DNA from: a virus | Taxonomy: Duplodnaviria; Caudoviricetes | Length of the DNA: 64,000 nucleotides | IMG/VR virus record: IMGVR_UViG_2531839014_000003 | Span: 101,424 to 165,423 of that record | Direction: 5' to 3' (one strand) | Shown here: positions 1 to 64,000 of the stretch, in pieces | How the letters are laid out: each line of letters begins with the position of its first letter | Position numbering within the stretch: the first letter of the stretch is position 1 | Position numbers and translations under genes: made by a program | Notes under the pieces: generated by a model | Told to the model about the DNA's origin: nothing | Database searches by the model: none | The model's input: the letters and a program-made list of their open reading frames with translations, nothing else

Positions 1-8
1 CACCCAAG

Positions 9-605
9 ATGAAACGGGAACAGCCAGAAATCACATTAAAGCTTGAATTATATCAGGACAAATGCGCTGATGTATTAGCATCCGTATTTATTGATAACAA
101 GTCAGTATCCGATATAAATCTTCAGCCACTAATTGATGTCATTACTACTCTCTCATCATCCATCGTGACCATGCAACAAGATATTACATCAATCAAACTA
201 GCCCAAGAAAACATTCAGAAACAGATTCCAAAGAAACGATTCTCATTCTGGGCCACCAAAATGTTTCCTAAATATCAGTTGTTAATGGATTACTTCGGCA
301 TACAAGAAAACAAGGATTTATATAAGGAACTATATAAAGAATTTCATAATATGTATCCGGATATGGAACTTAATCAGATAATAGACGATTACTGTTATGA
401 AAATAAATTAGATAGCTGTTATACCTTAGACGCTATAGAACATGACAAAAGTGTACGGAGCTTATTTGAGGCAATGGTTGATGGGCTTTTGGAGAAATAT
501 GAATTGATATCTAATTTAAATTCAGTACGGCAGAAAACAATTTTTGATGATGTAGTAGAGAATATATCAGTAACCCACCAGAAAGGACCCGTAATCAATG
601 AATAA
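9..605 (+). CDS. Hypothetical phage protein (may extend beyond window start)
   Basis: 198-aa ORF with coiled-coil segment. Confidence 0.7.
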   Translation: MKREQPEITLKLELYQDKCADVLASVFIDNKSVSDINLQPLIDVITTLSSSIVTMQQDITSIKLAQENIQKQIPKKRFSFWATKMFPKYQLLMDYFGIQENKDLYKELYKEFHNMYPDMELNQIIDDYCYENKLDSCYTLDAIEHDKSVRSLFEAMVDGLLEKYELISNLNSVRQKTIFDDVVENISVTHQKGPVINE

Positions 606-822
606 CAATTTATTTCTCAATACAGTGTACAACCATACATACAACGAAATCTACAGACGATATCAACTCTTATCTGATCAGGTTCTAATTGATAATTGGA
701 GATACCATCAACACCAGGTACAACGCAAGGATGATTATCACTGGATTGCATTTTCAGTTTGCGAAGATTTACTTAGACAAAGAGGGAATACATATCTGGA
801 CGATACTTATCCAAAAGACTGA
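598..822 (+). CDS. Hypothetical protein
   Basis: ATG after AAAGGA, overlaps upstream stop. Confidence 0.7.
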   Translation: MNNNLFLNTVYNHTYNEIYRRYQLLSDQVLIDNWRYHQHQVQRKDDYHWIAFSVCEDLLRQRGNTYLDDTYPKD

Positions 823-838
823 AGGAGGAATACATATT

Positions 839-1042
839 ATGAAATTATTCGTTAGAGGACCAGAACAAATAAGATATCGCCGGCAATCATATAGTTATCC
901 ATCAACACCTACATCAAACATAAAGCCAGGTGATACATTATATGGCCTAAATGCTGACTACCATGTAGACAGAGTGGAATATAGTAAATCTGATTTAATT
1001 GTATATGCCACTAAGACACAGATACAAGAGAGGATGCATTAA
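839..1042 (+). CDS. Hypothetical protein
   Basis: AAGGAGG SD then ATG at 839 (MKLFVRGPEQ). Confidence 0.7.
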   Translation: MKLFVRGPEQIRYRRQSYSYPSTPTSNIKPGDTLYGLNADYHVDRVEYSKSDLIVYATKTQIQERMH

Positions 1043-1044
1043 CT

Positions 1045-1233
1045 ATGGCACATGACAGGATTACACCATGCAAATTTTATATTTGCAAAGGAGAATGTAG
1101 TAAGGGCAGAGACTCGGACCACAATGGTTACTGCCAAAAGTGTAATAAGTATGAACCGAGATGCAAGGTGAAGAGAATTAGCAGGAAGAAGGAAAAATTA
1201 GAGAAGATACGATTGAGGGAATTTAATGATTAA
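1045..1233 (+). CDS. Small Cys-rich protein
   Basis: GAGGA SD; multiple Cys including CxxC. Confidence 0.7.
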   Translation: MAHDRITPCKFYICKGECSKGRDSDHNGYCQKCNKYEPRCKVKRISRKKEKLEKIRLREFND

Positions 1234-1335
1234 TGACAAATAAAATGTTTTTTAAGAGTACTTTTATATATGAACGTAGTGAATATATAAAAGTACGATA
1301 TTGTCTGTCTTATTAAATGAAGTATATATTATTTC

Positions 1336-1416
1336 AGTTCGGCAAACGCTCTAAATAGAGCGTCTACTGAACGACTAACCTAAAAATGACGCTCTATTTA
1401 GAGCGTTTGCCGAACT
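1336..1416. repeat. Perfect 29-bp inverted repeat, each arm itself palindromic
   Basis: AGTTCGGCAAACGCTCTAAATAGAGCGTC (1336-1364) and its exact reverse complement (1388-1416), 23-nt spacer. Confidence 0.95.
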
Positions 1417-2267
1417 CTCGTAAATATAATGGAGGTATTGTTATAGATAAAGTGAGAAGGGAATATTTCACCAGATTTCCTAATGAATATATACAGGAAA
1501 ATATCAAAACCAAATTTGGTGTTAGCCGCAAATTTTATATAACCTATATACTCATCGACAAATATAGGTCTTATGAGGATTATAGCTGGATTACCGTACG
1601 AAAAATCCTTGAGTTTTATGGTTACAAAACAACAAGTAGAAAGCCCAAGGCGTTTAAAGAAGTATTAGATGTCCTAGAGTACATGATAAATAATAAAATG
1701 ATTAAAATCCAATGTGATTTAGACTCTCTTAATTATGACACTGGAATAGAAATCAAAATCATTCCAGAAAATTTTGATTACCCAGACCACTTTTGTAAGC
1801 TCACATCATCTCAGCTTGACGTAATTATGATGAATGATTCTGTCATAAACAGAGAATGTCTTCTTATGGCGTTTCTTTACATTAACTCATACATAGGAAA
1901 TCGGCCAAAGAAAGATGATGGCTCCGAAGTCATGTTTAATCCAGAGACAAAACCAGAAGCATTTTGGAGAAGTATTGAAAGTATGTCAAAAGAGCTTTCT
2001 ATGTCAAAAGACACTATCACACAGTGTATTGACTTTCTTACCACATCTACTGGTGATAAAAAGGCATTACTCATAAAAAGAGAAGTAGGTAGTGTACAAC
2101 CAGATCCACGAAAGCCGCCCCAAAATGTCCCAAACATTTATGTTCTTAATAAAGATGGCTATCAACAGGAAATAGAATGGGCATTGCACAAGATGTTAGA
2201 GGTCTATGGCGTTGATAGCTTTGACAAAATAAAAGGGGGTATTAAAAATAAGCCAAGGAATATATAG
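1386..2267 (+). CDS. Winged-helix DNA-binding / replication-initiator-like protein (true start probably ~1443-1452)
   Basis: HTH-like segments (SIESMSKELSMSKDTITQCIDFL); GGAGG at ~1431; resembles the 2656-3365 product. Confidence 0.55.
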   Translation: MTLYLERLPNSRKYNGGIVIDKVRREYFTRFPNEYIQENIKTKFGVSRKFYITYILIDKYRSYEDYSWITVRKILEFYGYKTTSRKPKAFKEVLDVLEYMINNKMIKIQCDLDSLNYDTGIEIKIIPENFDYPDHFCKLTSSQLDVIMMNDSVINRECLLMAFLYINSYIGNRPKKDDGSEVMFNPETKPEAFWRSIESMSKELSMSKDTITQCIDFLTTSTGDKKALLIKREVGSVQPDPRKPPQNVPNIYVLNKDGYQQEIEWALHKMLEVYGVDSFDKIKGGIKNKPRNI

Positions 2268-3365
2268 TATTAAAAATTTAAGGAATGGAAAAGTTTATAT
2301 TGGAAGCAGTTTCAACATTGAAAAAAGGATAGCCGCCCATAAAAATGATTTAGCCAATTACACACATCATTCTTATAAACTGCAAGCTGATTTTAATTTA
2401 ACACATAATATATCTGATTTTGTTTTTGAGATTTTAGAAAACACAAACTGATCAAGAGCTAATCTTTATAGAAAGGAGCAAAAATATATAAATGAATTAG
2501 ATACATATCATAACGGATATAACTGTTGCAAATTCGCAATAAATCCAAAGTACACAAAAGGGAATCAACAAAATATACAACAGAAGTCATCTAATTGCAG
2601 ATATGTAAAGATACCACGAGAAATAATATATGCCAAAGACCTCGGAGATAAACGAGTGATTATTTTTTCATACTTATGCGCAAGACGCGCCCTGGATGAT
2701 ACAGTAGCCTTCTCTATCACAGAGTTGTGCCACTGGTCAAACCTGAAACCTAACTATAGGGATGGAAAGATAAATCAAAAATATTATGATGTTTTATTAC
2801 TCCTCTCCCACTACGGATATTTTGTAGAATGTCCGGATTTTGAGAGTTACCTTCATGAGTCTACCAATTCAGTAAAATACCAACGCGTAAAACTAAATAT
2901 AGAGAAGTTTGATGCACTGGATAGTTTCGGAATAATTTACTTTGATGAACTACAATTTTGGATTTCAATGGAGAATTAAAAGATAGCGACATTGACCTCG
3001 CCAGAATGTCATCGGCATACATATTATTGCTCATCTCCTATCTCCGTGTAAACATGAACCGTAATCCCGATAAACCTTTATGCTGCTATCGGCATTATCA
3101 GAAGATTGCGGAGGATACCGGATTGTCAGAACGATATGTAAGTAGAATCATAGAAATTTTGGATACTATTAAAAAAATGAAACGTGCACGGTACAAGGGT
3201 TCAAATGATAAAGTTAGATTTAGTACAACTCCCAAGATTTTTGCCGATTATAGGCGGTTTATTAAAAATACTAATGGAGACACCATACTTGATACGGAAT
3301 ATGACTACAATGCTGAAATAAGCAAACAAATAGAATTAATGAGAAAAGAGAATATTACTATATAA
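2248..3365 (+). pseudogene. GIY-YIG nuclease fused to winged-helix protein, disrupted
   Basis: GIYSIKNLRNGKVYIGSS in frame with ORF 2656; internal TGA 2449-2451; frameshift near 2958. Confidence 0.75.
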
Positions 3366-3437
3366 CTATTAGCCTATCACACCATAAGGAGTGAATGAGA
3401 ATGAAATATATTTTAATCGCGAAAGGAATTTTAATAC

Positions 3438-3668
3438 ATGACAGAAACCACAACAGGGTACCTTGCTACTTTTAAATCACCACACTATCCATCAAGGCAA
3501 GAATTACATAGTACTTTTGGCGGAGTAATTATTGAATCAGACTATAGCACCGAATATAATGCTCGTTCGTCTAAAGCATCATTTATCGCCAGTCGTATTG
3601 ATACGGACAGGAAATTCGATTATCAGTGTTTAAGAAATGCAGAATCCAGAGAAAGAGGTAAAAAATAA
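3438..3668 (+). CDS. Hypothetical protein
   Basis: AAAGGA SD, coupled to next gene. Confidence 0.7.
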   Translation: MTETTTGYLATFKSPHYPSRQELHSTFGGVIIESDYSTEYNARSSKASFIASRIDTDRKFDYQCLRNAESRERGKK

Positions 3669-4015
3669 TGATTAGATATAGAAATGTACCAGCAATTGAA
3701 TTTGATTTAGAATATGATTACAAAATTAAGGCAGAATATGTCTTTGATAAGGAATTAGGAAAATATATAGTAACCTTCTACCTGAGACAATCACAAGTGG
3801 GAATGTGGGATCAGATTGACAAGGCCACTGATATTACTTTTGATTCTCCATGTGAGACAATTAAGACGGATATTGCTAAGTACTTTACCAAATTACTCAT
3901 TAAAGGATTCTTTCAGTATTACATAGACCGCTACGTGTATCAGATGAAGTGTTTTGACAAGGGCAACGATTTATACGAGAAGGAACGTCTAAATGCTCAG
4001 CAAGTCAGACTATAG
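3668..4015 (+). CDS. Hypothetical protein
   Basis: GAGGT SD, TAATG coupling. Confidence 0.75.
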   Translation: MIRYRNVPAIEFDLEYDYKIKAEYVFDKELGKYIVTFYLRQSQVGMWDQIDKATDITFDSPCETIKTDIAKYFTKLLIKGFFQYYIDRYVYQMKCFDKGNDLYEKERLNAQQVRL

Positions 4016-4418
4016 GTATTTCCATAAAGCACGTCAGGCTGCTCTCATCTCTGATTTCGAAAAAACTCATGTTGGCTGCATTGCAGTCTATCAGGGTAAT
4101 ATCATTGCCATCGGATGTAACACCCATAAAACCCACCCCAAACAACAATACTATAATCAGTTCCGGACGATACGCTATGTAGATAGTAAGTATCTTCCTA
4201 AAATGCACGCCGAAATACACTGTCTCAACGTAATCCAGAATATGGATATAAATTTCGCCAAAGTGAAGCTATATATCTATCGGACACGTAAGGACCAGGA
4301 ATTCGGTTTGGCTAGACCATGTGCTTCCTGCATGGCAGCCATTAGGGATTTGGGCATAAGACAGATTTATTATACAACTGATGATGGATATGTTTTTGAG
4401 AAATTGAAGAATAGGTAA
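3993..4418 (+). CDS. Cytidine/dCMP deaminase-family protein
   Basis: HAE...PCxxC zinc deaminase motif. Confidence 0.88.
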   Translation: MLSKSDYRYFHKARQAALISDFEKTHVGCIAVYQGNIIAIGCNTHKTHPKQQYYNQFRTIRYVDSKYLPKMHAEIHCLNVIQNMDINFAKVKLYIYRTRKDQEFGLARPCASCMAAIRDLGIRQIYYTTDDGYVFEKLKNR

Positions 4419-4431
4419 TTATAAATTTTAA

Positions 4432-7194
4432 ATGGAGGCGATAGTAATAAGTGAATACGGTATTAAGATAAAAAATATTAGTGCTGGCATGATATACGAT
4501 GTCAATTTGGGTATACGAGATTATTTTTCATATACCGATGCCATGCTAAATAATAGTTTGTTTAGTTTTTTTCTACAGAAAAACGGTATGAATGTATATA
4601 AAGGAGAAAGCACGAGAGATATAATTTGTTTAGATTATGATTTCGGAAGTCGTTCCTACGAGGAAGAACGAAAACGCCTGGAAAAACTATTTAACGAGTC
4701 CGATGAGTCTTCAAGAAAACGAATCTCAGATACATTGAAAAAAGTAGATTCCAGAAAAGAACTCTATACTCCAAAGAAAAGAGATGAAATCCGAGAATTT
4801 TTTTATGAAAATGGTGTGGATGTTACTTATAGAAAAAAGAACAAGGATGGCTCTATAAAAGAGGAAAAAATTATACATTATGAAATGCTGTTTAGAACAA
4901 GTGCAAAAGCAAAGTTAGGACAAGTAATCTTCATCAATAGTAAATTATATGATAAAGCATATGACTGGTTAACTATTGGACTTGGGAACAAAATGCAATA
5001 CGATAATGCAAGAATCGTAGAAATGTCGGCCTACGCCCCACTTACCACATCTACTATTGTTGGTACATTATACGTTCCTGTCGAGAATATATTAATTTTA
5101 AAGGACCAAGAGTCCTTTTTCAAAACAAAAAGTAAGGTTGTAAAAGCTGAAGAATATGAAGATTCACATGGGCAAAAGCAAAAAAAATGCATTGTTGTAG
5201 ATGAAGAACGAGAAGTTAAAAATACAATATGGGATGGGATGATGCTAATCGAGTCATCAATACTTCCAGATTGTATTAATGGCATGGCTCTACTACGTAA
5301 TCATTTATTTAAAGCATGTGGTTTTAGAAGTCACATTCAAAAATTCTTTGCAGATTGGTGTAATAAGAGTGGATATGATTATCAAACCTATCAAATTCAG
5401 GATATGTTTGGTAAATGGCATTATTTGAAGGATATCAAGATGATTACTACGGATAATGCTATTAAGTGGAAAAAGTTTGCTAATTTAATGGGTAATACGT
5501 TATCAGAAGCCTATGAATATTGGTGCGACAGAATTCATGCCGATGGTGATATATGGGGTATTGTCAAGACGGACCATCCTAGCAAACTAGGAAATTATCA
5601 ACAATTGAGCTATCAGATGATCAATACTCTTCCGTGTACAAAAGATGACATTAAAGAAATTGCTCAGATAAGTATTAACTATGTGGAACTGTTAAAAAAA
5701 GATAATGATGAATTTGAGAAATTTCTTAGAAAATACGCCAATGAAGTAAATCATTATGAGATGCTTGCAGATTTATATAAGCATAACCAAGATTTTGGTA
5801 ACAGCTCATTTTTCAGAGAAGAAAAAAAGAAAATTATATTTGATTATGTATACAGGCTAAGAAAAGGCAAGATACTAGTAAATGGAGATAATCTAACAGT
5901 ATGTGGAAATCCGTATGCTCTCCTACTTTATTCTGTCGGAGAAGATTATAAGACAGACCCAACCTTGAAACAAGAAAATGGAACAATCCAATGCTATACA
6001 ACCAGATTTAAAAATGATGAATTTCTAGCCGCTTTTCGAAATCCACATAATAGTCCGAATAATATCTGCTATCTTCACAATGTTCACTCTGACATAATGG
6101 AAAAATACTTCCCTTTTAGCGACAATATAATCGCCGTAAATTGTCTTCTTACTGATATTCAAGATAGAGCCAACGGAATGGATGAAGACAGTGATTTTAT
6201 GCTTGTGACAAATCAGGCAACTATGGTACGTTGTGCCAAAAGATGTTATCAAGAGTATCCTACTATTGTCAACGCATTAAAAGAATCTGGAATTACATAT
6301 CAGAATACCAAAAAGGATTATGCTATTATGGATAATAAATTCTCTAAATCTCGTATGGATATTGGGTATTCTAGTAACCTGGCTCAGCTCGCAATGACTT
6401 ATTATTGGACTGAGATGCAAAAAGAAACTCCTGATAAAAAAAGGCTGAATGAATTGTATGATAATTTTGTAATACTGTCTGTATTGGCCCAAGTCGTAAT
6501 TGATGGCTGTAAACGAGAGTATGAAATTGTTGGAAACAAAGAAATTGACCGTATTAGTAAAATGCCGTGTATGACTATCAAAAAGCCTTGTGGTTTTACA
6601 AAGACAGGTAAAATCAAATATACCAAGTGTGATTTCCCAGAGTTTATGAAATATACAAGGGAAATCAAGTATACTAAAGATGGTAAAGAATTACCCCAAG
6701 AGGAGATTGATGTAACCAAAGAAAAGCTCAAAGGAAGAATCAATACAACGCTCTCATGCCCTATGAATTGGTTAGAGTATTGGTTAGATAAAATTCAAAA
6801 TGCGCCAACAACAAAAACAACTCCTACTTCAGAATTTTTTATTAAAATGCAAGGAAAAGCACATCATCGACAAATGACTAAAATCAAAGAATTAATAATA
6901 GAGTATGATTCAAAGGTTAAATCGCTCCAATATAAAAGCATATCTGAGGATGATTACATTTCTGAACTATATCAACATAATGATTATCTAATTGAATCTC
7001 TAAAAAAAATAAAAGTAGGGAATATTGTTACCATCAATCGGTTAATAGAAACAGCACTTGGTTTGGAAACTAATAAAAACAAAAAATACTCACAAAATGC
7101 TGATACGAAATACACAAGAAAGATACTTAATTACTTATATAAAATGAATAGAGATAAGTTTCTTGTAAATTTTGAACAAAAACGGCAGAGTTAA
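4432..7194 (+). CDS. yonO: YonO-like single-subunit (two-barrel) RNA polymerase
   Basis: 920 aa; RNPH motif and GMDEDSDF catalytic loop (DxDGD variant); position ahead of late genes as in SPbeta. Confidence 0.88.
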   Translation: MEAIVISEYGIKIKNISAGMIYDVNLGIRDYFSYTDAMLNNSLFSFFLQKNGMNVYKGESTRDIICLDYDFGSRSYEEERKRLEKLFNESDESSRKRISDTLKKVDSRKELYTPKKRDEIREFFYENGVDVTYRKKNKDGSIKEEKIIHYEMLFRTSAKAKLGQVIFINSKLYDKAYDWLTIGLGNKMQYDNARIVEMSAYAPLTTSTIVGTLYVPVENILILKDQESFFKTKSKVVKAEEYEDSHGQKQKKCIVVDEEREVKNTIWDGMMLIESSILPDCINGMALLRNHLFKACGFRSHIQKFFADWCNKSGYDYQTYQIQDMFGKWHYLKDIKMITTDNAIKWKKFANLMGNTLSEAYEYWCDRIHADGDIWGIVKTDHPSKLGNYQQLSYQMINTLPCTKDDIKEIAQISINYVELLKKDNDEFEKFLRKYANEVNHYEMLADLYKHNQDFGNSSFFREEKKKIIFDYVYRLRKGKILVNGDNLTVCGNPYALLLYSVGEDYKTDPTLKQENGTIQCYTTRFKNDEFLAAFRNPHNSPNNICYLHNVHSDIMEKYFPFSDNIIAVNCLLTDIQDRANGMDEDSDFMLVTNQATMVRCAKRCYQEYPTIVNALKESGITYQNTKKDYAIMDNKFSKSRMDIGYSSNLAQLAMTYYWTEMQKETPDKKRLNELYDNFVILSVLAQVVIDGCKREYEIVGNKEIDRISKMPCMTIKKPCGFTKTGKIKYTKCDFPEFMKYTREIKYTKDGKELPQEEIDVTKEKLKGRINTTLSCPMNWLEYWLDKIQNAPTTKTTPTSEFFIKMQGKAHHRQMTKIKELIIEYDSKVKSLQYKSISEDDYISELYQHNDYLIESLKKIKVGNIVTINRLIETALGLETNKNKKYSQNADTKYTRKILNYLYKMNRDKFLVNFEQKRQS

Positions 7195-7535
7195 ATTGTA
7201 AAAAGTGCTTGTTTTTAAGGCTTTTTTGAGCCAAAAATGCGTCCGTTATATGGAGAGCAAAAGAAAATACAGTGTTGTATGAGTAAACTCCACCGCTATT
7301 GCCCGAAGCGGTTATAAATATGGGAGACAGTCTTAAAATGTATACTAGGGGCGGACGTATCATTATTCGCCCCAAATACAATTAATTTAGAACTATCGTG
7401 ACGACCAGACATCAATAAATTAATCATTGGTAGCGGTGCTGTTATAACAACGGTATCGCTATTAGTGTTGCATAAAACAAATCAATCAAAATTTAATAAG
7501 GTTACTATTAGGGGAACCGTTACTAATTAATTTAT

Positions 7536-7610
7536 TGCGGGTTGGACAAGTCAGATTAAGTCGCTGGACTCATTCTCCAGAGAACGCCAGGGCAGAGCTG
7601 GCACCTGCTA
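7536..7610 (+). tRNA. tRNA-Met(CAT)-like, atypical or degenerate
   Basis: Cloverleaf; anticodon arm CTGGA-ctCATtc-TCCAG; T-stem GCCAG/CTGGC with non-canonical loop GGCAGAG; 1:72 mismatch. Confidence 0.7.
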
Positions 7611-7846
7611 CTCTCCCATTATGGGAAATATAGAACGGAAAGAAGTGAACCAACTATTTTTCAAATCACAAGAAATGAAGCAGATATGTTAAGAGACAAA
7701 GGATATGATGAGTTTATAAAGATTTCATCTAAAACTCACAAATCCAGATGTAAACGTTATTGGCTTGTTGAAGATCGTCGTGTATTACAATGTTTGTATA
7801 GATACAGAAAAGATACAATCGTCCAGTGACGAAATAAACATGGAAG

Positions 7847-9295
7847 GTGGTCAGGGCCATCGGAAAATCAAAACTAAAATCTGATGGGATTATGTTTGTT
7901 GGAAACAATGCCGAAGATGTTACTGGCAGCATGATACTCATAAAATTTGCAAATAAGCAGATTCTACTTGAAGCTGGGTTATACCAGAAGAATGATTACC
8001 TTGAATCTTATAAGGCAAATACAGAGAAATTCAAATTCAAACCTGAAGAAATTGACTATATCTTTATTGGTCATTGTCACATCGACCACATAGGTTTGAT
8101 ACCTCGTCTTGTAAAAGAAGGTTTTTCTGGAAAAATCATAATGACATATCCCACATCAATTATCTCAAAACACCTATTGTTAAATTGTTCCTTCATTCTG
8201 TCCGACGAAGCTAGGGTGTTATCCAAACGTTATAGTAGAGATTACGCACCAATATACAGTGAGGATGATGTCTATAATACATTCAAACTTTATACGGTAT
8301 ATAATCAGTACGATACTTTGTTCCAATTGGATGATATAGTAAGCTTTCAGTGGTTAAAAAACTCTCATTGCGTTGGGGCAGCACAATTGCAACTTATATT
8401 AAATGATGGAGTTAAAAAGAAGAAAGTACTGTATACTTCTGATATCGGCGCACTGGAAACAAAAAACCATTATGTCGAGAATACGGAAATTCCAACTTAT
8501 TTTAATGACGTAATAATTATGGAATCCACGTACGGTCTGAATACAAGAATTTCAAAAAAGACTCGTGAATTTGACATAGAACATTTAAGAATAGCTATAG
8601 ATACCGTGTTAGAACGACATGGCACACTCGTGCTGCCAGCATTTAGTTTCAGCCGTTCTCAAGAACTGTTAACCACATTATTTCTTCTGTTTGGTGATGA
8701 TGAGAATTTTACAACACCAATTATCGTGGATTCAATGCTTACCTGTGATATATGCGATGATTATGGACAGGTATTACAGAATGATAATTTAGATTTATGG
8801 AATAAAGTTTACAATTGGAAAAATGTTAAATATATAAGAGAAAAATCAGATTCACAATCATGTGTATTGGATACGACTCCAAAAATCTGTATCTCATCTT
8901 CTGGTTTCTGTACGAACGGCAGAGTCCTCTCCTACTTAGATAGATATTTGCGTGATACCAATTCTATGATTTGCTTTTCCGGTTATGTCGGTGATGATGA
9001 ATCATATCTTAGTTACAGAATCAAGAATGGAAAATCCCACAAAACAATCAATATAAATAAAAAGCCTGTACCGAATAGAGCTGATTGTATTACAATGCAG
9101 TCGTTTTCATCACATGCTAATTTTAATGATCTGTTAAGATATGGAAGTAATTTGCGGACAAATCAGTTAGTTCTGGTCCATGGTTCTATTGAGTCTAAGA
9201 ATTGTCTAAAAAAACATTTGAAAGATGAAATATCAAGAAATGACAAAACATATAAGGTGACATGTTCAGAACGGGATATGATTATTCCATTATGA
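7847..9295 (+). CDS. MBL-fold beta-CASP ribonuclease
   Basis: HCHIDH, SHCVGA, MESTYG, AFSFSRSQE, SSHA, LVHG motifs. Confidence 0.9.
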   Translation: MVRAIGKSKLKSDGIMFVGNNAEDVTGSMILIKFANKQILLEAGLYQKNDYLESYKANTEKFKFKPEEIDYIFIGHCHIDHIGLIPRLVKEGFSGKIIMTYPTSIISKHLLLNCSFILSDEARVLSKRYSRDYAPIYSEDDVYNTFKLYTVYNQYDTLFQLDDIVSFQWLKNSHCVGAAQLQLILNDGVKKKKVLYTSDIGALETKNHYVENTEIPTYFNDVIIMESTYGLNTRISKKTREFDIEHLRIAIDTVLERHGTLVLPAFSFSRSQELLTTLFLLFGDDENFTTPIIVDSMLTCDICDDYGQVLQNDNLDLWNKVYNWKNVKYIREKSDSQSCVLDTTPKICISSSGFCTNGRVLSYLDRYLRDTNSMICFSGYVGDDESYLSYRIKNGKSHKTININKKPVPNRADCITMQSFSSHANFNDLLRYGSNLRTNQLVLVHGSIESKNCLKKHLKDEISRNDKTYKVTCSERDMIIPL

Positions 9296-9323
9296 TGTGC
9301 AGTAAAGAAAGAAGGGTTGAACT

Positions 9324-9917
9324 ATCGAAATAACTGTAGATGATATTATAAATGCATTAACCCCAAAAGGATTACCAGATCCAATTATATATCAATACTA
9401 TAAAAATCTTGAAAAGAGAAAAATTATTATCAATGAACAGATTAGTGATAATTTACTTGAAACAGCTACTCTTCCATTTGTCGAAATGGATAACGATGGA
9501 ACAGGTAAGCCCATAGAGATAATAATTTCAACTGTTGGCGGAGAAATATATTCCGGATTTAATTTTGTTGATCAAATTGAAAAAGCAAAATCTCCTGTGA
9601 CAATACACATTATGTCCATGGCCGCATCTATGGGATTTCTGATTGCTATGGCTGGTAAAAATAATCCAAATGTGGAAACGATATGTCATCCTTTTAGCGT
9701 TGGACTTTTACATAGTGGTTCTCAATATATGGAGGGTTCTGCTCATGCTGTAAAGGATACATTTGATTTTAGCCAGCATTACGAAGAAAAAATCAAGGAT
9801 TACATTCTTTCCCATAGCAAAATTGATGCTGATTTATATGAAAAGGTCGAACGTAAAGAATACTGGATGGATGCAGATGAAATGAAGCGTCTTGGAATAG
9901 TAGACGAAATTATATAG
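9324..9917 (+). CDS. ClpP-like protease (apparent ATC start)
   Basis: STVGG, AASMG, H, WMDADE ClpP motifs; frame open back to TGA 9318-9320 with ClpP-like N-terminus (YYKNLEKRKIIINEQI). Confidence 0.82.
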   Translation: MEITVDDIINALTPKGLPDPIIYQYYKNLEKRKIIINEQISDNLLETATLPFVEMDNDGTGKPIEIIISTVGGEIYSGFNFVDQIEKAKSPVTIHIMSMAASMGFLIAMAGKNNPNVETICHPFSVGLLHSGSQYMEGSAHAVKDTFDFSQHYEEKIKDYILSHSKIDADLYEKVERKEYWMDADEMKRLGIVDEII

Positions 9918-9936
9918 TGAAAGGATGATTTATTAT

Positions 9937-10164
9937 ATGGCAAAAAGTAAGTTACAGTTTAAGAGGAATATTACTGATAAACTAAGTGTAAAAGGAGTCC
10001 TCTCTGAAGATGGAACCACTATTACTTATACTGACGAAAATGATATTGAACAGGATGTAAAAGTATCTGATTTACTGAATGTTTTCAAAAATCAGCCTAT
10101 TGAATTTGGAGTACAGTTAAAGAGCGACGAAGATCTTGATGTGGTTCCTGTTGATGAAATGTAA
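9937..10164 (+). CDS. YonK-like small protein
   Basis: Size, position and sequence resemblance to SPbeta YonK. Confidence 0.55.
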   Translation: MAKSKLQFKRNITDKLSVKGVLSEDGTTITYTDENDIEQDVKVSDLLNVFKNQPIEFGVQLKSDEDLDVVPVDEM

Positions 10165-10170
10165 AAGGCG

Positions 10171-11361
10171 GTGAGTGCAATATTACATAATTATAGTCGC
10201 CTTGAAAATGAAAGTGACGATGAGTTAATTTATCGAGTATGTTCCGAAAAGGAACTTATAGGCTCATGGTACGATGTGGCAGATATTTTAAATGAGTTGA
10301 CAAATAGCGATTATAGAGAAAGTACATATCGGAAGAAATTCCAGTCATTTCAAAAACTTCTTAAAGCAAATCAATCTAAATTTGCAAATACAGACTCCCA
10401 GAACAAAGAAATCGAATTACTGAAACGAGAATTTGAACGTGAAAAAATTAAATTTCGTGATGAAAGACGTTCGTGGAATAAGCAAAATTATGAAAATGCT
10501 AGATTTGACGAAGTAATGGATCTTATTAAAGAACGCCTTGATAATTTTTCTCGTGTAGAGTTTACTCCCCATGTGGTTCCGATTGTATCTGGTTCTGACG
10601 CAATGATCATTTGTTTGTCCGATTTACATCTTGGACAGTGTTTCTCGTCTGCCTTTGGAGAATATGATTCTGAAATCGCAAAATCTCGTTTAGAAAAATA
10701 TTTGAGCGAAATTATTGAAATTAATAAAACTAATAATGTAGGGAAAGCGTATGTTGTAATGCTTGGAGATGATATTTCTGGTAATCTTCACAAAACAATT
10801 GAAGTGAGCAATAAAGAAAATGTAATTGATCAACTTAAAATCAGCATTGAATATATAAGTTCATTCTGTTACGAATTAACTAAGCATTTTTCAGATGTTT
10901 ATCTATCTTCCGCTAGTGGAAACCATTCTCGTCTGCAAGCTAAAGATTTGGCGCAACACAGTGAACGCCTGGATGCATTTATTGCATGGGATGTGTGCCG
11001 CACTTTGAAACGTCAAGATAATTTTCATTCGCTGTTGCATCGAAGTCTGGATGATGGCATTGCAGATGTTAATATATGTGGAAAAACCTATCTTGCTGTA
11101 CATGGTGATTTTGACTCTCCTACAAAGCAAGGTTATTTAAATCTCGCTGCTATGGTAGGATTCTTCCCTGATTATGTTTTATGCGGACATAAACATTTTT
11201 GTTTCTTCAGTCAGGAGAGTAAATTTATTCAGAGTGGAAGCTTGTCAGGCTCAGGAGATGATTACACTATCGAAAAAAGATTGAGCGGTGTTCCTTCTCA
11301 AATGGTGTGTATTTGTAATGATAAAGGAGTTAAGTCTATACATCCGGTAATATTAGATTAA
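10171..11361 (+). CDS. Calcineurin-like metallophosphoesterase
   Basis: SDLH, GD, GNH, HGD, GHKH motifs. Confidence 0.88.
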   Translation: MSAILHNYSRLENESDDELIYRVCSEKELIGSWYDVADILNELTNSDYRESTYRKKFQSFQKLLKANQSKFANTDSQNKEIELLKREFEREKIKFRDERRSWNKQNYENARFDEVMDLIKERLDNFSRVEFTPHVVPIVSGSDAMIICLSDLHLGQCFSSAFGEYDSEIAKSRLEKYLSEIIEINKTNNVGKAYVVMLGDDISGNLHKTIEVSNKENVIDQLKISIEYISSFCYELTKHFSDVYLSSASGNHSRLQAKDLAQHSERLDAFIAWDVCRTLKRQDNFHSLLHRSLDDGIADVNICGKTYLAVHGDFDSPTKQGYLNLAAMVGFFPDYVLCGHKHFCFFSQESKFIQSGSLSGSGDDYTIEKRLSGVPSQMVCICNDKGVKSIHPVILD

Positions 11362-11483
11362 TTTAGCAAGCCCTAATTTGAAGGCAAAAGCATATAAGTA
11401 TACCCCCTATTATAAGAGTATAACACAGATCATATTGGAGAGTAGTCATACTGCTCTCCTATTATATTGAGAAAGGACAAAAT

Positions 11484-11651
11484 ATGGAATATAAATCAAT
11501 ATTTACTCCATATGTAGCAAGAAATCTTATTCATATGGGTAATCCAATATTTGATATTAAACCCGATAAAAAGAATACTGATAAAACAATATTCATATTT
11601 AAAGAAACAGAAAAATTAAGGCAAGACATGGCTAGTGCAACTAAGCACTAG
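11484..11651 (+). CDS. Small phage protein (DUF5659-like)
   Basis: AAAGGA SD; MEYKSIFTPYVARNLIHMGNPIFDIKPDK; followed by terminator. Confidence 0.6.
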   Translation: MEYKSIFTPYVARNLIHMGNPIFDIKPDKKNTDKTIFIFKETEKLRQDMASATKH

Positions 11652-11681
11652 CTTTTTTAGTGCAAAAAGAAGGACGCAATA

Positions 11682-12446
11682 ATGAGTAAAGAAAGAATAT
11701 GTGGAATCTATAAAATTGTAAATGAATTAAATAATAAGATGTATATAGGACAAAGTATTAATATATACGAAAGATGGAGACATCATAAAATCCAATTACG
11801 ACATGATAAACATCATAATTCTCATTTACAGAATGCTTGGAATAAATACGGAGAACAAAACTTCCAATTCGTAATCATAGAAGAATGCTCAGAGAGTGTT
11901 TTAGATGTAAGAGAAATATATTATATAACAAAATATAATACTTTTGTTCATTCTAAAAATGCCAAAGGATATAACCTATCTATTGGTGGCGAAGGTATTG
12001 GTATATTTACTGATGAAATGAGACAAATATTCAGAGAGGCTCAAAGAGCAAATCCTATATATCAAATAGACTTAGATGGGAATATAATTAATGTTTGGCA
12101 TTATGGAGCAAGAGAGGCTTCAAAAAAATTAAACATTTCACAAGCATGTATATGGCATTGCATAAATCATGATAGACGTACATATAAAAATTATATTTGG
12201 ATATACGTAGATGAATATGAATATTTTAAAATATCAGATTATGTCAATCAAAATACACAAGCAAAATCAATCTTACAATATGATATGTATGGAAATTTTA
12301 TTAAGAAATGGGATAGTGCAAATCAAACACATACATATGGATTTGATCCTTCTGCCATTGTAAAAGTATGTAAACAAAAGTATTCAAGTCATCGTGGATA
12401 TATTTGGTGTTATGAAGATGATGTCTATATCAAAACGGAAATATAA
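11682..12446 (+). CDS. GIY-YIG homing endonuclease with NUMOD1-like repeats
   Basis: GIYKI...YIGQS, ERW, GYN; two C-terminal IxQyDlxG...YIW repeats. Confidence 0.9.
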   Translation: MSKERICGIYKIVNELNNKMYIGQSINIYERWRHHKIQLRHDKHHNSHLQNAWNKYGEQNFQFVIIEECSESVLDVREIYYITKYNTFVHSKNAKGYNLSIGGEGIGIFTDEMRQIFREAQRANPIYQIDLDGNIINVWHYGAREASKKLNISQACIWHCINHDRRTYKNYIWIYVDEYEYFKISDYVNQNTQAKSILQYDMYGNFIKKWDSANQTHTYGFDPSAIVKVCKQKYSSHRGYIWCYEDDVYIKTEI

Positions 12447-12479
12447 AAACATTATTCAATTTTTAATATTCTGTATAAA

Positions 12480-12704
12480 TCTGCATTTGCGGACTATGTA
12501 ATTTTGGGACATTATCACTCTGGAAAAGAACTTACAAGCTGTGAAGGCTGTTGTAATGATGCAGAGATACTTGTTGCTCCATCATTCGTCGGAAGCGATT
12601 CTTATTCTGATTCATTGATGAAGGGAAGTAAACCTTCTGTCAAGATATATGGATTTCATGAACTTTATGGACATGACGAAACACATAAGATTATTTTGAG
12701 TTAA
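12480..12704 (+). pseudogene. Orphan C-terminal fragment of a metallophosphoesterase
   Basis: ADYVILGHYH...PSFVGSDSYS...PS parallels PDYVLCGHKH...GSLSGSGDDY...PS of 10171-11361. Confidence 0.75.
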
Positions 12705-12870
12705 AGCAAATTTTTATTTATCCAACTCGTGAAGGATAAGGCTGGGTTCCTGAATGGGAGTAGGTCGTAAGGCTTAGAAGTCCTTTGCCCCTGGTGTCGG
12801 ATTCACATGCATGGAGAGCGCACTGCTCTCCTACTATAAAAATAGAAACTATAAGGAGATTTAATAATAC

Positions 12871-13152
12871 ATGAACAAAAATGAAGTTGTTGCAGCAATT
12901 GTTGAAAAAGTAGAAACATTAAAGGCAAAGGATGTTGAAGCGGTATTAGCTACTTATGCTGATGTTGTTATTGAAAAACTTGAAAATAATAATGCTGAAA
13001 AGGTTGTTCTCCCTAGCCTAGGAAGTTTCAAAGTTAAGGATGTTCCAGAACGAAAGGGCGTATCAGCTCTCGGAGATAAAAAGGAATGGGTAAAACCTGC
13101 ACACAGAGAGATTATTTTTAAGATTGCCAAGAATGTAAAATGCCTAGACTAA
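12871..13152 (+). CDS. HU-family DNA-binding protein
   Basis: MNKNE..., LGSF, arm region ending PAH...FK. Confidence 0.88.
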   Translation: MNKNEVVAAIVEKVETLKAKDVEAVLATYADVVIEKLENNNAEKVVLPSLGSFKVKDVPERKGVSALGDKKEWVKPAHREIIFKIAKNVKCLD

Positions 13153-13366
13153 AATTAACTGGTGGTGATTTATTTGTACGATGAAGTAGTTAAGACTATA
13201 AATCTAACCTCTGATGAGGTAGAAATATTGATTGATGCACTCTCCTATCGACTAGCCCAGTGTGTATCAGTTGGCGAAGATATTACAGTACGAGAATTGC
13301 TGGAGAAAATTCAGTAAATATAGGCACTGTGAGAGTCAAATCTCATGGTGCTTTTTGTGAAAGGAA

Positions 13367-14410
13367 GTGATGAAAATATCAAGATTTACAGTCTATAATA
13401 AAATTGTTACACCAGAAAAATTGACAAAGGTGAATCCAGAAAACATTCAATTGGGAGAAGATTTTTTAGAATACCTTCAATCAATTGATAGAAGCCCAGA
13501 TACAATAAAAGGATATCGAAATGATCTTAAAATATTTTGGGTATGGTGTTTAGACTTCAATGGAAATAAATACTTTCCAGAATTAACTAAGCGTGAGGTT
13601 GCTAAATTTCAAAATTATGCTCTCAATACTTGGAATTGGGGTTCTAGTAGAATGAGACGTGTAAAGTCTTGCCTTTCTTCTCTTTCAAATTACATTCAAG
13701 ACATTCTGGATGACGAAAAAGAATTCGAAAATTATAAACCCATTATTCGCAAAATTGAAAATCCAGCCAAAACTGCCCGTAGGGAGAAAACTGTATTAAC
13801 TGATGAGCAAGTGGATGGGCTTTTAGAAACTCTTGTAGAGCGTAAGGAATATGAGTGCGCATGTGCTATTGCTATAGCTGCTTATTCCGGTATGCGTCAC
13901 GGAGAATTGTTGCAGATGCGACCAGACTTTTTTAACGATAACCATTTTGTATATGATTCCATGTGGAAAACAGATAAAGTTCGTGCTAAAGGGCACGGCA
14001 AGGATGGTTTACAGCTTAATAAATTCGTCTTATATGGTGCAAAACCATATATTGATTTATGGATGAATGAACGTAAGGAGAAAGGTATTAACAGTGAATG
14101 GATGTTTGTAACAGTTACAGTAAATGGAACTAAACGTATATGGAAAAAGAGAAAAGACACAAGTTCCTGGGTAAAACAATGCACAGAAATACTTGGTGTG
14201 GATTTCTACTTACACTCGTTGCGTCATTATACATGCACAAAGTTACATAGAATGAATCTACCTGCTCATGTTATTCAAGAGTTCTTCGGATGGGCAAGTT
14301 CTGAAATGCTTCAAATCTATAATGACCTTACTGCCGAAGATGAATTTGGAAAATATTTTACCAAAGATGGTGTCAAGGAAATTAAGCAAGGTTCATTGAC
14401 TGATATCTAA
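13367..14410 (+). CDS. Tyrosine recombinase
   Basis: SGMRHGE, HSLRH, FGW, Y motifs; SAM-like N-terminus. Confidence 0.9.
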   Translation: MMKISRFTVYNKIVTPEKLTKVNPENIQLGEDFLEYLQSIDRSPDTIKGYRNDLKIFWVWCLDFNGNKYFPELTKREVAKFQNYALNTWNWGSSRMRRVKSCLSSLSNYIQDILDDEKEFENYKPIIRKIENPAKTARREKTVLTDEQVDGLLETLVERKEYECACAIAIAAYSGMRHGELLQMRPDFFNDNHFVYDSMWKTDKVRAKGHGKDGLQLNKFVLYGAKPYIDLWMNERKEKGINSEWMFVTVTVNGTKRIWKKRKDTSSWVKQCTEILGVDFYLHSLRHYTCTKLHRMNLPAHVIQEFFGWASSEMLQIYNDLTAEDEFGKYFTKDGVKEIKQGSLTDI

Positions 14411-14666
14411 GATTACCCTTCCTATTTCCTCCCAACATATTCCCCCGTGAGTAATGGGCTTAAAATCACTCTCTCACTCGTTAGATGTATTGGCGAGTTA
14501 AAATAAGACGCAATACATACCGGCCTTGGATTAAAGGCAATTTATAATCCCACCGACATCCCAAATCGTAGGCCGACCACTGCCATAGTAAGTGTGGGGA
14601 TGCCCGAGTCTCGCTGCGTTAGTGTGAACCGTTAATTAGGAGGGTTAACTACTCTCCTATTCTCCT

Positions 14667-14738
14667 GGGTCTGTCGCCTAATGGTATGGCACTCGACTTT
14701 TAATCGAGTTAATGCTGGTCCGAATCCAGTCAGACCCA
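14667..14738 (+). tRNA. tRNA-Lys(TTT)
   Basis: GGGTCTG/CAGACCC acceptor; CTCGA-ctTTTaa-TCGAG; T-arm GCTGG-tccgaat-CCAGT. Confidence 0.88.
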
Positions 14739-14780
14739 TTCATGGAACAATAGTTAAAAATTAGAAGGAGAGGTCGCACA

Positions 14781-15020
14781 ATGGCTGGAATGCTATTAAG
14801 AATGAATGATAAACCCAATGTAAATATAATGGAATTTGTAGTAGACTCTGAATCAGAAATTCAATATCTGCCAACAACAACTAATAAAGGAAGTGGCGTT
14901 TTCGAAAATAATCCTAGTTTTAATTTTACTGCTCCTATCGGAAGCTCCTGTATTGTAGGAAACGATGGTGGTGATTTACTTGTATACATGTTATTCTCTT
15001 TTGGCTGGAAAAAAATATAA
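14781..15020 (+). CDS. Hypothetical protein
   Basis: AGGAGAGG SD. Confidence 0.75.
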   Translation: MAGMLLRMNDKPNVNIMEFVVDSESEIQYLPTTTNKGSGVFENNPSFNFTAPIGSSCIVGNDGGDLLVYMLFSFGWKKI

Positions 15021-15035
15021 TGACAGGAGGAGAAT

Positions 15036-15413
15036 ATGGGACTTAATTTACCCACTTTAGCACTTGTTAAAAAATATACTGATTTAAAAACATCTGTTAC
15101 TGATAAACAAATAAACGCAGCTGTAAACCAATACTTGGAAAATAATCCAGTTTCTCCAGGCGCATCACCTGAAGAATCTGCTCAAATAGGGGCCAATAAA
15201 CAGAATATCACTAATCTTCAAAATGAAATTGTTATGCGCTCTCCTGCTATCATTACAGAAGCTATAGGTACAGGTAAGGTAAGAATGGATGATTCATCAT
15301 TCGACTGGCTCTTTTTGTATGCCATTGGCGCAATAGAAAGCATGGCGGACTTCAAATCCGTTAGATGCAGGTTCAAATCCTGTGGGGGGTGTGTTTATGA
15401 TACGGCTCTTTAA
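15036..15413 (+). pseudogene. Probably truncated structural protein reading into a terminator half and a tRNA
   Basis: Strong SD; after ~15300 the frame runs through CTGGCTCTTTTT and a tRNA-like sequence. Confidence 0.5.
15319..15391 (+). tRNA. Degenerate tRNA with TCA anticodon
   Basis: GCGGA-ctTCAaa-TCCGT; GCAGG-TTCAAAT-CCTGT; acceptor and D stems mismatched. Confidence 0.55.
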
Positions 15414-15455
15414 CAGTATTTTTTATAATCCAAACAAGAAAGAAGGTGTTTATAA

Positions 15456-16559
15456 TTGGCGAGAAAACCAAAAATCGCCGAAGCATCTGATAATTTTGAT
15501 GATTCTCACGATTATAGATGTCTTCGATGCGGTGATACATGGGAAAATCCTAATGGTCATTTCTATAAATCTCCCTGGTCAGAGTCATTTGAAAAGAATT
15601 CGCGTTTTGTACCCTTGTGTAGAAAATGTGTAAATGAGTTACTTGATATCTACGAAAAGAAGTATGGTACTAATACCGCCTGCATCTTGATGTGCTATAA
15701 ACTAGATATTCCATACTATTACTCGCTTTTTGATTCCATTATCAAAAACAATAATAAGTTTAGCATCGGTTTATATATGCGACAAATCAATGGCAGACAG
15801 TATCAAAACCAGGACTTCTCTCAATCTATTCTAAATGGTGAATTAGGAAAATCTAAGGATGACTTTGAAAAATTCAAGGAAGTAAAATGGTCAAAGCAAG
15901 ATTTACAAAACCGAGATTATGCTATAGAAGTTGTAGGTTATGATCCATTTGTCGGATATCCCGAAGAAGATAGACATTTTCTATTCAATCAATTATCTCC
16001 ATATTTAGAGGATGAAGATATAGCTGATGATGCTTTCAAATTGTCACAGATATTACAGATTGTAGATAACAACAAACAAATTCGGCAGTGTGATGTTAAG
16101 ATAGCAAACCTGGATCCCATAAGAGATGCCACAGATATTAAAACATTAAACTCAATCAAAAAAACATTGGTGGAAGCCAACGACAAAATTGCAAAAGAAA
16201 ATGAAATTTCAGTGAAGAATCGTTCCAATAAGGATGTAGGAAAGTCAACGCTTACATACTTAATGCGTGATTTAAGGAATAAAAATTTTGAAAGAGCCGA
16301 AGCTGATTATTACGACCAGTTAAGAGGTCCAGGAACACAATGGGCAATCTCAATATCCCAAAAAGCAATGTTAGATCATTGTCTATTTGATGAAAATGAT
16401 AAAAAGGAAGTTTACGAAACACAGATAAAGCTTGTAGATGATTTATACAAAGAACTAGACAGCAAGAAAGAACAGTTGCGTCAATTGCTTATTGTCAACG
16501 ACAATTTAAAGGCCGAGTTGGAGACATTAAGAGTAGGTGATAGTGATGGAATATCATAA
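15456..16559 (+). CDS. Zn-finger protein upstream of terminase (YonG-like, terminase small subunit candidate)
   Basis: CxxC...CxxC; overlaps terminase start. Confidence 0.6.
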   Translation: MARKPKIAEASDNFDDSHDYRCLRCGDTWENPNGHFYKSPWSESFEKNSRFVPLCRKCVNELLDIYEKKYGTNTACILMCYKLDIPYYYSLFDSIIKNNNKFSIGLYMRQINGRQYQNQDFSQSILNGELGKSKDDFEKFKEVKWSKQDLQNRDYAIEVVGYDPFVGYPEEDRHFLFNQLSPYLEDEDIADDAFKLSQILQIVDNNKQIRQCDVKIANLDPIRDATDIKTLNSIKKTLVEANDKIAKENEISVKNRSNKDVGKSTLTYLMRDLRNKNFERAEADYYDQLRGPGTQWAISISQKAMLDHCLFDENDKKEVYETQIKLVDDLYKELDSKKEQLRQLLIVNDNLKAELETLRVGDSDGIS

Positions 16560-18387
16560 ATTAATGTCTGAACGCAAGAAGCGAATATGTGAGTTAGATG
16601 CTGAAAGTATAGCATTTTATCGTCGTAACCCCTGCATTGCCTGTGAAGATTTATTGGGTATTAAGCTCATTGATAGTCAAAAGTATATTCTTCAAGCTAG
16701 TTGGAATAAACCACATGTGCTATGGTGTTGTAGTCGTAACTTTGGGAAATCCTTTCTCGGTGCCATTTTTATGGTCCTCAAGGCAATATTATATGAAAAT
16801 CAGGCTATCTACATAGTATCATCAGTTGGTGATCAGTCAAAGGAAACATTTTCTAAGATTGAAGAAATCGTTCTTCGCATCGGTAAAACAGCCGCATCTA
16901 TCGACTCCCTTAAAGACATAGTTGAAAAAGAAACCAAAAAATCAGGGAACAATAAAACAGGTTTTGGTCATGCTCAGTCAGGTTTCCATGTGGAATTTTA
17001 TAACGGAAGTGAAATCTTTACACTGAATGGTAATCCGGATAATAACCGGAGCCGCAGAGCCACTTTAGTATTTTTCGATGAGGCTGCATTCTCTTCCGAT
17101 GAGCTAATTGCTGTATGTGAAGCCTTTGCAACGCAGAATACAGAGTTTAAAACATCTGTTGAAAAAGGCTTTAACCCAGATACATTAAAAAGAAAATGTC
17201 CAACACAGCTGGTTTATGCATCATCACAAGATGATATGAGCAAAATCTTTTATCACCATTATAAAAACTTTTCTAAAAGAATGCTGGCTGGTGATAGAGA
17301 TTATCTTGTGGTTGATATGATTTGTGATACAGCTATTGAAACATATATGGAAGGAAAGCCATATACTGCTCTCCTAACCCGTGACAAAGTGGATGCTGCT
17401 ATGAAAGCAAATAGAGAGAAGGCATTACGTGAATATTATAATCAACCTACAAGAGATGGTGGCGTAAATCAAATTGTAAAATGGGGAACAATTCGCAGAA
17501 ACGAGTGTTTCTATTTGCCTCAGTTATCTTATAAACCTAATACAAATATATGTCTGGCTTTAGATCCTGCACGTACCTTGGATAATTCTATTTTAGGGGC
17601 TATGAATATAGTAAATGATCCTAATTATGGCTACATGGGAGAAATAGTAAACTGTCTGAACTTATTTGACAATGCCAGCAAAAAGGGGTACAAACTGGAT
17701 TCTAATCGACAGTTAAAGGAAATACGAAATTATCTCTCTCTTTACAACGGACAGCATAATGACTATCAGAATATTGATTGCTTATTGATAGATCAAGGTG
17801 CTGGCGGAGGTGGCGTTTCTACTTATGCTGATGGTTTACTAAATGATTGGGTTGGTGACGATGGTCGGCACCATAGAGGACTTATCGATGCTTCACATGA
17901 AATCTATACTGGATATAAGTCTTTATATCCGAACACTATTGATAAATTGCGTCTCATTAGCCCGCGCAAGTATAGAACTCAAATGGTTGATGAGTTTATA
18001 GAACTAATTGATTTAGGAGTAATCAAATTCCCTTATGAATTCAAGCAGGAGTTTATAACGATTGCCAGAAAACAAAAGGATTCTGACGAAGAAATAATTG
18101 AGAAATATGAGCTATCAGAAAAGGAAATTGTGGCCTTAGCAAATATTGACCTAATGAAAGCTGAAACCACGTCAATATACAAATATGAGAACGCAGAAAA
18201 AACTTCTAAAACATATGCAATAGCAAAGGATAAAGAAAGTTCTATGCATGATGATAGGTTTTATGTGTTGATTATGCTTGCACATAGATTGTATGAATTA
18301 CGCCGTGGACAAACAATACAACCAAAGCAGAAAGAACCATCAGATTTTACCAATGCTCCACGTTGTGTATCATCTATAACATTCTAA
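16546..18387 (+). CDS. Terminase large subunit
   Basis: SRNFGKS Walker A, FFDEA Walker B, LDPA and HDDR nuclease motifs. Confidence 0.92.
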   Translation: MEYHKLMSERKKRICELDAESIAFYRRNPCIACEDLLGIKLIDSQKYILQASWNKPHVLWCCSRNFGKSFLGAIFMVLKAILYENQAIYIVSSVGDQSKETFSKIEEIVLRIGKTAASIDSLKDIVEKETKKSGNNKTGFGHAQSGFHVEFYNGSEIFTLNGNPDNNRSRRATLVFFDEAAFSSDELIAVCEAFATQNTEFKTSVEKGFNPDTLKRKCPTQLVYASSQDDMSKIFYHHYKNFSKRMLAGDRDYLVVDMICDTAIETYMEGKPYTALLTRDKVDAAMKANREKALREYYNQPTRDGGVNQIVKWGTIRRNECFYLPQLSYKPNTNICLALDPARTLDNSILGAMNIVNDPNYGYMGEIVNCLNLFDNASKKGYKLDSNRQLKEIRNYLSLYNGQHNDYQNIDCLLIDQGAGGGGVSTYADGLLNDWVGDDGRHHRGLIDASHEIYTGYKSLYPNTIDKLRLISPRKYRTQMVDEFIELIDLGVIKFPYEFKQEFITIARKQKDSDEEIIEKYELSEKEIVALANIDLMKAETTSIYKYENAEKTSKTYAIAKDKESSMHDDRFYVLIMLAHRLYELRRGQTIQPKQKEPSDFTNAPRCVSSITF

Positions 18388-18404
18388 GAAAGGACGGTGA
18401 TTAA

Positions 18405-20054
18405 TTGCCAAATAAAAAAGAAGTGGTCTTATCTTCTTCTGATACTCAGGGCCAGGAAGAAGATTTTAGTGTGACTTTCGCATCAAAAGAAAATACTGAT
18501 GGTAATGAAACCGTCATTTTAACATCTGAAGATATCGCTAAAGAATGGATGTCAAAAGCACTCCAAAGTTTTGATCCGTCTAATGGTCAATATTCTGTGT
18601 ATCTAAAGGAACAACCTTTTGGAGATGATAGTGTCACTTTGGATGATATAAAATTGCTCTCCAAAAATGCCCAGAGTGATATAACCAAAATATTGAAAAT
18701 AAACGCTTTAGTACGTCAGGAAATAAATGGTGATGATATAATTGGGAAAGTCTATGAAACTATGGTAACAAATCTCAATTCAGATATAAGAATATCATTC
18801 GATAATCTTCCATCAAAACCAACCAAGAAATACAAGGATAAAGCAGAATCTCTTATTAAGCAATTTCATAGGGAAACAAATATAAATACAATACTATCAT
18901 CTTCTATCCCGACAGTTTATGTTGAAGGTAATTGTATTAAATATTTGCGCAGTAAAAATGGACATTATGTCATTGATTCTTTTCCATTAGGAGTCGCTAT
19001 TGTTAGCGATTATAAATACAATGGTATTAACTACGTACTTATTGATATCCGTGAGCTTACAAATAGATTACAGAAAACAACGATTAAAGGCAGAAAAAAC
19101 AGACCGCTTTTCTTTAAAAACATCACAGAAGAAATAAAAGCAAATTATCCAGATGAGGTATATCAAGCTTACATAAACAAAGAGCATTATGCAATATTGG
19201 ACATTCGCCGCACGGGTTTAAATCGGTTTTGTAGTATGAATAGAAAATATGGATTATCTGCGGTCTTCAAAGCACTGAAGCCTAATATAATGCTTGACAC
19301 ATTTGACAAATCCGATGCCATTACTGCTAAAGCAAAGGCTAAAAAAATAATACATCAAGTCATCAGAAAAGAAACCATGGGACAAGATTATTCAAAAAAG
19401 GGATTTGAAGAAATGGCTTATGCCCATGAGAATCTGGCAGCAGCATGGAAAAATCCAACCGTGCTATATACTTCACCTCCTTGTGTGGAAAAAATCGTAT
19501 ATGTGGAACCTAAAGTAGAAACAACAAACATAGCTACAATTAATCAATATCGTTCTCGTGTCACTTCTGCTCTTGGAATATCTTTTCTAAATACTGATGG
19601 AAACCAAACTGTTAGTACGGCAAACATTTCCATTAAACAATTAATGAAAACTATAAATAAAATCACAGAACAGGAAGAAATTATCCTCTCTCGCTGGTAT
19701 TCTTTAATTCTTGAAGAAAATGGTATCCCTCAAGAGTATTGCCCCACTCCACATATCCTTGATACAGAATTGCTTGAATTTGAAATGCGTAAAGACTTAT
19801 CGGAATTACTATTTTCAAAGTTTAATTGCTCTTATACTACAGCTTATGAATTGGTTGGACTCAATGCAAAAGATGAAGCGGATAGATTAGTTACTGAAAA
19901 AGAACTAGGTTACGATGAAATATTTCTTGTTCATCCAACTTCGTATAACAGCTCTGGAAATTCAAAAGACTCTGGTGGCAGGCCGAGCGGGTCAGATAAC
20001 CTACAAAAACAGGATTATGACACTGATTATAACAAAACGAGGGTGAAATCTTGA
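18405..20054 (+). CDS. Portal protein
   Basis: 549 aa after terminase; C-terminal GGRP. Confidence 0.8.
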   Translation: MPNKKEVVLSSSDTQGQEEDFSVTFASKENTDGNETVILTSEDIAKEWMSKALQSFDPSNGQYSVYLKEQPFGDDSVTLDDIKLLSKNAQSDITKILKINALVRQEINGDDIIGKVYETMVTNLNSDIRISFDNLPSKPTKKYKDKAESLIKQFHRETNINTILSSSIPTVYVEGNCIKYLRSKNGHYVIDSFPLGVAIVSDYKYNGINYVLIDIRELTNRLQKTTIKGRKNRPLFFKNITEEIKANYPDEVYQAYINKEHYAILDIRRTGLNRFCSMNRKYGLSAVFKALKPNIMLDTFDKSDAITAKAKAKKIIHQVIRKETMGQDYSKKGFEEMAYAHENLAAAWKNPTVLYTSPPCVEKIVYVEPKVETTNIATINQYRSRVTSALGISFLNTDGNQTVSTANISIKQLMKTINKITEQEEIILSRWYSLILEENGIPQEYCPTPHILDTELLEFEMRKDLSELLFSKFNCSYTTAYELVGLNAKDEADRLVTEKELGYDEIFLVHPTSYNSSGNSKDSGGRPSGSDNLQKQDYDTDYNKTRVKS

Positions 20055-20171
20055 AAATAAAAATACCTGACGGAAGTATTTATGACTTAGAAGAATGCGA
20101 AATAATCGATGAAGAATTAGAACAACAGGCTAAATTTGCTGATGAATTATTTGTACAAACAGGAATTTTGA

Positions 20172-21716
20172 TTGCCAATCAGAAAGGTGGTGATGCTAGT
20201 ATTGAATGAATATGTAAATATGGTGGGTGCCGTTATTGATGTTGCTGAACACTCAACTTACCTTGAGCTAACAAGTAGGGTTTGTTATTATGATGAACCA
20301 AACTTAAATAATGATATGTTACCCTATGATGAGTTCACTGAAGAACGAGCACGAACCTTGATTAATATGCCTGTACAGGCTAAATATCGGATTAACCCAA
20401 ACGGAGAGCCAACTTTTTCAGGCCACGAAATGGTGAAGAAGAAGGATGGTTCTGTAGAATTTAAAACTTCCAGTATCGGTACTCATACTGAAATATATAT
20501 AGAAAACGATAATGTTGACGTGAATGGTACTATAAAGAATTTACCGTGCCTATTCGCTAAATATCGCATATGGAAAAGATATAAGAATGTAGTCGCTGCT
20601 GTTCAGCGACTTTTTAATTTGGGTAAATTATACAGTTCCTGGGAACTAAACACATATCAGTATATTTTTGATCGGGGTATTCGTAAAGTTACTGATTATG
20701 AGTTTCTAGCTAACACATTACTTGGCTTTGAATATGCATATCCCAGTTATGGTACAAGTGCAAACGCCATTAGTATGGCAGAATTTAACGATAGCCAATT
20801 AATAATTGCAGAAGCTCTTTCTCAAGACTTAATTGATGAAAATAATAACAACAATAAGGAGGAAAATCTATTGAGCAATAAAACAGAATCTTCTACGGTA
20901 GAAGAAAATATTGTGACAAGTACATCTGTAGAAACTCAATCTGATACTACGGGTACTGCTACTACATCTACTGATACAGAAAAAACAAATATAGAGAATC
21001 CAACTACTGACTCTGCACAGCTTACTGATTATGATTTACGAGATAAGGTCAGAGCTGCATGTAGAACAAAATTAGGTAAATGGTGTTGGGTATCTTTCCT
21101 ATTTCCAAACGAAAAAGAGGTTTGGTGTGAGTATGACGGCAGAGAATCAGAATTAGATTATGTTAAATTTACATATGAAGTAGGCGATGATGATTCTATT
21201 ACAGTTTCAGAGCCAACATACGTGAAATTAACTGTTTCCGTTGCAGAGATTAATACAAAAATAGCAGAACTTGAAAAAGAGGTATCTACTGTAAAAGCAG
21301 AATTAGATATTAAAAATAATGCTATTTCTAAAGCAAGTGAAACAATTCAATCTCTTAATGTGACTATATCAGAACTGAAGCCTTTTAAGGAGCAAGTAGA
21401 AATTGCTGAACAGAAACGCATAGAAATTGAAATTGCTGAAGATAAAGCAAGATTAAAAGCAAAATTACTAAAGGGAAATCTCTTTACTGAAACTGAAATA
21501 GCTGAAAAGAATATTACTGATTTAATCGAAGCAAGAAATGAATCCGCAATCAATGGACTGATTGCCGATAAGTTTGTTGCTTCTTTTGATTCACAGACAA
21601 ATGAAACAATTTTAACCTCTGAAACACAGAAACCAGAAAAGGCTACTGCAAGCTTAGAAACAGATGACGATGACGATGATATCCGTAGTTTTATGCACAA
21701 ACTTTTATCCAAATAA
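20172..21716 (+). CDS. Prohead protease/scaffold (YonD-like)
   Basis: Globular N-domain with SSWE, linker, coiled-coil C-domain; position. Confidence 0.72.
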   Translation: MPIRKVVMLVLNEYVNMVGAVIDVAEHSTYLELTSRVCYYDEPNLNNDMLPYDEFTEERARTLINMPVQAKYRINPNGEPTFSGHEMVKKKDGSVEFKTSSIGTHTEIYIENDNVDVNGTIKNLPCLFAKYRIWKRYKNVVAAVQRLFNLGKLYSSWELNTYQYIFDRGIRKVTDYEFLANTLLGFEYAYPSYGTSANAISMAEFNDSQLIIAEALSQDLIDENNNNNKEENLLSNKTESSTVEENIVTSTSVETQSDTTGTATTSTDTEKTNIENPTTDSAQLTDYDLRDKVRAACRTKLGKWCWVSFLFPNEKEVWCEYDGRESELDYVKFTYEVGDDDSITVSEPTYVKLTVSVAEINTKIAELEKEVSTVKAELDIKNNAISKASETIQSLNVTISELKPFKEQVEIAEQKRIEIEIAEDKARLKAKLLKGNLFTETEIAEKNITDLIEARNESAINGLIADKFVASFDSQTNETILTSETQKPEKATASLETDDDDDDIRSFMHKLLSK

Positions 21717-21731
21717 GAGGAGGACAATTAT

Positions 21732-22208
21732 ATGATTAGAGATTTTAGAATTAACGGAGCAAAGGCTCCTGATGCTATGCACAAGGCAAAAGTTGACATG
21801 GTAACTGGTATGGGCGTTGTAAAGGAAGACTCTACAACCGATAAATTTGCTAATATCGCTTCGGCTGAAACCGTAACTGACATTTTTATTGTAGATAAAG
21901 AGCGTGTGCCTTCTGGTATTAACTGTGCAAGAGGTGATATGTCCGATTATGACAATGATTTTGTAAAAATCAAGGCCAATGAGCCTGTATCAATGGATAA
22001 GTATCACGCTGGTGAGAAATTTGGAACCGATCAGTACGATGATACTATTACCTCCGATTTAGCCCTTAATACAAGAGTGTCCTGGAAGAATGGACTTGTA
22101 ACAAAAGCTACTATAGCTTCTCCATATGTTTTTAAGGGTTTTCATAATGACAATAGACATTCATTGGCTCAGATTGAAGTGTCCGACACTGCTGTATCTA
22201 ACGCATAA
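21732..22208 (+). CDS. Capsid decoration protein (putative)
   Basis: Position between scaffold and capsid; strong SD. Confidence 0.6.
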   Translation: MIRDFRINGAKAPDAMHKAKVDMVTGMGVVKEDSTTDKFANIASAETVTDIFIVDKERVPSGINCARGDMSDYDNDFVKIKANEPVSMDKYHAGEKFGTDQYDDTITSDLALNTRVSWKNGLVTKATIASPYVFKGFHNDNRHSLAQIEVSDTAVSNA

Positions 22209-22228
22209 TTAAAGGAGGATTTGTAAAT

Positions 22229-23227
22229 ATGAGTATTTTAACTAGCGAAGTAAAAGATTTAATGTCTCAGGAGCATGCACTTTATGATGTAGCTGAGAGT
22301 ATTGAATATAAAAGAGACTTAAATGCAGAACAGAAAGACGCTGCACAGGTTATGGATGCGTGGGCAAAAAATATCGGAGAAACAGGAAAAGACCCTGAGT
22401 GTGATATCGCTGCCTACATCAAGAGAATTGTACAGCCTGAAGTATATAATGCACCCGACGAACTTTTAGATCGTATTTGGGAACGCGGAGGTATTGGGGA
22501 GTTTGATGATGCTGAATACAATGTAGAGCCAAAAAATACGCTGATTGCTCATGAGGCAGCAAAGGGTGGCGTTGTTGACAGAAGTTGGATTGACCTCTCT
22601 GCACTTACTCCTGTATGGAGAAACAGACAGGTTGAAACAGACCTTTCTTATGTCGATTTAAGAAAGAACGGTTTTAAGTCTATTGCCAATCTCACTGTGT
22701 TCATGAAGGAAGCGTGTCAGAATGCACTATTCTACGATATGTTATCCCAGATGGACGAAGCTATTGTCGGTGGTGAAGCAAAAATCGATGTTACAGGTAA
22801 GGTGCCTACACTGGCTGATATGGATGCAATCTCTTTGTACCTAAATGATAGAAGCGATGATTCTGTTATTGTGTGTCTTACGAAATATGCTCAGGCCATT
22901 AGACGTATGGAAGGCTTTGCTCAGTATATGAGTAATGATATGAAGAACGACTTCAATAGATATGGACTTGTAAAGACCTATGATACTATTGGGGTAGCTG
23001 CTATCTCTGGTGCAAAGCGTCAGGGAAATGGTAATCTTCTTATCCCAGATAAGAGAATTTTCGGAATCGCTGGGAAAATTGGGAACCTGGATATGAAGGG
23101 TGATATCCATGTATTCCAGGAGATGAATCCAAGAAGTGAACAGATTCATATTATGTTAAAAGATTTTACATATGGATTTGTGATTACCAAGATTGAGAAT
23201 GTATGTAAAATGGTAATGTCACAGTAA
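22229..23227 (+). CDS. Major capsid protein
   Basis: 332 aa, strong SD, followed by terminator; position. Confidence 0.78.
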   Translation: MSILTSEVKDLMSQEHALYDVAESIEYKRDLNAEQKDAAQVMDAWAKNIGETGKDPECDIAAYIKRIVQPEVYNAPDELLDRIWERGGIGEFDDAEYNVEPKNTLIAHEAAKGGVVDRSWIDLSALTPVWRNRQVETDLSYVDLRKNGFKSIANLTVFMKEACQNALFYDMLSQMDEAIVGGEAKIDVTGKVPTLADMDAISLYLNDRSDDSVIVCLTKYAQAIRRMEGFAQYMSNDMKNDFNRYGLVKTYDTIGVAAISGAKRQGNGNLLIPDKRIFGIAGKIGNLDMKGDIHVFQEMNPRSEQIHIMLKDFTYGFVITKIENVCKMVMSQ

Positions 23228-23239
23228 TTATAGTATTCT

Positions 23240-23281
23240 AAGACGAGATGGATTTAATAACTACCCTATCTCGTCTTTTTT
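23240..23281 (+). terminator. Intrinsic terminator after capsid gene
   Basis: AAGACGAGAT...ATCTCGTCTT + T-run. Confidence 0.8.
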
Positions 23282-23297
23282 GATTGGAGGAATTTAC

Positions 23298-23966
23298 TTG
23301 ATTAAAGAAACTGAGAAAATCAGCGTTCTTAATTATAATGAAAATAGAGTGTCAGTTATTGTTGCTCCTGATAAGAGTTATAGTTTTGACCCATCGGTTG
23401 ATGGTGTTATTCCTTGTGTTATACCAATGACATTAGATGAAATTAGGTACGCAAATAATACAGGTGCTTTCAAAAACGGAATGTTGTTCTTTGATCCAAA
23501 CCGTGAGGAAGATGTTTATGAAAGTCTAAACATCGTTAATTGGAAAGACATACTCAAAAATAAAGACATTGAAAATATAATTATTAATCCCACTTATGAC
23601 GGACTTACAAAACTTATATCAATTAAAGATAGTGCTATGTTTGAGCGAATAAGAACAGTTTATCAGAAAATCAAGAATGAAGGTACTAATGACATATCTG
23701 TGCGTGTTGAGCAGATTATTAAGACACGGTATAAGGAGCTTCTGAATCGGCAGGTTAATACCTCAATCGTTCTTACTAAAAAGGATGTCCCAGAAAAAGT
23801 ATCTTCTGATGAGGTTGATATGCTAAAGGAGCAGAATCGCAGTATGCATGAGCAACTTGAAAAAATGCAAAAAATGATGGAGCAGATGATGACTAATCAG
23901 AAAACAGAGCTTCCCATCACAGAAGAAGCCAAAAAGATGCCAGGACGCCCAAAAAAGACTCAGTAG
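23298..23966 (+). CDS. Head-associated protein (YonA-like)
   Basis: GGAGG then TTG; C-terminal PGRPKK. Confidence 0.6.
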   Translation: MIKETEKISVLNYNENRVSVIVAPDKSYSFDPSVDGVIPCVIPMTLDEIRYANNTGAFKNGMLFFDPNREEDVYESLNIVNWKDILKNKDIENIIINPTYDGLTKLISIKDSAMFERIRTVYQKIKNEGTNDISVRVEQIIKTRYKELLNRQVNTSIVLTKKDVPEKVSSDEVDMLKEQNRSMHEQLEKMQKMMEQMMTNQKTELPITEEAKKMPGRPKKTQ

Positions 23967-23981
23967 AAAGCTGGTAATTAG

Positions 23982-24482
23982 ATGACAGAGATAACACTAT
24001 TTGAGTACCTATTTGAACGATTTTATAGACGTATTGAAAAGGATGAGGAGTTCTTTAATTACTATAATGTAGATATATCGGAAGCTATTCAATTGGCACA
24101 CGATAGGGCGAAGGGGTGTTTAATTGATGCATTAGATATACTGTCATCTATCAGTAATCTACAGGTCGATTTTTCTGATTATGATGCAGGTTCTGAGGAA
24201 TTGAATTTTAAAACAACTCCGGCAGAAATTAAGTTGATTGTAGATTTGATGTTTCAGGTGTATATGGAACGCGATTTACCACTACTTCATGCATTTAAAA
24301 TAAATTTTACACCAAGCGACTTATCTGTATTTTCTCCTGCCAATGAACGAAATTCGTATGAGGCATTTATCTCCAGGTTAGATAATAACAATAAAATCGC
24401 TCTCGATGATTATAAAAGCAGAGATAGATATACCGGCAAGCTCAAGAAAACTATCAATTATTCTGCTTTTTCGGATATTTAA
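23982..24482 (+). CDS. Head-tail adaptor (putative)
   Basis: Position and size. Confidence 0.55.
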   Translation: MTEITLFEYLFERFYRRIEKDEEFFNYYNVDISEAIQLAHDRAKGCLIDALDILSSISNLQVDFSDYDAGSEELNFKTTPAEIKLIVDLMFQVYMERDLPLLHAFKINFTPSDLSVFSPANERNSYEAFISRLDNNNKIALDDYKSRDRYTGKLKKTINYSAFSDI

Positions 24483-24483
24483 T

Positions 24484-25512
24484 ATGGATATAAACTATTT
24501 TATGAAAATCCAAAATGCTTATGGCACAAAAAGCAAACGCGAAATGGAGCTTGCCAAAGTGAATCGTGAAATGTCAAAGCATTTTAAGGATACATACGAT
24601 ACTGAGACTGTATTGATAAATGGTGTCTCCAGAGATTTGATGATAATCAAGGATACTGATGGGAATACGTTCAAAAAGAAAATCAAATCTCGGCATGGTG
24701 AAAAATTCAATCTTGGAGACTATGTTATTTGGAATAATCAATACTGGCTTATTACCCTATTGGATCCTGATGAAAAAACCTGGAACAGAGGATATATGTA
24801 TCTTTGTACAGTGCCATTAAGATGGCAAAACACCGATGGTCAAATAATTGAACGCTGGGGATATTCAGAAGATTTTACAAAATACTCAAGTGGTGTTATT
24901 GGAAACAGTACATTACAGGTGGGGGACAATCAGTATGGTCTTACTCTTCCAATTGATTCAGAAACGAAAAAGCTAAAACGAGATTTGCGTTTTGCTATAG
25001 ATTTAGACGATGCGGAAGAACCCGACATCTATAAGCTTTCAAATCGCAAGGCCAATTTAAATAATAACATGTATTTTAACCGCGGTAGCACTATGGTACT
25101 TACATTATCATATGATGCGTTTAATAAAACAAAAGACAAACATGTATTACGAGAAGATGGCTCACAGATATGGATTTGTGACTACCACTCTCCTTCCCCA
25201 TCGCCAGAACCATCAGTTCCGGATGAAACGACAGATTTATCGGCTGTGATTACAGGAGGTAATACGCTGCGGTGTGGCAGAGCTAAGACATGGATTGTGG
25301 CATTTCTGGACCAGAATGGTAATGAGATTATGGATCAGAACTTTCAGTGGAAAGTTGATAGTGAATACGCTATAAAACAAGTGATAGATGGTCAAAAAAT
25401 ACAGTTAAAGGTGGATGATGAACAGTTAATTGACTGTTCTTTTTTATTGTCTGTTATTACTGATAAAAATGTTGTTGCAAAAGTTGAAATTACAATTATT
25501 GACGGACTATAA
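24484..25512 (+). CDS. Head closure protein with C-terminal Ig-like domain (putative)
   Basis: Position; Pro-rich linker then beta-rich domain. Confidence 0.55.
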   Translation: MDINYFMKIQNAYGTKSKREMELAKVNREMSKHFKDTYDTETVLINGVSRDLMIIKDTDGNTFKKKIKSRHGEKFNLGDYVIWNNQYWLITLLDPDEKTWNRGYMYLCTVPLRWQNTDGQIIERWGYSEDFTKYSSGVIGNSTLQVGDNQYGLTLPIDSETKKLKRDLRFAIDLDDAEEPDIYKLSNRKANLNNNMYFNRGSTMVLTLSYDAFNKTKDKHVLREDGSQIWICDYHSPSPSPEPSVPDETTDLSAVITGGNTLRCGRAKTWIVAFLDQNGNEIMDQNFQWKVDSEYAIKQVIDGQKIQLKVDDEQLIDCSFLLSVITDKNVVAKVEITIIDGL

Positions 25513-25522
25513 GGAGGTACAA

Positions 25523-26029
25523 ATGCCAGGAACAGTATTAAAAGATATTGGATTAGTAAAAAATCGTATTTTACCTCTTTTATTGAATTCAGATGATATT
25601 ATGGAGATTTTACTTGGTAAAGGATATACGCAGGAACAAGTTTGGGGTGCTGATGACAACGATGATGATTATGGGATAGTCTATAAACAAGTTTTTCCAC
25701 ATCTCTATATCGATGATACTCAAACAGAGGTACTTTCATATTTATGTTTCGAGGTAGACGTACCCAGGATACCGACTGGAACAATAAAAGATATGAAGAT
25801 AATTATATGGGCTTATTGTAATAAAAGTAATATGCGATATTCTAAGAAAGGTTATCTCGGCACTAAAGCCGATATCTTAGCTGATGCAGTTGAAAGAGCA
25901 CTATCTGATTCACAAAAATTTGGAATAGGAAAACTTCATTTGGACTCTGCTACATATTTAAGTTCATCTAATAAGCAGTTTTATGGCAGACAGTTAATTT
26001 TTACTGTTTCTGATTTCAAATTAAAGTAG
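25523..26029 (+). CDS. Tail completion protein (putative)
   Basis: AAGGAGG SD; position. Confidence 0.55.
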   Translation: MPGTVLKDIGLVKNRILPLLLNSDDIMEILLGKGYTQEQVWGADDNDDDYGIVYKQVFPHLYIDDTQTEVLSYLCFEVDVPRIPTGTIKDMKIIIWAYCNKSNMRYSKKGYLGTKADILADAVERALSDSQKFGIGKLHLDSATYLSSSNKQFYGRQLIFTVSDFKLK

Positions 26030-26836
26030 GTGATATTAATAAGTTTATATACAAATTTTGATTATTTGTGTAATGAGCCTTTTTTCATTGACGGAGTAGG
26101 TACTGTCAAGTGTCCTACTTTAAGAGACATACGTACCATTACATTTAAAGTATTCGCTTTATTTCAAAATATGATAGACATGACACTCGAATCATATTTA
26201 GAATCCTTTAAATCCGTTGAGACGTTTGATAGGTTATGCGAGAAATCAAAAGAGAATATTTCCTTATTCAGAATACTTCTTTATGATAACACTAGTATTC
26301 TTTTCTCAATGATAAAGTTTTTTATACTGGATGAAATTGAATTCAATCAGGACACAAACTGTATAGATGTCTTCAACTATTATCAAGTAAAAAATGAATC
26401 TGGTGTGTCTAATCAAAAACGAATCATTGGACATATTGGAGAGGATAATTTCGATATATTCCGTGGCGAATTGAGATGTCTATTGGGTATGAATTCCTCT
26501 GAGGAAGAAATACCCAAATTTGCAAAAGGGGCAGAAAAACTTGCACAAACAATGTATAATCGTTTTCGAGAAAATGCTTTAACAAGTAAAAAAAAGAATA
26601 TGGATAGGAATTATACTCTCGATAATATGATACGTAAATACTGCACTCATAATAAAGTCGGAATCAATATTCTCAATGTTTGGGATATGACATACTACCA
26701 GTTTATGTCCATGTTCAATGAATATATAAACGGGCGTCAATACGATTTTAACGATATGATGGCTGCTAATACCTTTTCGTACAAAAAGTCTTCAGATTAT
26801 AACCCTATGGAATATATAAAAAAAATTAATATGTAA
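26030..26836 (+). CDS. Conserved morphogenesis protein (possible tail chaperone)
   Basis: C-terminal NILNVWDMTYYQF. Confidence 0.5.
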   Translation: MILISLYTNFDYLCNEPFFIDGVGTVKCPTLRDIRTITFKVFALFQNMIDMTLESYLESFKSVETFDRLCEKSKENISLFRILLYDNTSILFSMIKFFILDEIEFNQDTNCIDVFNYYQVKNESGVSNQKRIIGHIGEDNFDIFRGELRCLLGMNSSEEEIPKFAKGAEKLAQTMYNRFRENALTSKKKNMDRNYTLDNMIRKYCTHNKVGINILNVWDMTYYQFMSMFNEYINGRQYDFNDMMAANTFSYKKSSDYNPMEYIKKINM

Positions 26837-26891
26837 CTATAGACCAACCACTGTATAAACAGTGGATTTTTTATTATATGGAGGAATTTTA

Positions 26892-27629
26892 ATGACAGAT
26901 ATTAATATGGCGAATAGACAATGCTGCGACCTGGATATTAGAGATTATAAGACCAAGCAGCCTTGGATGTATGCCGATTTCTGTAACACTACTACTATGG
27001 GATTTTCAAGTGATGCGGTATACGCAAATAAAAAGGGTGGAAAATGTATTAAATTTGATAATCCACTTGATGGCACTATTTCTATGACATTTCAAGTCCA
27101 TCCGTTTAGGGTATATGCGATGCTAAGTGATGGAGAAATCGAAACCAAAGCAATTCTGACACGAAAGGAATCAATTAAAGCTACTGAGGCAGGGAAAATA
27201 ACACTTCCTAACGCTCCGATTGTTGGCACTGTATTTGTTTACGCTGAAGGTGATTTTGGTGGTAAATCTATTGAAGGTACATTAGCCGATAAAGTATTTA
27301 CTGCTAAAACCAGTTCCGAGATTGCTCAAAATAAATTGTATATTGTCGGATATTTAGAGGAAAAGACTTCTGGTGTTCAGAAGGTATCCTTCAATAATAA
27401 GAAGATTCCAAAGGACTTCTTTATTCAGATGTCCACCTTAGATAAGAATGAAAACGGAGAACTGGTTCCAATGAGAATTACTGCTTATAAAGCAAGTCCT
27501 CAGAAAAAGCTTGACTTATCCATGTCATCCAGTGGCGATCCCGCAGAAATTACGATTACTTGTGATGCCTTGGTGGATGAGAACGGTAATGTTCTTGATA
27601 TGATTGAACTTACTGACGAAACTGAATAA
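26892..27629 (+). CDS. Major tail tube protein
   Basis: GGAGG SD; beta-rich; C-terminal SSSGDPAEITITCD; terminator follows. Confidence 0.7.
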   Translation: MTDINMANRQCCDLDIRDYKTKQPWMYADFCNTTTMGFSSDAVYANKKGGKCIKFDNPLDGTISMTFQVHPFRVYAMLSDGEIETKAILTRKESIKATEAGKITLPNAPIVGTVFVYAEGDFGGKSIEGTLADKVFTAKTSSEIAQNKLYIVGYLEEKTSGVQKVSFNNKKIPKDFFIQMSTLDKNENGELVPMRITAYKASPQKKLDLSMSSSGDPAEITITCDALVDENGNVLDMIELTDETE

Positions 27630-27675
27630 ATTTATACAAGAGGGCTGCGATATGCCCTCTTTTTACGAGGTATAT

Positions 27676-27918
27676 ATGATAAAAGAATGTAACGTAATCT
27701 CTCGAAATGATATAGTTTCTGTCGTGTTATTTGATGATAAAGAAATTCAGGTTCCAACCAATAAATTGATAAATCATCATGCATATATCCAGTCTTATAA
27801 AGGAAACTATACAGTCGTTTCAAAAGAAGAATTTGACAAAGAAAAAGTAAAAGAGTCTATTAAGAATCACATACCAAAGAAAAATAATGAAAATTTAGTG
27901 ATGGATAATGAGGAATAG
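27676..27918 (+). CDS. Hypothetical protein
   Basis: GAGGT SD. Confidence 0.55.
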   Translation: MIKECNVISRNDIVSVVLFDDKEIQVPTNKLINHHAYIQSYKGNYTVVSKEEFDKEKVKESIKNHIPKKNNENLVMDNEE

Positions 27919-28202
27919 GGATATAACCACTTGTAATCCATCACAAGTACGTTATGTCCCTATTTTTTACTATATAGAAATAACATATACTTTTGTAAAG
28001 ACTGAAGCTGGAATCACAACATGGAAGTATCACAAAAATTATAGACTATGTGATACTTTGAAAAATTCAATGAGATTGTTTATGGTTGCCCAAGATGATG
28101 GACGTAAAAGTAGATGACGTAACTGTGAGTACATGACACTCAGCATATGTACAATAGACAGTCAAGTCTCATGCTTGCCATAATTAAAGAAAGGAAATAT
28201 AA

Positions 28203-28517
28203 ATGGACGAAATCATTAGAACACTGCCAATATTGGTAGTTGCAATCCTCATGAATATTGGGGCCGGATTGTATTACAATATTGGAACCAAAAGTTTATC
28301 ATTTGACACAAAAAAACTGATAAACGGAATTGCAAAAGCACTTATTATTTGTGGTATGTTTGTTGGAACTGCTTATTGCTTCGATTCAACTGACTTATCT
28401 TCTATCGGAGTAACACCACAGTTTATTATGAACTCAGCAATTGTAATTTACGTAAGTAAATCAGTTATCTCATTGGGTAAAATTCTTGGTGTAGATATAG
28501 AACACAAAAAGGAGTAA
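28203..28517 (+). CDS. Holin (putative)
   Basis: Three hydrophobic segments, charged C-terminus, precedes endolysin. Confidence 0.7.
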   Translation: MDEIIRTLPILVVAILMNIGAGLYYNIGTKSLSFDTKKLINGIAKALIICGMFVGTAYCFDSTDLSSIGVTPQFIMNSAIVIYVSKSVISLGKILGVDIEHKKE

Positions 28518-28520
28518 TTT

Positions 28521-29432
28521 ATGACAACATCAAAACAACGGAGGCAGAAAGTGGTTGACAATTATGCTTCTATAATTGGACGCAATATTTATAATCAAAA
28601 TCTACGTGATTACTGTTTCAAAAAGTATAAAGACGGAAAATATTATTCTGATTGCAGTTCCTCTATTTCATATTCATACAAAGAAGCTGGTGACAATTTT
28701 GGTATTCTGAATACTGCCGGCATGTATGATTCTAACAAGCTTACGTTCGTAGATGCAATTATAAGAAATGGTATTATACAGAATCCAGAAATTCTGCGAC
28801 CTGGTGATATGCTGCTATTTGCAGGTTCCGACTCATCCAGACCAAAGAAAATCGGACATGTAGAGATGGTCCATCATAAAGATTCTAATGGAAACTGGAT
28901 TATTAGTGGTCATGGCAGCGGTGTACCATCCTATAAGAATATGGATGCTTATTGTAAAACTAGATATAGTTCCTGGGCTTCTGGCGGTTGGCGTAAGGGC
29001 CTCGTATGTGTAAAAAGATTTATACAGGATGACGATAGTGAGAATAAATCCGGTTGGTATAAAGAAGATGGTGGTTGGAGATTTTATCTTGGAGACACTG
29101 GGAACTATGTAAAAGATGACTGGTATAAGGACTCTACAGGCCGTTGGAGTTGGTTTAACGCAGCTGGTCATGCCATTTCAAATACATGGTATGAATACGA
29201 AGGAAATTGGTTCTGGTTTGGACCAGACTGCTATATGTACTCCAGTCAATGGATTGCGTATAAAGGCAATCAGTACTATCTTTCTTCTGACGGTTCAATG
29301 GCAAAATCTGCTTACATAAAATCCAAAGATATTAATTCCAATAAATACTATTTTGTCAATAAAGATGGAATTTATGAACCGCAGTGGGATACCTCTACTC
29401 CAGATCTGTTGAAATATGATTTGGCTGAGTAA
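28521..29432 (+). CDS. Endolysin: NlpC/P60-type peptidase plus cell-wall-binding repeats
   Basis: SDCSS, PGD, GHVE; repeated W..Y/WFWF modules. Confidence 0.85.
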   Translation: MTTSKQRRQKVVDNYASIIGRNIYNQNLRDYCFKKYKDGKYYSDCSSSISYSYKEAGDNFGILNTAGMYDSNKLTFVDAIIRNGIIQNPEILRPGDMLLFAGSDSSRPKKIGHVEMVHHKDSNGNWIISGHGSGVPSYKNMDAYCKTRYSSWASGGWRKGLVCVKRFIQDDDSENKSGWYKEDGGWRFYLGDTGNYVKDDWYKDSTGRWSWFNAAGHAISNTWYEYEGNWFWFGPDCYMYSSQWIAYKGNQYYLSSDGSMAKSAYIKSKDINSNKYYFVNKDGIYEPQWDTSTPDLLKYDLAE

Positions 29433-29460
29433 TACAATGAGAGGAGGTTAAACTTGAATA

Positions 29461-29946
29461 ATGTCAGAATTAAAAGAATTACTATCGTATGATTGGACTA
29501 GTATTGTCATTTTCCTTGGGTTGATAATCATTAGTTTTGATAAATTTGCCGGAATCTTTTGTAAATGGTTCCCGAATACAAAACTTGAAACAAGGTCAAT
29601 GAAAGAAAAACGAGAAATGGCAGCGAGTATAGAGCGTCAACAACAGCAAATTGACTTATTATCTTCTTATGAATCAGATACACATAACGATGTTAAAGAG
29701 ATAAAGCTTATGCTCAAAGATCATATCGTTATGGATAATGATCGTACTATTTCTTCATTTAGATCTACTTTGTATCGGTTACATATGGAATTTACAAAAC
29801 AAGGCTATGTCACAAGGGAAGGTTTAAAGACCTTTAAAGAACTTGGAAAATGTTATGTTGCCGCTGGTGGCGATGATATATACCATGACAAGTTAGAACC
29901 TGAAGTTCTAGCATTACCTATAAAATATGATGATTTAGTTTCTTAG
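29461..29946 (+). CDS. Membrane-anchored lysis-module protein
   Basis: N-terminal TM, coiled coil, YVAAGGD. Confidence 0.55.
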   Translation: MSELKELLSYDWTSIVIFLGLIIISFDKFAGIFCKWFPNTKLETRSMKEKREMAASIERQQQQIDLLSSYESDTHNDVKEIKLMLKDHIVMDNDRTISSFRSTLYRLHMEFTKQGYVTREGLKTFKELGKCYVAAGGDDIYHDKLEPEVLALPIKYDDLVS

Positions 29947-29993
29947 TTTTAATAATGAAAGAGCGGTTTCTTGCGTAGCCGCCCTTAAATATA

Positions 29994-30281
29994 TTAACAC
30001 GTTCTGATAGTATAATCACTACTACCAAGATGATAATAGTCCCACCAACTTTCATCAGATATTAGGCGTACTTGATGATTGCTACTAAAACAATTAGTAG
30101 AACCATAAATACAGAATTTATTCTGAACTCCATTTAACCTCACCCCAATACTTTTTTGATATCTATATAAAAGGTATACCAAAACCGCATTCTAGTGAGG
30201 ACTATGGGCTGACGCCTGCCATTTCTGGCGACCGTACTGACTACTCGTTGGCCCTCCTACAACTATCTTTTGGATAGTCAT
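29994..30281 (-). pseudogene. Small antisense gene with internal TAG, LexA-like box upstream
   Basis: GGTGGA then ATG at 30281, in frame with 30182; TAG at 30192-30194; GAACATTTGTTT at 30328-30339. Confidence 0.4.
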
Positions 30282-30611
30282 TCCACCACAGGATTATTAT
30301 AACATACTTGGGAGATTATACAATTCAGAACATTTGTTTAAAAGATTTACTGGAGAAGCACATTTTTTAGAACCTTGATTATGGTTGAGGTTTTTTTGTG
30401 TTTCTCAGAAATCAAAAAGAGAATATCTGTATGAGAGACAATGGTTTGATACAGGTATTTTTAAATATCTGTGAGACAGGAAGTCATTGAGCCTGTTTCT
30501 TGAGTGGTGAATAGACGGAGTAATTACCCGTCGAAGTGGGATACCTCTGACCACGTTTACCACTCTTTTATTAACTGATTCAGGGGATTATAGAAAGTTG
30601 AGGTACAAAGT

Positions 30612-31487
30612 ATGAATGAATTAAAAAATAATGGAACACAAATATTTATGGGGATTGAGATACCTATTATCGAAGGCGGTTTTGGTGAAAATCAGAAAGT
30701 GATATTAGCAAAAACCATTTCCCAAATTCATGGGCAACCACTAAAGAAAATCAACCAGCTAATAAATGAAAATATAGATGAATTTGAATTTGGGGTTGAT
30801 ATTTTAGATTTAAAAAGTGGGTACTTAGAAAGTACCGAGTTTTTATTGAATTTCATGAACAGACAGTCTATTTCTAATTCAACTAATATATATTTACTGT
30901 CTGAGCAAGGCTACATGTTACTTGTTGGTTTTATGAAAACAGAACAGTCAAAAAAAATCCGTAAGAAACTACGGAGAGAATATTTTGCAATGCGTGAAGT
31001 AATAAACTCTGATGTAAACAAAAAGGCACATCTCTTATTAATGATATATAATGGTGGTCAAGATGGTATTCTTGCGTCAAAAGAGTTAACACAATTAGAA
31101 GTTCAAGAAGCCACTGCTCCGCTCATTGCTGAGAATAACGAACTTAAACCTAAAGCAGAATTTCACGATGCAGTACATACTTCTATAAATTCTATATCTA
31201 TTGGTAAATTCTCTGGTGTGTTACAAAAGAATCCACTTTTCAGAAAGTTTGGTAGGAACAAACTTTTTCAGTGGTTAAGAGATAATGACTATTTGTGTAT
31301 CTGTGGTGATTTAAGGAACAAACCAACACAAAGAGCTTTATCTGGAGGCTATATGGATTATGACGAATATGTAACTGATAATGGTTATGGCAAAACCATA
31401 ACTACATATAAACCTTTAATTACTGGTAAAGGACAGATATATTTTACAGAAAAGCTAATAAAAGAATTTGGTGAAGTACATGAGTAA
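30612..31487 (+). CDS. Phage antirepressor (ORF6N-like + KilAC/ANT)
   Basis: IYLLSEQGY; LKPKAEF, GRNKLFQWLR, ITGKGQIYF. Confidence 0.85.
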   Translation: MNELKNNGTQIFMGIEIPIIEGGFGENQKVILAKTISQIHGQPLKKINQLINENIDEFEFGVDILDLKSGYLESTEFLLNFMNRQSISNSTNIYLLSEQGYMLLVGFMKTEQSKKIRKKLRREYFAMREVINSDVNKKAHLLLMIYNGGQDGILASKELTQLEVQEATAPLIAENNELKPKAEFHDAVHTSINSISIGKFSGVLQKNPLFRKFGRNKLFQWLRDNDYLCICGDLRNKPTQRALSGGYMDYDEYVTDNGYGKTITTYKPLITGKGQIYFTEKLIKEFGEVHE

Positions 31488-31971
31488 CCCAGGGAAGCGA
31501 TTTGAAGAAGATTTTAAATCCAGCATAGATAATAATGAGAATTGGGTCTATCGCTTAAGAGATAATGCTGCATCTTTTAGTGGTGGTACTAACACACGCT
31601 TCGCCAGTACAAATATTTGTGACTTTCTTATATTCAATAATAAGTACAGGACATTGTATCTTGCGGAACTGAAATCAACTAAAGGCTCTAGTATTCCCTA
31701 CACAATGATTAAAGATAACCAAATAACAGGATTATCAGAAGCAGGTAAACACAATGTTATACCTTGCTTCTTTTTTAATTTCAGAGAAAAGAATAATGCA
31801 ACATATTTTATGATAATTGATGATTTTATCAATATGAAATGTGCACTTGATAAAAAGTCTTTTAATACACAGGATTTAGAGAAATATGGAGCCATTTCGG
31901 TTTCATGCAATATTAAGCGCACACGTTACAGATATGATATTGAAACATTAATCAAACAAATACACATTTAG
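31480..31971 (+). CDS. recU: RecU-like Holliday junction resolvase
   Basis: GKRFE, CDF, ELKST, NQ motifs. Confidence 0.8.
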   Translation: MSNPGKRFEEDFKSSIDNNENWVYRLRDNAASFSGGTNTRFASTNICDFLIFNNKYRTLYLAELKSTKGSSIPYTMIKDNQITGLSEAGKHNVIPCFFFNFREKNNATYFMIIDDFINMKCALDKKSFNTQDLEKYGAISVSCNIKRTRYRYDIETLIKQIHI

Positions 31972-31980
31972 GAGAATTTT

Positions 31981-32223
31981 ATGATTACACTTATTAAAAT
32001 GAAGCTCAAGGAATGGAAAATTAAATTAGCATTATACACTGTTATTGAAAAACTCATCACAGAACAGAAAGATATCACAGCTCTCCTCTCCGACCTTTAC
32101 GCGGCCTTGAAGGACGTTCCATTTAATGAATTGAAAGACGAATTTATTATGAAGCTGGCAGATATTATTCATGACCAGGCTGAAGCTGAACGCAACGCAA
32201 ATATCTCAATAAAAGAGGATTAG
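31981..32223 (+). CDS. Hypothetical protein
   Basis: AGGAG SD. Confidence 0.7.
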   Translation: MITLIKMKLKEWKIKLALYTVIEKLITEQKDITALLSDLYAALKDVPFNELKDEFIMKLADIIHDQAEAERNANISIKED

Positions 32224-32226
32224 AAT

Positions 32227-32706
32227 ATGAACAAAAGAAAATGGACATATATTCTTGCTAAATTGCTTACACTCTTCTTGGTTGGGTATTGTGCATATAT
32301 TGCTATTGAGGTTACATATAAAAACATAAGCTATCCTCTTATGGGAGCGGTCGGCGGTATCTCCTTCTTGCTTTTTGACCAGATTAATAACATAATCTCC
32401 TGGAATCTCGATTTAATCCTGCAAGGATGTATCGGGTCAGCCATCGTGACTGGTTTTGAGCTTATCATTGGTGAGGGGCTGAAAATTCTTAATCAGACAC
32501 CGATGTGGGACTACTCCAACATGCCTCTTAATTATGATGGAGTAATATGCTTGCCGTTTTCAATAGTATGGATTTTCATTACGATACTTGGAATACTTGT
32601 AGCCGATGCATATAATTATTATCTATTTCACGAAGAACCACGACCGTATTATTGGATTATAGGTCATTACTTTGTCATGCCCAAAAGGTGTTGTGATGGC
32701 GAGTAA
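32227..32706 (+). CDS. Four-TM membrane protein (putative ABC-permease/DUF1113-like)
   Basis: WDYSNMPLNYDGVICLPFS motif. Confidence 0.75.
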   Translation: MNKRKWTYILAKLLTLFLVGYCAYIAIEVTYKNISYPLMGAVGGISFLLFDQINNIISWNLDLILQGCIGSAIVTGFELIIGEGLKILNQTPMWDYSNMPLNYDGVICLPFSIVWIFITILGILVADAYNYYLFHEEPRPYYWIIGHYFVMPKRCCDGE

Positions 32707-33124
32707 AGTGTTTAGAACACCTGTAGAACTGAAGAATTATATGCAGATATTATGTGATAAAGCTGTAGAGAATGCTTGTAATAGGCTCCTGGGAGCGTTA
32801 CAACAGATAATAGATGATGAATTTTATGACACGTTCACGCCCTCATTCTATATTAGATCGTACCAATTCTGGAAATCGGCTACGACAAAAATGCTCAATC
32901 AAAATTTAGGCTCTGTATATATGGATGAAACAGCTATGAACTACAACAGCTTTTGGACAGGTGAGAAGCAGTTACTTGCTGCATCAATTGGATCGCATGG
33001 TGGATGGGTAACAGATGAGACAAAAGAGCATAGATTTTGGGAAGTGTTTCAAAAATATTGCCAGGAAAATGCAATAAAGATATTAAAAGAGGAATTAAGA
33101 AAAGTTGGACTATCCATAAAATAA
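32696..33124 (+). CDS. HK97 gp10-like neck protein (putative)
   Basis: Size; YxR and HGG pattern. Confidence 0.45.
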   Translation: MASKVFRTPVELKNYMQILCDKAVENACNRLLGALQQIIDDEFYDTFTPSFYIRSYQFWKSATTKMLNQNLGSVYMDETAMNYNSFWTGEKQLLAASIGSHGGWVTDETKEHRFWEVFQKYCQENAIKILKEELRKVGLSIK

Positions 33125-33210
33125 ACATCTAAAATTTCTTGCTATATTTTTATATATAGACTATACTGAAATAGAAAATACTAACGATAATTTTTATGGA
33201 GGTATAAATT

Positions 33211-34332
33211 ATGAGGTCGGAATCAAAACGTCGTGGTCTTCCTACTTTGGCGGAAGAAGTTAAGAACGGTAAATACAATTTTAAACATCCGCTTCAGCGT
33301 CCTTCTGGACAGTGGAATGCATTACAGAAGGCAGAATTGATTGATAGCGTGTTGCGTGAATACCTAATTGACCCTGTTACGATTGTAGTTAGTGTGGTAG
33401 ATGAAACAACTGGCGATATTATTAAATTAAATAATGCTGTTATTGACGGTGTTCAGCGTATAACCAATTTTGCCGATTTTATAAATGGCGAGTATCGTTT
33501 ATCAAAGAAGTTAGATGATGTTCCCTTTACTATCGAAGGAAAAACATTCTATCCATCAGAATCATTATGGGGAAAGAAGTTTGAAGAACTAGACGAGGAA
33601 ATAAAGAGCAAACTTAGTTATTATGAATTGCCAATAGACTTCTATTATGAAGCCACGAATAAAGAAATTACTGAATTATTCAGACGTAAGAATTCTGGCA
33701 GACCTCTCACTAATGCACAGAAAAATTCTGTGAATATTAGTAATGAATTATATGGACAGATTTTAAGCATATTAAACGCTGATGGATTTACTTATGAAGT
33801 TGAAAAGAAAAATCGTGCTGGCGAAATCATCGTGAAAGATGGTAAGCCAGTTATGAAAGAAAAGAAAATGCCAAACCTCTGGGAAAGAATTTTCAGTGTC
33901 GGTATTTTTAAGAATAGTGAGGACCGCAATCTTATTCTCGAAGTCATGATGTTAACTTCAGGTTATAGCAAGGAGCATGAATTTGGATTTAGAAATGAGG
34001 ATATCCAGGCGTTTATAAGCTGGTTTAATGAACAAGAAAACAATCAGGGAGTCATTGAACTGATTATCAACGCTGCTGATTCTATTAATCATAGAATTAC
34101 AGAAAAGATTCCAAATTTGAAGAAGACCTCTATCCCGATGTTTGTTGCTGGTATGTGCAAGGTGATTAAGTACAAGGGTGGAAAAGATAAATACATGGTA
34201 CTCGCAAAGGAATTCTTCAATAGCTATGAACAGAATGACGAGTACAGGAATCTCTGCGGTTCCGGATCTGCTGCTAAAGAGAATGTACAGGCCCGTTGGG
34301 AAGTATTCAAGAATATGGCTAAGAAATGCTAA
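33211..34332 (+). CDS. DUF262 (ParB/Srx-like) protein
   Basis: QR...W, LIDS, VIDGVQR, FRRKNSG motifs; apparent own promoter and terminator. Confidence 0.85.
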   Translation: MRSESKRRGLPTLAEEVKNGKYNFKHPLQRPSGQWNALQKAELIDSVLREYLIDPVTIVVSVVDETTGDIIKLNNAVIDGVQRITNFADFINGEYRLSKKLDDVPFTIEGKTFYPSESLWGKKFEELDEEIKSKLSYYELPIDFYYEATNKEITELFRRKNSGRPLTNAQKNSVNISNELYGQILSILNADGFTYEVEKKNRAGEIIVKDGKPVMKEKKMPNLWERIFSVGIFKNSEDRNLILEVMMLTSGYSKEHEFGFRNEDIQAFISWFNEQENNQGVIELIINAADSINHRITEKIPNLKKTSIPMFVAGMCKVIKYKGGKDKYMVLAKEFFNSYEQNDEYRNLCGSGSAAKENVQARWEVFKNMAKKC

Positions 34333-34517
34333 TAAATCAAGGATGGTTGAGTTAACTGCTCTTCCATCCTTTTCTATGTAGAGAAATAGCACCGTATTTC
34401 TACGATGCTACCTCTCATCACTCTCTACTCACTCTCTCCTACTCCCAAATGGTAAAAAACAACTAATCTTCTTGTGTTTTGTCTCTATCAAAAAAGGTTC
34501 CTGATATATCAAATCCT

Positions 34518-34853
34518 TTAAATAAGCCAAAATGCATATGGAATTCTTTTGTGTCCTTGAGCAGAACAAGACTTCCTAAATAACAAACAGCACCCAGCAT
34601 AAGGATAGAGCCAATTAATGCTAGTACTATCTCCATATCTCACCTCCCTTCTGTACTGTGACATACAAGAAAGGGAAGATATTGATTTGGAGAATCCAAA
34701 GATGTGTTTAAAAACACTAGAAATACCATTTGACCTTTCTGGTACTATGTACCGTTTTGTAGGATTCGTATAAAAATACTCCCACAGGCAAATGCCAAGC
34801 ACATAGCCGTGCAATGGATTGTAATGTGGTTGTACAATCGCATATGTACTCAT
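34518..34853 (-). CDS. Hypothetical protein, weak LexA-like box upstream
   Basis: 111-aa ORF; AAACATATGTTT at 34891-34902. Confidence 0.4.
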   Translation of the reverse strand: MSTYAIVQPHYNPLHGYVLGICLWEYFYTNPTKRYIVPERSNGISSVFKHIFGFSKSISSLSCMSQYRREVRYGDSTSINWLYPYAGCCLLFRKSCSAQGHKRIPYAFWLI

Positions 34854-34929
34854 TTATATTTTACCAAAATCATCCCAAATAATAAACTCTAAACATATGT
34901 TTGTAATTAATCATGAAAGGAAAATTTAT

Positions 34930-35121
34930 ATGACAAAACAACAAGAAAAGGAATTCGAGAAATTATTTACGGAAAAGCTTAAGGAACAGCGATTCCAAGG
35001 ACTTAAGGCCGGAGCAACAGGAATCCTCGGCGCAGTTCTCAATATGTGTAATGAAGGTAAGTCTGTAGAGGATATTAAAAAGTTTTGCGAAACCTCTCTT
35101 GGAATGCCTGGGATGAAGTAA
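34930..35121 (+). CDS. Hypothetical protein
   Basis: AAAGGA SD. Confidence 0.65.
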   Translation: MTKQQEKEFEKLFTEKLKEQRFQGLKAGATGILGAVLNMCNEGKSVEDIKKFCETSLGMPGMK

Positions 35122-35442
35122 GCAGAAATCCATGAGTATTAACTCTTGTACACAAAAAGGATGTGCTTACTCAAGGTACACCCTTTCTGTCTACCACTAC
35201 TTACTATCCGCATCACCCCATATTCCAAGATATTTCATTAAGTAATTAACGTGATTACTCCAGCAGAAATTATTGTACTGCAATTTTGATAAACAGAAAA
35301 ATCTGTAGCTGATGCAAACTGTGAACTTTTCATAGAAAGGAAATGAAAATGGATAAATTTCTCGATTGGATGTATAAATATGGATGGGTAGTACAAACAG
35401 TCATTGCTACACTTACTCTTATTTCTGCCATCATAACAACTA

Positions 35443-35847
35443 TTAATTTATTTGAGATGTCAGATTATCTATTAATTCTTTTAAGTGAGTTGAATACAAC
35501 GTATTAAGTATATTCCATAATAATGATAATGAGGAAATAATTACAGGTATTAGCCACTTGATTAAATCTCTTCTTTTTTGAGATTCCTTATTCTTTTTAT
35601 CCATAAAATAAGATAATGTATTTCCATTGGGAATAACCTCAATATAAGTTTTTAAAGTATTGTGATGTCCTGTTAAATATTTAATCTCAAAATATCCGAG
35701 AGTTTCTATATCTCTCAGTTTAGTAATAAAATCGGATTCAGAATAATCAAGATTATAATTCTTTCTGCTTACTGTTATTCGGTTATTGGTGTCTCGTGGC
35801 AATGATAGTAGGAATGTCAAAATTTTTTCTTGTTCTTTTGTGAGCAT
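35443..35847 (-). CDS. Hypothetical protein with C-terminal TM (moron-like)
   Basis: GAGGT SD; hydrophobic C-terminus. Confidence 0.7.
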   Translation of the reverse strand: MLTKEQEKILTFLLSLPRDTNNRITVSRKNYNLDYSESDFITKLRDIETLGYFEIKYLTGHHNTLKTYIEVIPNGNTLSYFMDKKNKESQKRRDLIKWLIPVIISSLSLLWNILNTLYSTHLKELIDNLTSQIN

Positions 35848-36012
35848 ATGTTTTTACCTCATTTATTTTAATAAAGAAATTATATCACCATCCATCAAAA
35901 AAACAAAACACAAATTACAGAGTGTCAGTGTCAAAACTGATATTTCTTTTCTTAGCACTCTCCTTTCGTGAGGGTGTTTTTTTATTGCAGTAAATTACGG
36001 AAGGAGTCATGA

Positions 36013-38101
36013 ATGAACGATAGTTTCAAAATATTTCTTCAAGCTATTATTGACGATAGTAGTTTAACCAAAGTTCAAAAAGACTTAGCAAAAAAGAGAT
36101 TAGAAATCCAAGCTGATATTGATTTTTCAGATTTTGCAAAGAATAAGGCTGATATCGAAAAACAGTTTCGAGCGCTATCAGGAATCATTAAAGATATACT
36201 TGGAGATGCTGTTTCTGATAAACAAGCTGTTCAATGGGCCAAGCAGTATTATAAAGAAATTGAGTCCGGAGCCAAACAGGCTGTTAAAGAACAGGAAAAG
36301 CTAGTAAATGCTATGGCGAAAGGACGTGAGTCTTCAGAACAAGCACGTCAGGCAGAAGAAAAGCGCCATCAACTTGCCCAGGATAAAGCTGTAAATAAGG
36401 CGCTTGAGGAAGAATATAACCTACGCCAAAGAATTGCAAATAAGTCAAAAGAAATTCAGCTCGGAATCGATACAGAGAAATATTCAACCCAGATTGTCTC
36501 AATCCAGCAACAGTTAAGTAAATTTGGAATTGAAAGTGGAGAATCATTCTTACAAGCAAGTGCCGCATTGAAACAATTAGAGGCTGCTTATAATGATATG
36601 AAATTCTCTAGTGGTGATAAACGATTAGATTATGAAAAAGAATACCAGAAACTTCTTGAGAAAACAAAAAATCTCATAACACAAATTAAAAGCCAAAAGT
36701 CAAATGAGATAATTTCTAACGGAGACAATCGTCGTATATCCCTTATAAACGAATTAAACAATTATCTTCAAAAGAATACTGCCATGACTAAACAGTCTAA
36801 GCAGCAAATCATTGAATGGATTAATACACTTAATTCTGCTGATGATATGACAAGGGGTACTTTTGATAATCTCAGGGCGCAATTTAAAGGTCTGGATGCT
36901 GAACTGCGCGCAATGAATAAATTGGGATTATCCTGGACCGATAAATTCAAACAAGCTATTGAGAAGTTTGGTGGCTGGGCACTGGCCACTGGATCGGTTA
37001 TGGAACTTTGGCATTGGCTTAGACAGATGCCACAAGTGGTACGAGAATTGGATACAGAATTGGTTGATTTAAGAAAAACAACCACTGCAACTTCTAGTGA
37101 ACTGAAACAGTTCTATAGCGAATCTAATACTACTGCTAAACAACTTGGTGTTACAACAAAAGAAATAATTAGTCAAGCAAGTGAATGGTCAAGACTCGGT
37201 TATGCCATTAAAGATGCTCAAACTATGTCTAAAAATTCTGCCATTTTAGAGGCTATATCTCCAGATCTAAGTATTCAAAAGGCAACCGATGGATTAGTCA
37301 GTACACTTAAGGCATTCCGCTTGGAAGCAGATGATTCATTGGATGGTATTATTTCTAAAATAAATATCATTGGTAATACACAGGCAGTTTCTAATGGAGA
37401 TATTGTAGATATTTTAACCAGATCATCTTCTGCTATGGCCGCCGCAAATAATACATTAGAACAGACAATTGCGCTAGGTACGGCAGCGACAGAAATCACA
37501 AGAAATGCGGACGCTGTAGGGACGGCTTTAAAGACTATTTCCATGAGGATTCGAGGTTATGACGAAGAGACGGAAGAATATATAGGAAATATTGAGCAAT
37601 TATCGGGTGAAATAGCAAGCTTGACCAAATCTGCCTCTACACCTGGCGGCATCAGTTTATTTACTGATGATTCCAAAGACACATATAAGTCTACGTATCA
37701 AATTTTAGACGATATTAGCAAAATTTGGAATGAATTGACTGACAAAAATCAGGCTCAACTTCTTGAAGTTTTGGCAGGAAAACGGCAGGGGCAAATTGTA
37801 TCTGCTATGATATCTAACTTTGATACTGCGAAAACTTCGCTGGATTCCATGACAAACTCTGCTGGCAATGCTATGCAGGAAATGGAAGTAATTTATGATT
37901 CACTGGATTATAAATTAAATCGCTTGTCTGAAACTGGTACTGGTATTGCTCAGAATTTATTTGACAGAGATGTCATGAAAAATACTGTTGATGGATTTAC
38001 CACAATCGCTGAAGTTATCGATTTTGCCACTGAAAAGTTAGGTCTATTAGGTACATTATCCGTGGGCGCGAGCGGAATATTTGGCGCAAAGGGATTAGGG
38101 T
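36013..38101 (+). CDS. Tape measure protein, exon 1 (unspliced frame stops at 38109)
   Basis: TP901-type TMP core (EWSRLGY, VGTALKTISMRIRG, LAGKRQ). Confidence 0.9.
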
Positions 38102-38535
38102 TAACGTAAGTTACTCGTCATAGTTTACAAGCCCCCTACTACAAAATAGTGGGTGTTCTACGATTTGGTCGTTCATCGAGTAGACTAATCCTTGGATTTA
38201 AATCCTAAATAAGTCGAATATCGGGGGAAGCCGTAAGCCTATCAATTAGGTACTGATAACGCTGCAATAAAAGCTCCATGTGGGTGCGTTACAGCTAAGT
38301 ACAATTGTACAAAAATGGTGGTCCCGACGCGGTATATGTTTTACGTGTAGAATGTATATATCCATAATATATCGCGCGAGAGGCTGACAAGACATGGCCT
38401 GGTTTGATACCAGACTGTAATATACATGATCCGTAACCGTGGCGAAAGGCTGCGTGAAGCGAACAGGGGAGCGAACAGTAGTTGCTACTGCCCTGCTTAG
38501 TACAAATTATACACATCTATTTCTGGCTTGGAAAC
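38102..38535 (+). ncRNA. Group I ribozyme core (P1-P9), P7 imperfect
   Basis: P4 TCGGG/CCCGA; P5 GCCGT/ATGGT; P6 CGCGGTATAT/ATATATCGCG; R-like CGAGAGGCTG; P8; P9 CGTGGC-GAAAG-GCTGCG. Confidence 0.8.
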
Positions 38536-38550
38536 GGGAATGGAATTTAG

Positions 38551-38802
38551 TTATTCATTGGTTAACCATAAGCCTAACATATATGCTTCTGCCTTGGCTT
38601 TGTTAACCGGAGTTAATTTATTATATATAAAGAGAATGTCGTCCTGTGTTTTTATGTTTTCATCTTCGGCATAAAATTTTGACATGGTGATAAAAATATT
38701 GTAGATATTGTTTGGTGATGCATTCATTTCGCGGGCAAGACGATAGAGACTCCAACCACGTTCATGGCAAAGCTGTTTGATACGTTTCAATTCATAATTC
38801 AT
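38551..38802 (-). CDS. XRE-family HTH protein (possibly internally deleted)
   Basis: RIKQLCHERGWSLYRLAREM. Confidence 0.7.
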   Translation of the reverse strand: MNYELKRIKQLCHERGWSLYRLAREMNASPNNIYNIFITMSKFYAEDENIKTQDDILFIYNKLTPVNKAKAEAYMLGLWLTNE

Positions 38803-38904
38803 TACAAATTCCTTTATATATATTGTATCTGCTCTTCTATTTTGATAAAATTAATCTACACCCCTAACTTGACAAAATCATATAATAATAAATGAGGTGG
38901 TTAT

Positions 38905-39468
38905 ATGAATAAATATTTTAAAGTTGCAATGTTTTACACATCTTTTATACCACTGTGGATTACCATCTTGTTTATTGATGTATTAAGCCTCATAAGAGAT
39001 GGTTCTAATCCATATACAGAAATAATAGAAATAGTACTCATTTTATTAGGCCTTATCTTTTCCATACTAATTATTGCTAAGATGATTACTAACGTATCCC
39101 ATGAACATGGAGTTAGGTATAAAATCATAGACGCACAGCAAGAAACAGGAATAACATCTGAATTTTTACTTTCATATATACTTCCGCTTTTTGCTTTCGA
39201 TTTCACTCAATGGGACGGAGCAATTATGTTCTTGGTATACTATGGCATTTTAATGTTTCTATGTGTAAGAAATAATAATGTTTATGCAAATCTTATTTTT
39301 GAATTTAAGAGCTATAAGTTCTATAACTGTGAACTTCAATGGATTGCGGAGCCAGACGTTCCCACCACGCAGTCAATGATTATCAGTCAAAGCAATTTAT
39401 GCGCCAATAAAGGAAATACTGTAGAGATTATTTGCTTAGATAAACCATTCTATCTCACGAAGTCTTAA
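38905..39468 (+). CDS. KwaA-like multi-TM protein
   Basis: Four TM segments, EFLLSYILP; adjacent to KwaB-like gene. Confidence 0.55.
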   Translation: MNKYFKVAMFYTSFIPLWITILFIDVLSLIRDGSNPYTEIIEIVLILLGLIFSILIIAKMITNVSHEHGVRYKIIDAQQETGITSEFLLSYILPLFAFDFTQWDGAIMFLVYYGILMFLCVRNNNVYANLIFEFKSYKFYNCELQWIAEPDVPTTQSMIISQSNLCANKGNTVEIICLDKPFYLTKS

Positions 39469-40399
39469 GAGGCATGGACATAGGTACTTCACATAAGCTG
39501 TCTTCTGTCAGTTCTCGCTTTGCCTTACCACATATGCCAAGAGTAAAATTCTTGGCATTTTGGGGATTCGATAAATCAAACTTTTTATTCTTTTTATCAT
39601 ATGGTATTCCAAATATCTTTGCAAACTTTTCTCTGCTTGTTGGCTTTTTTAGATAGTTAACAACCTGAGATGAATAAGATATAAATTTTTTTGGTGTCTG
39701 TCCTTTATTTGCATAGGAAACGTATTCATCAAAATCTTCAATCATATCCATCGTTTCCAACTCATTTAAATGTTTTTGGCAGATTTTTTTATGAGAGTAT
39801 TCAAGGTTAAACACCGATTCACAATTCGAGTTTATCATATATATCGCATTACTATAAATAATAGCATCGAAACAACTTCCGAATTGAACCATCGGTTCAG
39901 TTACTTCAGCTAGTGTATTTAATCTTGACACAAAAACTGAACGTTTTGACTTTTTTAGATTAACAATTGGATTACGTTTAGTTAGCAAATATAAGTTACT
40001 ATCCTCTCCATCATCATTTTTGTATATTCCAACAAAAATGTACGCTCCTGCCTTAATCTCATCTATCTTTTTGGAATCATCATGGTCCTGTATATGCCGT
40101 AATAATGCTGCCCACTGAGTGTTTATAAGTTCATCACTCATATCAATTTTGTCAATAACTCCTTTTGAATTAAAACCTGTATATTTGATTACCTTTTCAT
40201 CAAAGGCTTCAATATTTTTTTCAAAAGTAGTTTTTTGACGAGATACAACTGTATTTATAAGATTAACTGGTTCAAAATATAATGGATAACATGTATACTC
40301 ATTCGGATGTGTCTTATGGTTATAATGGATTAGGAACAGAGACCATTTTGTAATTTTGTCTATTTGATTCAAACCCTCTTTTAAAATAGCATATGACAT
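39455..40399 (-). CDS. KwaB/DUF4868-like protein
   Basis: 314 aa; FDAII...ESVFNLE pattern; pairing with TM gene. Confidence 0.6.
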   Translation of the reverse strand: MSYAILKEGLNQIDKITKWSLFLIHYNHKTHPNEYTCYPLYFEPVNLINTVVSRQKTTFEKNIEAFDEKVIKYTGFNSKGVIDKIDMSDELINTQWAALLRHIQDHDDSKKIDEIKAGAYIFVGIYKNDDGEDSNLYLLTKRNPIVNLKKSKRSVFVSRLNTLAEVTEPMVQFGSCFDAIIYSNAIYMINSNCESVFNLEYSHKKICQKHLNELETMDMIEDFDEYVSYANKGQTPKKFISYSSQVVNYLKKPTSREKFAKIFGIPYDKKNKKFDLSNPQNAKNFTLGICGKAKRELTEDSLCEVPMSMPLKTS

Positions 40400-40540
40400 T
40401 GTAAACCTCCAAATATACCTACAGATTGATTCATATTAAATGCGCTATACCCCCTCCCTTATTCTACCATAATCCGACAAAATCTGGTAGCACTATTTTA
40501 AATACCATACAAGTAAAGTTATATTTTGTTATCTAATAGA

Positions 40541-40564
40541 AAAGAGACTATTTCTAGTCTCTTT
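40541..40564. terminator. Bidirectional hairpin, cassette boundary 1
   Basis: AAAGAGACTA-tttc-TAGTCTCTTT. Confidence 0.8.
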
Positions 40565-40626
40565 AAAAATCACTCTTGCAGTGATTACAATGCCATTGCT
40601 TACTTGCTTTTCCAACAGCAAATACA
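40563..40626 (-). pseudogene. Zn-ribbon gene 3' remnant 1
   Basis: VFAVGKASKQWHCNHCKSDF*. Confidence 0.7.
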
Positions 40627-40660
40627 CAACGACTAAAATATGTAGCAAAGGAATAAAATT

Positions 40661-40819
40661 ATGGATAAAGAAAAAGAAATTAAAAAAGAAGACTTAATCA
40701 ATCAGTTTGAGTTGTTGAAAAAGTCTTCCGATGAAGTATATAAAAATCGAGAATTTGATTCATTGTCAAAATTGAGTATGGCAATGATTGAGTTATACAA
40801 GACTATTATGGCGTATTAA
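40661..40819 (+). CDS. Small hypothetical protein
   Basis: AAAGGA SD; MDKEKEIKKEDLINQF, 52 aa. Confidence 0.55.
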   Translation: MDKEKEIKKEDLINQFELLKKSSDEVYKNREFDSLSKLSMAMIELYKTIMAY

Positions 40820-40986
40820 CCGCTTATTTGCCAGAGATATAATGGTATTACTCTTAAAAATAGTGTGACTAGTGTTTAGGAGTAAGTGTGTTATCAAAAG
40901 TGTGACTTGTGGATAACATACAAGACCACCAATATTGCGGGGCTTAGTGTGACTAATGCTCCGCTTTCCATATTTTATAATTATTT

Positions 40987-41010
40987 AAAGACACCAATTA
41001 AGGTGTCTTT
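40987..41010. terminator. Bidirectional hairpin, boundary 2
   Basis: AAAGACACC-aattaa-GGTGTCTTT. Confidence 0.85.
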
Positions 41011-41015
41011 TAACG

Positions 41016-41075
41016 TTACCATTTCGCTCCACAGTTTTTACATTTAAATTGACTTCTAGCTGTTTTGATAAACAA
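41016..41075 (-). pseudogene. Zn-ribbon gene 3' remnant 2
   Basis: LFIKTARSQFKCKNCGAKW*; last 9 aa identical to the 45326 gene. Confidence 0.8.
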
Positions 41076-41199
41076 TAGCTTTTGGTGCACTTTTGTTCAC
41101 CTTGCTATATTATTACGCATTTTTTTGTTTAACTTGATGGTGTTCATTTTCCAAGAATTGTGTATAATATAAGTAAGGAATCTTATTTGATTCTGTTTC

Positions 41200-41322
41200 G
41201 AGACATGGTTCAGGAGTGTCTGGCTAAAAATAACCTGAAAATATTGCGAGGGGTTTATTGCTGTCACCTGGCTAATAAAAAAGCAAAAAATTATGTAGGA
41301 AGCAGAAATGCTTCCTATTTTA
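41200..41322 (+). ncRNA. Type III antitoxin RNA (two pseudoknot units) plus terminator
   Basis: AGACA/TGTCT with TTCAGG/CCTGAA; AGG/CCT with TTGCT/AGCAA; shared CTGGCTAA; hairpin TAGGAAGCA/TGCTTCCTA. Confidence 0.72.
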
Positions 41323-41334
41323 CTAGGAGATAAA

Positions 41335-41823
41335 ATGGGAACTGCTATATATTGTTACATAGTTAATCAATTTTATTTAGATTATCCTCACCTTAAGAAT
41401 ATACTGGATGAATTTGATGAATCTAAACATAATGTAAGAACCCATTTGTGCCTAAATCTAAAATATAACAATTGTAACGTATTAGTACCGCTAAGGAAGA
41501 AACTAGGTGAACCTGTAAGAGTATTCGGAAGAATAGGGTTTTCGGTTCCAAGTCAATCCAAGCCAAATGCTGGTTTAGATTATAGATATACAATGATAAT
41601 AAATAATCCAAAATATTTTAGATATGATATTCCACGAATAACGAACAAACAACAATTGATTATAAATGAAAATTATAATATAATTCAGAAACAAGTTATC
41701 GAGTATATTGATTCATATGTTAAAGTAGCAAATAAAGACAGAGTAGATAAAACCGCACGATTTCGAGTTTCTAGTTTAATAAATTTCAATTCTGAACTTA
41801 ACGTAAGGCTAAAGACACCTTAA
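41335..41823 (+). CDS. Type III TA toxin (ToxN/TenpN-like endoribonuclease)
   Basis: LVPLR, GLDY..MII motifs; repeats-terminator-toxin layout. Confidence 0.78.
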   Translation: MGTAIYCYIVNQFYLDYPHLKNILDEFDESKHNVRTHLCLNLKYNNCNVLVPLRKKLGEPVRVFGRIGFSVPSQSKPNAGLDYRYTMIINNPKYFRYDIPRITNKQQLIINENYNIIQKQVIEYIDSYVKVANKDRVDKTARFRVSSLINFNSELNVRLKTP

Positions 41824-41834
41824 CTGGTGTCTTT
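41811..41834. terminator. Bidirectional hairpin, boundary 3
   Basis: AAAGACACC-ttaact-GGTGTCTTT. Confidence 0.85.
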
Positions 41835-41847
41835 TTATGATTAATTT

Positions 41848-41910
41848 AAAATCACTTTTACAATTATTGCAATGCCATTGTTTACCAACTTTGCCCATAG
41901 CAAATACACC
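41848..41910 (-). pseudogene. Zn-ribbon gene 3' remnant 3
   Basis: GVFAMGKVGKQWHCNNCKSDF; homologous to remnant 1. Confidence 0.72.
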
Positions 41911-41930
41911 ATATCGTAGTACCACCTACT

Positions 41931-42659
41931 TTATTGGATTATTTTTACCACCACACCAATAATCTGATACTCATCGTTTGAGTAAGCTCTTCTATCATCT
42001 TCAATGCATTCTTCATTGTCGGATGAAAACCAAATACAATCCTCTCTGGGTTTATACCGTTTACAGAGTATATCGCCTTTAAAATTTGCTATTACAATTT
42101 CATTATCAAGATTGAATTCGTTGAATTTTGGATTAACCAGTACAAGTGCACCGTTTTGAATACCAGGTGACATACTTTCACCATTTATCCTGACTCCATA
42201 TACTGCTTCAGATGGAATATCGTCTGATACAATATCCTCCATTTGGTACTCGCCGTCTCTACCGAGTATACCTGCGCCGGCTGCGGCCTCTTGGTCATAA
42301 ACAGGAAAACGATAAATACTTTTACTATTTATTTGATTATCCGAAGTGTCTACAAAACCAAAAATAAAATCAACAATCCTTCTATTAGACATAGAAAGAT
42401 TATTGTAGGCATCTAAAATACGCTGATCTTCTTTTGATAAGGAATCAGCAATATATTTTAGCTCGTCTTTCATAAAATAGTGTGCATCTACCTTTAGCTT
42501 ATTACATATTTCGATAAAATCATTGTAAGTGGGCCTATTTTCCCTATTTTCGTAGGCAGATATGGTTTTTACACTGACATTTATAATTTGAGCCAATTCC
42601 TTTTGAGTAAGATTGTTCTTTTTTCGATATTCTTTTAGTCGGCTTCCAAAATCCATCAT
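41931..42659 (-). CDS. CI/LexA-like repressor (XRE HTH + S24 peptidase)
   Basis: HTH; AAAG cleavage site; GESM serine; CKR lysine. Confidence 0.9.
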   Translation of the reverse strand: MMDFGSRLKEYRKKNNLTQKELAQIINVSVKTISAYENRENRPTYNDFIEICNKLKVDAHYFMKDELKYIADSLSKEDQRILDAYNNLSMSNRRIVDFIFGFVDTSDNQINSKSIYRFPVYDQEAAAGAGILGRDGEYQMEDIVSDDIPSEAVYGVRINGESMSPGIQNGALVLVNPKFNEFNLDNEIVIANFKGDILCKRYKPREDCIWFSSDNEECIEDDRRAYSNDEYQIIGVVVKIIQ

Positions 42660-42707
42660 AATCTCCTGTCCGTATGGAATACTATTATTATAAGCTAATT
42701 AGAGAAT

Positions 42708-42789
42708 AAAGTCTATAAATAATATCCTTTATGTTGACATTCTATATTTAGTAGATTATAATAGTAAAAGTATATAATTTATAGACTTT
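42708..42789 (+). promoter_or_regulatory. Consensus sigma-A promoter flanked by 13-bp inverted operators
   Basis: TTGACA 42734, N17, TATAAT 42757; AAAGTCTATAAAT 42708 / ATTTATAGACTTT 42777. Confidence 0.8.
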
Positions 42790-42862
42790 ATTTTACATGG
42801 TAGGGGCATATTTAAATTGATTTACTTGGTATAATCTGGTAGAATGAAAGGAGTACGGAGGT

Positions 42863-44395
42863 ATGGGAATGTTAAAATCTATTAGTTTAGAAAATTATAA
42901 ATGTTTTAAAGATGAGACTACAATCGATATTGCCCCACTTACGGTATTGTGTGGGGCTAATAGTTCTGGAAAATCTTCTATATTAAAAAGTTTACTAACA
43001 CTAAAACAAAGTGTACAAAGCAATAATTCTGAAGACTATCTAACATTAAATGGCGAACTTGCTGATATTGGTAACTTTAATGATATAATGTCAAGATGTT
43101 CTAGTAATAATATATCAGATACATTTGAAGGTTTGCAATTAGAAGATATAAAATCTAAAGTAATTTCATTTGAAAACACTTTTAGAATTAACAACTATCG
43201 AAACAAAAATATTGGTAAATATATACCTTATCAAGATGCAGCTTCTTATAAAGAATTAAGAAGATTATATAATAAAGAGCATTCCCCAATTAATTCATTT
43301 GAAATAACACTGAAACTTAATATCTCTTTACCTGATGATGTAGCCGATGATTCTTTCTCAAAATTTATATATTCAAATCATTTAGTAAAATATAAAATCA
43401 ATATCAAACTTTTTGACATAAATAATTGTGAAATAACTAGGCGTTCTGGAGTTATCGAATATGAAAATAATATTTTACATTACGAAAACATACCAACCAA
43501 CAATTCTATTAGTGAAAAAGGACACTTGAAATGTAAATGTAGTTTTTCATCGTTGAAAATAAATAATATATATTCAAATTTTTTTGAAGACTATAAATCT
43601 GTATTATATAATATAATGGCTATATCAAAAATTGCCTCTAATCAATTTCTAGGTATTAATTACATTGCTCCTCTTAGAAATAATCCTGAACGTGATTATT
43701 TTATAAAAGGCAACTCAAATACTGTTGGAATTTATGGTGAATTTACACCTACAATAATTGCAAAAAATGTAAATGAGGATATTTCTACAGAAACTTTTCC
43801 TCCTATTTTTGAAGACTGTTTTTTAAAACATGATATGGAGTCTATAAACTTTTTCCATCTCCTATTGCAGTGGACTGATTATTTCAATTTTGGTTCATTG
43901 ACTCTTAATGGTACAAATGGGCATATTGATTTAAAAATTGGAGAGCAAAATATTGTTGATGTCGGGTTTGGTGTTAGTCAAGTATTACCAATAATAGTAC
44001 AAGGACTTATTATGGATAAAGAGCAGTCTTTATTATTAGAGCAACCAGAGATACATCTACACCCAAAATTACAAATGAGAATAGCAGATTTTTTTATTGC
44101 AATGGCACAGTCAGGGAGAAGTTTAATTATTGAAACACATAGTGACCATATAATAAATCGTATAGTTAGAAGAATACTTGAAGATAATACTAACACGATA
44201 AATGATTTAGTTCATATATATTATTTAGAAAAGGAAAATAAATTTGAGCAAACAAAAATAACTCCCATTAAAATTGATTCCTGTCGTGGTATTATCGATT
44301 GGCCTGACGGGTTCTTTGACCAATTTCCGAATGAACAGGAAAAAATCATACGTGCTGGTATAGAAAAAAGAAGATATCTTCGTGAAAAAATCTAA
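42863..44395 (+). CDS. ABC-type ATPase (AAA_15/21 + DUF3696-like)
   Basis: GANSSGKS, VGFG, LLLEQPEIHLHP, ETHS, WPDGFFDQ. Confidence 0.88.
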   Translation: MGMLKSISLENYKCFKDETTIDIAPLTVLCGANSSGKSSILKSLLTLKQSVQSNNSEDYLTLNGELADIGNFNDIMSRCSSNNISDTFEGLQLEDIKSKVISFENTFRINNYRNKNIGKYIPYQDAASYKELRRLYNKEHSPINSFEITLKLNISLPDDVADDSFSKFIYSNHLVKYKINIKLFDINNCEITRRSGVIEYENNILHYENIPTNNSISEKGHLKCKCSFSSLKINNIYSNFFEDYKSVLYNIMAISKIASNQFLGINYIAPLRNNPERDYFIKGNSNTVGIYGEFTPTIIAKNVNEDISTETFPPIFEDCFLKHDMESINFFHLLLQWTDYFNFGSLTLNGTNGHIDLKIGEQNIVDVGFGVSQVLPIIVQGLIMDKEQSLLLEQPEIHLHPKLQMRIADFFIAMAQSGRSLIIETHSDHIINRIVRRILEDNTNTINDLVHIYYLEKENKFEQTKITPIKIDSCRGIIDWPDGFFDQFPNEQEKIIRAGIEKRRYLREKI

Positions 44396-44410
44396 GGTGG
44401 ATTAATTTCT

Positions 44411-45298
44411 ATGAATTTAATTTTCGAACCTGATAAACTATTTACAACTATTGAAGTATGGAATAATGAAGTAGAACGGGATACATTTTTAAGCTCATTA
44501 TTAGATGTCTTAGATTATGTAAATAACCATGATGATATTTACATTTTATGGAATGATGAAATTGCTTCTTTATTGTGGGAAACAAATATACATCCCTGGA
44601 AATTAGATAAAAGTTTCTATAAATCAATTATGCCTAGTATTTCTCATATATTATATAAAAACACACTAGAAATATCGTTAGAAACTTTTGACCATGTAAT
44701 GGAATGTAATCCAGATTTTACAATAGATATTGCAGATATACACATCAAAGAGAATTTTTATCACATGTTGCACCAGGTTATTCATAATAACGAGGTGCCA
44801 AATATTTTGGTTACAAGTAAAAATGATAAAGAATTTAATTTGATTTGTTTCAATGTAGAAGATTCTATTATACCGTTAGTTTTTACCAATTTGACAAATG
44901 ATTTCGTGATTGATAATGAATTTGACAAGGCGTGGGGTAGCCTTTCATCATCTTGTATTATAGAATTAATTAATAAAGTACATAACGAAATGTACTATAC
45001 AGATAAAGTATATCTGTATGATTTTTGTTTTGATTCAAAATTTATTAAAGATATAAAATCTATTAACTCAACAAAATTAAGAATAAAAATCATAACTCAG
45101 ATAATTAAAAAACTAGTGTTTTCATTTACAATCACTCAAAATGATAAATCGTTAGATGATGAAATGATAGGTGAATTTACAGGTAGATTTAGAATATCTC
45201 AAGGAAAACGAATAGAATATATTTATCAAAATAATCAAATTATATTCACACGTTACTATTCTGAAAGCCAGCATGATGAAGGAATACGGCATACATAA
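44411..45298 (+). CDS. Putative effector with C-terminal RelE-like domain
   Basis: FDSKFIKD...RFRISQGKRIEY...HD; operonic with ATPase. Confidence 0.45.
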   Translation: MNLIFEPDKLFTTIEVWNNEVERDTFLSSLLDVLDYVNNHDDIYILWNDEIASLLWETNIHPWKLDKSFYKSIMPSISHILYKNTLEISLETFDHVMECNPDFTIDIADIHIKENFYHMLHQVIHNNEVPNILVTSKNDKEFNLICFNVEDSIIPLVFTNLTNDFVIDNEFDKAWGSLSSSCIIELINKVHNEMYYTDKVYLYDFCFDSKFIKDIKSINSTKLRIKIITQIIKKLVFSFTITQNDKSLDDEMIGEFTGRFRISQGKRIEYIYQNNQIIFTRYYSESQHDEGIRHT

Positions 45299-45322
45299 AA
45301 GACACCAAATTAAGGTGTCTTT
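45298..45322. terminator. Bidirectional hairpin, boundary 4
   Basis: AAAGACACC-aaattaa-GGTGTCTTT. Confidence 0.85.
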
Positions 45323-45325
45323 TAT

Positions 45326-45760
45326 TTACCACTTAGCTCCGCAATTTTTACATTTCATTGTATTTCTAACATCGCTGCTAAATAATCCAAACATGGCACC
45401 TCCAAACGCTTTCTTAGTCATTGAAATTTTCTCTATGTTTGTTGAACCGCAAGTTGGACACTTTGGTGTATTATCAATCTTCTGCTTTAATGGAAGGTTG
45501 ATAACACTTGGTATTTCTTTTTCCTGTATAATTTTTTCTACTACTGGTTTTACATGAACTATATCGCTTTTACTAATCTGAATTAAATCTCTTACTTTAT
45601 ATAAAACACTGTATGACTCGTCTAATAAAAAAGATAAATCGTAATCAGTACCATTTACTTTACATATGTTGTTATTATTAATTGGATATCCGCAATGTAT
45701 ACATTTATCTGATTTATCAGAAACCTCTTTACCACATTCTGGGCAATGAATTAGTGACAT
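45326..45760 (-). CDS. Double zinc-ribbon protein
   Basis: GGAGGAG SD, ATG 45760; CPECG, CIHCG, CPTCG, CKNCG. Confidence 0.85.
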   Translation of the reverse strand: MSLIHCPECGKEVSDKSDKCIHCGYPINNNNICKVNGTDYDLSFLLDESYSVLYKVRDLIQISKSDIVHVKPVVEKIIQEKEIPSVINLPLKQKIDNTPKCPTCGSTNIEKISMTKKAFGGAMFGLFSSDVRNTMKCKNCGAKW

Positions 45761-45829
45761 ATAATACTCCTCCAATATAATTATATTGTTCCAAGCTCTA
45801 TATTTATATTTTATCAGAATTTACAATCG

Positions 45830-48800
45830 TTGTAAACAATGACGCTGATAAAGGCTGGACTACTATATTTAGCAAATTCAAAAAAGAAATTCCTGAAATA
45901 AGTTCAGAAGTTAAGGAATTTATTGATTTACTGAATTCCGACCCAAATAGTAAATTGTGGAAAACTGATGAATTAATAAATTTTGCAAAAGAATGCAAAG
46001 TAACAGATAATGATTTTATTAAGTTCCTATCAACTGCCGACACATCTGGCGATTTAATGGTACAGTATCAGAAACACTTGCAATCCGCTTCCACCGCTAC
46101 ATCCAAATTCGGTGCAGCCCTAAAATCAGCCGCCGCTAATATTGGTATTATGTTGGCAATAAATGTTGGAATATGGGCCGCTGGTAAAGCTTGGGACTAC
46201 TTTGTTAACCGTGTTGAAAATCTCAGAAAAGCAGCTGAAGAATCTGCAAAAAAGTATTCTGATTTAGAGACAGAAATCAGTTCCATTAATTCAGAATTAG
46301 AATCTACGAGTAAACGTATTGATGAATTAAATAAGAAAGAGCATCTTACATTTGTTGAACAGGATGAACTTCAAAAGCTCAAAGAAACTAATGAGGAATT
46401 AGAACGCCAATTAGGAAACCGAAAAGCTTTAGCTAATGTTGCCAAGCAAGATGCGAACGAAAGGGCAAAGGAATATTTTGACAGTCAAGGTTCCGGAACA
46501 AGATATGCTGGTTGGGATATGTCACAAGTTGAAGTTGGAAATACCACATATGGTCAGGCCATTCCAGACATGTATTTTGGAAATCAGCTTGAAGTAGCCA
46601 AACAGAAATTAGATGACTATGAAAACCTACTTCAGCAAAAGGCAGATGTTGAAAAACGCTTATCAGATTACCAGGTGTCCAATCCAACAAATTATGAAAA
46701 ATCAGACGAATACCAAAATATAGTCTTAGAATCAAACGCAATTAGCAATGCTCTTGATGTACTAAAAAAGAGTCTTACTGATTCCATAACAGACTTCGAT
46801 AAATTTGATGACAGTTTAGATTTGGAGAATGATAAAGCTTATATTGATTCACTAAAAGAAATTTCCGATGGATATCAGAATTTATTTGGTGGAGGAAAAT
46901 CTGCAACCCAATCCTTTGACGACATCTGGAACGCTGATACATTCTCCAAAGCACGAAAAGAACTCGAATCAATGGCTCAGGCCGGAACCCTCTCCCCTGC
47001 AACTTTAAGCAATAACGAAACCTATAACCAGCTGTTAAAAGAAACAGGGAAAACTGCTGAGGAAACCTGCGAAAATATTTATGCCTTAGTTGAAGCCGAA
47101 AAATCAGCAAGTAATGTTGCTAAGTCAAGTTCTTTCACTGATATCTTCTCTTCTCTTCCAACCGATAAGCTTGAGGAATATATTGCCCTTGTTAAAGATG
47201 GAGTAATTGACGAAAAGACGATTGGAAACTATGAAGAGTTATCCAAAGCAATGTCCCAAACTGGAACATCTGCGGAAGAAGCAATCAAGGCAATCAAAGC
47301 TTATTCAGAAGGTTTTAAATCCTCAACTGAACTTACACAACACATCCAGGAATCCTATGACCTTCTTACAAAGATACAAAAGGAAGTTGATAAGACAAAA
47401 CAGGTTAGTCTAGATTCCTTAAACTCTATTGCCAAACAATATCCAGAACTTACAACTGCAACAGCGGAATATGCCCAAGGTCTTATTTCAACAGCAGACT
47501 TAATGGCCTTGTTAGAACAGGCGTATAACAATGATGCAAATGCCTTCAGAACTGCTATGGCTGCAAAACTTGATGGTAATGAAGTATTCTTTAACACCAT
47601 TAAGCAGAATAACGAGGGGTTATTTACTGCTCTGGCTAAAGCGTATGGCGTCGATGTTGGCAACTGGAAATCCATGGCTCAAGCCAAAGCTGAAATAGAC
47701 CAAGCATTAATACAGAAACTTGGAGCTGCATGGGGACAATATTATGGTGTTGTAATTGACCAGGCAACAGGTCTTGCATCTCTGATTAATAAGACTCCAA
47801 CGACTGGCTTAACAGCAGAACAGAGTGTTGACCTAATAGTTGCACGTACAAATGCAGAGTCAATAGTTAGTTCTTTTAACCATGCTAAAGAGGCAATGGA
47901 CAAAGCGGCACAGATTGAAGTTAACTTGCCTAATTTTGGTGGTATTGGTGGCAAATCCGGTTCCGGAGGCTCCAAAGGTTCCAAAGATAAAGAGCCTACT
48001 GAATTTGACTGGATGGAACAGAAAATCACCAATCTTGATTCCCAAGTAGATAAGCTCAAAACAAATATAGAATCTCTTGTCGGCTACAGGAACAAGAACT
48101 CCATGACCCATACTGCTATTGATGTACTGACGGAAAAGATGACAGTCCTTCAACAGATGCATGATGAGTATATGAAAAAGGCAGGTGGACTTGGCTTATC
48201 CCAGGAGTATATTGATAAGATTCAGAATGGCACTATTGAGATAGAAACAATCAGTGACGAAAATCTTGCGAAGGTCATTAAGGAATATCAAGACCTGTAT
48301 GGCAAAGCCAGTGATGCGAATAAACGGATTCTTGAAACTAAAGATGTTATCCATAACCTCAATTTATCCAAATTGGATCATATCATAAACCAATTTGAAC
48401 AGATGACGGATATCCAGTCTAAAATGATTGATACCGAAAAGCAGCTTATAGATTTACGTGAAAAATCCGGAGAAGAAATCTATGCTGATGACTATATCTC
48501 ACTTGCTGGTAAACAGTTAAAGCTAACTCGCCAGAATGCAGATGCTTATAACACTCTCGCTGCTGAAATGGAAAGTATGGATTTACAGGAAGGTACGGAA
48601 GAATGGAAGAAATATAACGACCAGTTACAAGAATACAAGAACAATATGATTTCTGCTGCGGATGCCATAGAGCAATATAAAGATTCAATGACGGATTTAG
48701 TCTATAAGGGTCTTAGAGACTTTACAAATACAATGGATTCCATCAATGGAACCATCAGTACAATGAATGACTTAATCGGAAACACTAATCTTGTTAATGA

Positions 48801-50472
48801 ATTTGGAAGTTTAACAGACCGTGGATTGGCCCAAGTTGCTTTATATGCCCATCAGATGTCGAACGCAAAACAGGAAGCTGCTGAATATGCAGAAGCTATC
48901 AATTCGCTCGACGATGCTTTAGATAGCGGATTAATCACTCAGGATGAATACAACTCAATGCTCCAGGAGTACACTTCTGCCCAGGAAAGCGCCGTAAAAT
49001 CAAGTAAAGAAGCCATGGATGCAATTCTTACTCTTGCCAAAGAAGGTATACAAGCTGAAATCGATGCGAAGAAAAGGCTGATTGACGAGACTAAAGCGGC
49101 TCTTGATGCCGAAAAAGATTTGCATGATTATCAGAAATCAATTACCGAGAAACAGGACAATATTTCAAGGTTGGAACGTCAAATTGCAGCCTTAAGTAAT
49201 TCCACCAATCGTAATGACATAGCCCAGAGATTACAGCTACAAAGTCAATTGGCAGACGCAAAAGAAGAATTATATGAACTACAGTATGACCATGAAATTG
49301 AGCAGCGTAAAAATGCTCTGGATGATGAGTATAATGCGTTTGAAGAATCCAAACAAAAGGAATCTGAAGAACTTGATACAAATCTGGATGCACAGAATGC
49401 AGCTATCAACAAATATCTTGACCAGGTAAAAAACAACTACTCTACTGTCTACGGAGTCCTGACCCAGTATGGAGATGAATATAGTCTAGCGGCTATTGAG
49501 GACCTTACCAAACCATGGGAATCTGGAAGTGAAGCAGCTGATTTATGTGCAAACGCAATTGGCGATGCAGTAGCAAATATCCAGTATGAAATTGATGGTC
49601 TTGACTTTAGTCCGCTTTATGAACTGGTAGATTTACTCAATCAGATCGGAATGGGTGGATACGGTGGTGGTTCTTCTGGTTACGAAGATGTAACTGACCA
49701 AGGAAGATGGCAGAAAGGCAAGGGTGGAAAATGGTGGTATGGAAACTCTAATGATGATTATGTCTCAGGAGATATTTATACCATTAATGGAAAACAGTAT
49801 GGCTTTGATGATAATGGATATATGGTGACAGGATGGCGTGACGACTTTGGAGATTGGCGATACTTTGAACCAGAGAATGGTGAAATGGTTAAATCCCAGT
49901 GGCGCAAGTCCCGCGATAATCAATGGTATTATCTTGATAAAGATGGTATCATGGCTACCGATATGGCTGTTAAGGCTAGGGAAAAGGATGGATATTATTA
50001 TCTTGATGATGATGGCAGGTGGGATGGAGATACATTAACTGCTGAGCAGGTTAGAAAACTTGGATATACAATTGGGTATAAAAATGGTACAAAACGTATT
50101 TCTCATGACCAGCTTGCGTGGACTCAGGAAAACAAACCTGAACTAATTACACGTCCAAGTGACGGAGCTTTATTGACTCCACTGAAATTAGGCGATGGCG
50201 TAATAAATGGGGATTTGACTCAGAACCTTTTAGATATCGCTGGAAATCCGAATAGATTTGTTGAAGATATTGTCGCTCGGTCGATGCCTAATTATAAGAT
50301 ACCAGAATTTGATATAGTGCGGAATCAACCCGTGGCAATTAATTCCCCTCTTGTACAAATTGACGGTACTGGTCTGTCCGCTAGTGAAGTCTCTGCAATC
50401 ATAAAGAATGAAACCCGTGATATTGATAAACGGGTTGCCAAAAGTATTAGATATGAACTGATGGGTAAATAA
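45830..50472 (+). CDS. Tape measure protein, exon 2, with cell-wall-binding repeats near C-terminus
   Basis: Frame open from 45781 with no SD/ATG; coiled coil; WWY/YGFD/WYYLD repeats. Confidence 0.85.
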
Positions 50473-50748
50473 ATTTTAAGGCACTCAGAAATGGGCGCCT
50501 TAATCAATGAGGTGAAAACGTGTACAATCGTAATATAGTATTAAAAAATTTAAAAGAGTGGATTGAGTATTGCAATAAAATACAGTCTAATTCAGAAAAA
50601 CCATACAGTGAAGATATAATTGAGAAGATTTTTTCATTACCATTTGAATTTGACACTATCCCAATTTAATCCCAGCTTTATTGAGTTGCTTCTTAAAATT
50701 ATCAAAGAATTAAAATATTTGGCCGTTATTAAGAAAGGATGTGATAAA

Positions 50749-51534
50749 ATGTTTGACAGATTTATTTTTGATAATATCCCCTGTAATGAATACGGGGTAA
50801 CATGTGTTTCTTTTTCATCTCCTGGAATGGAAACCATATCAGCACAAGAATCTGAACTAGAAACCGAAAAATCTATCAGAGGGGATATATTTCATATTAC
50901 ATCCCATGAATATACAAAACCATTAACGTTTACCATACAAATTGTAAATAAAGACTTCTCTCCAATTTCTGCCATCCAAGAACGTGCATTGAAAAAGTGG
51001 ATGTGTCAAAGAGGAAAATACAAGCCATTTTGTATTTATGATAAACGATATGCGGATACATGGTTCTTCGCCAATATTAATAATCCTAAATCTATTTACA
51101 TTTGTGACACTGTTGGATTGGAATTTACTGTAACGACTAATGCTCCATTTGGGTTTTCCGACATACGAGATAAGAGATGGATATTGGAAGGAAATGACAC
51201 TATTAAAGATTTATACGTAGACAATGATGAGGAGTTACCAATTTATCCTACACTGACTATAACACTAAATGAATCTGGTACACTTAATTTGTCAAATCAA
51301 ACCTTAACAGATGCCCCAAATACTCTTACCGTCAATAATTGCATTGCCAATGAAGTTCTTACCTTGGAATGTGGATATCCACATATCTCATCTTCTATCC
51401 CTTCCCATAAAATCTTTGATGATTTTAACAAATTCTGGCCATACTTAGTTGACGGCTATAATAAAATCACTGTGGATAAACCATGCACTGTTGAATTACA
51501 ATATCGTGAATACAGAAGGGTAGGTATTGTATAA
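50749..51534 (+). CDS. Distal tail protein (Dit)
   Basis: Follows TMP; TTNAPFG, LVDGYNKI. Confidence 0.78.
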   Translation: MFDRFIFDNIPCNEYGVTCVSFSSPGMETISAQESELETEKSIRGDIFHITSHEYTKPLTFTIQIVNKDFSPISAIQERALKKWMCQRGKYKPFCIYDKRYADTWFFANINNPKSIYICDTVGLEFTVTTNAPFGFSDIRDKRWILEGNDTIKDLYVDNDEELPIYPTLTITLNESGTLNLSNQTLTDAPNTLTVNNCIANEVLTLECGYPHISSSIPSHKIFDDFNKFWPYLVDGYNKITVDKPCTVELQYREYRRVGIV

Positions 51535-54350
51535 TGGGATTCTTTACATACAACTATTTCAAAAACCTGAAGCGCCCAGAAGTATATCTTTGCTATCCTG
51601 ATAAACGCACTATTGGTGCACTCCACGCTTATGATCTTCAAACTGATATTATGGCAAACTCAGTCAACAAAGGTACTTTTACAGTGTATCGCTATGAGGA
51701 TAGCGAAGAAACAAGATTCTATGATAAAATAGAGATCGGGAAATATATTCATCTATATGGCGTTGGATGGTTCAGAATTAACGAAGTATCTGTAGTCAAT
51801 GAAGGAGTGAATGAATACAAAGAAATATCATATCTGTCTATAGAATGTGAACTAGGTCAAACGTATCTAACATCATTTGGGTCTTTGGGAACCGATGAGG
51901 ATGAACAAGGTGGCCTGGATCGGTATTGCTTATATAATCCACTAGACGTATCACATTCAATCATGCACATAGTTCTTGAAAAGAATCCTGGATGGTCAAT
52001 CCGATACATAGATTCCCAAATCTCAACTGAATATAGGAACTTTCAAGAGGATAGCGTTGACACATACTCGTTTTTGACTGGAAAAGTTTCTGAAACGTAT
52101 GAGTGCGTATTCTTATTTGATTCTTATGAGCGCAGTATTTCAGCTTATAAACTCGAAAACCTTGGAAAAGATACAGGCATTATCTTAAATTATCGTAATG
52201 TGATAAAAAGCATAACGATGAATAGCACAGAAGATGATATTAAAACTGTGCTGACAGTAGTCGGCGGAAATGACGAGCGAACCAATACTCCTCTTGGGAT
52301 TCTTGATGTAAATATTTCTGGTACAAATCAAATCTATGACTTTAGTTATTTTCTTCATATGATGAGTCCAGAGTTACAGGCTGGTTTATCTCATTATCAT
52401 GAACTATGTGAAACAAATGAATCTGCTTATCAAGAAAAAATGTCTTCACTACTCTCCCACTATGACGAACTGAATACCTTAAAAAACAAAGTTCCTGATG
52501 AGGGTGAAGATTCTACAGACTGGACTTTATTTGGTCTACGTGAGCTACAAGAAAAAGAAATTATCTATAAAACAAACATGTCCTTACATCTTGGGGAAGA
52601 TGAATCTGAGCAATATAAGAAAAACGCTACCATCCATGCAGCAATTGAAGCCGAAATAAAGGTTCGGGAACAGCAAATAAGCAACAAAGAAGCCGAGATA
52701 AACAATCTTATTTCTGCAATTAGCTCCTTAGTTGTAAGTTTGCCTGATGTACTTGGTGAAGAACTATACAAAGAACTTGGCCCTTATGTCCGCGAGGATA
52801 CCTTAACTGATGATTCTTTCATAGCAACCAACTCTATGACAGACCGTGAAATTCTTGAAATGCAACAAGCTTTGCTAGAGCACGGAAAAAATGAACTTGC
52901 TAGAGTTTGCTATCCTCAATTCACTTTGGATGTAGATTTAGTCAATTTCACTGTAGACTATAATTATAAACGTTTTACTGATGCGCTTGAGATGTTTAAT
53001 ATAATCCATATTAATTTTGAGGACCATGATTCTATTATTTCAGCAAGACTTTTAAAGCTTCACATCAATTGGGATGACCCGTCTGATTTTAAAGTTACAT
53101 TCAGTAATTGTAACTCACTTAAAGAAACGTGGGAATTAATTCGAGAGGTACAAAAACAGGCTGAAGATGTTTCTACAAAGGTTGAGTTCGCTACCGGAGC
53201 CTGGAAAAACGCTGCTATCGTCTCTGTTGATGTCAATAAATATATGAATAACATTCTGAATGCTAGTAAGCAACAGCTCGTTAGTAATGATAATAATGAG
53301 ATTTTAATTGACTCAACTGGAATTTTATGTAGAAAATGGTTGTCAGAGCGACAGATTTATGATCCAGGTCAGATATGGATAACCAATAACCAAATCGCCA
53401 TATCCCAAGACGGGTTTAATTCAGTTGGGATTGCCTTGGGATATGTAAAAATGGGCAATGACTACTTCTTTGGATTGTGTGCACCATCAATTGTTGGTAA
53501 ACTTTTGATGTCTGAGAAACTTATGGTTTCTAATGCATCCGGCTCCTATACCATAGATAAAGATGGATTCATTGCGAAGAAAGGGTCATATGAAGTAAAA
53601 ATCAATCCGGATACTCCGGATAATATCTTTTCAATAGCTATTGATGGAAAGAAATTACTCTATGTGGACACTGCTGCTAAAGCATTAACATTTGAAGGAA
53701 AATTGATTTCTAAATCAGGTCAAATCGCTAACTTTACCATATCTGACAATACATTGATATCAGGCAATATAGGCTTGTGTTCTGATAAGACATCTGGTGC
53801 TATTGCATACTGGGCGGGTAATGCTGATAGAAATAATGCTCCATTCAGAGTAACAAACACAGGAGCCTTAACTTGTTCTAATGCTATTATAACAGGTGGC
53901 AGTTTAAAAATCGGAGACAACTTTGAAGTAAATTCACAAGGGGTATTGACAGCAAAATCAGCTAATTTTACAGGAAACATAAATGCGTCTAAAATAACTG
54001 GTTCACAAATATCAGGCACTATCATTACTGGTGGTGCAATTAGAGTTGGAGTACTTGATGCAGATGCCGACACCCTATATCTTGGTAGATGGAAGATAAC
54101 CACAGCCGACCGAGGTTGGATTGGAACAAGTAATGATAATTATTGGAATGCATCTGCTTCGGGTTCAAAACAGGCATGGTGTAGTTTTGGCGGAGCTTTG
54201 GTTGTTAATGGTTCAGGAGAAACACATGCACAAACAATTATAACAAATAAGATAAATGGAGATGCCACACTTATAGGAAGTAACTGGTGGAGTGGATACA
54301 CAATATTTAGTGCACTTGATTATCTATATAATCGCTTACCAAATACCTAA
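51534..54350 (+). CDS. Tail tip / Tal-like protein
   Basis: 938 aa after Dit; beta-repeat C-terminus. Confidence 0.75.
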   Translation: MGFFTYNYFKNLKRPEVYLCYPDKRTIGALHAYDLQTDIMANSVNKGTFTVYRYEDSEETRFYDKIEIGKYIHLYGVGWFRINEVSVVNEGVNEYKEISYLSIECELGQTYLTSFGSLGTDEDEQGGLDRYCLYNPLDVSHSIMHIVLEKNPGWSIRYIDSQISTEYRNFQEDSVDTYSFLTGKVSETYECVFLFDSYERSISAYKLENLGKDTGIILNYRNVIKSITMNSTEDDIKTVLTVVGGNDERTNTPLGILDVNISGTNQIYDFSYFLHMMSPELQAGLSHYHELCETNESAYQEKMSSLLSHYDELNTLKNKVPDEGEDSTDWTLFGLRELQEKEIIYKTNMSLHLGEDESEQYKKNATIHAAIEAEIKVREQQISNKEAEINNLISAISSLVVSLPDVLGEELYKELGPYVREDTLTDDSFIATNSMTDREILEMQQALLEHGKNELARVCYPQFTLDVDLVNFTVDYNYKRFTDALEMFNIIHINFEDHDSIISARLLKLHINWDDPSDFKVTFSNCNSLKETWELIREVQKQAEDVSTKVEFATGAWKNAAIVSVDVNKYMNNILNASKQQLVSNDNNEILIDSTGILCRKWLSERQIYDPGQIWITNNQIAISQDGFNSVGIALGYVKMGNDYFFGLCAPSIVGKLLMSEKLMVSNASGSYTIDKDGFIAKKGSYEVKINPDTPDNIFSIAIDGKKLLYVDTAAKALTFEGKLISKSGQIANFTISDNTLISGNIGLCSDKTSGAIAYWAGNADRNNAPFRVTNTGALTCSNAIITGGSLKIGDNFEVNSQGVLTAKSANFTGNINASKITGSQISGTIITGGAIRVGVLDADADTLYLGRWKITTADRGWIGTSNDNYWNASASGSKQAWCSFGGALVVNGSGETHAQTIITNKINGDATLIGSNWWSGYTIFSALDYLYNRLPNT

Positions 54351-54362
54351 GGAGGTACATAA

Positions 54363-54785
54363 TTGGATATTACACTAGGCAAAGTAGCTGGAGCTATACC
54401 AGTATTACAGCAAATCAAAAGCAAAAAACCAAGTTTTAAAATTGATTATTGGGTTATGAGAAATATAAAATTATATGCTGATTCATATAATTTTTTCATT
54501 CAGAAACGAGAGGAAATTTTTGAAAAGTATTGTAACAAGGTAAAAAATGAAGTAGCCCCGGAAGGTAGCTACTATACACTTGATAAAAATGGCACGATTC
54601 AGTTCAATCTTAAACCTGGTATATGTAACGAGGATTTTCAGAAAGACATGGATGAGTTGATGAAGATGCCCTGTGATGATATTGCTCCATATAAATTATC
54701 GCTAGATGTTATCAATAATTCAGGCGACTTTAATCTTGACAACGAAGATGATATTTTTGCTATTGACTATCTACTCTCTGAGTAG
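54363..54785 (+). CDS. Hypothetical tail-region protein
   Basis: AAGGAGG SD, TTG start. Confidence 0.7.
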   Translation: MDITLGKVAGAIPVLQQIKSKKPSFKIDYWVMRNIKLYADSYNFFIQKREEIFEKYCNKVKNEVAPEGSYYTLDKNGTIQFNLKPGICNEDFQKDMDELMKMPCDDIAPYKLSLDVINNSGDFNLDNEDDIFAIDYLLSE

Positions 54786-54817
54786 GTAGTCTTTTAATTT
54801 TGCGAAAGGAGGGCTAA

Positions 54818-55804
54818 ATGGCACAAACACAGCCAGAAGATTTTAGGATTGATATATCTCATGAACAATCATTTAGATATTTACAGGCAAAGCAATTTGA
54901 TCACAATTCAAGGATACGGCGATTGATCATTACTGATAATAATATACCACTAAAATTTACAGGAAAAGAACTGATTGGTCTTTCACTTTACATAAATGGA
55001 GACAATTATTCAAATACAACATGCCCATTTGGGGATGATGGATTTCCAAGAGTTGTATTTACGGAATCCATGTTGTCCCGTGAAGGTGATGTAAGCTGCG
55101 AGGTCAGGATTTATAGTTCATCCGATGCAACAGTTGCTACTACATTTACTTTCATGATGACAGTAAGCAAGAGTCTACTCAATCAAGATAGATTGGTTGC
55201 ATCATCCGAGTTTAACATCCTGAATGATTTGATTTTACAGGCAAATGTGATTCCAGATTTAATCAAGCAATTCAATCTTACACAGGAGCAAGTCAATACA
55301 CTAATATCACAGATTCAAGATGATATCGTTAATTATACAAACCAGTTTTCAACCATGAAAACTAAGTATACAAATGACTTCAATGCGCTTCTACAGAAAA
55401 TAAATGCCGATATTACATTATATAAATCGGAATACAATTCTTTAAAAACTGATATCACAAATCTCAAAAATTCCATAACTACTTGGTACACATCTGCTCA
55501 GGCCGCAGAGAACACCAGAATTGCCAATGAGAATAAACGGCAAACCGATACGGCTAAAGCAATCGCCAACTGCGAGAAAGCAACTGCTAACACAAATACA
55601 GCCATCTCTGGAGCTAATACAGCTCGTGATAATGCCAATGCTGCGGCTACCGAAGCACAAACTAAGGCTGCATATGCGCAGAATCAGGGCGACCGTGTTG
55701 ATATGGCGCTTAAGGATTTTGAATTCAGACTTAGAACTGTCGATGGAGGTGAACTAACCGATACCACCCCCGCTGAAAATATATATGATGGTGGAACATT
55801 GTAA
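54818..55804 (+). CDS. Baseplate upper protein (BppU-like)
   Basis: AKQFD..SR N-domain, SSEF, Ala-rich coiled coil. Confidence 0.75.
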   Translation: MAQTQPEDFRIDISHEQSFRYLQAKQFDHNSRIRRLIITDNNIPLKFTGKELIGLSLYINGDNYSNTTCPFGDDGFPRVVFTESMLSREGDVSCEVRIYSSSDATVATTFTFMMTVSKSLLNQDRLVASSEFNILNDLILQANVIPDLIKQFNLTQEQVNTLISQIQDDIVNYTNQFSTMKTKYTNDFNALLQKINADITLYKSEYNSLKTDITNLKNSITTWYTSAQAAENTRIANENKRQTDTAKAIANCEKATANTNTAISGANTARDNANAAATEAQTKAAYAQNQGDRVDMALKDFEFRLRTVDGGELTDTTPAENIYDGGTL

Positions 55805-55825
55805 TTATATGGAAGGAGGAAATTA

Positions 55826-56572
55826 ATGGATACAATAAAATTAAAACGAGCAACTAAATCTGTTGCTAATGCGTCAACCAAAGTACTTGAAAAAGATGAA
55901 GTATTAGTAATAACACCAAATTCTGGAAGCGGAAAGGGAAAATGCCAATTAAAGTTTGGTGATGGTGTCACTGCTACCAAAAGCCTCCCCATTGCCATTG
56001 ATGGTGAAAATGCTGATGAGATGAAGGTGTCTACCATCCCTACCGTATCAGATGAAAACCCGGTTTTATCCGCTGGTGAAACCGTTAAAGTATTCATCGG
56101 GAAGATTAAAAAGAAGTTTACATATCTTGAAAACTTGCTTGGTAATGTAAAAACCGTGACCAATTTATTTGGTAGTAACGATGCAAAGACAGTTGCACAG
56201 GGTCTACAGAACTTGGTAAACACCAAATTTAATAAATCGGATCTCTATGATGGAACAGATTCGACCAGTACATCTCTTGGAGCTACGGCTAATGCTCTCA
56301 GAAAAGTCAACGAAAAGACAGACAATAATACTTCAAGCATTTCTACACTAAATAGCAATTTAGCAAAAAACAATGCAAAGGTGACTTTAAACGGCGTCAA
56401 GAACATTAATGGGTTTACAGCCGTATATTCCGACCGGACCGACCGGGCATTCCAGTTACAATATGATTCTGGCGAGATTGCATCAATCGCATTTAACAAC
56501 ACCGGTATCTGGTATGATTTTTATGACGGTCAAAACTGGAAACAGGTTTGGAAGTTTAATAAGCCATCATAA
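55826..56572 (+). CDS. Tail fibre / receptor-binding protein with switchable C-terminus (cassette A expressed)
   Basis: LKFGDGV N-domain; crossover site encodes LNSNL at 56348-56362. Confidence 0.8.
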   Translation: MDTIKLKRATKSVANASTKVLEKDEVLVITPNSGSGKGKCQLKFGDGVTATKSLPIAIDGENADEMKVSTIPTVSDENPVLSAGETVKVFIGKIKKKFTYLENLLGNVKTVTNLFGSNDAKTVAQGLQNLVNTKFNKSDLYDGTDSTSTSLGATANALRKVNEKTDNNTSSISTLNSNLAKNNAKVTLNGVKNINGFTAVYSDRTDRAFQLQYDSGEIASIAFNNTGIWYDFYDGQNWKQVWKFNKPS

Positions 56573-56890
56573 TCATTTAAATGTTTTAGCGTATAAAACA
56601 AGTGCGCTGATTTGTCCGGAAGTATTGATAATATTAGATGCGGTATCATTACGTACGTATACATTGGTAGTATAATTTGTTGTATCGGTATTGCATTGAT
56701 ACACCGTCAACCCATCTTTTACGCTAAAACCAACAATCCCAATAGGTACAAATCCGGCAATCCGGGCGGTGGGAAATTGCGCAGTTACGGTTGACCCGGG
56801 ACCTACGGTAATTTCATTAGAATTACTCGTCCATTGTGTTTTAAGAACGCTATTTAGGGCAGTTTCAAGATTATCAAAATTGCTATTTAG
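56573..56890 (-). other. Silent fibre cassette B
   Basis: Open frame LNSNFDNLETALNSVLKTQW...LVLYAKTFK*. Confidence 0.85.
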
Positions 56891-57003
56891 TATAAAAGCA
56901 AACTAAATATCGCAATATAGTTTTCTGTCAATATCCTAATAATTTGTATTTTATGACATATCTTTCATAATATATAGATTTCTTATCTTTTCTATCATCT
57001 CCC

Positions 57004-57035
57004 TTGCCAAAGAACGTATGTTCTGTTATTATAAT
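57004..57035 (+). promoter_or_regulatory. Recombinase promoter with LexA (SOS) box
   Basis: TTGCCA, GAACGTATGTTC at 57012-57023, TATTATAAT. Confidence 0.75.
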
Positions 57036-57174
57036 AGAGTAACAGAAAAGAGAGTAAATCACCGCCCTCGCAAAGCATAGATCTACTCTCTCACTACAAC
57101 GCAAAAGCGCTGTCTTTGATTATTATACTAGACAGCCTCCTTTTGTGCAACAAAAATTAGGAGGATGGAATTAT

Positions 57175-58170
57175 ATGGAAGAATTTAAGAATGAGGTAAT
57201 GATGCAGTTACAAAATAATGAAGTGTTTAATAGTGAGATGTTACTGATGATAGACCAGGCGATAAGTTATGTAATGCGTAGCTATCAGATACAACGAATG
57301 TGTACTGAAGTTGCTATACAAACGGTTAAGCGGTGTCCTGAATTAGACGCTTTTATATTAAGAAAAGAATTTCGCGGATTATCTGAAGATACAATACGCC
57401 AATATCGATATTTACTAAATGCATTTGTGGCCTGGTTAGATAAAGATGTTAAATATGTAGTATCTGATGATATACGGACGTTCCTAAACGAATATGCAAA
57501 AATAAATAACATTTCAGACCGTACCAAAGATTCGAAACGTCTTATAATCTGTAGTTTCTATCAATTTCTACATCAAAATGGATATATCAAAGAAAATCCC
57601 GCTGCTGCTGTTGAACCAATTAAATATAAACAAAAAGTTCGAGAGCCATTATCACATATGGAAGTAGAACTAATGCGTAGAGCATGTAAGACAGACTTTG
57701 ATGAAGCTCTATTTGAAACCTTTTATTCCACTGGCTGTCGAGTTAGTGAAGTCGCAAATATGAAAATAGATGATATTGACTTCGATAAGGAACAAATCAA
57801 AGTATGTGGAAAGGGCGATAAAGAACGATTTGTTCTACTTACACCACGAGCGCATTTAAGTTTAAAGTTATATCTTGACAAAAGGCATGATAATAATCCT
57901 GGTGTATTTATAAGTGAAAATAAAAGTCATAAACCATTAGGAAAGTGCTCACTTGAAAATCGAATAAAAGAACTTGGCAAACGTGCTGGAATAGGAAGAC
58001 CTGTAACACCTCATATAATTAGACATACTACAGCAAGTCATCTATTAGAGCATACAGATATTGATGTTGTTCAAGATTTATTAGGACATACAAAAATCGA
58101 AACGACAAGAATTTATGCAAAGACATCTTCTGAAAGAATCAAATCTGGATTCAGAAAAGCATCTTTATAA
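57175..58170 (+). CDS. Tyrosine recombinase (shufflon invertase)
   Basis: TGCRVSE, GKGDKER, HIIRH, LLGH, Y. Confidence 0.92.
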   Translation: MEEFKNEVMMQLQNNEVFNSEMLLMIDQAISYVMRSYQIQRMCTEVAIQTVKRCPELDAFILRKEFRGLSEDTIRQYRYLLNAFVAWLDKDVKYVVSDDIRTFLNEYAKINNISDRTKDSKRLIICSFYQFLHQNGYIKENPAAAVEPIKYKQKVREPLSHMEVELMRRACKTDFDEALFETFYSTGCRVSEVANMKIDDIDFDKEQIKVCGKGDKERFVLLTPRAHLSLKLYLDKRHDNNPGVFISENKSHKPLGKCSLENRIKELGKRAGIGRPVTPHIIRHTTASHLLEHTDIDVVQDLLGHTKIETTRIYAKTSSERIKSGFRKASL

Positions 58171-58294
58171 AAATTCCAAAAACAATTAAATAAAATAACA
58201 TACAGTAATATCTAAGATAATGTATAAAATAAGAATATTTATAACATTTATAACATCGGTAGATTTATTTATGTCGCAAATTTTTATTAGATGT

Positions 58295-58573
58295 AGCAAT
58301 TTAAACGATGGAAAATACTGGCGTGCATATACAACCACTTTTGCATTTGGTCGAGAAATACCAGTTGATAAAGACATAATATTTGATTTAAATATTAGTT
58401 TTCCGGCACGTCCATCTGTACTTGTCATTATTCCCTCTACTGCCAAAATAACAAACGTAAGGTATGATTTTGACAATTCGACCTCGACCAAGACAAGAAT
58501 CATCTTTGACAACGAGGGAGCGACAATACCCGCAGATGCTATGGTACGTATGGGCGTTATCGCTATCGAATGA
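58295..58573 (+). other. Silent fibre cassette C
   Basis: SNLNDGKYW...GVIAIE*. Confidence 0.82.
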
Positions 58574-58885
58574 TTATTTGGTAAAATAAATCATCTCAAA
58601 GTAAAATATGCTGTTACCTATGGCCCCTGAATCAATGGTTATATTGCCGGTATTGGCAATAACCTTAAACACTCCATATCCTGTGGTGCCATAAATTAAG
58701 CATACTTTTTCTTGTGCGGCCACCGGAAGTCCACTAATCAGTAGTGTATTGTTAATTGTTGTATTTTGCTTTAATGTAACAAGTGCATTTACTACACATT
58801 GTTTTCCGATTTTATAATAATTGGCTGATCCGATAGCCCAATCCGCATTTATGGTAGCTGCCCCTGATTCCAGTTCTAAATTGCT
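58574..58885 (-). other. Silent fibre cassette D
   Basis: SNLELESGAATINADW...YYKIGK...ISGLP...YFTK*. Confidence 0.85.
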
Positions 58886-58976
58886 ACATTTCTATAAATC
58901 TATATCTACATAAATATTCATTAAATTATACATTCTTAACTTTAGAAACTAACTAATTTGAAAGAAAGGAAATAAA

Positions 58977-59798
58977 ATGTACAATATTACTTTTAATAAC
59001 AATCGTGTTTTAAAAATTTATGATAGCCAGGAAAATAAATCTACCCAAACACTTATTATACGAATTAATCCATCTGATTATTTATTTTCTGATATCAATA
59101 ATCTTTTTGATAATCTTACCAAAAACGATCTAAAAAGAATCATTAAAACAACTCCATCCGCATCGTATATCACAACCTATGAGAACTATACAGATATTGT
59201 AAGTCGTTCAATAGATAAGGTGACAATTTTAGTAGAAAAAGCAGAAGAAATTCCATCATTCGACGAGGATGGACAGGATATAACAGCTTCTATTGTGACT
59301 AACGAGCCACAGGAAATAGAACTTATCGTTGTTGTCCTTAAATATGAAGACCCCACAAAAGTTATTGTAGAGCAGCTTAATCAGCAGATTAATCCTACTA
59401 TTGATGTAGAAACATGTTCTTTGGATGATTTGAAAATGTTTGTTCAAAAAAAGAATAGTGATTCTCTTGAAATTTTTCTTGAGAATAATCCACTGCTTTA
59501 TACTGATGGGAAGTATTATGGAGTATCAAAAGTCGATAGAGATGAAATGTCACAGCAGTATCTAGCTTATCAGCTTAATAAGACAATTAACCCAAATGCT
59601 GAAGATATTGTCAAGTGGCATAGTAAAGGTACTAAGTGTACTCCAATGTCTGTTTCTGATTTTTCTACACTTGCTCTTGCTGTGTATGCCTACACAGAAC
59701 CATACTATGAAGAGATGCAAACAATTAAAGAATCAATCATGTCTGCATCAACAAAAGATGAGGTTTTGTCTATTAAAATCTTCAATAAAGTACTATGA
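58977..59798 (+). CDS. Tail-fibre-associated protein (DUF4376-like C-terminus)
   Basis: AAAGGA SD; C-terminal I..A.T.DEV..I. Confidence 0.6.
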   Translation: MYNITFNNNRVLKIYDSQENKSTQTLIIRINPSDYLFSDINNLFDNLTKNDLKRIIKTTPSASYITTYENYTDIVSRSIDKVTILVEKAEEIPSFDEDGQDITASIVTNEPQEIELIVVVLKYEDPTKVIVEQLNQQINPTIDVETCSLDDLKMFVQKKNSDSLEIFLENNPLLYTDGKYYGVSKVDRDEMSQQYLAYQLNKTINPNAEDIVKWHSKGTKCTPMSVSDFSTLALAVYAYTEPYYEEMQTIKESIMSASTKDEVLSIKIFNKVL

Positions 59799-59855
59799 TT
59801 TAGTGAATAAGTATGGAGCTTCATTGTGTATTTATGAAGCTCCACATTGAAATGT

Positions 59856-60131
59856 AGCAATTTAGGTGTACAAATCAGAAAAATATCATCAAAGCTTTTT
59901 TCATGTGATACTACCGTTGGTACGAAGGATAGTGTTAGCCAAACTTACACCATTTCGGATTTGGGGTTTATAAAAACACCTTTATGGGCCGTACAGGCGT
60001 CAAATTGGTTAAATGCTCAGATAACCAATATAACAAAAGATTCTATATCCATAACCTTCTATAATCCGTCAGAGCGTGGAATTGCTGGGACTGCCGCATG
60101 GATAAAGCTCATATTTTTCGAGCTCAAATAA
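59856..60131 (+). other. Silent fibre cassette E
   Basis: SNLGVQIRK...LIFFELK*. Confidence 0.82.
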
Positions 60132-60386
60132 TCATTTTGCTGATGCTATCCAATGTACTAACACACTTTGCTCCGAGGTTTCTTTTATTGTTTCAAGATA
60201 TAAAGAAAATCCCAACTTAGTAACTTTGCTAATTGTAGCCTGAAAAACACTTGGATACTCATTATATATTGCTACCGATATAGATGGCATTTTACTAAAA
60301 CTTGTATCAAAAATAATATTTGATGTTCTGATGGCTCCAGCTTGTCCTGACACTAAGACAGTTGTAGTTCCAACTTTTAAATTGCT
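60132..60386 (-). other. Silent fibre cassette F (H-type lectin/gp53-like)
   Basis: SNLKVGTTTV...FDTSFSKMP...VHWIASAK*. Confidence 0.82.
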
Positions 60387-60519
60387 ACATTTCTAATGAA
60401 AGACTCCTTTCATCGGATTTTTTGTCCGTCCATCGCGTATTATTTCGCATTTTTCTATATATTATGTCTTTATATCACGTACATTTGTTACATTATTAAC
60501 ATAAACAGAGGAGGATAAA

Positions 60520-61104
60520 TTGAATACAATACTATATAGAGATAAGGTACTGATACGCACCCTATCCTCTCCTATTTATCAAAATGAGAATCGCGCCGAT
60601 TTACTAAAGTTTCTAATTTCCATTGATTATCTATCTGATTTCGATATAAAAGCACTCAACTGTATGATCTGTATCACTCTTCCAAACGGGCAAGAAGGAA
60701 AGGTGGGATTTCTTGATTTTGAAGATGCGCTTTATCACGATAAATACTTATTATCATACATTCCAATAACAAAAGCTTTTACTAAACTTCCAGGGACAAT
60801 TTATGTAAAACTTGTCTTTTCATATGAGGACTCTAATAATCTTTTTCACTATCTTCCCACAAACAATATCTCATTGACTGTGATAGAATCATCGGAAACC
60901 GATGATTTTATTGACCCCGACGAGAATACTAATCCATTTGCTGAAATTACACAAAAGATTCAATCGTTAGAAAAATCAAAAATTTCTAGCATAGACATTG
61001 ATGGACATACTGTTCATTTTTATGCCGATTCAGAAAAGACCACACTCATTGGAACGGTTGCTTTGCCAGAAGATGTTGTTTGGACAACTATGGAGGTTAC
61101 GTGA
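60520..61104 (+). CDS. BppU-like adaptor protein
   Basis: IYQNENRAD..F; ITKAFTKLPG. Confidence 0.55.
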   Translation: MNTILYRDKVLIRTLSSPIYQNENRADLLKFLISIDYLSDFDIKALNCMICITLPNGQEGKVGFLDFEDALYHDKYLLSYIPITKAFTKLPGTIYVKLVFSYEDSNNLFHYLPTNNISLTVIESSETDDFIDPDENTNPFAEITQKIQSLEKSKISSIDIDGHTVHFYADSEKTTLIGTVALPEDVVWTTMEVT

Positions 61105-61418
61105 TGAATGGTTTACAAATTATTACAGACATATCCTATAAAGATTACATAGCATTATCACCTGAAAAAATAATTCCTAATGCTATTTATTTACTTACCA
61201 ATGGAATGATGTTTGCAAGGGGAAATAAGTTTGGAGGTGACATACTTATTGTCGATGAATTTCCCGTATCCCCTATTTCTAATGTCATTTATTTAAACTC
61301 GACAACTATGGAGCAAAAAATGTGGTCCAACGGGAGATGGTATACGCTTCAGGAAGAGTTTATACGCTTAACAAACTCTCAAATAGATAAAATGTTTCAA
61401 AACGATTTTTTTGATTAA
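61104..61418 (+). CDS. Hypothetical tail-appendage protein
   Basis: GGAGG SD; coupled. Confidence 0.6.
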   Translation: MNGLQIITDISYKDYIALSPEKIIPNAIYLLTNGMMFARGNKFGGDILIVDEFPVSPISNVIYLNSTTMEQKMWSNGRWYTLQEEFIRLTNSQIDKMFQNDFFD

Positions 61419-61432
61419 GAAGGGAGGAACAA

Positions 61433-62200
61433 ATGGCTCTTAAAAATTATTTAGATTATGATGGTCTTCTTTACTGGAAACAAAAATTTCAGGTGTGGAT
61501 ACAAACAAAATTTGCACTTAAATCTGATATTCCTACTACCCTACCAGCTGATGGTGGTAACGCCGATACTGTAGGCGGACACACTGTTGCTACTGATGTA
61601 CCTGTAAATGCAAAATTTACTGATACGGTCTATTCTCACCCTGCTAATCATCCAGCATCAATGATTACAGAGGATACTACTCACCGTTTTGTCACTGACG
61701 CAGAACATACAAAATATGAAGCAGCGTATACTCATAGCCAAGTAGCTCATGCTCCTACTAATGCTGAGAGAAACACGGTAGTTGGAATTCAGAAGAATGG
61801 AACTGATGTATCAGTAGATTCTACTACTAGAAAAGCCAATATTACTGTTCCTACAAAAGTAAGTGAATTGTCAAATGATAGTGGTTTTCAAACACAAAGT
61901 CAAGTAAATGCTGCTATTTCTACTGCTATTGGTAATGTCACTGGTATGGAGTTTGTTATTCTAAAAGCCGAAGATTACAATAGCAATGGTATTCCAACAG
62001 TCGCAGGAGCCGTTGGTAAAATCTACCTTGTCCCCAAAACTCCATCTGAAACAGCCAATATCTATACTGAATGGATTTATGCAAATGGAGCTTTTGAGAA
62101 AATTGGTGATACTGCCGTTGATTTAAGTGGTTATATTCAAGATTCTGACATGGTTCCGTTAACCAATGAACAAATTGATGAAATTATGTCCACTACCTAA
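61433..62200 (+). CDS. Fibre/appendage protein
   Basis: YLDYDGL, HPANHPASMI, PTKVSELSNDSG. Confidence 0.65.
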   Translation: MALKNYLDYDGLLYWKQKFQVWIQTKFALKSDIPTTLPADGGNADTVGGHTVATDVPVNAKFTDTVYSHPANHPASMITEDTTHRFVTDAEHTKYEAAYTHSQVAHAPTNAERNTVVGIQKNGTDVSVDSTTRKANITVPTKVSELSNDSGFQTQSQVNAAISTAIGNVTGMEFVILKAEDYNSNGIPTVAGAVGKIYLVPKTPSETANIYTEWIYANGAFEKIGDTAVDLSGYIQDSDMVPLTNEQIDEIMSTT

Positions 62201-62213
62201 TTGGAGGTAGTCT

Positions 62214-62882
62214 ATGAAATTTAATTTTGTATCTTTTGAAAATGCTAAGGAATTGGTATTACAAATAAAAGCTTTAATTATTTCGCATACAAGCAATTCT
62301 ACAATACACACATCTCAAACTGAAAAAACGAAGTGGAATACTATCACAAATAAAGTAGATAAAGTAACAGGCAAGGGATTATCAACTAACGATTACACTA
62401 CGACTGAAAAAAATAAATTAGCCGGAATTTCACCAGGAGCAGAGGTTAATGTGCAGTCAGATTGGAGTGTGACGGATACAGAATCAGATTCCTATATTAA
62501 GAACAAACCAACTTCTATGCCAGCTTCAGATGTTCCGGCGTGGGCAAAAGCTTCTAGCAAACCATCGTATGTATGGAGTGAAATTGGAAGTAAACCGTCC
62601 ACATTTCCTCCTTCGAGCCACACACACAATTACGCTGGTTCTTCATCCGTAGGAGGAGCAGCTACTTCTGCTACAAAATTATCTACAGCAAGAAAAATTG
62701 GAGATGCAAACTTTGATGGTACGGCTAATATCACATTATCACAGATTGGTGCAGCCACATCTGAACAAGTCAGTCAATTGCAAGAAACTGTAAATCATAT
62801 AATAGCTTCACATGCCATTGATGGAGGCGATTTGATGAATACTGAACCAGCGGAAAATGTTTATGATGGTGGTAGCCTATAA
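62214..62882 (+). CDS. Fibre/appendage protein
   Basis: KVDKVTGKGLSTNDY, NVQSDW, FPPSSHTH, FDGTANI. Confidence 0.7.
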   Translation: MKFNFVSFENAKELVLQIKALIISHTSNSTIHTSQTEKTKWNTITNKVDKVTGKGLSTNDYTTTEKNKLAGISPGAEVNVQSDWSVTDTESDSYIKNKPTSMPASDVPAWAKASSKPSYVWSEIGSKPSTFPPSSHTHNYAGSSSVGGAATSATKLSTARKIGDANFDGTANITLSQIGAATSEQVSQLQETVNHIIASHAIDGGDLMNTEPAENVYDGGSL

Positions 62883-62884
62883 AA

Positions 62885-62925
62885 AATAGGGCAGTTGAGT
62901 TTTTACACTCTTCTGCCCTATTTTT
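62885..62925. terminator. Bidirectional terminator ending the late operon
   Basis: ATAGGGCAG...CTGCCCTAT flanked by A- and T-runs. Confidence 0.85.
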
Positions 62926-63036
62926 TACTTTTCAAAATCCTCGTCTGTCATATTAATTTTAAAATCAGGTTCATTGGAATTCTTGTTTTTATCCATAATC
63001 ATCACTCCTAAGTATCTGGAAATTCTATCCATCTAC

Positions 63037-63258
63037 TTAGAAGTGAAAGGAATACCCACACTGACATTCTATATCTCCATTATTGTAAATCTTTCCTTTT
63101 ACTCTTTTTATATGTGCCTGAGAGCCACAAATTGGACACGTAAAATCAGCTTCACCAAACCCATCTGTTGGTTGTAGCGCCACCAGTGAGGCACGAATAA
63201 AATTATATAAGTTTTCAATGGATATCTCTTCTTTGGTTGTCAAATTATCATTACCCAT
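63037..63258 (-). CDS. Small Zn-finger protein
   Basis: GGAGG SD; CPICG...CQCG. Confidence 0.7.
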   Translation of the reverse strand: MGNDNLTTKEEISIENLYNFIRASLVALQPTDGFGEADFTCPICGSQAHIKRVKGKIYNNGDIECQCGYSFHF

Positions 63259-63307
63259 TTATATTCCTCCGTAAAGTACACTAATTTAAATATCTGTTCC
63301 AGACCAC

Positions 63308-63659
63308 CTATAAAAGCCTTACATTTGTATTCTCTGGAAGGTATTCCACAATAATTTCTTTTTCATAATCAACAGTACGCTTTTCATGACTAATTCCACC
63401 GCTCATATGGTCAATCAAATTTTCTTTATCCCTGTTTGGAGATTCATTGATACTGTCAATCCCGAATCGTTTCCTAAGCGCATCTACGGCCATTTCTACG
63501 CATTTTTGTTTCTCGTAGTCCCATTCCCGTCAAACAAACTCATTTGGCGGCATTCTGACCCGTCTACGCACTCTGTATGGACACCTAAATGCATCGATAT
63601 GTTGTCTCCCATGATAAGAAAGCTGAATTTACATCTACATGAAATATAACTCTTTCCAC
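63308..63659 (-). pseudogene. dinB: Internally deleted Y-family DNA polymerase (DinB/UvrX-like)
   Basis: N-terminus MERVIFHVDVNSAFLSWE next to C-terminal QMSLFD...VDALRKRFG; LexA-like box at 63690-63701. Confidence 0.8.
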
Positions 63660-63745
63660 ATAATCACCTCTTCTAGCTTTATTATAATAGAATGTATGTT
63701 CGGTTTGTAGTGGAAATTATAGGGAACCGTTCTCTGGTTCCCATT

Positions 63746-64000
63746 TTATGAGCATAGTAATTCCGGTATTTTATCCTTGGAAAAATCAAGAAATGAAACA
63801 CTGTATTGTCCTATCATATCGTCTTCCTCATCTGCGGCTTGCGCTTTATACCAGATCTCCAAGGCTTTCTGAACCGTGATTTCTATATTATGATAATAAT
63901 AGAGGTTAGCGCTGGTACGGGTTACTACATCTTCAATAAGCAAACGCGCATCATGGTTTTCAAACATTACTTCGTTAAGATTGTCCTTCGTAATCTTCAT
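63746..64000 (-). CDS. Hypothetical protein
   Basis: 84-aa ORF at window edge. Confidence 0.55.
   Translation of the reverse strand: MKITKDNLNEVMFENHDARLLIEDVVTRTSANLYYYHNIEITVQKALEIWYKAQAADEEDDMIGQYSVSFLDFSKDKIPELLCS

Follow-up and report, generated by a model that had tools for sequence, protein, structure and literature searches.

The analysed window, a 64,000-nt stretch of a provirus record of a tailed virus with an estimated completeness of 91%, comes from a prophage whose host family is Lachnospiraceae, and its tape-measure gene is interrupted by a segment of 7,728 nt. Based on comparative analysis, positions 38102-45829 (plus strand) most probably constitute one group I-type self-splicing intron that carries variable cargo in a long loop; we put the probability of this reading at about 70%. 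The ends of the intron were set by the P1 and P10 pairings together with its terminal G (G45829), and it belongs to the same family as the introns of 993-6,357 nt found in relatives. Comparison with relatives lends support to each main element of the reading proposed in the first-pass annotation of this DNA: a 5' group I-type ribozyme, a P1 helix with a long P10, a helix that closes the loop, and accessory or defence cargo that varies among relatives.

The gene is split at 38101/45830, and, as noticed in that annotation, its second piece has neither a Shine-Dalgarno sequence nor an ATG near its beginning. The ORF of the first piece (36013-38109, 698 aa) matches Pfam PhageMin_Tail, and exon 1 (36013-38101, plus strand) has 696 complete codons and one further base; P1 sets the 5' splice site, which follows U38101. 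The second piece is open from 45781 to 50472, and the earliest in-frame ATG, GTG or TTG in it is a TTG at 45955, located 42 codons past the join and lacking a Shine-Dalgarno sequence. Exon 2 (45830-50472, plus strand; 1,547 codons) carries C-terminal choline-binding repeats. Roughly half of the tape-measure genes of relatives are uninterrupted ORFs of 2,700-3,000 aa, and piece 2 aligns with the distal parts of these proteins. Direct joining of the two exons restored a single frame of 2,243 aa with the junction ...KGLG-F-VNND..., exactly as had been suggested. The in-frame TAA noted just inside the intron was located by direct reading at 38107-38109 (plus strand), two codons past the splice site, where it would halt ribosomes ahead of the ribozyme core. 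A stop codon soon after the 5' splice site is a habit also reported for introns of the Bacillus cereus group (PMC2504315).

The internal guide (38116-38134, plus strand) pairs with the ends of both exons and consists of a P10 part (38116-38130) followed directly by a P1 part (38131-38134). P1 is formed by GGGU (38098-38101) and GCCC (38131-38134), with a U.G pair at the splice site; this proposed pairing stood up to comparison, since it co-varies between lineages of relatives (GGGGU/GCCCC, GGAU/GUCU, GGGU/GCCU, and a wobble swap, GGGGC/ACCCC). Of 16 sequences, 13 have U.G as the splice-site pair and the other 3 have C.A; the adjoining pairs co-vary. According to the literature, the final exon base of group I introns is U and, exceptionally, C (PMC4227781). 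The P10 part of the guide is complementary at 14 of 15 positions to 45830-45844, directly after G45829, as had been claimed, and only 0.01 matches of this kind are expected by chance in the window.

For the comparison of both splice sites, 13 introns (993 to 7,728 nt) with both ends known were available, and the terminal base is G in all of them. Each guide forms 12-14 Watson-Crick pairs of 15 with its own exon 2, the P10 part always lying directly 5' of the P1 guide, and compensatory changes in P10 were seen in four lineages. Thus, the covariation between internal guide and 3' exon that the first-pass annotation had named as a check in related phages with variable cargo was found. A P10 of 15 nt is much longer than usual for group I introns. 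Although the splice sites were picked without frame information, long ORFs were restored in all cases, in two different phases. In one lineage (L037-type), an exact search and a search with up to 2 mismatches gave no forward match to the exon 2 predicted from the guide, while wobble-tolerant scoring predicted a 3' site 4.1 kb away, after a G and opening a frame of 2,310 aa, by a narrow margin over the runner-up (9 vs 8.3). For the L002-type intron, there is a guide match of 14 nt with no G directly ahead of it, and an alternative in-frame site after a G is also present.

The first ~430 nt of the intron form a structured RNA with helices P1-P9.1. The group I-like core previously placed after the first gene piece (38211-38495) was borne out, and P3 to P9.1 were mapped to 38212-38501; all of the following helices are on the plus strand. 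RNAalifold, pair counts and compensatory changes define P2 (38135-42/38146-53) and P2.1 (38157-65/38174-84) within 38135-38184. Pairing defines the predicted catalytic core at 38212-38432, which comprises P3 (38212-16/38385-89), P4 (38221-26/38322-27), P5 (38230-34/38315-19), P6 (38328-36/38368-76), P7 (38380-84/38425-32) and P8 (38399-403/38406-13). P9 and P9.1 (38436-38501) are indicated by compensatory changes. The helices follow the group I order P3-P4-P5-P4'-P6-P7-P3'-P8-P7', with a P3/P7 pseudoknot and a bulged A in P7. Across 16 distinct sequences, 96.2% of the cells of the fold are paired, compared with 31-47% when partners are slid, and 37 pairs show double (compensatory) changes vs 4-11 in controls; none of 500 shuffles attained the observed values. 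P6 and P8 co-vary, whereas P3, P4, P5 and P7 pair in all 16 sequences but are invariant, so that the support for these four is pairing and not covariation. Invariant G.U pairs in P3, P4 and P5 identify the sense strand as the RNA.

The window has one broken pair in P3 (A.A), and in its subfamily the 3' strand of P7 is longer by two bases, beside the presumed G site. This P7 variant is common to four diverged sequences and, because of that, is probably functional. The sequence pattern of P7, with a 5' strand G-A(bulge)-G-R-C and a 3' strand G-U-C-C, fits the pattern of a putative guanosine-binding site, which has a bulged base and then a G-C pair. An Infernal search with Rfam model RF00028, put forward earlier as a way to check the core, did not recognise it: neither the window nor the bare core, the relatives or the whole provirus gave a group I match, either at the gathering score or at E-values up to 10. 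The L002-type intron, which looks more canonical, is missed as well, and the sole RF00028 match (14 bits, located elsewhere) is not meaningful. The 3-bp P9.0 proposed between 38428-30 and 45826-28 did not hold, as its 5' half lies inside the assigned 3' strand of P7 and its partner bases do not co-vary. Just downstream of P9.1, an internal look-alike of the exon 2 start (38505-38510, plus strand) can form a 6-bp helix with guide positions 38120-38125; this helix is 92.7% paired and includes 2 pairs with compensatory changes, and it may take part in splicing.

The pairing suggested earlier to loop out the cargo was upheld as a perfect 8-bp helix in the window, between 38526-38533 and 45789-45796 (both plus strand), which co-varies at two positions. 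Its TTCTG/CAGAA extension was not upheld, as the nearest relative (L055) no longer has it. The closing helix stands 39-43 nt ahead of the 3' splice site in 11 of 13 introns, regardless of cargo length.

About 35 further copies of the RNA were found in contigs of gut phages and Lachnospiraceae, all at the homologous tape-measure site, and the same holds for every locus of the core motif (23 viral and 10 genome loci). In comparison with the minimal 993-nt intron of L055, the window intron shows 90% identity over its first 444 nt and 82% over its last 151 nt; 4.8% of the paired columns are changed vs 12.5% of the unpaired ones, and the altered pairs still pair. As DNA, the two resemble each other only in the intron ends and in short stretches of flanking exon, evidence that the intron was transferred in the past at the DNA level, presumably together with short flanks of its exons. 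The exon 2 proteins of the two phages are 32% identical, with dS saturated, so that dN/dS is uninformative. A blastn search of both boundaries against deposited phages gave no match.

Between the ribozyme and the 3' splice site, the intron carries genes on both strands. A small HTH regulator of 83 aa (38551-38802, minus strand; Pfam HTH_26 below the curated cut-off, phrog_8) is followed by a KwaA-like membrane protein of 187 aa (38905-39468, plus strand; PADLOC KwaA, E-value 1.9e-15) and a KwaB-like protein of 314 aa (39455-40399, minus strand; Pfam KwaB, 5.8e-08; PADLOC KwaB, 2.3e-06). These two genes are convergent and not co-directional, whereas Kiwa consists of KwaA and KwaB in one operon. 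Gene remnants were recognised at 40563-41075 (minus strand) by internal repeats and tblastn: a repeat at 40563-40627, common to the S24-repressor-bearing cargo of other introns, is probably the remnant of an S24 3' end, and 40987-41075 is a remnant of a zinc-ribbon C-terminus plus its terminator hairpin. The remnants are traces of earlier cargo turnover. Further downstream lie a predicted 171-aa protein (41308-41823, plus strand; PHROGs match, phrog_8049), a sense-strand terminator-like hairpin inside the intron (41811-41834, plus strand), which stands in the way of reading through the pre-mRNA, and a LexA/CI-like repressor of 242 aa with HTH and S24 peptidase domains (41931-42659, minus strand; Pfam, 6e-20 and 2.2e-14). 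The promoter of the repressor is divergent from an operon (42863-45298, plus strand) that encodes an NsnB-like (Menshen) AAA_15/AAA_21 ATPase of 510 aa (PADLOC NsnB, 7.8e-74; Pfam AAA_15, 6.1e-24) and a 295-aa partner with no model match, and that is preceded by a sigma-70-type promoter matching the consensus at 12 of 12 positions (42734-42762, plus strand). Menshen comprises NsnA, NsnB and NsnC together, and no NsnA or NsnC was detected in the window; the cargo of the L002 intron includes an NsnA/GmrSD-like gene. Transcripts from the 42734-42762 promoter may end at a hairpin located at 45298-45322. Taken along the pre-mRNA, several antisense genes and the sense terminator-like hairpin stand in its path. 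Scans of all cargo ORFs against Pfam, PADLOC and PHROGs revealed no transposase or recombinase.

The last gene ahead of the 3' splice site, in the window as always in the family, encodes an antisense zinc-ribbon protein of 149 aa (45326-45775, minus strand; phrog_2546). Its promoter (45808-45836, minus strand; TTTACA, 17 nt, TAAAAT with TG) reaches across the 3' splice site, so that the -35 box is in exon 2. The protein is homologous in four intron lineages and has an invariant CPxC...CxxC module; its AlphaFold model has a pLDDT of 62, and the protein atlas returned only unnamed zinc-ribbon clusters. The first-pass annotation had stated that no homing endonuclease gene is present. In agreement with this, Pfam detected no LAGLIDADG, GIY-YIG, HNH, His-Cys or PD-(D/E)xK endonuclease in the cargo, but the statement overlooks this conserved ORF, which may belong to the intron element itself.

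The covariation of the fold and of P1, P10 and the closing helix, the terminal G, the restored frame and the variable cargo were established by comparison; catalysis, the timing of expression and a benefit of the cargo belong to a proposed course of events. The peripheral loop after P9.1 would have been expanded to about 7.1 kb and filled with genes on both strands that have promoters of their own, the NsnB-like operon being controlled by the LexA-like repressor. While the phage is a lysogen, the tape-measure gene, as a late gene, would be silent and the cargo would be on from these promoters. During lytic growth, the late transcript would cross the intron and the TAA at 38107 would stop the ribosomes. 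External guanosine would then attack after U38101, a base held by P1; the helix 38526-33/45789-96 would close the cargo loop and draw in the 3' tail, the 15-nt guide would pair with the exon 2 start as P10, and G45829 would enter the G site, so that the exons are joined into the message for the 2,243-aa protein. The long P10 and the closing helix may thus be adaptations to a 3' splice site that is kilobases away. As already voiced earlier, the ribozyme may turn an essential virion gene into a neutral, locked-in harbour for accessory and defence genes. A broader proposal can be made tentatively, and we rate its chances below even: a distinct group I-type lineage may have become a dedicated cargo carrier, in which the long P10, the closing helix and possibly the guide look-alike permit splicing over many kilobases, and the zinc-ribbon protein serves mobility, maintenance or splicing. 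Exchangeable defence and toxin modules would then be held in an essential late gene of gut Lachnospiraceae phages, expressed in the lysogen and lost only by precise deletion.

The sense-strand terminator at 41811-41834, the A.A mismatch in P3, which is specific to the window, and the extra bulges of its subfamily in P7 are also what would be expected if the RNA were real but the insert a relic, with cargo, terminator and weakened P3/P7 blocking splicing, so that the prophage is tail-defective or makes two separate tape-measure proteins. The origin of the window from a provirus record of 91% estimated completeness agrees with this, as does the outcome of searches for an intron-less allele, in which neither predicted junction turned up in viral or metagenome collections, or via exon 2 relatives. 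We consider a relic unlikely, since exon 2 remains unbroken over its whole length and has no start signals of its own, and since the window has kept its terminal G, the 14/15 guide match and the perfect closing helix undamaged. The same features are retained by several other introns with long cargo (4.1-6.4 kb), and the P7 variant is probably functional. The terminator, together with the strong sense promoter at 42734-42762, would also suit splicing in trans, in which a 5' half (exon 1 and core, up to the internal terminator) and a 3' half (from the cargo promoter into exon 2) are separate transcripts assembled via the closing helix and P10. A 15-nt P10 and an 8-bp closing helix would be well fitted to the assembly of two molecules, but the same P10 and closing helix occur in the short introns (993-1,344 nt), which have no need of such assembly, and the hairpin at 45298-45322 may end transcripts from the cargo promoter; splicing in trans therefore appears quite improbable.

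The guide and its target (38116-30/45830-44) also form an inverted repeat at the DNA level, and the restriction of the L055 similarity to the intron ends and short exon flanks points to DNA-level transfer in the past; both could be taken as marks of a DNA element that is excised or transposed before late expression and has this repeat as its ends. This explanation was rejected as highly implausible, because the cargo contains no recombinase or transposase and the ends have no direct repeats. Moreover, unlike with terminal repeats, one arm of the repeat is within the element at its left end and the other beyond it at the right end, and the helices are kept by G.U pairs and compensatory changes, as for a sense-strand RNA.

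Group I introns in tape-measure genes are known from the Bacillus cereus group (TMP-IVS1/2/3; PMC2504315) and from Vibrio phage ICP1, for which splicing was shown by RNA-seq and RT-PCR (PMC10448857). Like these, the window has a self-splicing intron (splicing being predicted here) in the same essential virion gene, at a recurrent site, with an early stop codon, U.G in P1 and a guide fitted to its own site. However, the TMP-IVS and ICP1 introns are short and either empty or equipped with one or two homing endonuclease genes, whereas that of the window is 7.7 kb long with about nine genes on both strands, and it has the 15-nt P10, the loop-closing helix, the conserved antisense zinc-ribbon gene and no recognisable endonuclease. 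No sequence or covariance-model similarity between the window intron and known introns was detected. IStrons (CdISt1, BcISt1 and relatives) have a 5' ribozyme and cargo ahead of the 3' site (PMC4227781), and they resemble the predicted intron of the window in that a group I ribozyme stands at the 5' end and the P9 domain is separated from the 3' splice site by a long stretch of other sequence, whereby a large insertion is taken out of a gene's RNA. What they carry is an IS200/IS605- or IS607-type transposon (~1.5 kb), which provides their mobility, and RF00028 was able to find their ribozymes; the window intron, in contrast, has no transposase, a variable defence-type cargo, a single tape-measure codon as its site and a core to which RF00028 is blind.

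Prophages and satellites have hot spots in which variable, independently promoted defence genes occupy a fixed place in related phage genomes. To our knowledge, the known defence hot spots sit between genes, whereas that of the window is inside an essential gene and would be harmless only via RNA splicing. We found no bacterial or phage precedent in the literature for a 7.7-kb intron with about nine genes. If it is spliced, a ribozyme removes 7.7 kb, including these genes on both strands, from a bacterial-type mRNA, which is far above known phage intron sizes, and self-splicing introns carry anti-phage defence systems, beyond homing endonucleases or transposases. An essential virion gene would then be a protected site for accessory genes, introns of structural genes would be a new place to seek defence genes, and the arrangement would offer a natural blueprint by which large payloads could be put into genes that stay intact. 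Testable predictions on how a distant 3' splice site is found follow from the long P10 and the closing helix. The cargo of one family member, located on contig NZ_JACOPF010000001.1 of Mediterraneibacter hominis NSJ-55, matched nothing in Pfam or PADLOC, and hence defence cargo is not universal in the family; this member is 5.7 kb long and its host is cultured, which makes the question of splicing directly testable.

The tape-measure gene of the window is found in two pieces, as the first-pass annotation had claimed. The upstream piece (36013–38109, 698 aa) carries a PhageMin_Tail domain, and the downstream one, an open frame at 45781–50472, aligns to the distal parts of the continuous tape-measure proteins of relatives. 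The absence of a Shine-Dalgarno sequence and an ATG from the downstream piece was borne out as well, the first in-frame start being a TTG at 45955. Joining of 38101 to 45830 reproduces the proposed frame of 2,243 codons, the junction of which reads ...KGLG-F-VNND..., and the pairings suggested around these ends could all be read in the sequence where they had been placed. The 15-nt guide (38116–38130) matches exon 2 (45830–45844) at 14 of 15 positions, with a chance expectation in the window of 0.01. The C-terminal part of the tape-measure protein contains choline-binding (cell-wall-binding) repeats (49813–50070, exon 2; residues about 1329–1414 of the piece).

A 22-nt block common to the window and the related contig L035 was used as the probe in a family search. 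It brought up 23 more loci in viruses and 10 in Lachnospiraceae genomes, among them that of cultured Mediterraneibacter hominis NSJ-55, every one at the homologous tape-measure site. Both ends are known for 13 introns of 993 to 7,728 nt, and the window's intron is the largest family member in this analysis. The terminal intron base is G in all 13, and the 15 nt immediately 5' of the P1 guide form 12–14 Watson-Crick pairs with their own exon 2, with compensatory changes between lineages. P1 covaries too (GGGGU/GCCCC, GGAU/GUCU, GGGU/GCCU, plus a U.G to C.A swap); in three members (L038, L045 and L058) exon 1 ends in C opposite a guide A, not in U with G, a variant that is rare at group I 5' splice sites. 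Covariation of the guide with the 3' exon alongside variable cargo, which had been put forward as a check among relatives, is seen: P1 and P10 co-vary between lineages, and the cargo differs. When sites were chosen by P1, guide match and terminal G, blind to frame, long ORFs were restored every time, in two different codon phases. For the L037 type, which has a divergent guide, a scan of the following 17.6 kb with wobble pairs allowed put the best site after a G, exactly where a 2,310-aa frame begins, by a small score margin.

RNAalifold analysis of 16 distinct sequences revealed P2, P2.1 and P3 around P4-P5-P6, followed by P8, P9 and P9.1; P1 and the P7 pseudoknot were placed on this structure by hand. 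In the full fold, including P1 and P7, 96.2% of cells are paired, versus 31–47% with slid partners, and 37 pairs show double changes, versus 4–11; none of 500 shuffles matched the observed pairing values. Covariation is seen in the peripheral helices; P3, P4, P5 and P7 are invariant in the 16 sequences, hence without covariation support. Such invariance is often seen in a catalytic core. Because the G.U pairs are invariant, the RNA is the sense strand. In its helix order, its P3/P7 pseudoknot and the bulged A of P7 the fold corresponds to that of group I introns, a comparison drawn from established knowledge of the family rather than from a model match. The guide (38120–38125) can also pair with 38505–38510, an internal stretch that resembles the start of exon 2 and lies immediately ahead of the loop-closing helix. 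This guide/look-alike pairing stands at 92.7%, and two of its pairs show compensatory changes. The look-alike may keep the guide occupied until the far-off 3' exon has been transcribed, or may be left over from an earlier 3' splice site.

A real family of group I-type introns emerges with good statistical support, and its members differ in cargo. Judged from sequence, RNA splicing in cis is probable (about 0.7), and splicing of either kind, in cis or in trans, would be somewhat more so. A non-splicing relic and trans-splicing stay live rivals, because RF00028, the Rfam group I model suggested as a check, gave no match when run, even with the bare core; no intron-less allele was found in the two collections searched (viral and metagenome contigs); the intron contains an internal sense-strand terminator-like hairpin; and P7 of the window's subfamily has extra bulges. 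RF00028 also fails on an unrelated intron family, the L002 type, despite its canonical-looking R- and S-like elements. Between the window and its nearest relative, the minimal intron of L055, the window's core has changed since the split at 4.8% of its paired columns and at 12.5% of its unpaired ones. Altered pairs remain paired, the exception being a terminal A.A in P3. Tape-measure genes with group I introns have already been published (PMC2504315), and splicing was shown for one (PMC10448857). In IStrons, as in the window intron, a 5' ribozyme is followed by cargo that precedes the 3' site (PMC4227781). A literature search found no phage or bacterial group I intron reported to carry defence cargo of several genes.

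Comparison with the 993-nt L055 intron revealed 90% identity over the first 444 nt and 82% over the last 151 nt, all between being cargo. Of the proposed loop-closing pairing, the 8-bp helix (38526–38533 with 45789–45796) held and co-varies, reading GCUUGGAA/UUCCAAGC, ACUUGGAA/UUCCAAGU or ACUUGCAA/UUGCAAGU in relatives; in 11 of the 13 introns it sits 39–43 nt ahead of the 3' site, independent of length; its TTCTG/CAGAA extension is not conserved, nor is the proposed 3-bp P9.0. The conserved bases close to CAGAA overlap the -10 region of a promoter on the antisense strand.

PADLOC and Pfam analyses of the window cargo identified a KwaA-like and a weaker KwaB-like gene, which are convergent and so not a canonical Kiwa operon, and a strong match to an NsnB-like (Menshen) ATPase beside a partner without an assigned family. 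The NsnB-like operon is preceded by a 12/12 promoter and lies divergent from a LexA/CI-like repressor; small regulators are also present. The cargo of other introns is a GNAT domain plus a MazF-like toxin, DUF2513, a trypsin-like candidate defence protein (PDC-S45), DUF3800, an S24 repressor plus a GmrSD/NsnA-like enzyme, or unknown ORFs alone. A window repeat common to the S24-repressor-bearing cargo of other introns is read as the remnant of a second repressor gene, and another zinc-ribbon gene has likewise left a remnant in the window. Three copies of one terminator hairpin (40987–41010, 41811–41834 and 45298–45322; stem AAAGACACC and its complement) bound cargo modules, two of them following a zinc-ribbon gene end (one intact, one remnant). 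The repeat, the remnant and the hairpins point to cargo built up by recombination, in which the hairpins may serve as recombination points in module exchange.

An antisense zinc-ribbon gene (45326–45775, minus strand, in the window) invariably comes last before the 3' splice site; it is homologous in four intron lineages, with matches of no known function. Its minus-strand promoter (45808–45836) straddles the 3' splice site with the -35 box in exon 2, and therefore guide-pairing bases double as a promoter element on the opposite strand.

At the DNA level the window and L055 resemble each other only in the intron ends, some 70 nt of exon 1 and some 300 nt of exon 2; elsewhere the two tape-measure genes are at background identity. 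This suggests that the intron moved together with short exon flanks, although local protein constraint could contribute to the similarity. Among 35 viral contigs encoding exon-1 relatives, about half have a continuous ORF of 2,700–3,000 aa; in the remainder the gene is broken at three recurrent positions, and some related genes hold three inserts. At the window's position, inserts measure 0.9 to 7.7 kb. Those at the two upstream positions (L003:11534–12910, L022:2555–3997, L024:235–1511, L028:6751–8089, L029:7887–10003, L033:10763–12418, L035:10628–11402 and 11865–13647) measure 0.8–2.1 kb, and most have sense-strand ORFs (DUF2726, DUF4379 treble-clef zinc finger, CapR) that look like intron homing endonucleases. 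The L002-type introns, near the same tape-measure site (L002:12108–17791, L003:13398–18832, L018:13397–18064), have their own 14-nt guide and 4.7–5.7 kb of cargo (S24 repressor and GmrSD/NsnA-like enzyme), and likewise terminate with an antisense zinc-ribbon gene; their exact 3' splice site is ambiguous. On a single Lachnospiraceae contig, two intron-core copies lie 5.2 kb apart (L064:1877–1898 and 7089–7110, minus strand) with identical exon-1 ends and differing exon-2 continuations, which could reflect tandem tape-measure genes or an assembly artefact. The phage of the window also encodes two tRNA genes (14667–14738 and 15326–15383; Rfam 66 and 33 bits).

What the first reader, a model, noticed from the sequence alone, without database searches (positions are those of the whole stretch)
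38521..45844. Cis-splicing through five terminators, or trans-splicing of two RNAs?
Seen: the cargo has plus-strand-competent terminators (40541, 40987, ~41296, 41811, 45298) and antisense genes. Only ~42 nt of intron (45788-45829) precede exon 2, and P10 is unusually long. GTGACA (45754)-N16-TATAAT (45776) would start a transcript at about 45787-88, exactly where the 3' pairing arm begins. Inference: the halves may be transcribed separately and assembled in trans through P10 and the closing helix, or the phage YonO-type RNAP reads through. Caveat: AATATAATTATATT is palindromic and may simply be the -10 of the antisense Zn-ribbon gene.
Basis: inference. Interest (0 to 1): 0.75.

Follow-up and report, generated by a model that had tools for sequence, protein, structure and literature searches.

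The report
Cargo-laden tape-measure intron: cis-splicing favoured
A gut-bacterial prophage's tail-length gene is split by a 7.7-kb self-splicing-type intron full of defence genes; comparison with relatives suggests the phage's own RNA polymerase reads through it in one piece, not that two separate RNAs are joined.

Summary
The observation largely holds. Hairpins sit at all five stated positions, and four have a sense-strand T-run; 40541 is essentially an antisense terminator. Only 41 nt of intron (45789-45829) precede exon 2. P10 is long (14 of 15 bp). GTGACA-N16-TATAAT (45754-45781) scores 11/12, with a predicted start at the 3' arm.

The element belongs to a widespread, Rfam-invisible group I-like family in tape-measure genes of Lachnospiraceae SPbeta-like phages. 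Its parts are a 430-nt 5' ribozyme, a cargo bay, an antisense zinc-ribbon gene and a short 3' tail. In 13 copies (1.0-7.7 kb) P1, P10, P7 and the 8-bp cargo-closing helix co-vary, the intron ends in G, and the exons join in frame.

Trans-splicing is not supported. The sense promoter occurs only in win, L070 and L075/L077, the latter three with small cargo. It is missing from the 4-6 kb relatives. It overlaps the zinc-ribbon gene's start codon and ribosome-binding site.

What is conserved is an antisense promoter, TTTACA-N17-TAxxxT, straddling the 3' splice site. The phage encodes a YonO-family RNA polymerase, so cis read-through is favoured (about 0.6). No RNA data exist. This scan has already found cargo-laden tape-measure introns in at least 18 other genomes.

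The parts
4432..7194 (+). YonO-family single-subunit RNA polymerase gene (920 aa), upstream of the structural gene block on the same strand
   Evidence: phrog_8308, E 4.8e-87 over 116-807 of 847. SPbeta YonO itself is phrog_8308, E 0.
36013..38101 (+). Tape-measure exon 1, ending ...GGGU
   Evidence: PhageMin_Tail domain. Colinear with the Sundance tape-measure protein. Open frame across the junction.
38102..38533 (+). 5' ribozyme part of the intron (P1 to P9.1), ending in the 5' arm of the closing helix
   Evidence: Family alignment. 86% of cells paired against 33-44% in slid controls; 25 pairs with changes on both sides. P7 compensatory change.
38116..38134 (+). Internal guide: P10 strand 38116-38130, then P1 strand GCCC 38131-38134 (G38131 pairs with U38101)
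   Evidence: P1 co-varies G-C to A-U in L057 and L076, and U.G to C.A in L053, L060 and L073.
38526..38533 (+). Closing helix, 5' arm GCTTGGAA
   Evidence: Pairs with 45789-45796. Co-varies to ACTTGCAA/TTGCAAGT in five relatives.
38534..45788 (.). Cargo bay: HTH gene (-), KwaA-like (+), KwaB-like (-), small ORFs, 162-aa ORF (+), S24/LexA-like repressor (-), NsnB-like AAA_15 ATPase plus 295-aa ORF (+), zinc-ribbon gene (-)
   Evidence: Pfam and PADLOC.
40541..40562 (-). Hairpin; good T-run only on the antisense strand
40987..41011 (.). Hairpin AAAGACACC...GGTGTCTTT with a moderate T-run on both strands; one of three repeated copies
41296..41317 (.). Hairpin with TTTT after it in the sense direction
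41811..41834 (+). Strong sense-strand terminator-like hairpin
42734..42762 (+). Perfect TTGACA-N17-TATAAT promoter-like site ahead of the NsnB-like operon
   Evidence: 12/12.
45298..45323 (.). Bidirectional terminator-like hairpin between the + operon and the zinc-ribbon gene
45326..45760 (-). Antisense zinc-ribbon gene (144 aa), the one gene conserved in every copy of the intron family
   Evidence: Alignment of 10 copies with invariant Cys pairs.
45754..45781 (+). Sense promoter-like GTGACA-N16-TATAAT. It overlaps the start codon (45760-45758) and ribosome-binding site (45767-45773) of the antisense gene.
45789..45796 (+). Closing helix, 3' arm TTCCAAGC
45808..45836 (-). Conserved antisense promoter TTTACA-N17-TAAAAT (with TG). 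Its -35 lies in exon 2 and its -10 in the intron tail.
   Evidence: Same geometry in L070, L075 and L054 and in 8 of 10 distinct tails.
45829..45829 (+). Terminal G of the intron; 3' splice site after it
   Evidence: G precedes the P10 target in 13 of 13 copies.
45830..50472 (+). Tape-measure exon 2; first 15 nt form the exon strand of P10; no start codon or ribosome-binding site of its own near the junction

Best explanation
The 7,728-nt insert is one continuous group I-type intron, spliced in cis. During lytic growth the phage's YonO-family RNA polymerase transcribes the late operon, including the whole intron. It passes the cargo's hairpin terminators and antisense genes. The 5' 430 nt fold into the ribozyme. 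Once the far end is made, the 8-bp closing helix (38526-33 with 45789-96) and the 15-bp P10 (38116-30 with 45830-44) bring G45829 and exon 2 to the core, and the exons are ligated to give ...GLG-FVNND....

Shown: the anatomy, co-variation of the pairings, open frames across the junction in 13 copies, and the presence of the polymerase gene. Inferred: that this polymerase transcribes the tape-measure gene, that it ignores these terminators, and that splicing occurs at all.
For: Exons 1 and 2 are colinear with an uninterrupted 2,528-aa tape-measure protein. About 28 related phages have a continuous gene.

Thirteen copies of the same intron, 993 to 7,728 nt long, all end in G. They keep P10 at 13-15/15 bp and the closing helix at 8 bp, 30-35 nt from the splice site. 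All give an open frame across the junction.

Compensatory changes are seen in P10 (win against L050), the closing helix (GG/CC to GC/GC), P1, P7 (L082) and many core helices.

The architecture is the same whatever the cargo size. Relatives also have sense-strand terminators in their cargo, for example L054.

A YonO-family polymerase gene sits at 4432-7194. SPbeta YonO makes one long late transcript with little pausing and lacks the flap used in hairpin termination (PMC5467207). The SPbeta late operon itself contains an opposite-strand gene, yonI, and an annotated stem-loop.

The identical intron is present in two isolate assemblies and many sequencing runs, so it is not a private lesion.
Against: No RNA evidence of any kind. 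Rfam's group I model finds nothing, even in sensitive mode. Terminator read-through by YonO-type enzymes has not been shown directly. The window's copy has a mismatch in the short P3 helix: A38212 where 19 of 20 relatives have U. It also carries the bulged P7 variant CAUGAUCC, which might lower activity. A good sense promoter does sit exactly at the 3' arm.
Confidence: 0.6

Rival explanations
1. True trans-splicing. Exon 1 plus the ribozyme is made as one RNA that ends at a cargo terminator. Host RNA polymerase starts a second RNA at about 45788 from GTGACA-N16-TATAAT. The two associate through the closing helix and P10 and are ligated.
For: The promoter scores 11/12, with its -10 ending 7 nt before the arm. 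Only 0.2% of cargo windows score as high. P10 and the closing helix are stable enough for bimolecular pairing, at -15 and -13.4 kcal/mol. Natural trans-spliced group I introns are broken in the same peripheral region, P9/L9 (PMC2731911). Four sense-competent hairpins lie in the way of a cis transcript.
Against: A comparable promoter (9-10/12) with the same geometry occurs only in L070 and L075/L077, whose introns are 1.0-1.3 kb; L067, at 4.1 kb, also scores 9/12 but with a different -10 position. L054 and L063, two of the 4-6 kb relatives that would need it most, score 7-8/12, no better than background. The hexamers overlap the antisense gene's start codon, ribosome-binding site and leader, which explains them without a sense function. 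The conserved antisense promoter faces it, with overlapping footprints. Long P10 and the closing helix are family traits also found in 1-kb introns, so they are not adaptations to a split state.
Confidence: 0.12
2. Cis transcription, then assembly in pieces. The precursor is made in one piece but cut inside the dispensable cargo loop, for example by RNase III at sense/antisense duplexes or by a cargo-encoded nuclease. The halves stay together through the closing helix and P10.
For: Antisense promoters and genes in the cargo would give double-stranded RNA with the late transcript. The closing helix isolates the cargo as a loop that plays no part in the core.
Against: Purely inferential; no cleavage site is known. 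The 162-aa ORF proposed elsewhere as an RNase toxin has no Pfam or PADLOC match.
Confidence: 0.13
3. This copy no longer splices. The prophage is tail-defective or cryptic, and the insert is simply a defence island sitting in a dead gene.
For: P3 mismatch at 38212. P7 variant with two bulges. No Rfam match. In one isolate the cargo has taken in further IS elements.
Against: Both exons (698 and 1,546 codons) are fully open, and exon 2 has no start of its own. The P7 variant is shared by nine diverged copies, all with intact exons. The identical intron is widespread. CheckV estimates the provirus as 91% complete.
Confidence: 0.1

Closest known systems
IStrons (CdISt1, BcISt1; Tourasse, Stabell and Kolsto 2014, PMC4227781)
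   Same: A group I ribozyme occupies the 5' end. Foreign genes are inserted at one fixed place downstream of the P9 subdomains and are flanked by complementary arms that form a stem. Only a short tail precedes the 3' splice site. The whole element is spliced in cis from mRNA.
   Different: The cargo here is not an IS. No TnpA or TnpB was found. Instead there is a conserved antisense zinc-ribbon gene plus changeable defence and toxin-antitoxin-like genes. Size is up to 7.7 kb, against 0.48-2.58 kb. No P7.1/P7.2 hairpins were seen. The element sits at one site in a phage tape-measure gene rather than being transposed around a genome.
Group I introns TMP-IVS1, 2, 3a, 3b in tape-measure genes of Bacillus cereus-group prophages (Tourasse and Kolsto 2008, PMC2504315)
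   Same: Group I introns in phage tape-measure genes, inserted in frame, with a stop codon within the first few codons of the intron, and mostly lacking a homing endonuclease gene.
   Different: Those are ordinary small IA1/IA2 introns related to known phage introns. This family is not detected by Rfam and carries kilobases of cargo with its own promoters and terminators.
Trans-spliced (discontinuous) group I introns of organelles (Isoetes cox1i1305, PMC2731911; Prasinoderma rrnL, PMC3873408)
   Same: The ribozyme core P1-P8 lies in the 5' half, the break or insertion is in the P9 region, and a short 3' piece carries the 3' splice site.
   Different: In those the halves lie at separate loci and must be transcribed apart. 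Here they are colinear on one strand, 7.2 kb apart, inside one operon. No bacterial or phage case is known to me (own knowledge).
Giant mitochondrial group I intron ND5-717 of corals (PMC6545197)
   Same: A group I intron with many genes (18-19 kb) in one peripheral loop.
   Different: [quoted passage not shown]
Phage T4 sunY (nrdD) intron (Michel et al. 1992, recalled from memory, not checked here)
   Same: An ORF separates the catalytic core from a short 3'-terminal piece, whose arrival is said to activate the core. That would be a plausible timing device here too.
   Different: About 1 kb, a sense-strand endonuclease ORF, and no internal terminators or antisense promoter.

Membership tests
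Group I intron | 5' exon ends in U (rarely C) that forms a wobble pair with the internal guide in P1 | tested here: met
   GGGU/GCCC with U38101.G38131. The -2 pair co-varies G-C to A-U in L057 and L076. U.G changes to C.A in L053, L060 and L073.
Group I intron | P10 pairing between the guide sequence and the start of the 3' exon, next to the P1 strand | tested here: met
   14/15 bp in the window and 13-15/15 in relatives, with a compensatory U-A to C-G change in L050.
Group I intron | Intron ends in G | tested here: met
   13 of 13 copies.
Group I intron | Conserved core P3-P8 with P4-P6 stack and P3/P7 pseudoknot | tested here: inconclusive
   P4, P5, P6, P7, P8 and P9 are placed in the right order. 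P5a, P6, P8, P9 and P9.1 co-vary, and overall 0 of 500 shuffles reach the observed values. P7 has a compensatory change in L082. P3 is only 3-4 invariant pairs and is weakened in the window's copy. The subgroup was not assigned.
Group I intron | Match to the curated covariance model (Rfam RF00028) | tested here: not met
   No hit at E up to 10 in the window's 5' part, nor at gathering threshold in 7 related loci. No positive control was run.
Group I intron | Guanosine-dependent self-splicing | not testable with these tools
   Needs in vitro transcription with GTP and Mg, or RT-PCR.
IStron | Insert at the 3' end of the ribozyme, downstream of P9 subdomains, flanked by a stem | tested here: met
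   Cargo lies between the closing-helix arms, after P9.1. Layout compared with PMC4227781.
IStron | Cargo is an IS200/IS605- or IS607-type element (TnpA/TnpB) | tested here: not met
   No transposase domain in the window's cargo or in relatives' cargo.
Trans-spliced group I intron | The two halves are transcribed from separate promoters | tested here: inconclusive
   A promoter-like site exists in the window but is not conserved across the family and does not track cargo size. Transcription itself was not observed.
Trans-spliced group I intron | Halves encoded at separate genomic loci or on different strands | tested here: not met
   Both halves lie on the + strand in order, 7.2 kb apart, in all 13 copies.
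YonO-type RNA polymerase | Full-length membership of the YonO protein family | tested here: met
   Same PHROG as SPbeta YonO: E 4.8e-87 against E 0. Direct BLASTP similarity is weak. No catalytic motif was checked.

The most novel reading that the evidence does not exclude
In vivo the intron works as a two-piece ribozyme. The 3' arm plus exon 2 is supplied as a separate RNA, either started at 45788 by host polymerase or released by cleavage of the cargo loop, and is joined to exon 1 through the closing helix and the long P10. This would be the first natural trans-acting group I splicing in a bacterium or phage.
Probability: 0.12. Interest if true: 0.85.

Novelty: new variant of a known kind. 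Interest (0 to 1): 0.55.

Why it matters
An essential late gene can only be expressed if 7.7 kb of foreign genes is transcribed and removed, despite their own promoters, terminators and antisense transcription. That makes the phage's tail production depend on polymerase processivity and on long-range RNA pairing.

The family shows how a group I intron can serve as a safe, swappable storage bay for defence genes. One short sequence also does double duty: the first bases of exon 2 are both the P10 target and the -35 of the promoter that expresses the cargo in the lysogen.

If YonO-type polymerases ignore intrinsic terminators, that would explain how such islands can sit inside operons. The cis-or-trans question is directly testable, because cultured isolates carry the identical prophage.

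Tried and rejected
- **Rfam.** Scans at gathering and E-value thresholds over the window, the 5' part alone, L003 and seven related loci found no intron family.
- **Single-sequence folding.** Folding the 5' part gave z = -0.17, uninformative.
- **Similarity searches.** blastn of the ribozyme against phage records found no match. tblastn of the exon 2 start against phages found no match.
- **First RNAalifold run.** It failed because the alignment was badly anchored. It was replaced by a hand-built structure tested with pair counts. In that test my P7 columns were off by one, and P7 was re-examined separately.
- **Intron-less allele.** A search for the predicted junction at DNA level found none in viral or genome contigs. 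A junction-peptide protein search only reached proteins up to 2,000 aa, so it could not see a 2,245-aa continuous protein.
- **'P7 is damaged in this copy'.** Rejected as a private lesion, because nine diverged copies share CAUGAUCC.
- **Other readings.** A two-gene tape measure without splicing was rejected, because exon 2 has no start codon or ribosome-binding site near the junction. A group II intron, intein or transposon insertion was considered and dropped, for lack of any matching feature.
- **Literature.** The search for the sunY paper failed.
Full report
**What is there**

The window is part of a 165-kb provirus record estimated at 91% complete. It is an SPbeta-like phage. Its tape-measure protein resembles those of Brevibacillus phage Sundance, Enterocloster phages and SPbeta-like Bacillus phages.

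The ORF at 36013-38109 (698 aa, PhageMin_Tail) and the frame open from 45781 to 50472 are colinear with the single 2,528-aa Sundance protein. The first matches residues 699-1079 and the second matches residues 2080-2221. Exon 2 has no in-frame ATG and no ribosome-binding site near its start. Of 48 related viral loci, about 28 have one continuous gene of 2,200-3,100 codons, and about 20 stop at this same point. So the gene is split by a 7.7-kb insert.

**Is it an intron?**

Rfam finds nothing, even when given only 551 bases at E up to 10, and nothing in related loci. I therefore tested the idea by comparison.

A 23-nt core motif (38213-38235) occurs in 23 viral contigs and 10 bacterial genome contigs. 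The bacterial contigs are from Lachnospiraceae and include Mediterraneibacter hominis NSJ-55. Aligned, these copies share about 430 nt.

The start of the insert has the layout of a group I internal guide:
- Exon 1 ends GGGU.
- G38131-C38134 pair with it, forming a U.G wobble at the splice site.
- The 15 nt just 5' of G38131 (38116-38130) are complementary to the first 15 nt of exon 2 (45830-45844) at 14 positions.

I used each copy's guide to predict its own 3' splice site. This found a site in 13 copies, always preceded by G. Joining the exons there gives an open frame in all 13, reading ...G|[F/I]VN[Y/N]D....

Compensatory changes are seen in several pairings:
- P1: G-C to A-U, and U.G to C.A.
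- P10: U-A to C-G, between the window and L050.
- P7: GAGGCUG/CAGUCC to GAGGCCG/CGGUCC in L082.

A hand-built core (P3 to P9.1) was scored on 20 distinct sequences. It gave 86% paired cells against 33-44% when partners were slid. It had 25 pairs with changes on both sides, against 4-13 in the slid controls, and none of 500 shuffles reached the observed values.

I conclude it is a group I-type intron of a family that the curated model does not recognise. The subgroup is unassigned, and P3 is short and invariant. The 5' splice site is after U38101, not after the stop codon. The intron is 7,728 nt long.

**Family architecture**

Every copy has four parts in order: the 5' ribozyme, a variable cargo, an antisense zinc-ribbon gene of 137-169 aa, and a short tail.

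The cargo is closed off by an 8-bp helix, GCTTGGAA/TTCCAAGC in the window. This co-varies to ACTTGCAA/TTGCAAGT in five relatives. It lies 30-35 nt from the splice site in all of them.

Intron length runs from 993 nt (L070, the closest relative, with only the zinc-ribbon gene) to 7,728 nt. Other cargoes include GNAT, MazF-like, DUF2513, trypsin-like and DUF3800 genes. The window's cargo has KwaA- and KwaB-like genes, an NsnB-like ATPase and a LexA-like repressor.

This is the IStron layout (PMC4227781) without the IS. Group I introns in tape-measure genes are known (PMC2504315), but not with such cargo.

**The observation**

Hairpins exist at all five places.
- In the sense direction, 41811 and 45298 are good terminators.
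- 40987 and 41296 are moderate.
- 40541 is essentially antisense-only.

Three of the hairpins are copies of one sequence. Two of them are followed by remnants of a zinc-ribbon gene tail, which fits stepwise accretion of cassettes.

The sense motif GTGACA-N16-TATAAT is real. It scores 11/12, and its -10 ends 7 nt before the 3' arm.

**Cis or trans?**

Four points speak against separate transcription as the designed route.

1. The promoter does not follow need. It scores 9-10/12 with this geometry in L070 and L075, whose introns are 1.0-1.3 kb. It scores only 7-8/12, at background level, in L054 (4.1 kb) and L063 (6.3 kb) and in two of the small introns; L067 (4.1 kb) reaches 9/12 but with its -10 3 nt from the arm.
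2. Its -35 is the start codon plus the next codon of the zinc-ribbon gene. Its spacer holds that gene's ribosome-binding site, and its -10 lies in that gene's leader. The motif therefore has an independent explanation.
3. The 1-kb introns have them too.
4. What is conserved at the 3' end is an antisense promoter, TTTACA-N17-TAxxxT, often with an extended TG. Its -35 is the complement of the first bases of exon 2, and its -10 lies in the tail. Its footprint overlaps the sense motif.

In favour of cis, the phage encodes a 920-aa protein of the same PHROG as SPbeta YonO, upstream of the structural genes on the same strand. YonO transcribes the 37 SPbeta late genes as one operon, pauses little and lacks the flap domain used in hairpin-dependent termination (PMC5467207). 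That operon already contains an opposite-strand gene and an annotated stem-loop. Relatives also have sense terminators in their cargo, so read-through is a need of the whole family.

None of this is RNA evidence. Bimolecular assembly is energetically feasible and has organellar precedent, with the break in the same region (PMC2731911). A mixed route, cis transcription followed by cleavage of the dispensable loop, is also open.

**Condition of this copy**

The P7 3' strand reads CAUGAUCC (two bulges) instead of CAGUCC. This form is shared by nine diverged copies with intact exons, so it is a lineage variant and not damage.

The window does have a mismatch in P3: A38212 where 19 of 20 relatives have U. 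However, the identical 449-nt ribozyme and the 7,728-nt intron are found in an isolate assembly and two sequencing runs. A second isolate carries the same ribozyme, with extra IS elements in the cargo. So the mismatch is fixed in a widespread prophage.

**Verdict**

The trans-splicing idea is not supported but not excluded (about 0.12). Cis read-through by the phage polymerase is the best reading (about 0.6).

The same kind of cargo-laden tape-measure intron has been reported by this scan in at least 18 other genomes. New here are the conserved antisense promoter across the splice site, the lack of any link between the sense promoter and cargo size, and the YonO-family gene.

Noticed in passing
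window 45830-45838 and 45808-45813: The first bases of exon 2 (TTGTAAAC) serve at once as coding sequence, as the P10 target, and (in complement) as the -35 of the conserved antisense promoter. Three constraints fall on one 8-mer, which may explain why it is nearly invariant across the family.
   Followed up: partly
L053, L060, L073 (5' splice site): These copies have C at the last exon position and A in the guide: a C.A pair in place of the U.G wobble. It is a rare double change that keeps the wobble geometry.
   Followed up: no
L078 (contig CAJUIP010000069.1), two copies at about 698-2011 and 5958-7223: Two copies of the intron lie about 5 kb apart on one 10-kb contig. Each follows the same exon 1 end and leads into a different exon 2. 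This could be a duplicated tape-measure segment or alternative 3' exons.
   Followed up: no
L003, L021, L035/36/38; L008, L040/41, L007, L039; L011-13, L030, L045, L047; L006; L042/43: At least four further, mutually unalignable insert families interrupt the tape-measure gene at the same K-N-x-G site in other phages. None is recognised by Rfam. Several loci also have a second interruption upstream (stop-to-stop ORFs of only 199-278 aa).
   Followed up: partly
L089 13443-16435 and 21405-22061 (GCA_006538465.1): In one isolate the same intron has acquired an IS256-type transposase inside the KwaB-like gene and an rve-type IS near the 3' end. The cargo bay is still growing there, and the defence gene is broken.
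   Followed up: no
window 40563-40627 / 41845-41909 and 41016-41076 / 45326-45386: Remnants of zinc-ribbon gene 3' ends follow repeated terminator hairpins. This looks like the scar of repeated cassette insertion next to that gene.
   Followed up: partly
window 7847-9295: A beta-CASP / metallo-beta-lactamase RNase-like gene lies just downstream of the YonO-like polymerase gene. It could be an RNA-processing partner for long late transcripts.
   Followed up: no
window 38905-40399: The KwaA-like and KwaB-like genes are convergent and overlap by 14 nt, unlike the usual co-directional Kiwa operon.
   Followed up: no
window 42705-42792: A 26-nt inverted repeat (92% complementary) flanks the perfect TTGACA-N17-TATAAT promoter, between the LexA-like repressor gene and the NsnB-like operon. 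It is a likely operator.
   Followed up: no

Follow-up and report, generated by a model that had tools for sequence, protein, structure and literature searches.

Temperate phages and their satellites, such as P2 and P4, have defence hotspots and 'morons', in which a fixed site flanked by conserved phage genes holds highly variable, lysogen-expressed defence genes with their own promoter and terminator, and phage group I introns can carry an open reading frame (ORF) 3' of the catalytic core, T4 sunY/nrdD being examples. Barth et al. (2023; PMC10448857) report homing-endonuclease genes at boundaries of genetic exchange between phages. The locus that I discuss bears comparison with each of these: it is a 7.7-kb insertion (the island) that splits the tape-measure protein gene (TMP) of a prophage, and it lies in a window of 64,000 nt, the whole stretch analysed, from a viral record of 165,423 bp, with the loci of relatives designated by L-numbers. 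Four units, each pairing a hairpin with the end of a zinc-ribbon (ZnR) gene, punctuate the island and, with a probability of roughly 70%, they represent one living ZnR gene and three dead ends of former ones, placed at the seams of an array built up by accretion.

The 5' part of TMP ('exon 1', an ORF at 36013..38109, plus strand) terminates at a stop codon, and in L006, L008, L013 and L026 an uninterrupted TMP ORF of 2,729-3,005 aa runs across the point at which the gene is split in the window. Immediately 3' of exon 1 is a conserved, ribozyme-like RNA (38108..38550, plus strand), recognized by motif and covariation, whose 23-nt core motif is present in 33 further loci and sits directly 3' of the TMP 5' part wherever flanks sufficed for a call; in an alignment of 24 sequences (alignment A1), 29 of the 55 predicted pairs have compensatory (double) changes, which argues for a structured RNA without giving its class. 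With the Rfam model Intron_gpI (catalytic core P3-P8), 15.5 kb of the window searched at E <= 1 and 571 nt searched at E <= 10 gave no match, and in seven relatives none reached gathering score; a partial match (16.8 bits, E 0.18) occurs in L012, whose 5' RNA differs from that of the window. Assignment of the structured RNA to group I is tentative, and the '3' splice site' of the initial annotation takes for granted an intron, whereas Rfam recognizes none in the window. On the far side of the island, a spacer of ~70 nt and then the TMP 3' part ('exon 2') occupy 45761..50472 (plus strand, assigned by frame), the frame being open from 45781 with neither an in-frame ATG nor a ribosome-binding site upstream of TTG 45955. 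Breaks between ACGT and AAGT at 38107 and between CG and TTGTAAAC near 45832 are predicted to join the exons in frame, P1/P10 pairing not being established, and the 3' junction context, G followed across the junction by (C)T(T/C)G(C/T)AAAC, is common to the window, L035, L048 and L005.

Four hairpins had been reported at 40541, 40987, 41811 and 45298, each beside a minus-strand ZnR peptide and three with a common stem, and all of these were found and read as claimed. Hairpin 1 (AAAAGAGACTA/TTTC/TAGTCTCTTT, 40541..40567) is terminator-like on both strands, while hairpins 2 (loop AATTAA, 40987..41010), 3 (loop TTAACT, 41811..41834) and 4 (loop AAATTAA, 45298..45322) are built on the stem AAAGACACC/GGTGTCTTT, which occurs exactly three times in the record; hairpin 3 is followed by TT and predicted to be terminator-like on the plus strand, and hairpin 4 is common to the intact ZnR gene and the cargo operon convergent with it. 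The adjoining gene ends, all on the minus strand and each matched by a hidden Markov model (HMM), are stump A1, the final 21 codons of a type-A ZnR gene (CVFAVGKASKQWHCNHCKSDF; 40566..40628, stop at 40563-40565); stump B1, the final 20 codons and stop of a type-B gene (LLFIKTARSQFKCKNCGAKW; 41016..41078); and stump A2, about 21 codons from the end of another type-A gene (GVFAMGKVGKQWHCNNCKSDF; 41848..41913), which has lost its stop codon. The intact gene (45326..45760, minus strand; Pfam Zn_Ribbon_1) encodes 144 aa with an N-terminal Zn ribbon, a small helical domain and a split C-terminal Zn ribbon; a single intact copy at the exon 2 end had been described correctly, but its start is most likely ATG 45760 and not 45775. 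The protein has 892 relatives, is identical in sequence to database protein P0001 and gives an AlphaFold model with a pLDDT of 78, and neither fold nor sequence searches with it returned an informative match.

The C-terminal module of ZnR was modelled as an HMM of 56 positions, and when the complete record, translated in all six frames (9,741 peptides), was searched with it, four matches fell below an i-E of 0.01. Each lies within the island and on the minus strand: the intact gene (45329-45487, HMM positions 4-56, E 1e-28), A2 (41848-41913, positions 36-56, E 6e-6), B1 (41019-41075, positions 38-56, E 3e-5) and A1 (40566-40622, positions 39-56, E 1e-3). The one intact copy and the three stumps of 18-21 codons are thus all antisense to TMP, each beside a hairpin, and these matches identify the stumps, at the level of sequence, as homologous remnants of ZnR genes.

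Between the units lie blocks of different cargo. Block 1 (38551..40399; Pfam, PADLOC) consists of an HTH gene (38551-38802, minus), KwaA (38905-39468, plus; PADLOC E 2e-15) and KwaB (39455-40399, minus; PADLOC E 2e-6, Pfam KwaB E 6e-8), and the presence of kwaA and kwaB together bears out the earlier label 'Kiwa-like', although here they are convergent with a 14-nt overlap and the usual Kiwa operon is co-oriented. A small remnant block follows (40661..40958, plus), with a 52-aa ORF (40661-40819) that has no family match in Pfam, PADLOC or PHROG and three direct repeats TAGTGTGACTAGTG (40861-40958; repeat family D9). Block 3 (41160..41823, plus) has a 171-aa ORF (41308-41823) with a structured leader upstream; it had been labelled a type III TA, which is a provisional name, as the ORF matches only PHROG 8049 (unknown function) and no ToxN/AbiQ-family endoribonuclease in Pfam or PADLOC. 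In block 4 (41931..45298; Pfam, PADLOC), formerly 'repressor+ATPase+effector', an S24/HTH repressor (41931-42659, minus) opposes an NsnB-like ATPase (42863-44395, plus; PADLOC NsnB E 8e-74) and a 295-aa partner (44411-45298, plus), with a 12/12 promoter match at 42734-42762 flanked by inverted repeats.

The relatives provide the context in which this arrangement can be read. The basal element is ~1 kb long and comprises the structured RNA and then an antisense ZnR gene adjoining exon 2, at one fixed TMP site in Lachnospiraceae prophages, and this minimal insertion (RNA + ZnR only) was found at about ten loci (L012, L024/25/27, L028, L032, L035, L177, L179, L180, L186 and L205). A single ZnR copy is present in 27 of the 42 distinct ZnR-bearing islands, and about 11 are truly multi-copy (the window, L002, L003, L005, L018, L044, L053, L103, L182, L195 and L198); in these, every ZnR copy is antisense to TMP, the truncated ones are distal to exon 2 and the copy adjacent to it is intact. 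Both the HMM score and the length retained increase toward exon 2 in the window (18, 23, 26 and 98 bits), in L003 and in L002, as would be the case if the copies more distant from exon 2 were the older ones. The cargo at this one site turns over, with Kiwa and Nsn-like genes in the window, SeqA, GmrSD and Bro/ANT in L044 and DUF3800 in L048, so that cargo turnover, an intact ZnR gene always beside exon 2 and a minimal form, for which comparative genomics had been proposed as the check, were all encountered. Within the closest lineage (ZnR 100% identical; 25 contigs examined, 267 collection blocks indexed) the cargo is fixed except for IS insertions, so at that scale the cargo turns over slowly.

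Three relatives allow individual steps to be compared. Across TMP and the left portion of the island, L002, L003 and L018 show 99% identity, and they are consequently not fully independent samples. Identity between L003 and L018 ends within the right hairpin arm of a hairpin and type-A stump unit and resumes in exon 2, and this switch unit is homologous to the first unit of the window (hairpin 1 and its type-A stump recur in all three, with 84-87% identity over 62 nt). Positions 14515-14847 of L002 match 17459-17792 of L018 at 93%, which means that the 3' end of the intact ZnR gene of L018 is the stump in L002, and beyond the stump L002 has genes for an S24-like repressor, a GmrSD/NsnA-like protein and an unrelated ZnR protein of 95 aa; the first ~200 nt of exon 2 also differ between the two, so the exchange took in the entire ZnR gene, 5' part and all, together with the exon 2 start and not the 3' end alone. 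By these alignments L018 shows the state before and L002 the state after one such step, the polarity rule holds among the islands compared, and the trio switches at hairpin and stump units. Taken with the relatives at large, this supports the polarized, array-like growth envisaged by the initial annotation, with each new segment bringing cargo and a ZnR gene and the old gene becoming a stump.

How such growth might proceed can be sketched. Islands would grow through recombination between a phage and a relative, phage or prophage, in which another island occupies this site, with the right-hand crossover in the homologous exon 2 and the left-hand crossover within the resident ZnR gene or just beyond it. 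The segment that comes in, made up of cargo, terminator, its own ZnR gene, the intron 3' end and the exon 2 start, would join on the exon 2 side, and the resident ZnR gene would lose its 5' part. Otherwise unrelated cassettes have nothing in common but the terminator and the conserved codons for the ZnR C-terminus, which could therefore also offer short patches of homology for later exchanges, and the older, distal cassettes would erode by deletion. The route, homologous or homeologous versus illegitimate recombination, is something that I infer, the evidence consisting throughout of comparisons between genomes, and stacked defence genes would presumably benefit the lysogen.

Could the pattern instead reflect selection and not history? 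If the hairpin and its adjoining codons were retained as a terminator or insulator, a 3' UTR or small peptides, one might expect what is seen at each hairpin of the window, which ends one or two convergent transcription units (their terminator activity being predicted), and in L003 and L005, where C-module ORFs of 49-62 aa possess start codons and overlap with the gene before them in the manner of coupled genes. A ~240-aa gene family also recurs immediately upstream of truncated modules. The stumps of the window, however, have neither start codons nor ribosome-binding sites and one has no stop, the L003 type-A stump has internal stops, and retention for function would explain why the ends are kept and not where they came from, which makes it compatible with serial capture; as an explanation in its own right it is unlikely.

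A second possibility is that the ZnR 3' end and hairpin form an att- or attC-like site at which a recombinase, or ZnR itself, integrates cassettes and duplicates or replaces the gene 3' end. Repeated same-orientation 3' gene ends downstream of an intact gene are the classic footprint of tandem integration, the S24-repressor cassette abuts the stump within ~20 nt in both the window (~18 nt, from A2 to the repressor stop at 41931) and L002, and the three window stumps begin within three HMM positions (36-39), as a random breakpoint model does not predict, although this common start may be the limit of detectable similarity. Against it, Pfam and PADLOC recognize no integrase or recombinase domain among the island proteins, ZnR shows no catalytic domain, the hairpin stem is also present in >100 other viral contigs, mostly with no ZnR gene nearby, and the exchange between L018 and L002 replaced the entire gene and exon 2 start. 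Stumps in other islands range from 9 to ~80 codons, at odds also with the fixed breakpoint ~20 codons from the end that had been proposed. Site-specific capture is accordingly judged quite improbable. Serial capture, for its part, has against it that in L182 three diverged ZnR genes stand intact in tandem, from which it follows that truncation is no obligatory part of capture. It is very improbable that the ZnR end and terminator constitute a capture platform, an integron-like acceptor in a self-splicing intron where the ZnR protein or intron RNA directs breaks or strand exchange and through which phages actively collect defence cassettes; the suggestion that ZnR assists splicing or capture met with no nuclease, recombinase or maturase signal among the island proteins, nor with an informative fold match.

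The stumps also speak to duplication in place, whereby a block running from an A unit to a B unit was doubled inside this phage and its cargo then diverged or was replaced. A1 and A2 are 80% identical over 65 nt of DNA, and B1 and the 3' end of the intact gene 72% over 61 nt, defining two sequence types in the strict order A, B, A, B that doubling would produce. Yet these identities are low for such copies, the cargo blocks between the units are unrelated, and the closest relatives of A1, hairpin included, are the units in other phages mentioned above. Moreover, the 13 nt that differ between A1 and A2 in 21 codons leave five codons with silent changes only and five with a residue change, and the final nine codons of B1 and the intact gene show four silent differences and no replacements, an excess not expected of dead copies drifting after duplication, which points to divergence while the sequences were still translated and hence to separate, working source genes. 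Intact type-A genes are present in L176, L182, L022 and L002, and in L176 a homologous ATPase cassette adjoins one. Duplication in place is thus very hard to credit, and chance resemblance of short Cys-rich frames beside ordinary terminators, which the shortness of the stumps (18-21 codons) and an AT-rich genome might invite, is refuted by the confinement of the only four matches with E < 0.01 in 165 kb to one strand within 5 kb (the fifth-ranked has E 0.21), by 72-80% DNA identity over 61-65 nt and by homologous units in other phages.

Serial capture therefore remains my preferred reading, and it would provide an ordered, readable record of how a prophage defence island is built, resting on natural before/after pairs and not on inference from one genome. 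It also marks out a cargo hotspot that is widespread among prophages of gut Lachnospiraceae, with searchable anchors in 42 sampled islands (the TMP split site, the conserved RNA motif and the antisense ZnR gene) that can be used for mining new defence systems because much of the intervening cargo is unannotated. The question is raised of how an essential late gene tolerates 7 kb of terminator-studded cargo inside an apparent intron, a question open to experiment in hosts available in culture: Mediterraneibacter hominis NSJ-55 and the strains from which CP050964.1 and BJLB01000001.1 were sequenced.

Comparison with known systems places the island near several of them. It resembles T4-type group I introns in its compact 5' RNA and in the long ORF-bearing stretch before the predicted 3' splice site, and would do so in its last bases, U for exon 1 and G for the insertion, if the predicted junctions hold, but differs in that the ORF is antisense and not a known homing endonuclease, the stretch spans 7.3 kb with five transcription units, and the RNA goes unrecognized by Rfam. 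Unlike hotspots of the P2/P4 type, it resides inside an insertion interrupting an essential late structural gene and has an antisense ZnR anchor with a trail of truncated anchors. As with the homing-endonuclease genes of Barth et al., the places at which the sequences of related phages switch are marked by a small gene of a selfish or accessory kind, whereas ZnR has no recognizable nuclease domain. Integron arrays share the polarized stacking of unrelated cassettes between short hairpin-forming repeats; however, no island ORF is an adjacent tyrosine (IntI-type) recombinase and there is no attI, the island cassettes lie on both strands with their own promoters and repressors where integron cassettes are promoterless and in one orientation, and the repeats are gene remnants and terminators instead of attC. 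Comparable too are the integrase-mediated tandem islands at the 3' ends of tRNA, tmRNA or protein genes, which likewise have an intact gene and same-orientation 3' fragments, here direct-orientation repeats of the ZnR 3' end, with different cargo between them. An island-borne integrase was not found, the resident 5' part is not retained (L018 versus L002), fragment lengths vary, and the anchor gene and exon start are replaced at each step, so that the newest cargo lies beside an intact ZnR 3' end because a new gene came along and not because the old one was restored; in both, the array would record the order of arrival.

The window carries four copies of ZnR, a small zinc-ribbon gene antisense to the tape-measure (TMP) gene, of which three are stumps, or leftover 3' ends (A1 at 40566, B1 at 41019 and A2 at 41848), and one is intact (45326-45760). 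These alternate between two sequence types in the order A, B, A, B; A1 and A2 are 80% identical over 65 nt, and B1 and the intact gene 72% over 61 nt. An HMM of the ZnR C-terminal module (56 positions, built from 118 database relatives and three type-A ends from the related loci L002, L005 and L022) was run on all six reading frames of the full 165-kb record and gave i-E < 0.01 in four places only, all on the minus strand and within 5 kb, with E 1e-28 for the intact gene, 6e-6, 3e-5 and 1e-3 for the stumps, and 0.21 for the next match. The initial annotation had listed hairpins at 40541, 40987, 41811 and 45298, each followed by a minus-strand ZnR peptide; all four pairs are found at exactly these positions, in agreement with the HMM, and the record has only three copies of the stem AAAGACACC...GGTGTCTTT in its 165 kb, all at ZnR units, a pattern far beyond chance. 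As a marker of the system the AAAGACACC hairpin was rejected: more than 114 viral contigs have it, with a ZnR module near only 10, and since it mostly stands without such a neighbor it is a common terminator.

The TMP 5' part (exon 1) runs for 698 codons to a stop at 38109 and the remaining frame is open at 45781-50472, while in L006, L008, L013 and L026 an uninterrupted TMP ORF of 2,729-3,005 aa spans the split point, so that ~7.7 kb must have been inserted here. The insertion begins with a structured non-coding RNA of ~440 nt, followed by an HTH gene with KwaA and KwaB, a 52-aa ORF, a 171-aa ORF with a structured leader, an S24/HTH repressor opposing an NsnB-like ATPase and its 295-aa partner, and the antisense ZnR gene (144 aa), whose start lies ~70 nt before the TMP frame resumes. 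The window is a portion of an IMG/VR provirus record of 165 kb, and megablast of the 16-kb region against GenBank phages gave no match. KwaA and KwaB (38905-40399) are convergent with a 14-nt overlap, in contrast to the usual co-oriented operon. Between the 52-aa ORF and the second hairpin (40987-41010) lie three direct repeats of TAGTGTGACTAGTG (40861-40958; spacing 37 and 47 nt) that look like operator sites remaining from an eroded cassette. The gap separating the S24 repressor from the ATPase operon contains a sigma-70 promoter match at 12 of 12 positions (42734-42762), enclosed by two nested inverted repeats (42680-42792; one of 26 nt at 92%, the other of 28 nt at 79%), which are probable operators, and the adjacent leader segment at 42797-42846 is 92% identical over 50 nt to L002 15601-15650, despite the two repressors being only 28% identical.

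Splicing of the TMP insertion is likely, judging from its sequence. The window RNA is one of at least 34 members of a family found directly after the TMP 5' part wherever the flanks permit a call, and compensatory changes occur at 29 of the 55 predicted pairs in a 24-sequence alignment of the RNA directly after exon 1 (alignment A1). Exon 1 ends in U and the insertion in G, the start of exon 2, the TMP 3' part, is conserved as (C)T(T/C)G(C/T)AAAC in the window, L035, L048 and L005, and the predicted junction (38107/45832) would join ...ACGT to TTGTAAAC; there is no credible independent start for the TMP 3' part in the window. Rfam intron models gave no match in the window RNA, and the sole match among the relatives searched, weak and partial, was to Intron_gpI in L012, which has a different 5' RNA. 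A CATGATCC segment (38377-38432), common to ~10 of the 24 aligned family members including those of the minimal elements L205, L177 and L180, looks like a subfamily variant and not like damage peculiar to the window copy. The repeat finding is independent of splicing.

Relatives came from TMP homologues, which supplied 35 viral loci, and from ZnR homologues and a 23-nt motif of the window 5' RNA, which supplied more. ZnR itself has 892 matches, in Lachnospiraceae and their phages; among viral contigs, neither it nor the 171-aa ORF recovered relatives as a query, whereas TMP, the ATPase and DNA motifs did. A minimal insertion occupies the same TMP position in about ten loci (L012, L024/25/27, L028, L032, L035, L177, L179, L180, L186 and L205); in it, a structured RNA (300-450 nt) and a terminator hairpin accompany a single antisense ZnR gene with its start abutting exon 2, and ZnR is therefore the element's resident gene and the cargo secondary. 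An AlphaFold model (pLDDT 78) predicts a zinc ribbon at the N terminus, a small domain of a beta-hairpin and two helices, and a second, split zinc ribbon at the C terminus, and only generic zinc-ribbon matches were returned by Pfam, PHROGs, PADLOC, ESM Atlas, a PDB profile search and Foldseek; the suggestion that ZnR might help splicing or capture drew no support from sequence, profile or structure searches. The 10-kb contig L180 holds two complete TMP-split elements 5.2 kb apart, alike in RNA motif, ZnR gene and TMP 3' part; they may represent two prophage tail modules or an artefact of assembly. The TMP 5' part of relatives also has further insertions of 0.5-1.7 kb at other positions, after residues ~395, 454, 508, 513-515 and 597 in window protein numbering (L003/L018 11527-12820; L022 2554-3998; L024 228-1512; L033 10762-12419; L176 3800-4987 and 5367-5906), so that the TMP gene carries interruptions at more than one site in this phage group.

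The cargo between the RNA and the ZnR gene varies by lineage: Kiwa and an Nsn-like system in the window; SeqA-like, GmrSD, S24 repressor and Bro/ANT genes in L044; DUF3800 and others in L048; a GmrSD/NsnA-like gene in L002; and YbjQ-like and unannotated genes in L018, L003 and L005. Among all loci fetched there are 42 distinct ZnR-bearing islands, 27 of them with a single copy and about 11 truly multi-copy (the window, L002, L003, L005, L018, L044, L053, L103, L182, L195 and L198). Every copy in the latter is antisense to TMP, the one adjacent to exon 2 is intact, and those lacking a start codon or N-terminal part sit away from exon 2; in the window, L003 and L002, HMM score and retained length climb stepwise towards exon 2, as expected if the distal copies are older. 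Truncation is frequent and not obligatory, since L182 (Mediterraneibacter hominis NSJ-55; 2869-7002), a cultured isolate that would suit experiments, has a tandem series of three diverged ZnR paralogues, all intact, together with one stump. Genes for one protein family of ~240 aa repeatedly sit immediately 5' of truncated ZnR C-modules in the same orientation (L005 14350-15084 and 16422-17144; L182 3008-3745 and 4079-4813; L195 12348-13067; L198, reverse-complemented, 5237-5998; L018 16668-17524). The L018 member has an HExxH-like motif, and in L005 there is a weak Peptidase_M1 match; the family may be a cassette repeatedly landing in ZnR genes, or it and the C-module may together make up a two-gene unit. 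The public collection lists the window's ZnR protein at 100% identity in 267 indexed blocks. Of these, 25 contigs were read and six places shown, including the complete genomes CP050964.1 and BJLB01000001.1, and island gene order is the same in all six, with IS insertions in one, so the array is stable within this prophage lineage and turnover shows up only when different lineages are compared. In that one (L040, BJLB01000001.1), IS elements of the Transposase_mut and rve families hit the island and the adjacent tail gene (3199-4443, 10604-11759 and 17392-18636), one of them separating the ZnR gene from the 295-aa cargo gene and another sitting inside KwaB.

The initial annotation had proposed that each incoming segment brings cargo and its own ZnR gene and truncates the old one; L018 and L002, compared as a natural before/after pair, differ by such an event, with entry on the exon-2 side. 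L002, L003 and L018 are 99% identical in TMP and the left part of the island. L018 17459-17792 matches L002 14515-14847 at 93%, and thus the 3' 45-55 codons of the intact L018 ZnR gene are the stump in L002, already decaying near the joint, to the right of which L002 has an S24-like repressor, the GmrSD/NsnA-like gene and an unrelated ZnR gene of 95 aa; the first ~200 nt of its exon 2 also differ from L018. Relative to L018, 1.4 kb of older cargo has also gone from L002, and erosion therefore accompanies accretion. L003/L018 identity ends inside the right arm of the hairpin in a hairpin and type-A-stump unit, homologous to the first unit of the window (84-87% over 62 nt), and is back in exon 2; beyond the switch the stumps are ~75% alike and the cargo is unrelated. 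Comparison across relatives at the TMP site supports serial capture.

As to how the islands grow, I favor ordinary recombination when related phages or prophages share a host, in which the right-hand joint would fall in homologous TMP sequence and the left-hand joint in or beside the resident ZnR gene, the conserved C-module codons and terminators presumably being the only homology patches inside otherwise unrelated islands. Two features do not follow from this route: the window stumps all begin at HMM positions 36-39, and in the window as in L002 an S24-repressor cassette starts at most ~20 nt from a stump. Capture by a site-specific integrase, or in the manner of an integron, is argued against by the lack of a recombinase in the island, by stump lengths of 9 to ~80 codons across loci, and by exchange of the whole anchor gene and not just its end, and it is for these reasons that ordinary recombination is favored; the same spread of lengths rejects the earlier idea of a breakpoint fixed near the last ~20 codons. 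Recent duplication of a dead ZnR fragment is excluded by an excess of silent change, A1 and A2 having 13 nucleotide differences in 21 codons (5 codons silent-only, 5 replacing a residue) and B1 differing from the intact gene by four silent changes and none that replaces a residue over the last nine codons, given as raw counts because Nei-Gojobori dN/dS on 20 codons was saturated (pS > 0.75). The copies therefore diverged while translated, as parts of different working genes, and intact type-A genes are found in L176 (118 aa), L182 (156 aa), L022 and L002.

A literature search of a limited collection found no account of defence islands inside TMP-splitting elements. The phenomenon extends the known themes of defence hotspots, moron accretion and tandem island scars to an unusual location, within an element interrupting an essential tail gene.

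Follow-up and report, generated by a model that had tools for sequence, protein, structure and literature searches.

A probable multiple-inversion shufflon on the receptor-binding protein gene of a human-gut Clostridia-type prophage

A locus in a 64-kb stretch of viral DNA (64,000 nucleotides, referred to here as the window and forming part of a 165-kb record) is very probably a multiple-inversion shufflon through which a siphovirus-type prophage varies its receptor-binding protein (RBP). The prophage resides in a human-gut bacterium of Clostridia type, and named relatives point to Enterocloster (Lachnospiraceae) as the host. The original prediction had already read the region as a shufflon, and that reading held up: the locus consists of a constant gene part, six cassettes, and an intact recombinase, and its segments are permuted and inverted in relatives. 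The window was assembled straight through, in a single (cassette-A) state; from the sequence comparisons below, we infer that its own copy inverts at present.

Organization of the locus

All six exact copies of the 9-bp core TAGCAATTT in the window fall within 56353 to 60387, in the strictly alternating orientation that had been predicted (+ - + - + -; Table 1). By chance, approximately 1.7 copies would be expected in 64 kb, and these would be scattered; one-mismatch variants were not enriched (39 seen versus 43.6 expected). The whole record holds one extra copy, which we rejected as a shufflon site since it sits inside an unrelated minus-strand replication-type open reading frame (ORF) and looks like a chance occurrence. 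In the frame T-AGC-AAT-TTx, each of the six sites opens a reading frame that runs to a stop, and the core encodes (N)-S-N-L/F at the RBP joint. The resulting cassettes of 72 to 103 amino acids (aa) agree with the in-frame S-N-L/F cassettes of about 70 to 105 aa originally described, as do the abutting stops of the paired cassettes at all three joints (A/B, TAA/TCA, 56570 to 56575; C/D, TGA/TTA, 58571 to 58576; E/F, TAA/TCA, 60129 to 60134). The six cores therefore delimit three tail-to-tail cassette pairs and two spacers, five segments in all. The six tips are mutually unrelated in sequence, and the ORF track had indeed truncated or wrongly started cassettes B to F. The flanks of the sites also form the classes noted earlier (ACTAAA at A and B, TTAGATG at C, and GAAATG at D, E, and F). 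The suggestion that these classes bias switching gained no support, given that in relatives an ACTAAA-flanked slot 1 has exchanged cassettes with AATG-flanked slots 4, 10, and 14, although sequence comparison of flank classes cannot give relative switching rates.

The gene that carries the expressed cassette follows a Tal-like gene (Prophage_tail), ORF140, and a BppU_N-like gene (6.5e-7), and coming after Tal-like and BppU-like genes, its product is better called a baseplate RBP. The constant part has a weak Phage_fiber_2 match at aa 139 to 168. An AlphaFold model of the cassette-A protein had a mean pLDDT of 50, with an unreliable N terminus (114 residues), a long helix spanning the joint, and a usable part limited to the head, a compact beta domain that starts just past the joint (residues 190 to 248; pLDDT 71 to 88). 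A fold search across VIA gave Z scores of at most 5.9, a few phage RBP heads scoring level with generic small beta sheets. The gene may occupy the position of a lactococcal-type BppL, judging from gene order; the model places a beta head after a helix, but its N terminus is unreliable and its fold matches stay below a Z of 6. Because the modeled N terminus is unreliable and the fold matches are generic, the assignment of receptor binding rests on gene context and on the lectin match of cassette F. The six tips probably bind carbohydrate and may set host range.

The original prediction also placed the recombinase and the gene at 58977 to 59798 inside invertible spans, and each is indeed enclosed by one minus and one plus site. 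The recombinase is full length, and its R, K, HxxR, H, and Y motifs all align to PDB 4a8e (7e-32). Its best NCBIfam matches were to XerA, XerC, and XerD (XerA type, 1e-66), with no Rci-named model among them, and its best match among annotated phages reached only 36% identity. Since the record encodes two more tyrosine recombinases and no serine recombinase (no PF00239 match anywhere in the 165 kb; control genomes matched), the enzyme at the locus need not be the integrase. A diversity-generating retroelement was not found near the RBP gene, the record's single RVT_1 gene lying approximately 97 kb away (G000:59238-59834), and variation at the RBP consists of the exchange of whole cassettes. 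Upstream of the recombinase, relatives share a box with invariant AGAAC and GTTCT arms and a variable N4; an Rfam search of the leader returned no match. Recombinase expression is predicted to be low and SOS linked. Look-alikes of the passenger gene, ORF273, were found in phages only, and relative L024 carries its homologue beyond the sites, where it is an ordinary tail-module gene.

Table 1. Features of the RBP locus, in window coordinates
Feature	Position	Strand	Evidence or remark
Constant 5' part of RBP gene, aa 1-176, ends ...SSISTLN	55826..56352	+	ORF 55826-56572 with RBS
Site A core TAGCAATTT, expressed junction	56353..56361	+	Crossover confined to 9-mer by comparison of relatives
Cassette A, 72 aa + stop, currently expressed	56354..56572	+	Open frame
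Cassette B, 103 aa + stop, silent	56573..56884	-	Open frame; 100% identical to C termini of P0030 and P0052
Site B core	56877..56885	-	Exact match
Recombinase promoter-like site TTGCCA-17-TATTAT, overlapping AGAAC-N4-GTTCT, and then a conserved leader able to pair with RBS	57004..57174	+	Putative function
Xer-like tyrosine recombinase, 331 aa	57175..58170	+	In invertible spacer S2 (56886-58293); PF00589, 6e-35
Site C core	58294..58302	+	Exact match
Cassette C, 92 aa + stop, silent	58295..58573	+	Open frame; 85-95% to P0121-P0131 C termini
Cassette D, 103 aa + stop, silent	58574..58885	-	Open frame; expressed relatives 79-83% identical
Site D core	58878..58886	-	Exact match
Passenger gene ORF273, 273 aa	58977..59798	+	In invertible spacer S4 (58887-59854); weak DUF4376 match
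Site E core	59855..59863	+	Exact match
Cassette E, 91 aa + stop, silent	59856..60131	+	Open frame; 100% identical to P0029 C terminus
Cassette F, 84 aa + stop, silent, H-type lectin domain	60132..60386	-	PF09458, 4.7e-7; 98.8% to P0051 C terminus
Site F core, last site	60379..60387	-	Exact match; fixed tail genes downstream

Segment shuffling in relatives and public proteins

Four relatives (L001 to L004) carry 14 cores each, with the left flanks in fixed order and the right flanks permuted. The sole difference between L001 and L003 is a 100%-identical segment shifted, with inversion, from slot 13 into slot 1, and L002 shows further segment permutations. Across independent metagenomes, many 99 to 100% identical segments occupy other slots and orientations, their flanks matching no better than chance. 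Identical core-to-core segments move while left flanks stay, which places the breakpoints within the 9-bp core. Related contigs ended 54 to 290 nt beyond a core in 16 of 35 cases, a pattern that branching of the assembly graph at the cores would produce. In every recombinase-bearing relative, the recombinase lies between two sites; L021, L022, and L024 are derivatives without it, and both L021 and L022 match the tail-gene block downstream of site F at 99.9% identity. The C/D segment of the window recurs in its entirety, at 98.3% identity, in L056:9015-9607. In the nearest relative, L023, the recombinase and ORF273 segments are 99.9% identical and the cassette set is largely different; because L023 shares the spacers but few cassettes, differences between strains mix shuffling with cassette replacement. 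Cassettes also acquire new partners at the tail-to-tail joint, a change beyond the reach of inversion at the head sites.

Several candidate comparisons were set aside. L077 and L079 do not represent an inversion, since their flanks swap too and the difference is one of whole-locus orientation, and L017 and L018, from one metagenome, are different strains rather than two states of one phage. Three distant recombinase-bearing loci (phiCp-D, TPELB_ph1, and MT836842) showed no alternating repeats in inverted-repeat and k-mer scans. The exact junction 26-mer was absent from the collection of viral contigs, and the constant part had no relative in genome contigs or annotated phage records.

Public proteins gave 569 matches; among the best 120, which were listed here, 99 have this constant part and change to another sequence from residue 176. 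Behind this same constant part, silent cassettes B, E, and F are expressed elsewhere from residue 176 (98.8 to 100% identity), as is a D-like cassette (82%). The cassette-A form is the commonest by far (27 among these 99 listed proteins; exact protein on 72 contigs), and the fusion proteins with different cassettes each occur on many contigs. The source name of P0051, which matches cassette F, is H-type lectin or phage tail fibre protein, from Enterocloster clostridioformis. Cassette C was not found behind the window's constant part among public proteins; its counterparts at the C termini of P0121 to P0131 sit on six further N-terminal scaffolds, again with S-N-L as the joint. The four Lachnospiraceae-type genomes reached through these scaffolds lack a close recombinase homologue, and three of the four lack the core.

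We propose that the Xer-like recombinase swaps strands inside the core and can pair any plus site with any minus site to do so. Each event would invert one, three, or five segments, moving cassettes while left flanks remain in place. Cassette B, D, or F would become fused to the constant part by one inversion and C or E by two; in a breadth-first search of arrangements, all six cassettes were reachable (384 arrangements, six proteins). One prophage could in this way release virions that differ in adsorption specificity. Deletions between the directly oriented sites A, C, and E could also occur.

Alternative explanations and known systems

The relatives are mostly metagenome assemblies, and many of their contigs break at cores, raising the question of whether their differing arrangements are chimeras formed at the repeat. 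This is hardly conceivable: the core and its conserved neighbors (9 to 16 bp) are shorter than assembler k-mers and cannot lead path finding astray, one and the same junction rule recurs in independent samples and in isolate-derived records, and each of the different fusion proteins is carried by many contigs. Homologous or illegitimate recombination between phages might instead swap cassettes with no site-specific inversion, the repeat being conserved as coding sequence for the S-N-L neck and the recombinase serving integration or dimer resolution. Consistent with such exchange, the core is coding in all cassettes, close relatives differ in their cassette sets, partners re-pair at the tail-to-tail joint, and many loci with the same core have no recombinase nearby. 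We nevertheless consider this explanation very unlikely. The exact 9-mer is kept at silent sites despite a non-coding upstream flank, and 9 bp is far below the length needed for ordinary homologous recombination. Strict alternation, together with 100%-identical segments that move between same-parity slots with inversion, follows inversion rules. Moreover, the recombinase is enclosed by sites wherever relatives carry it, and the two other tyrosine recombinases of the record are available for integration.

A further possibility is that the lineage once shuffled but that this copy no longer inverts, its recombinase being silent or crippled and only the cassette-A protein being made. The single assembled state of the window, the predominance of the cassette-A form in public data, a leader that can sequester the RBS, a LexA-like box overlapping the recombinase promoter, and the existence of derivatives without recombinase are all compatible with such a relic. 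However, the recombinase ORF retains its full length and all catalytic motifs and is 99.9% identical in DNA to the L023 copy, the six cores are perfect and the six cassettes open, and the near identity of silent cassettes to copies expressed elsewhere (98.8 to 100%) argues against decay. We therefore judge a frozen locus unlikely, if less so than the two preceding explanations, and favor a shufflon that still inverts.

In the pilV shufflon of R64/IncI plasmids, the tyrosine recombinase Rci, encoded outside the segments, carries out multiple inversions at short sites with one conserved side, joining a constant N terminus to alternative adhesin C termini that set partner specificity. Our locus has the same alternating short repeats, constant 5' part with in-frame 3' ends, and tyrosine recombinase, and single and grouped inversions of segments are apparent in relatives from 100%-identical segments with breakpoints in the core. 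It differs in that the R64/IncI target is the tip adhesin of a plasmid's conjugative pilus rather than a phage RBP and in that the recombinase here best matched Xer-type enzymes. DNA inversion also switches the tail-fiber C terminus in the Gin, Cin, Pin, and Min systems (Mu, P1, e14, and p15B), of which Min is a six-site multiple-inversion system; these use serine invertases and an enhancer, whereas the record lacks any PF00239 gene. In phase-variable type I restriction hsdS shufflons, a tyrosine recombinase gene lies among inverted half-gene cassettes with short in-frame repeats, but the target is a DNA-specificity subunit rather than a phage structural gene, and the repeats are usually longer. 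The pilV and hsdS shufflons are both referred to in PMC9881135.

A handful of other gut phages are already known to carry this kind of system, and the locus is a further example, in an Enterocloster-type prophage. Bifidobacterium prophages carry the Rin shufflon (Mavrich et al. 2018, PMC6109161), which has also been reported from Eggerthella lenta prophages (PMC8778435). It likewise has a phage-encoded tyrosine recombinase acting on the RBP C terminus, a constant RBP N terminus with several dissimilar C-terminal cassettes, short asymmetric crossover repeats before each cassette, and variants that differ from prophage to prophage. Its site is TTCCCTAACCC rather than TAGCAATTT, and a search of the window that tolerated one mismatch found no match to it. 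Rin has five cassettes, a recombinase at the locus edge, and an actinomycetotal host; here, there are six cassettes (14 in relatives), the recombinase and a passenger gene lie inside spacers, and the host belongs to Bacillota. In BV01-like phages of Phocaeicola vulgatus (2026 preprint, PMC13596623), a tail-fiber shufflon was seen in all configurations in reads; similarly, it has three invertible units, six isoforms of a carbohydrate-binding fiber, and an adjacent recombinase. Its 10-bp motif, TGGGAGAACT, was looked for in the window and is absent, and its 1.7-kb array is compact and flanked by the recombinase, with a Bacteroidota host and isoforms that differ by alternative stop positions.

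A joint shared among unrelated phages

Both the 9-base joint and the exchangeable tips are shared by many unrelated phages. TAGCAATTT joins cassettes to at least seven unrelated fiber scaffolds in other phage lineages, core-to-core segments are 98 to 100% identical in unrelated phage backbones, and many two- or four-site loci have perfect cores with no recombinase nearby. These observations point to a trade in tips among unrelated phages via one 9-bp joint. A broader reading, which we offer tentatively and think possible rather than probable, is that the S-N-L joint serves as a universal adaptor for a community-wide pool of RBP tips, combining action in trans, cassette exchange, and gain or loss of units. 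Recombinase-bearing prophages would act in trans on recombinase-less switches of co-resident phages, cassette segments would cross genomes by recombinase-mediated exchange at paired inverted cores, and gain or loss of units at directly oriented cores would yield 6 versus 14 sites; the conserved LexA-type operator may set off bursts of these events.

Culturing temperate phages of gut Clostridia is difficult, and the determinants of their host range are little known. The locus offers a concrete, testable mechanism, in which one prophage has six tips (14 in relatives) and its own recombinase. The core together with the S-N-L joint provides a search handle for such switches and helps avoid the annotation of silent cassettes as small ORFs. 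If tips are indeed traded between phages, this would explain both the rapid turnover of host range in the gut and the frequent breaks of phage contigs at fiber genes.

Cassettes, cores, and gene context

An exact-match search of the window for the 9-bp core TAGCAATTT returned exactly six copies (56353+, 56877−, 58294+, 58878−, 59855+, and 60379−; sites A to F), in agreement with the number in the original prediction; the chance expectation is ∼1.7 copies, dispersed across 64 kb. The whole 165-kb IMG/VR provirus record (G000) holds just one more copy, in an unrelated replication-type ORF on the minus strand, and no enrichment of one-mismatch variants was found. The site logo, built from 36 distinct left and 54 distinct right flanks, was asymmetric and very short, with a conserved stretch of A-W-R-TAGCAATTT-A-G plus a T at −9. 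Read as T-AGC-AAT-TTx, sites A to F open frames of 72, 103, 92, 103, 91, and 84 codons before a stop, and the six cassette peptides fell into six separate BLAST clusters. From a stop frequency that we estimate at ∼7% per codon at 35% G+C, the chance of one such open frame is ∼0.5%. All three cassette pairs end stop against stop (TAATCA, TGATTA, and TAATCA), and cassettes B to F are truncated or mis-started in the ORF list. The earlier description of the locus, with an in-frame cassette at every site, tail-to-tail pairs with abutting stops, and cassettes missed or mis-started by the ORF track, was thus accurate.

Features of the receptor-binding protein (RBP) locus, in window coordinates (S1 to S5, core-to-core segments; ORF273, passenger gene)
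Feature	Position	Content
Expressed RBP gene	55826-56572	Constant part, residues 1 to 176
S1		Cassettes A/B; delimited by cores
S2	56886-58293	Recombinase
S3		Cassettes C/D; delimited by cores
S4	58887-59854	ORF273
S5		Cassettes E/F; delimited by cores
Recombinase promoter-like site and leader	57004-57174	TTGCCA-17-TATTAT, overlapped by AGAAC-N4-GTTCT
Tyrosine recombinase, full-length	57175-58170	PF00589 (6e-35) and SAM-like N-domains
Tail-to-tail joints sharing AAATAATCATTT or its complement	56566-56579, 58567-58580, 60125-60138	Also in related loci L014, L015, L020, L023, and L030

The genes ahead of the RBP gene encode, in order, a 938-aa Prophage_tail (Tal-like) protein, a 140-aa product, and a protein with a BppU_N domain. 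In lactococcal-type siphovirus baseplates, the RBP gene takes the position after Tal-like/BppU-type genes. Cassette F encodes an H-type lectin domain (PF09458; 4.7e-7). In the AlphaFold model of the expressed protein, residues 1 to 114 were poor; a long helix is predicted at residues 152 to 181, across the joint at 177 to 179, followed by a compact five-strand domain (pLDDT 71 to 88). The BppU_N-like protein (window 54818-55804) and a downstream fibre-like protein (62214-62882) carry the same terminal motif, PAEN(I/V)YDGG(T/S)L.

The recombinase and its upstream region

The closest families of the recombinase are XerA, XerC, and XerD; its alignment to the Pyrococcus XerA-like structure 4a8e covers the full length, and the R, K, HxxR, H, and Y motifs are present. 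The 165-kb record contains no serine recombinase, and its two other tyrosine recombinases (window 13793-14335 and G000:81048-81590) are candidate prophage integrases. The sole reverse transcriptase gene of the record (RVT_1, 1.9e-16; G000:59238-59834, minus strand) lies outside the window, ∼97 kb from the RBP locus.

The element overlapping the promoter-like site is a palindrome of the LexA (Cheo-box) type, and across 10 relatives its arms were invariant and its N4 variable (GTAT, ATGT, and ATGC). The ∼140-nt leader was conserved far above the DNA upstream of the promoter. Its predicted fold would pair the AGGAGG RBS with CCUCCU (z −2.2), and the leader had no Rfam match. Two cultured Clostridia phages, Clostridium phage phiCp-D (21639-22616) and Terrisporobacter phage TPELB_ph1 (17645-18640), carry a Xer-like "integrase" (29 to 34% identical) with the final tail gene on one side and the holin gene on the other; in TPELB_ph1, a second integrase is annotated separately. 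Quick scans of these two loci found no alternating repeats.

Segment permutation and cassette turnover in relatives

Four IMG/VR relatives (L001 to L004) carry 14 cores each and a recombinase 95% identical to that of the window. Left-flank order is constant among them, and the cassettes, which make up the right flanks, occur in permuted order. The sole difference between L001 and L003 was a 100%-identical 685-bp core-to-core segment, inverted in slot 1, not slot 13; in L002, slots 1 and 3 contained the slot-9 and slot-1 segments in inverted orientation, and slot 9 contained the slot-7 segment. Since base −1 was fixed to the slot and base +1 moved with the cassette, exchange occurs inside the 9-mer. 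Many 99 to 100%-identical segments were found in differing slots of 16 further metagenome loci, always of equal parity, as inversion predicts, with flanks matching at chance level. Biased switching between flank classes had also been suggested; in relatives, ACTAAA-flanked and AATG-flanked sites clearly recombined with each other.

The 248-aa protein as a query gave 569 matches. Among the best 120 of these, at least 99 proteins shared the constant part and changed sequence exactly at residue 176. Proteins with cassettes B (100%), E (100%), and F (98.8%) and with a D-like cassette (82%) are among them; for the protein with cassette F, the source annotation is H-type lectin or tail-fibre protein, from Enterocloster clostridioformis. 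Tips among the matches listed fell into ∼49 unrelated families. In addition, 16 of 35 related contigs end 54 to 290 nt past a core, a signature of assembly graph branching there. A breadth-first search yielded 384 arrangements, with B, D, and F reached by one inversion and C and E by two. Permuted segments, fusion proteins, and contig breaks together bear out the reading of the locus as a shufflon. We regard the finding as real, with good support, and from these comparisons we infer inversion of the window's own copy.

In the closest relative (L023), S2 and S4 are 99.9% identical to those of the window and the cassette set is larger and mostly different; therefore, cassette replacement is fast as well. 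Unrelated cassette pairs have AAATAATCATTT or its complement in common at their tail-to-tail joints, stops abut exactly in 10 of 31 distinct pairs, and cassette families change partner between phages (four partners for the A family). Because inversion at the head sites cannot re-pair cassettes, these sequences imply that recombination also takes place at a second point, in the cassette tails.

Phage-encoded tyrosine-recombinase RBP shufflons are already known, and the window locus adds another. Rin of Bifidobacterium has 11-bp rix sites and five cassettes (PMC6109161) and also occurs in Eggerthella lenta (PMC8778435), and BV01-like Phocaeicola phages carry a six-isoform shufflon (PMC13596623); the site motifs of neither are present in the window. 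Programmed inversions are statistically enriched in tail-fibre genes across bacteria (PMC9881135). Literature searches of incomplete coverage returned nothing joining a shufflon with Enterocloster, Lachnospiraceae, or Clostridium bolteae.

Recombinase-less loci and shared cassettes in other phages

Three loci of the window's type (L021, 7196-8467; L022; and L024) have four perfect cores without the recombinase. Genes downstream of the locus in L021 and L022 are 99.9% identical to those of the window; the L021 spacer holds a small unrelated gene (∼105 aa), and ORF273 of L024 is located outside the sites. A "null" cassette, TAGCAATTTCTAA, which reads as S-N-F-stop and would yield a headless protein, is also present in L021 to L023.

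Cassette C, silent in the window, recurs at 85 to 95% identity as the C terminus behind six other N-terminal scaffolds, including a collagen-like one; the junction invariably reads N or D followed by S-N-L. In the DNA of these lineages, TAGCAATTT is also at the joint, usually with one inverted core partner 300 to 900 bp downstream, giving a two-cassette switch. At least seven further fibre scaffolds bear such switches with the same core (L042 to L083), and no recombinase resembling that of the window was present within 9 kb of them. In several cases, the contig stops 45 to 160 nt past the core; in L045, lysis, regulatory, and replication genes lie downstream of the switch. Of 10 records searched whole, 2 lacked a recombinase homologue at E ≤ 1e-5, 3 had only homologues 29 to 33% identical to the window recombinase, and 5 had at least one tyrosine-recombinase (PF00589) gene each, 10 to 20 kb from the fibre gene in those for which the distance was worked out.

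Core-to-core segments were 98 to 99.6% identical across different scaffolds, in either orientation and with unrelated flanks. One segment with both cores, 98.3% identical to the window C/D segment (L056:9015-9607; IMGVR_UViG_2654588144_000016), is located, in an unrelated phage, between genes for a terminase-like protein and a portal protein; an ATG of its own is present for the D cassette there (MRFKKKRS-SNLELE...), and an in-frame stop precedes cassette C. In one isolate-derived record set, a 14-site prophage with the recombinase occurs alongside another prophage that has the core in its fibre gene. We hypothesize that action in trans, together with recombinase-mediated cassette exchange, would explain both the recombinase-less switches and the shared segments. 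The most interesting lead from the analysis is this network of cassettes spanning the family.
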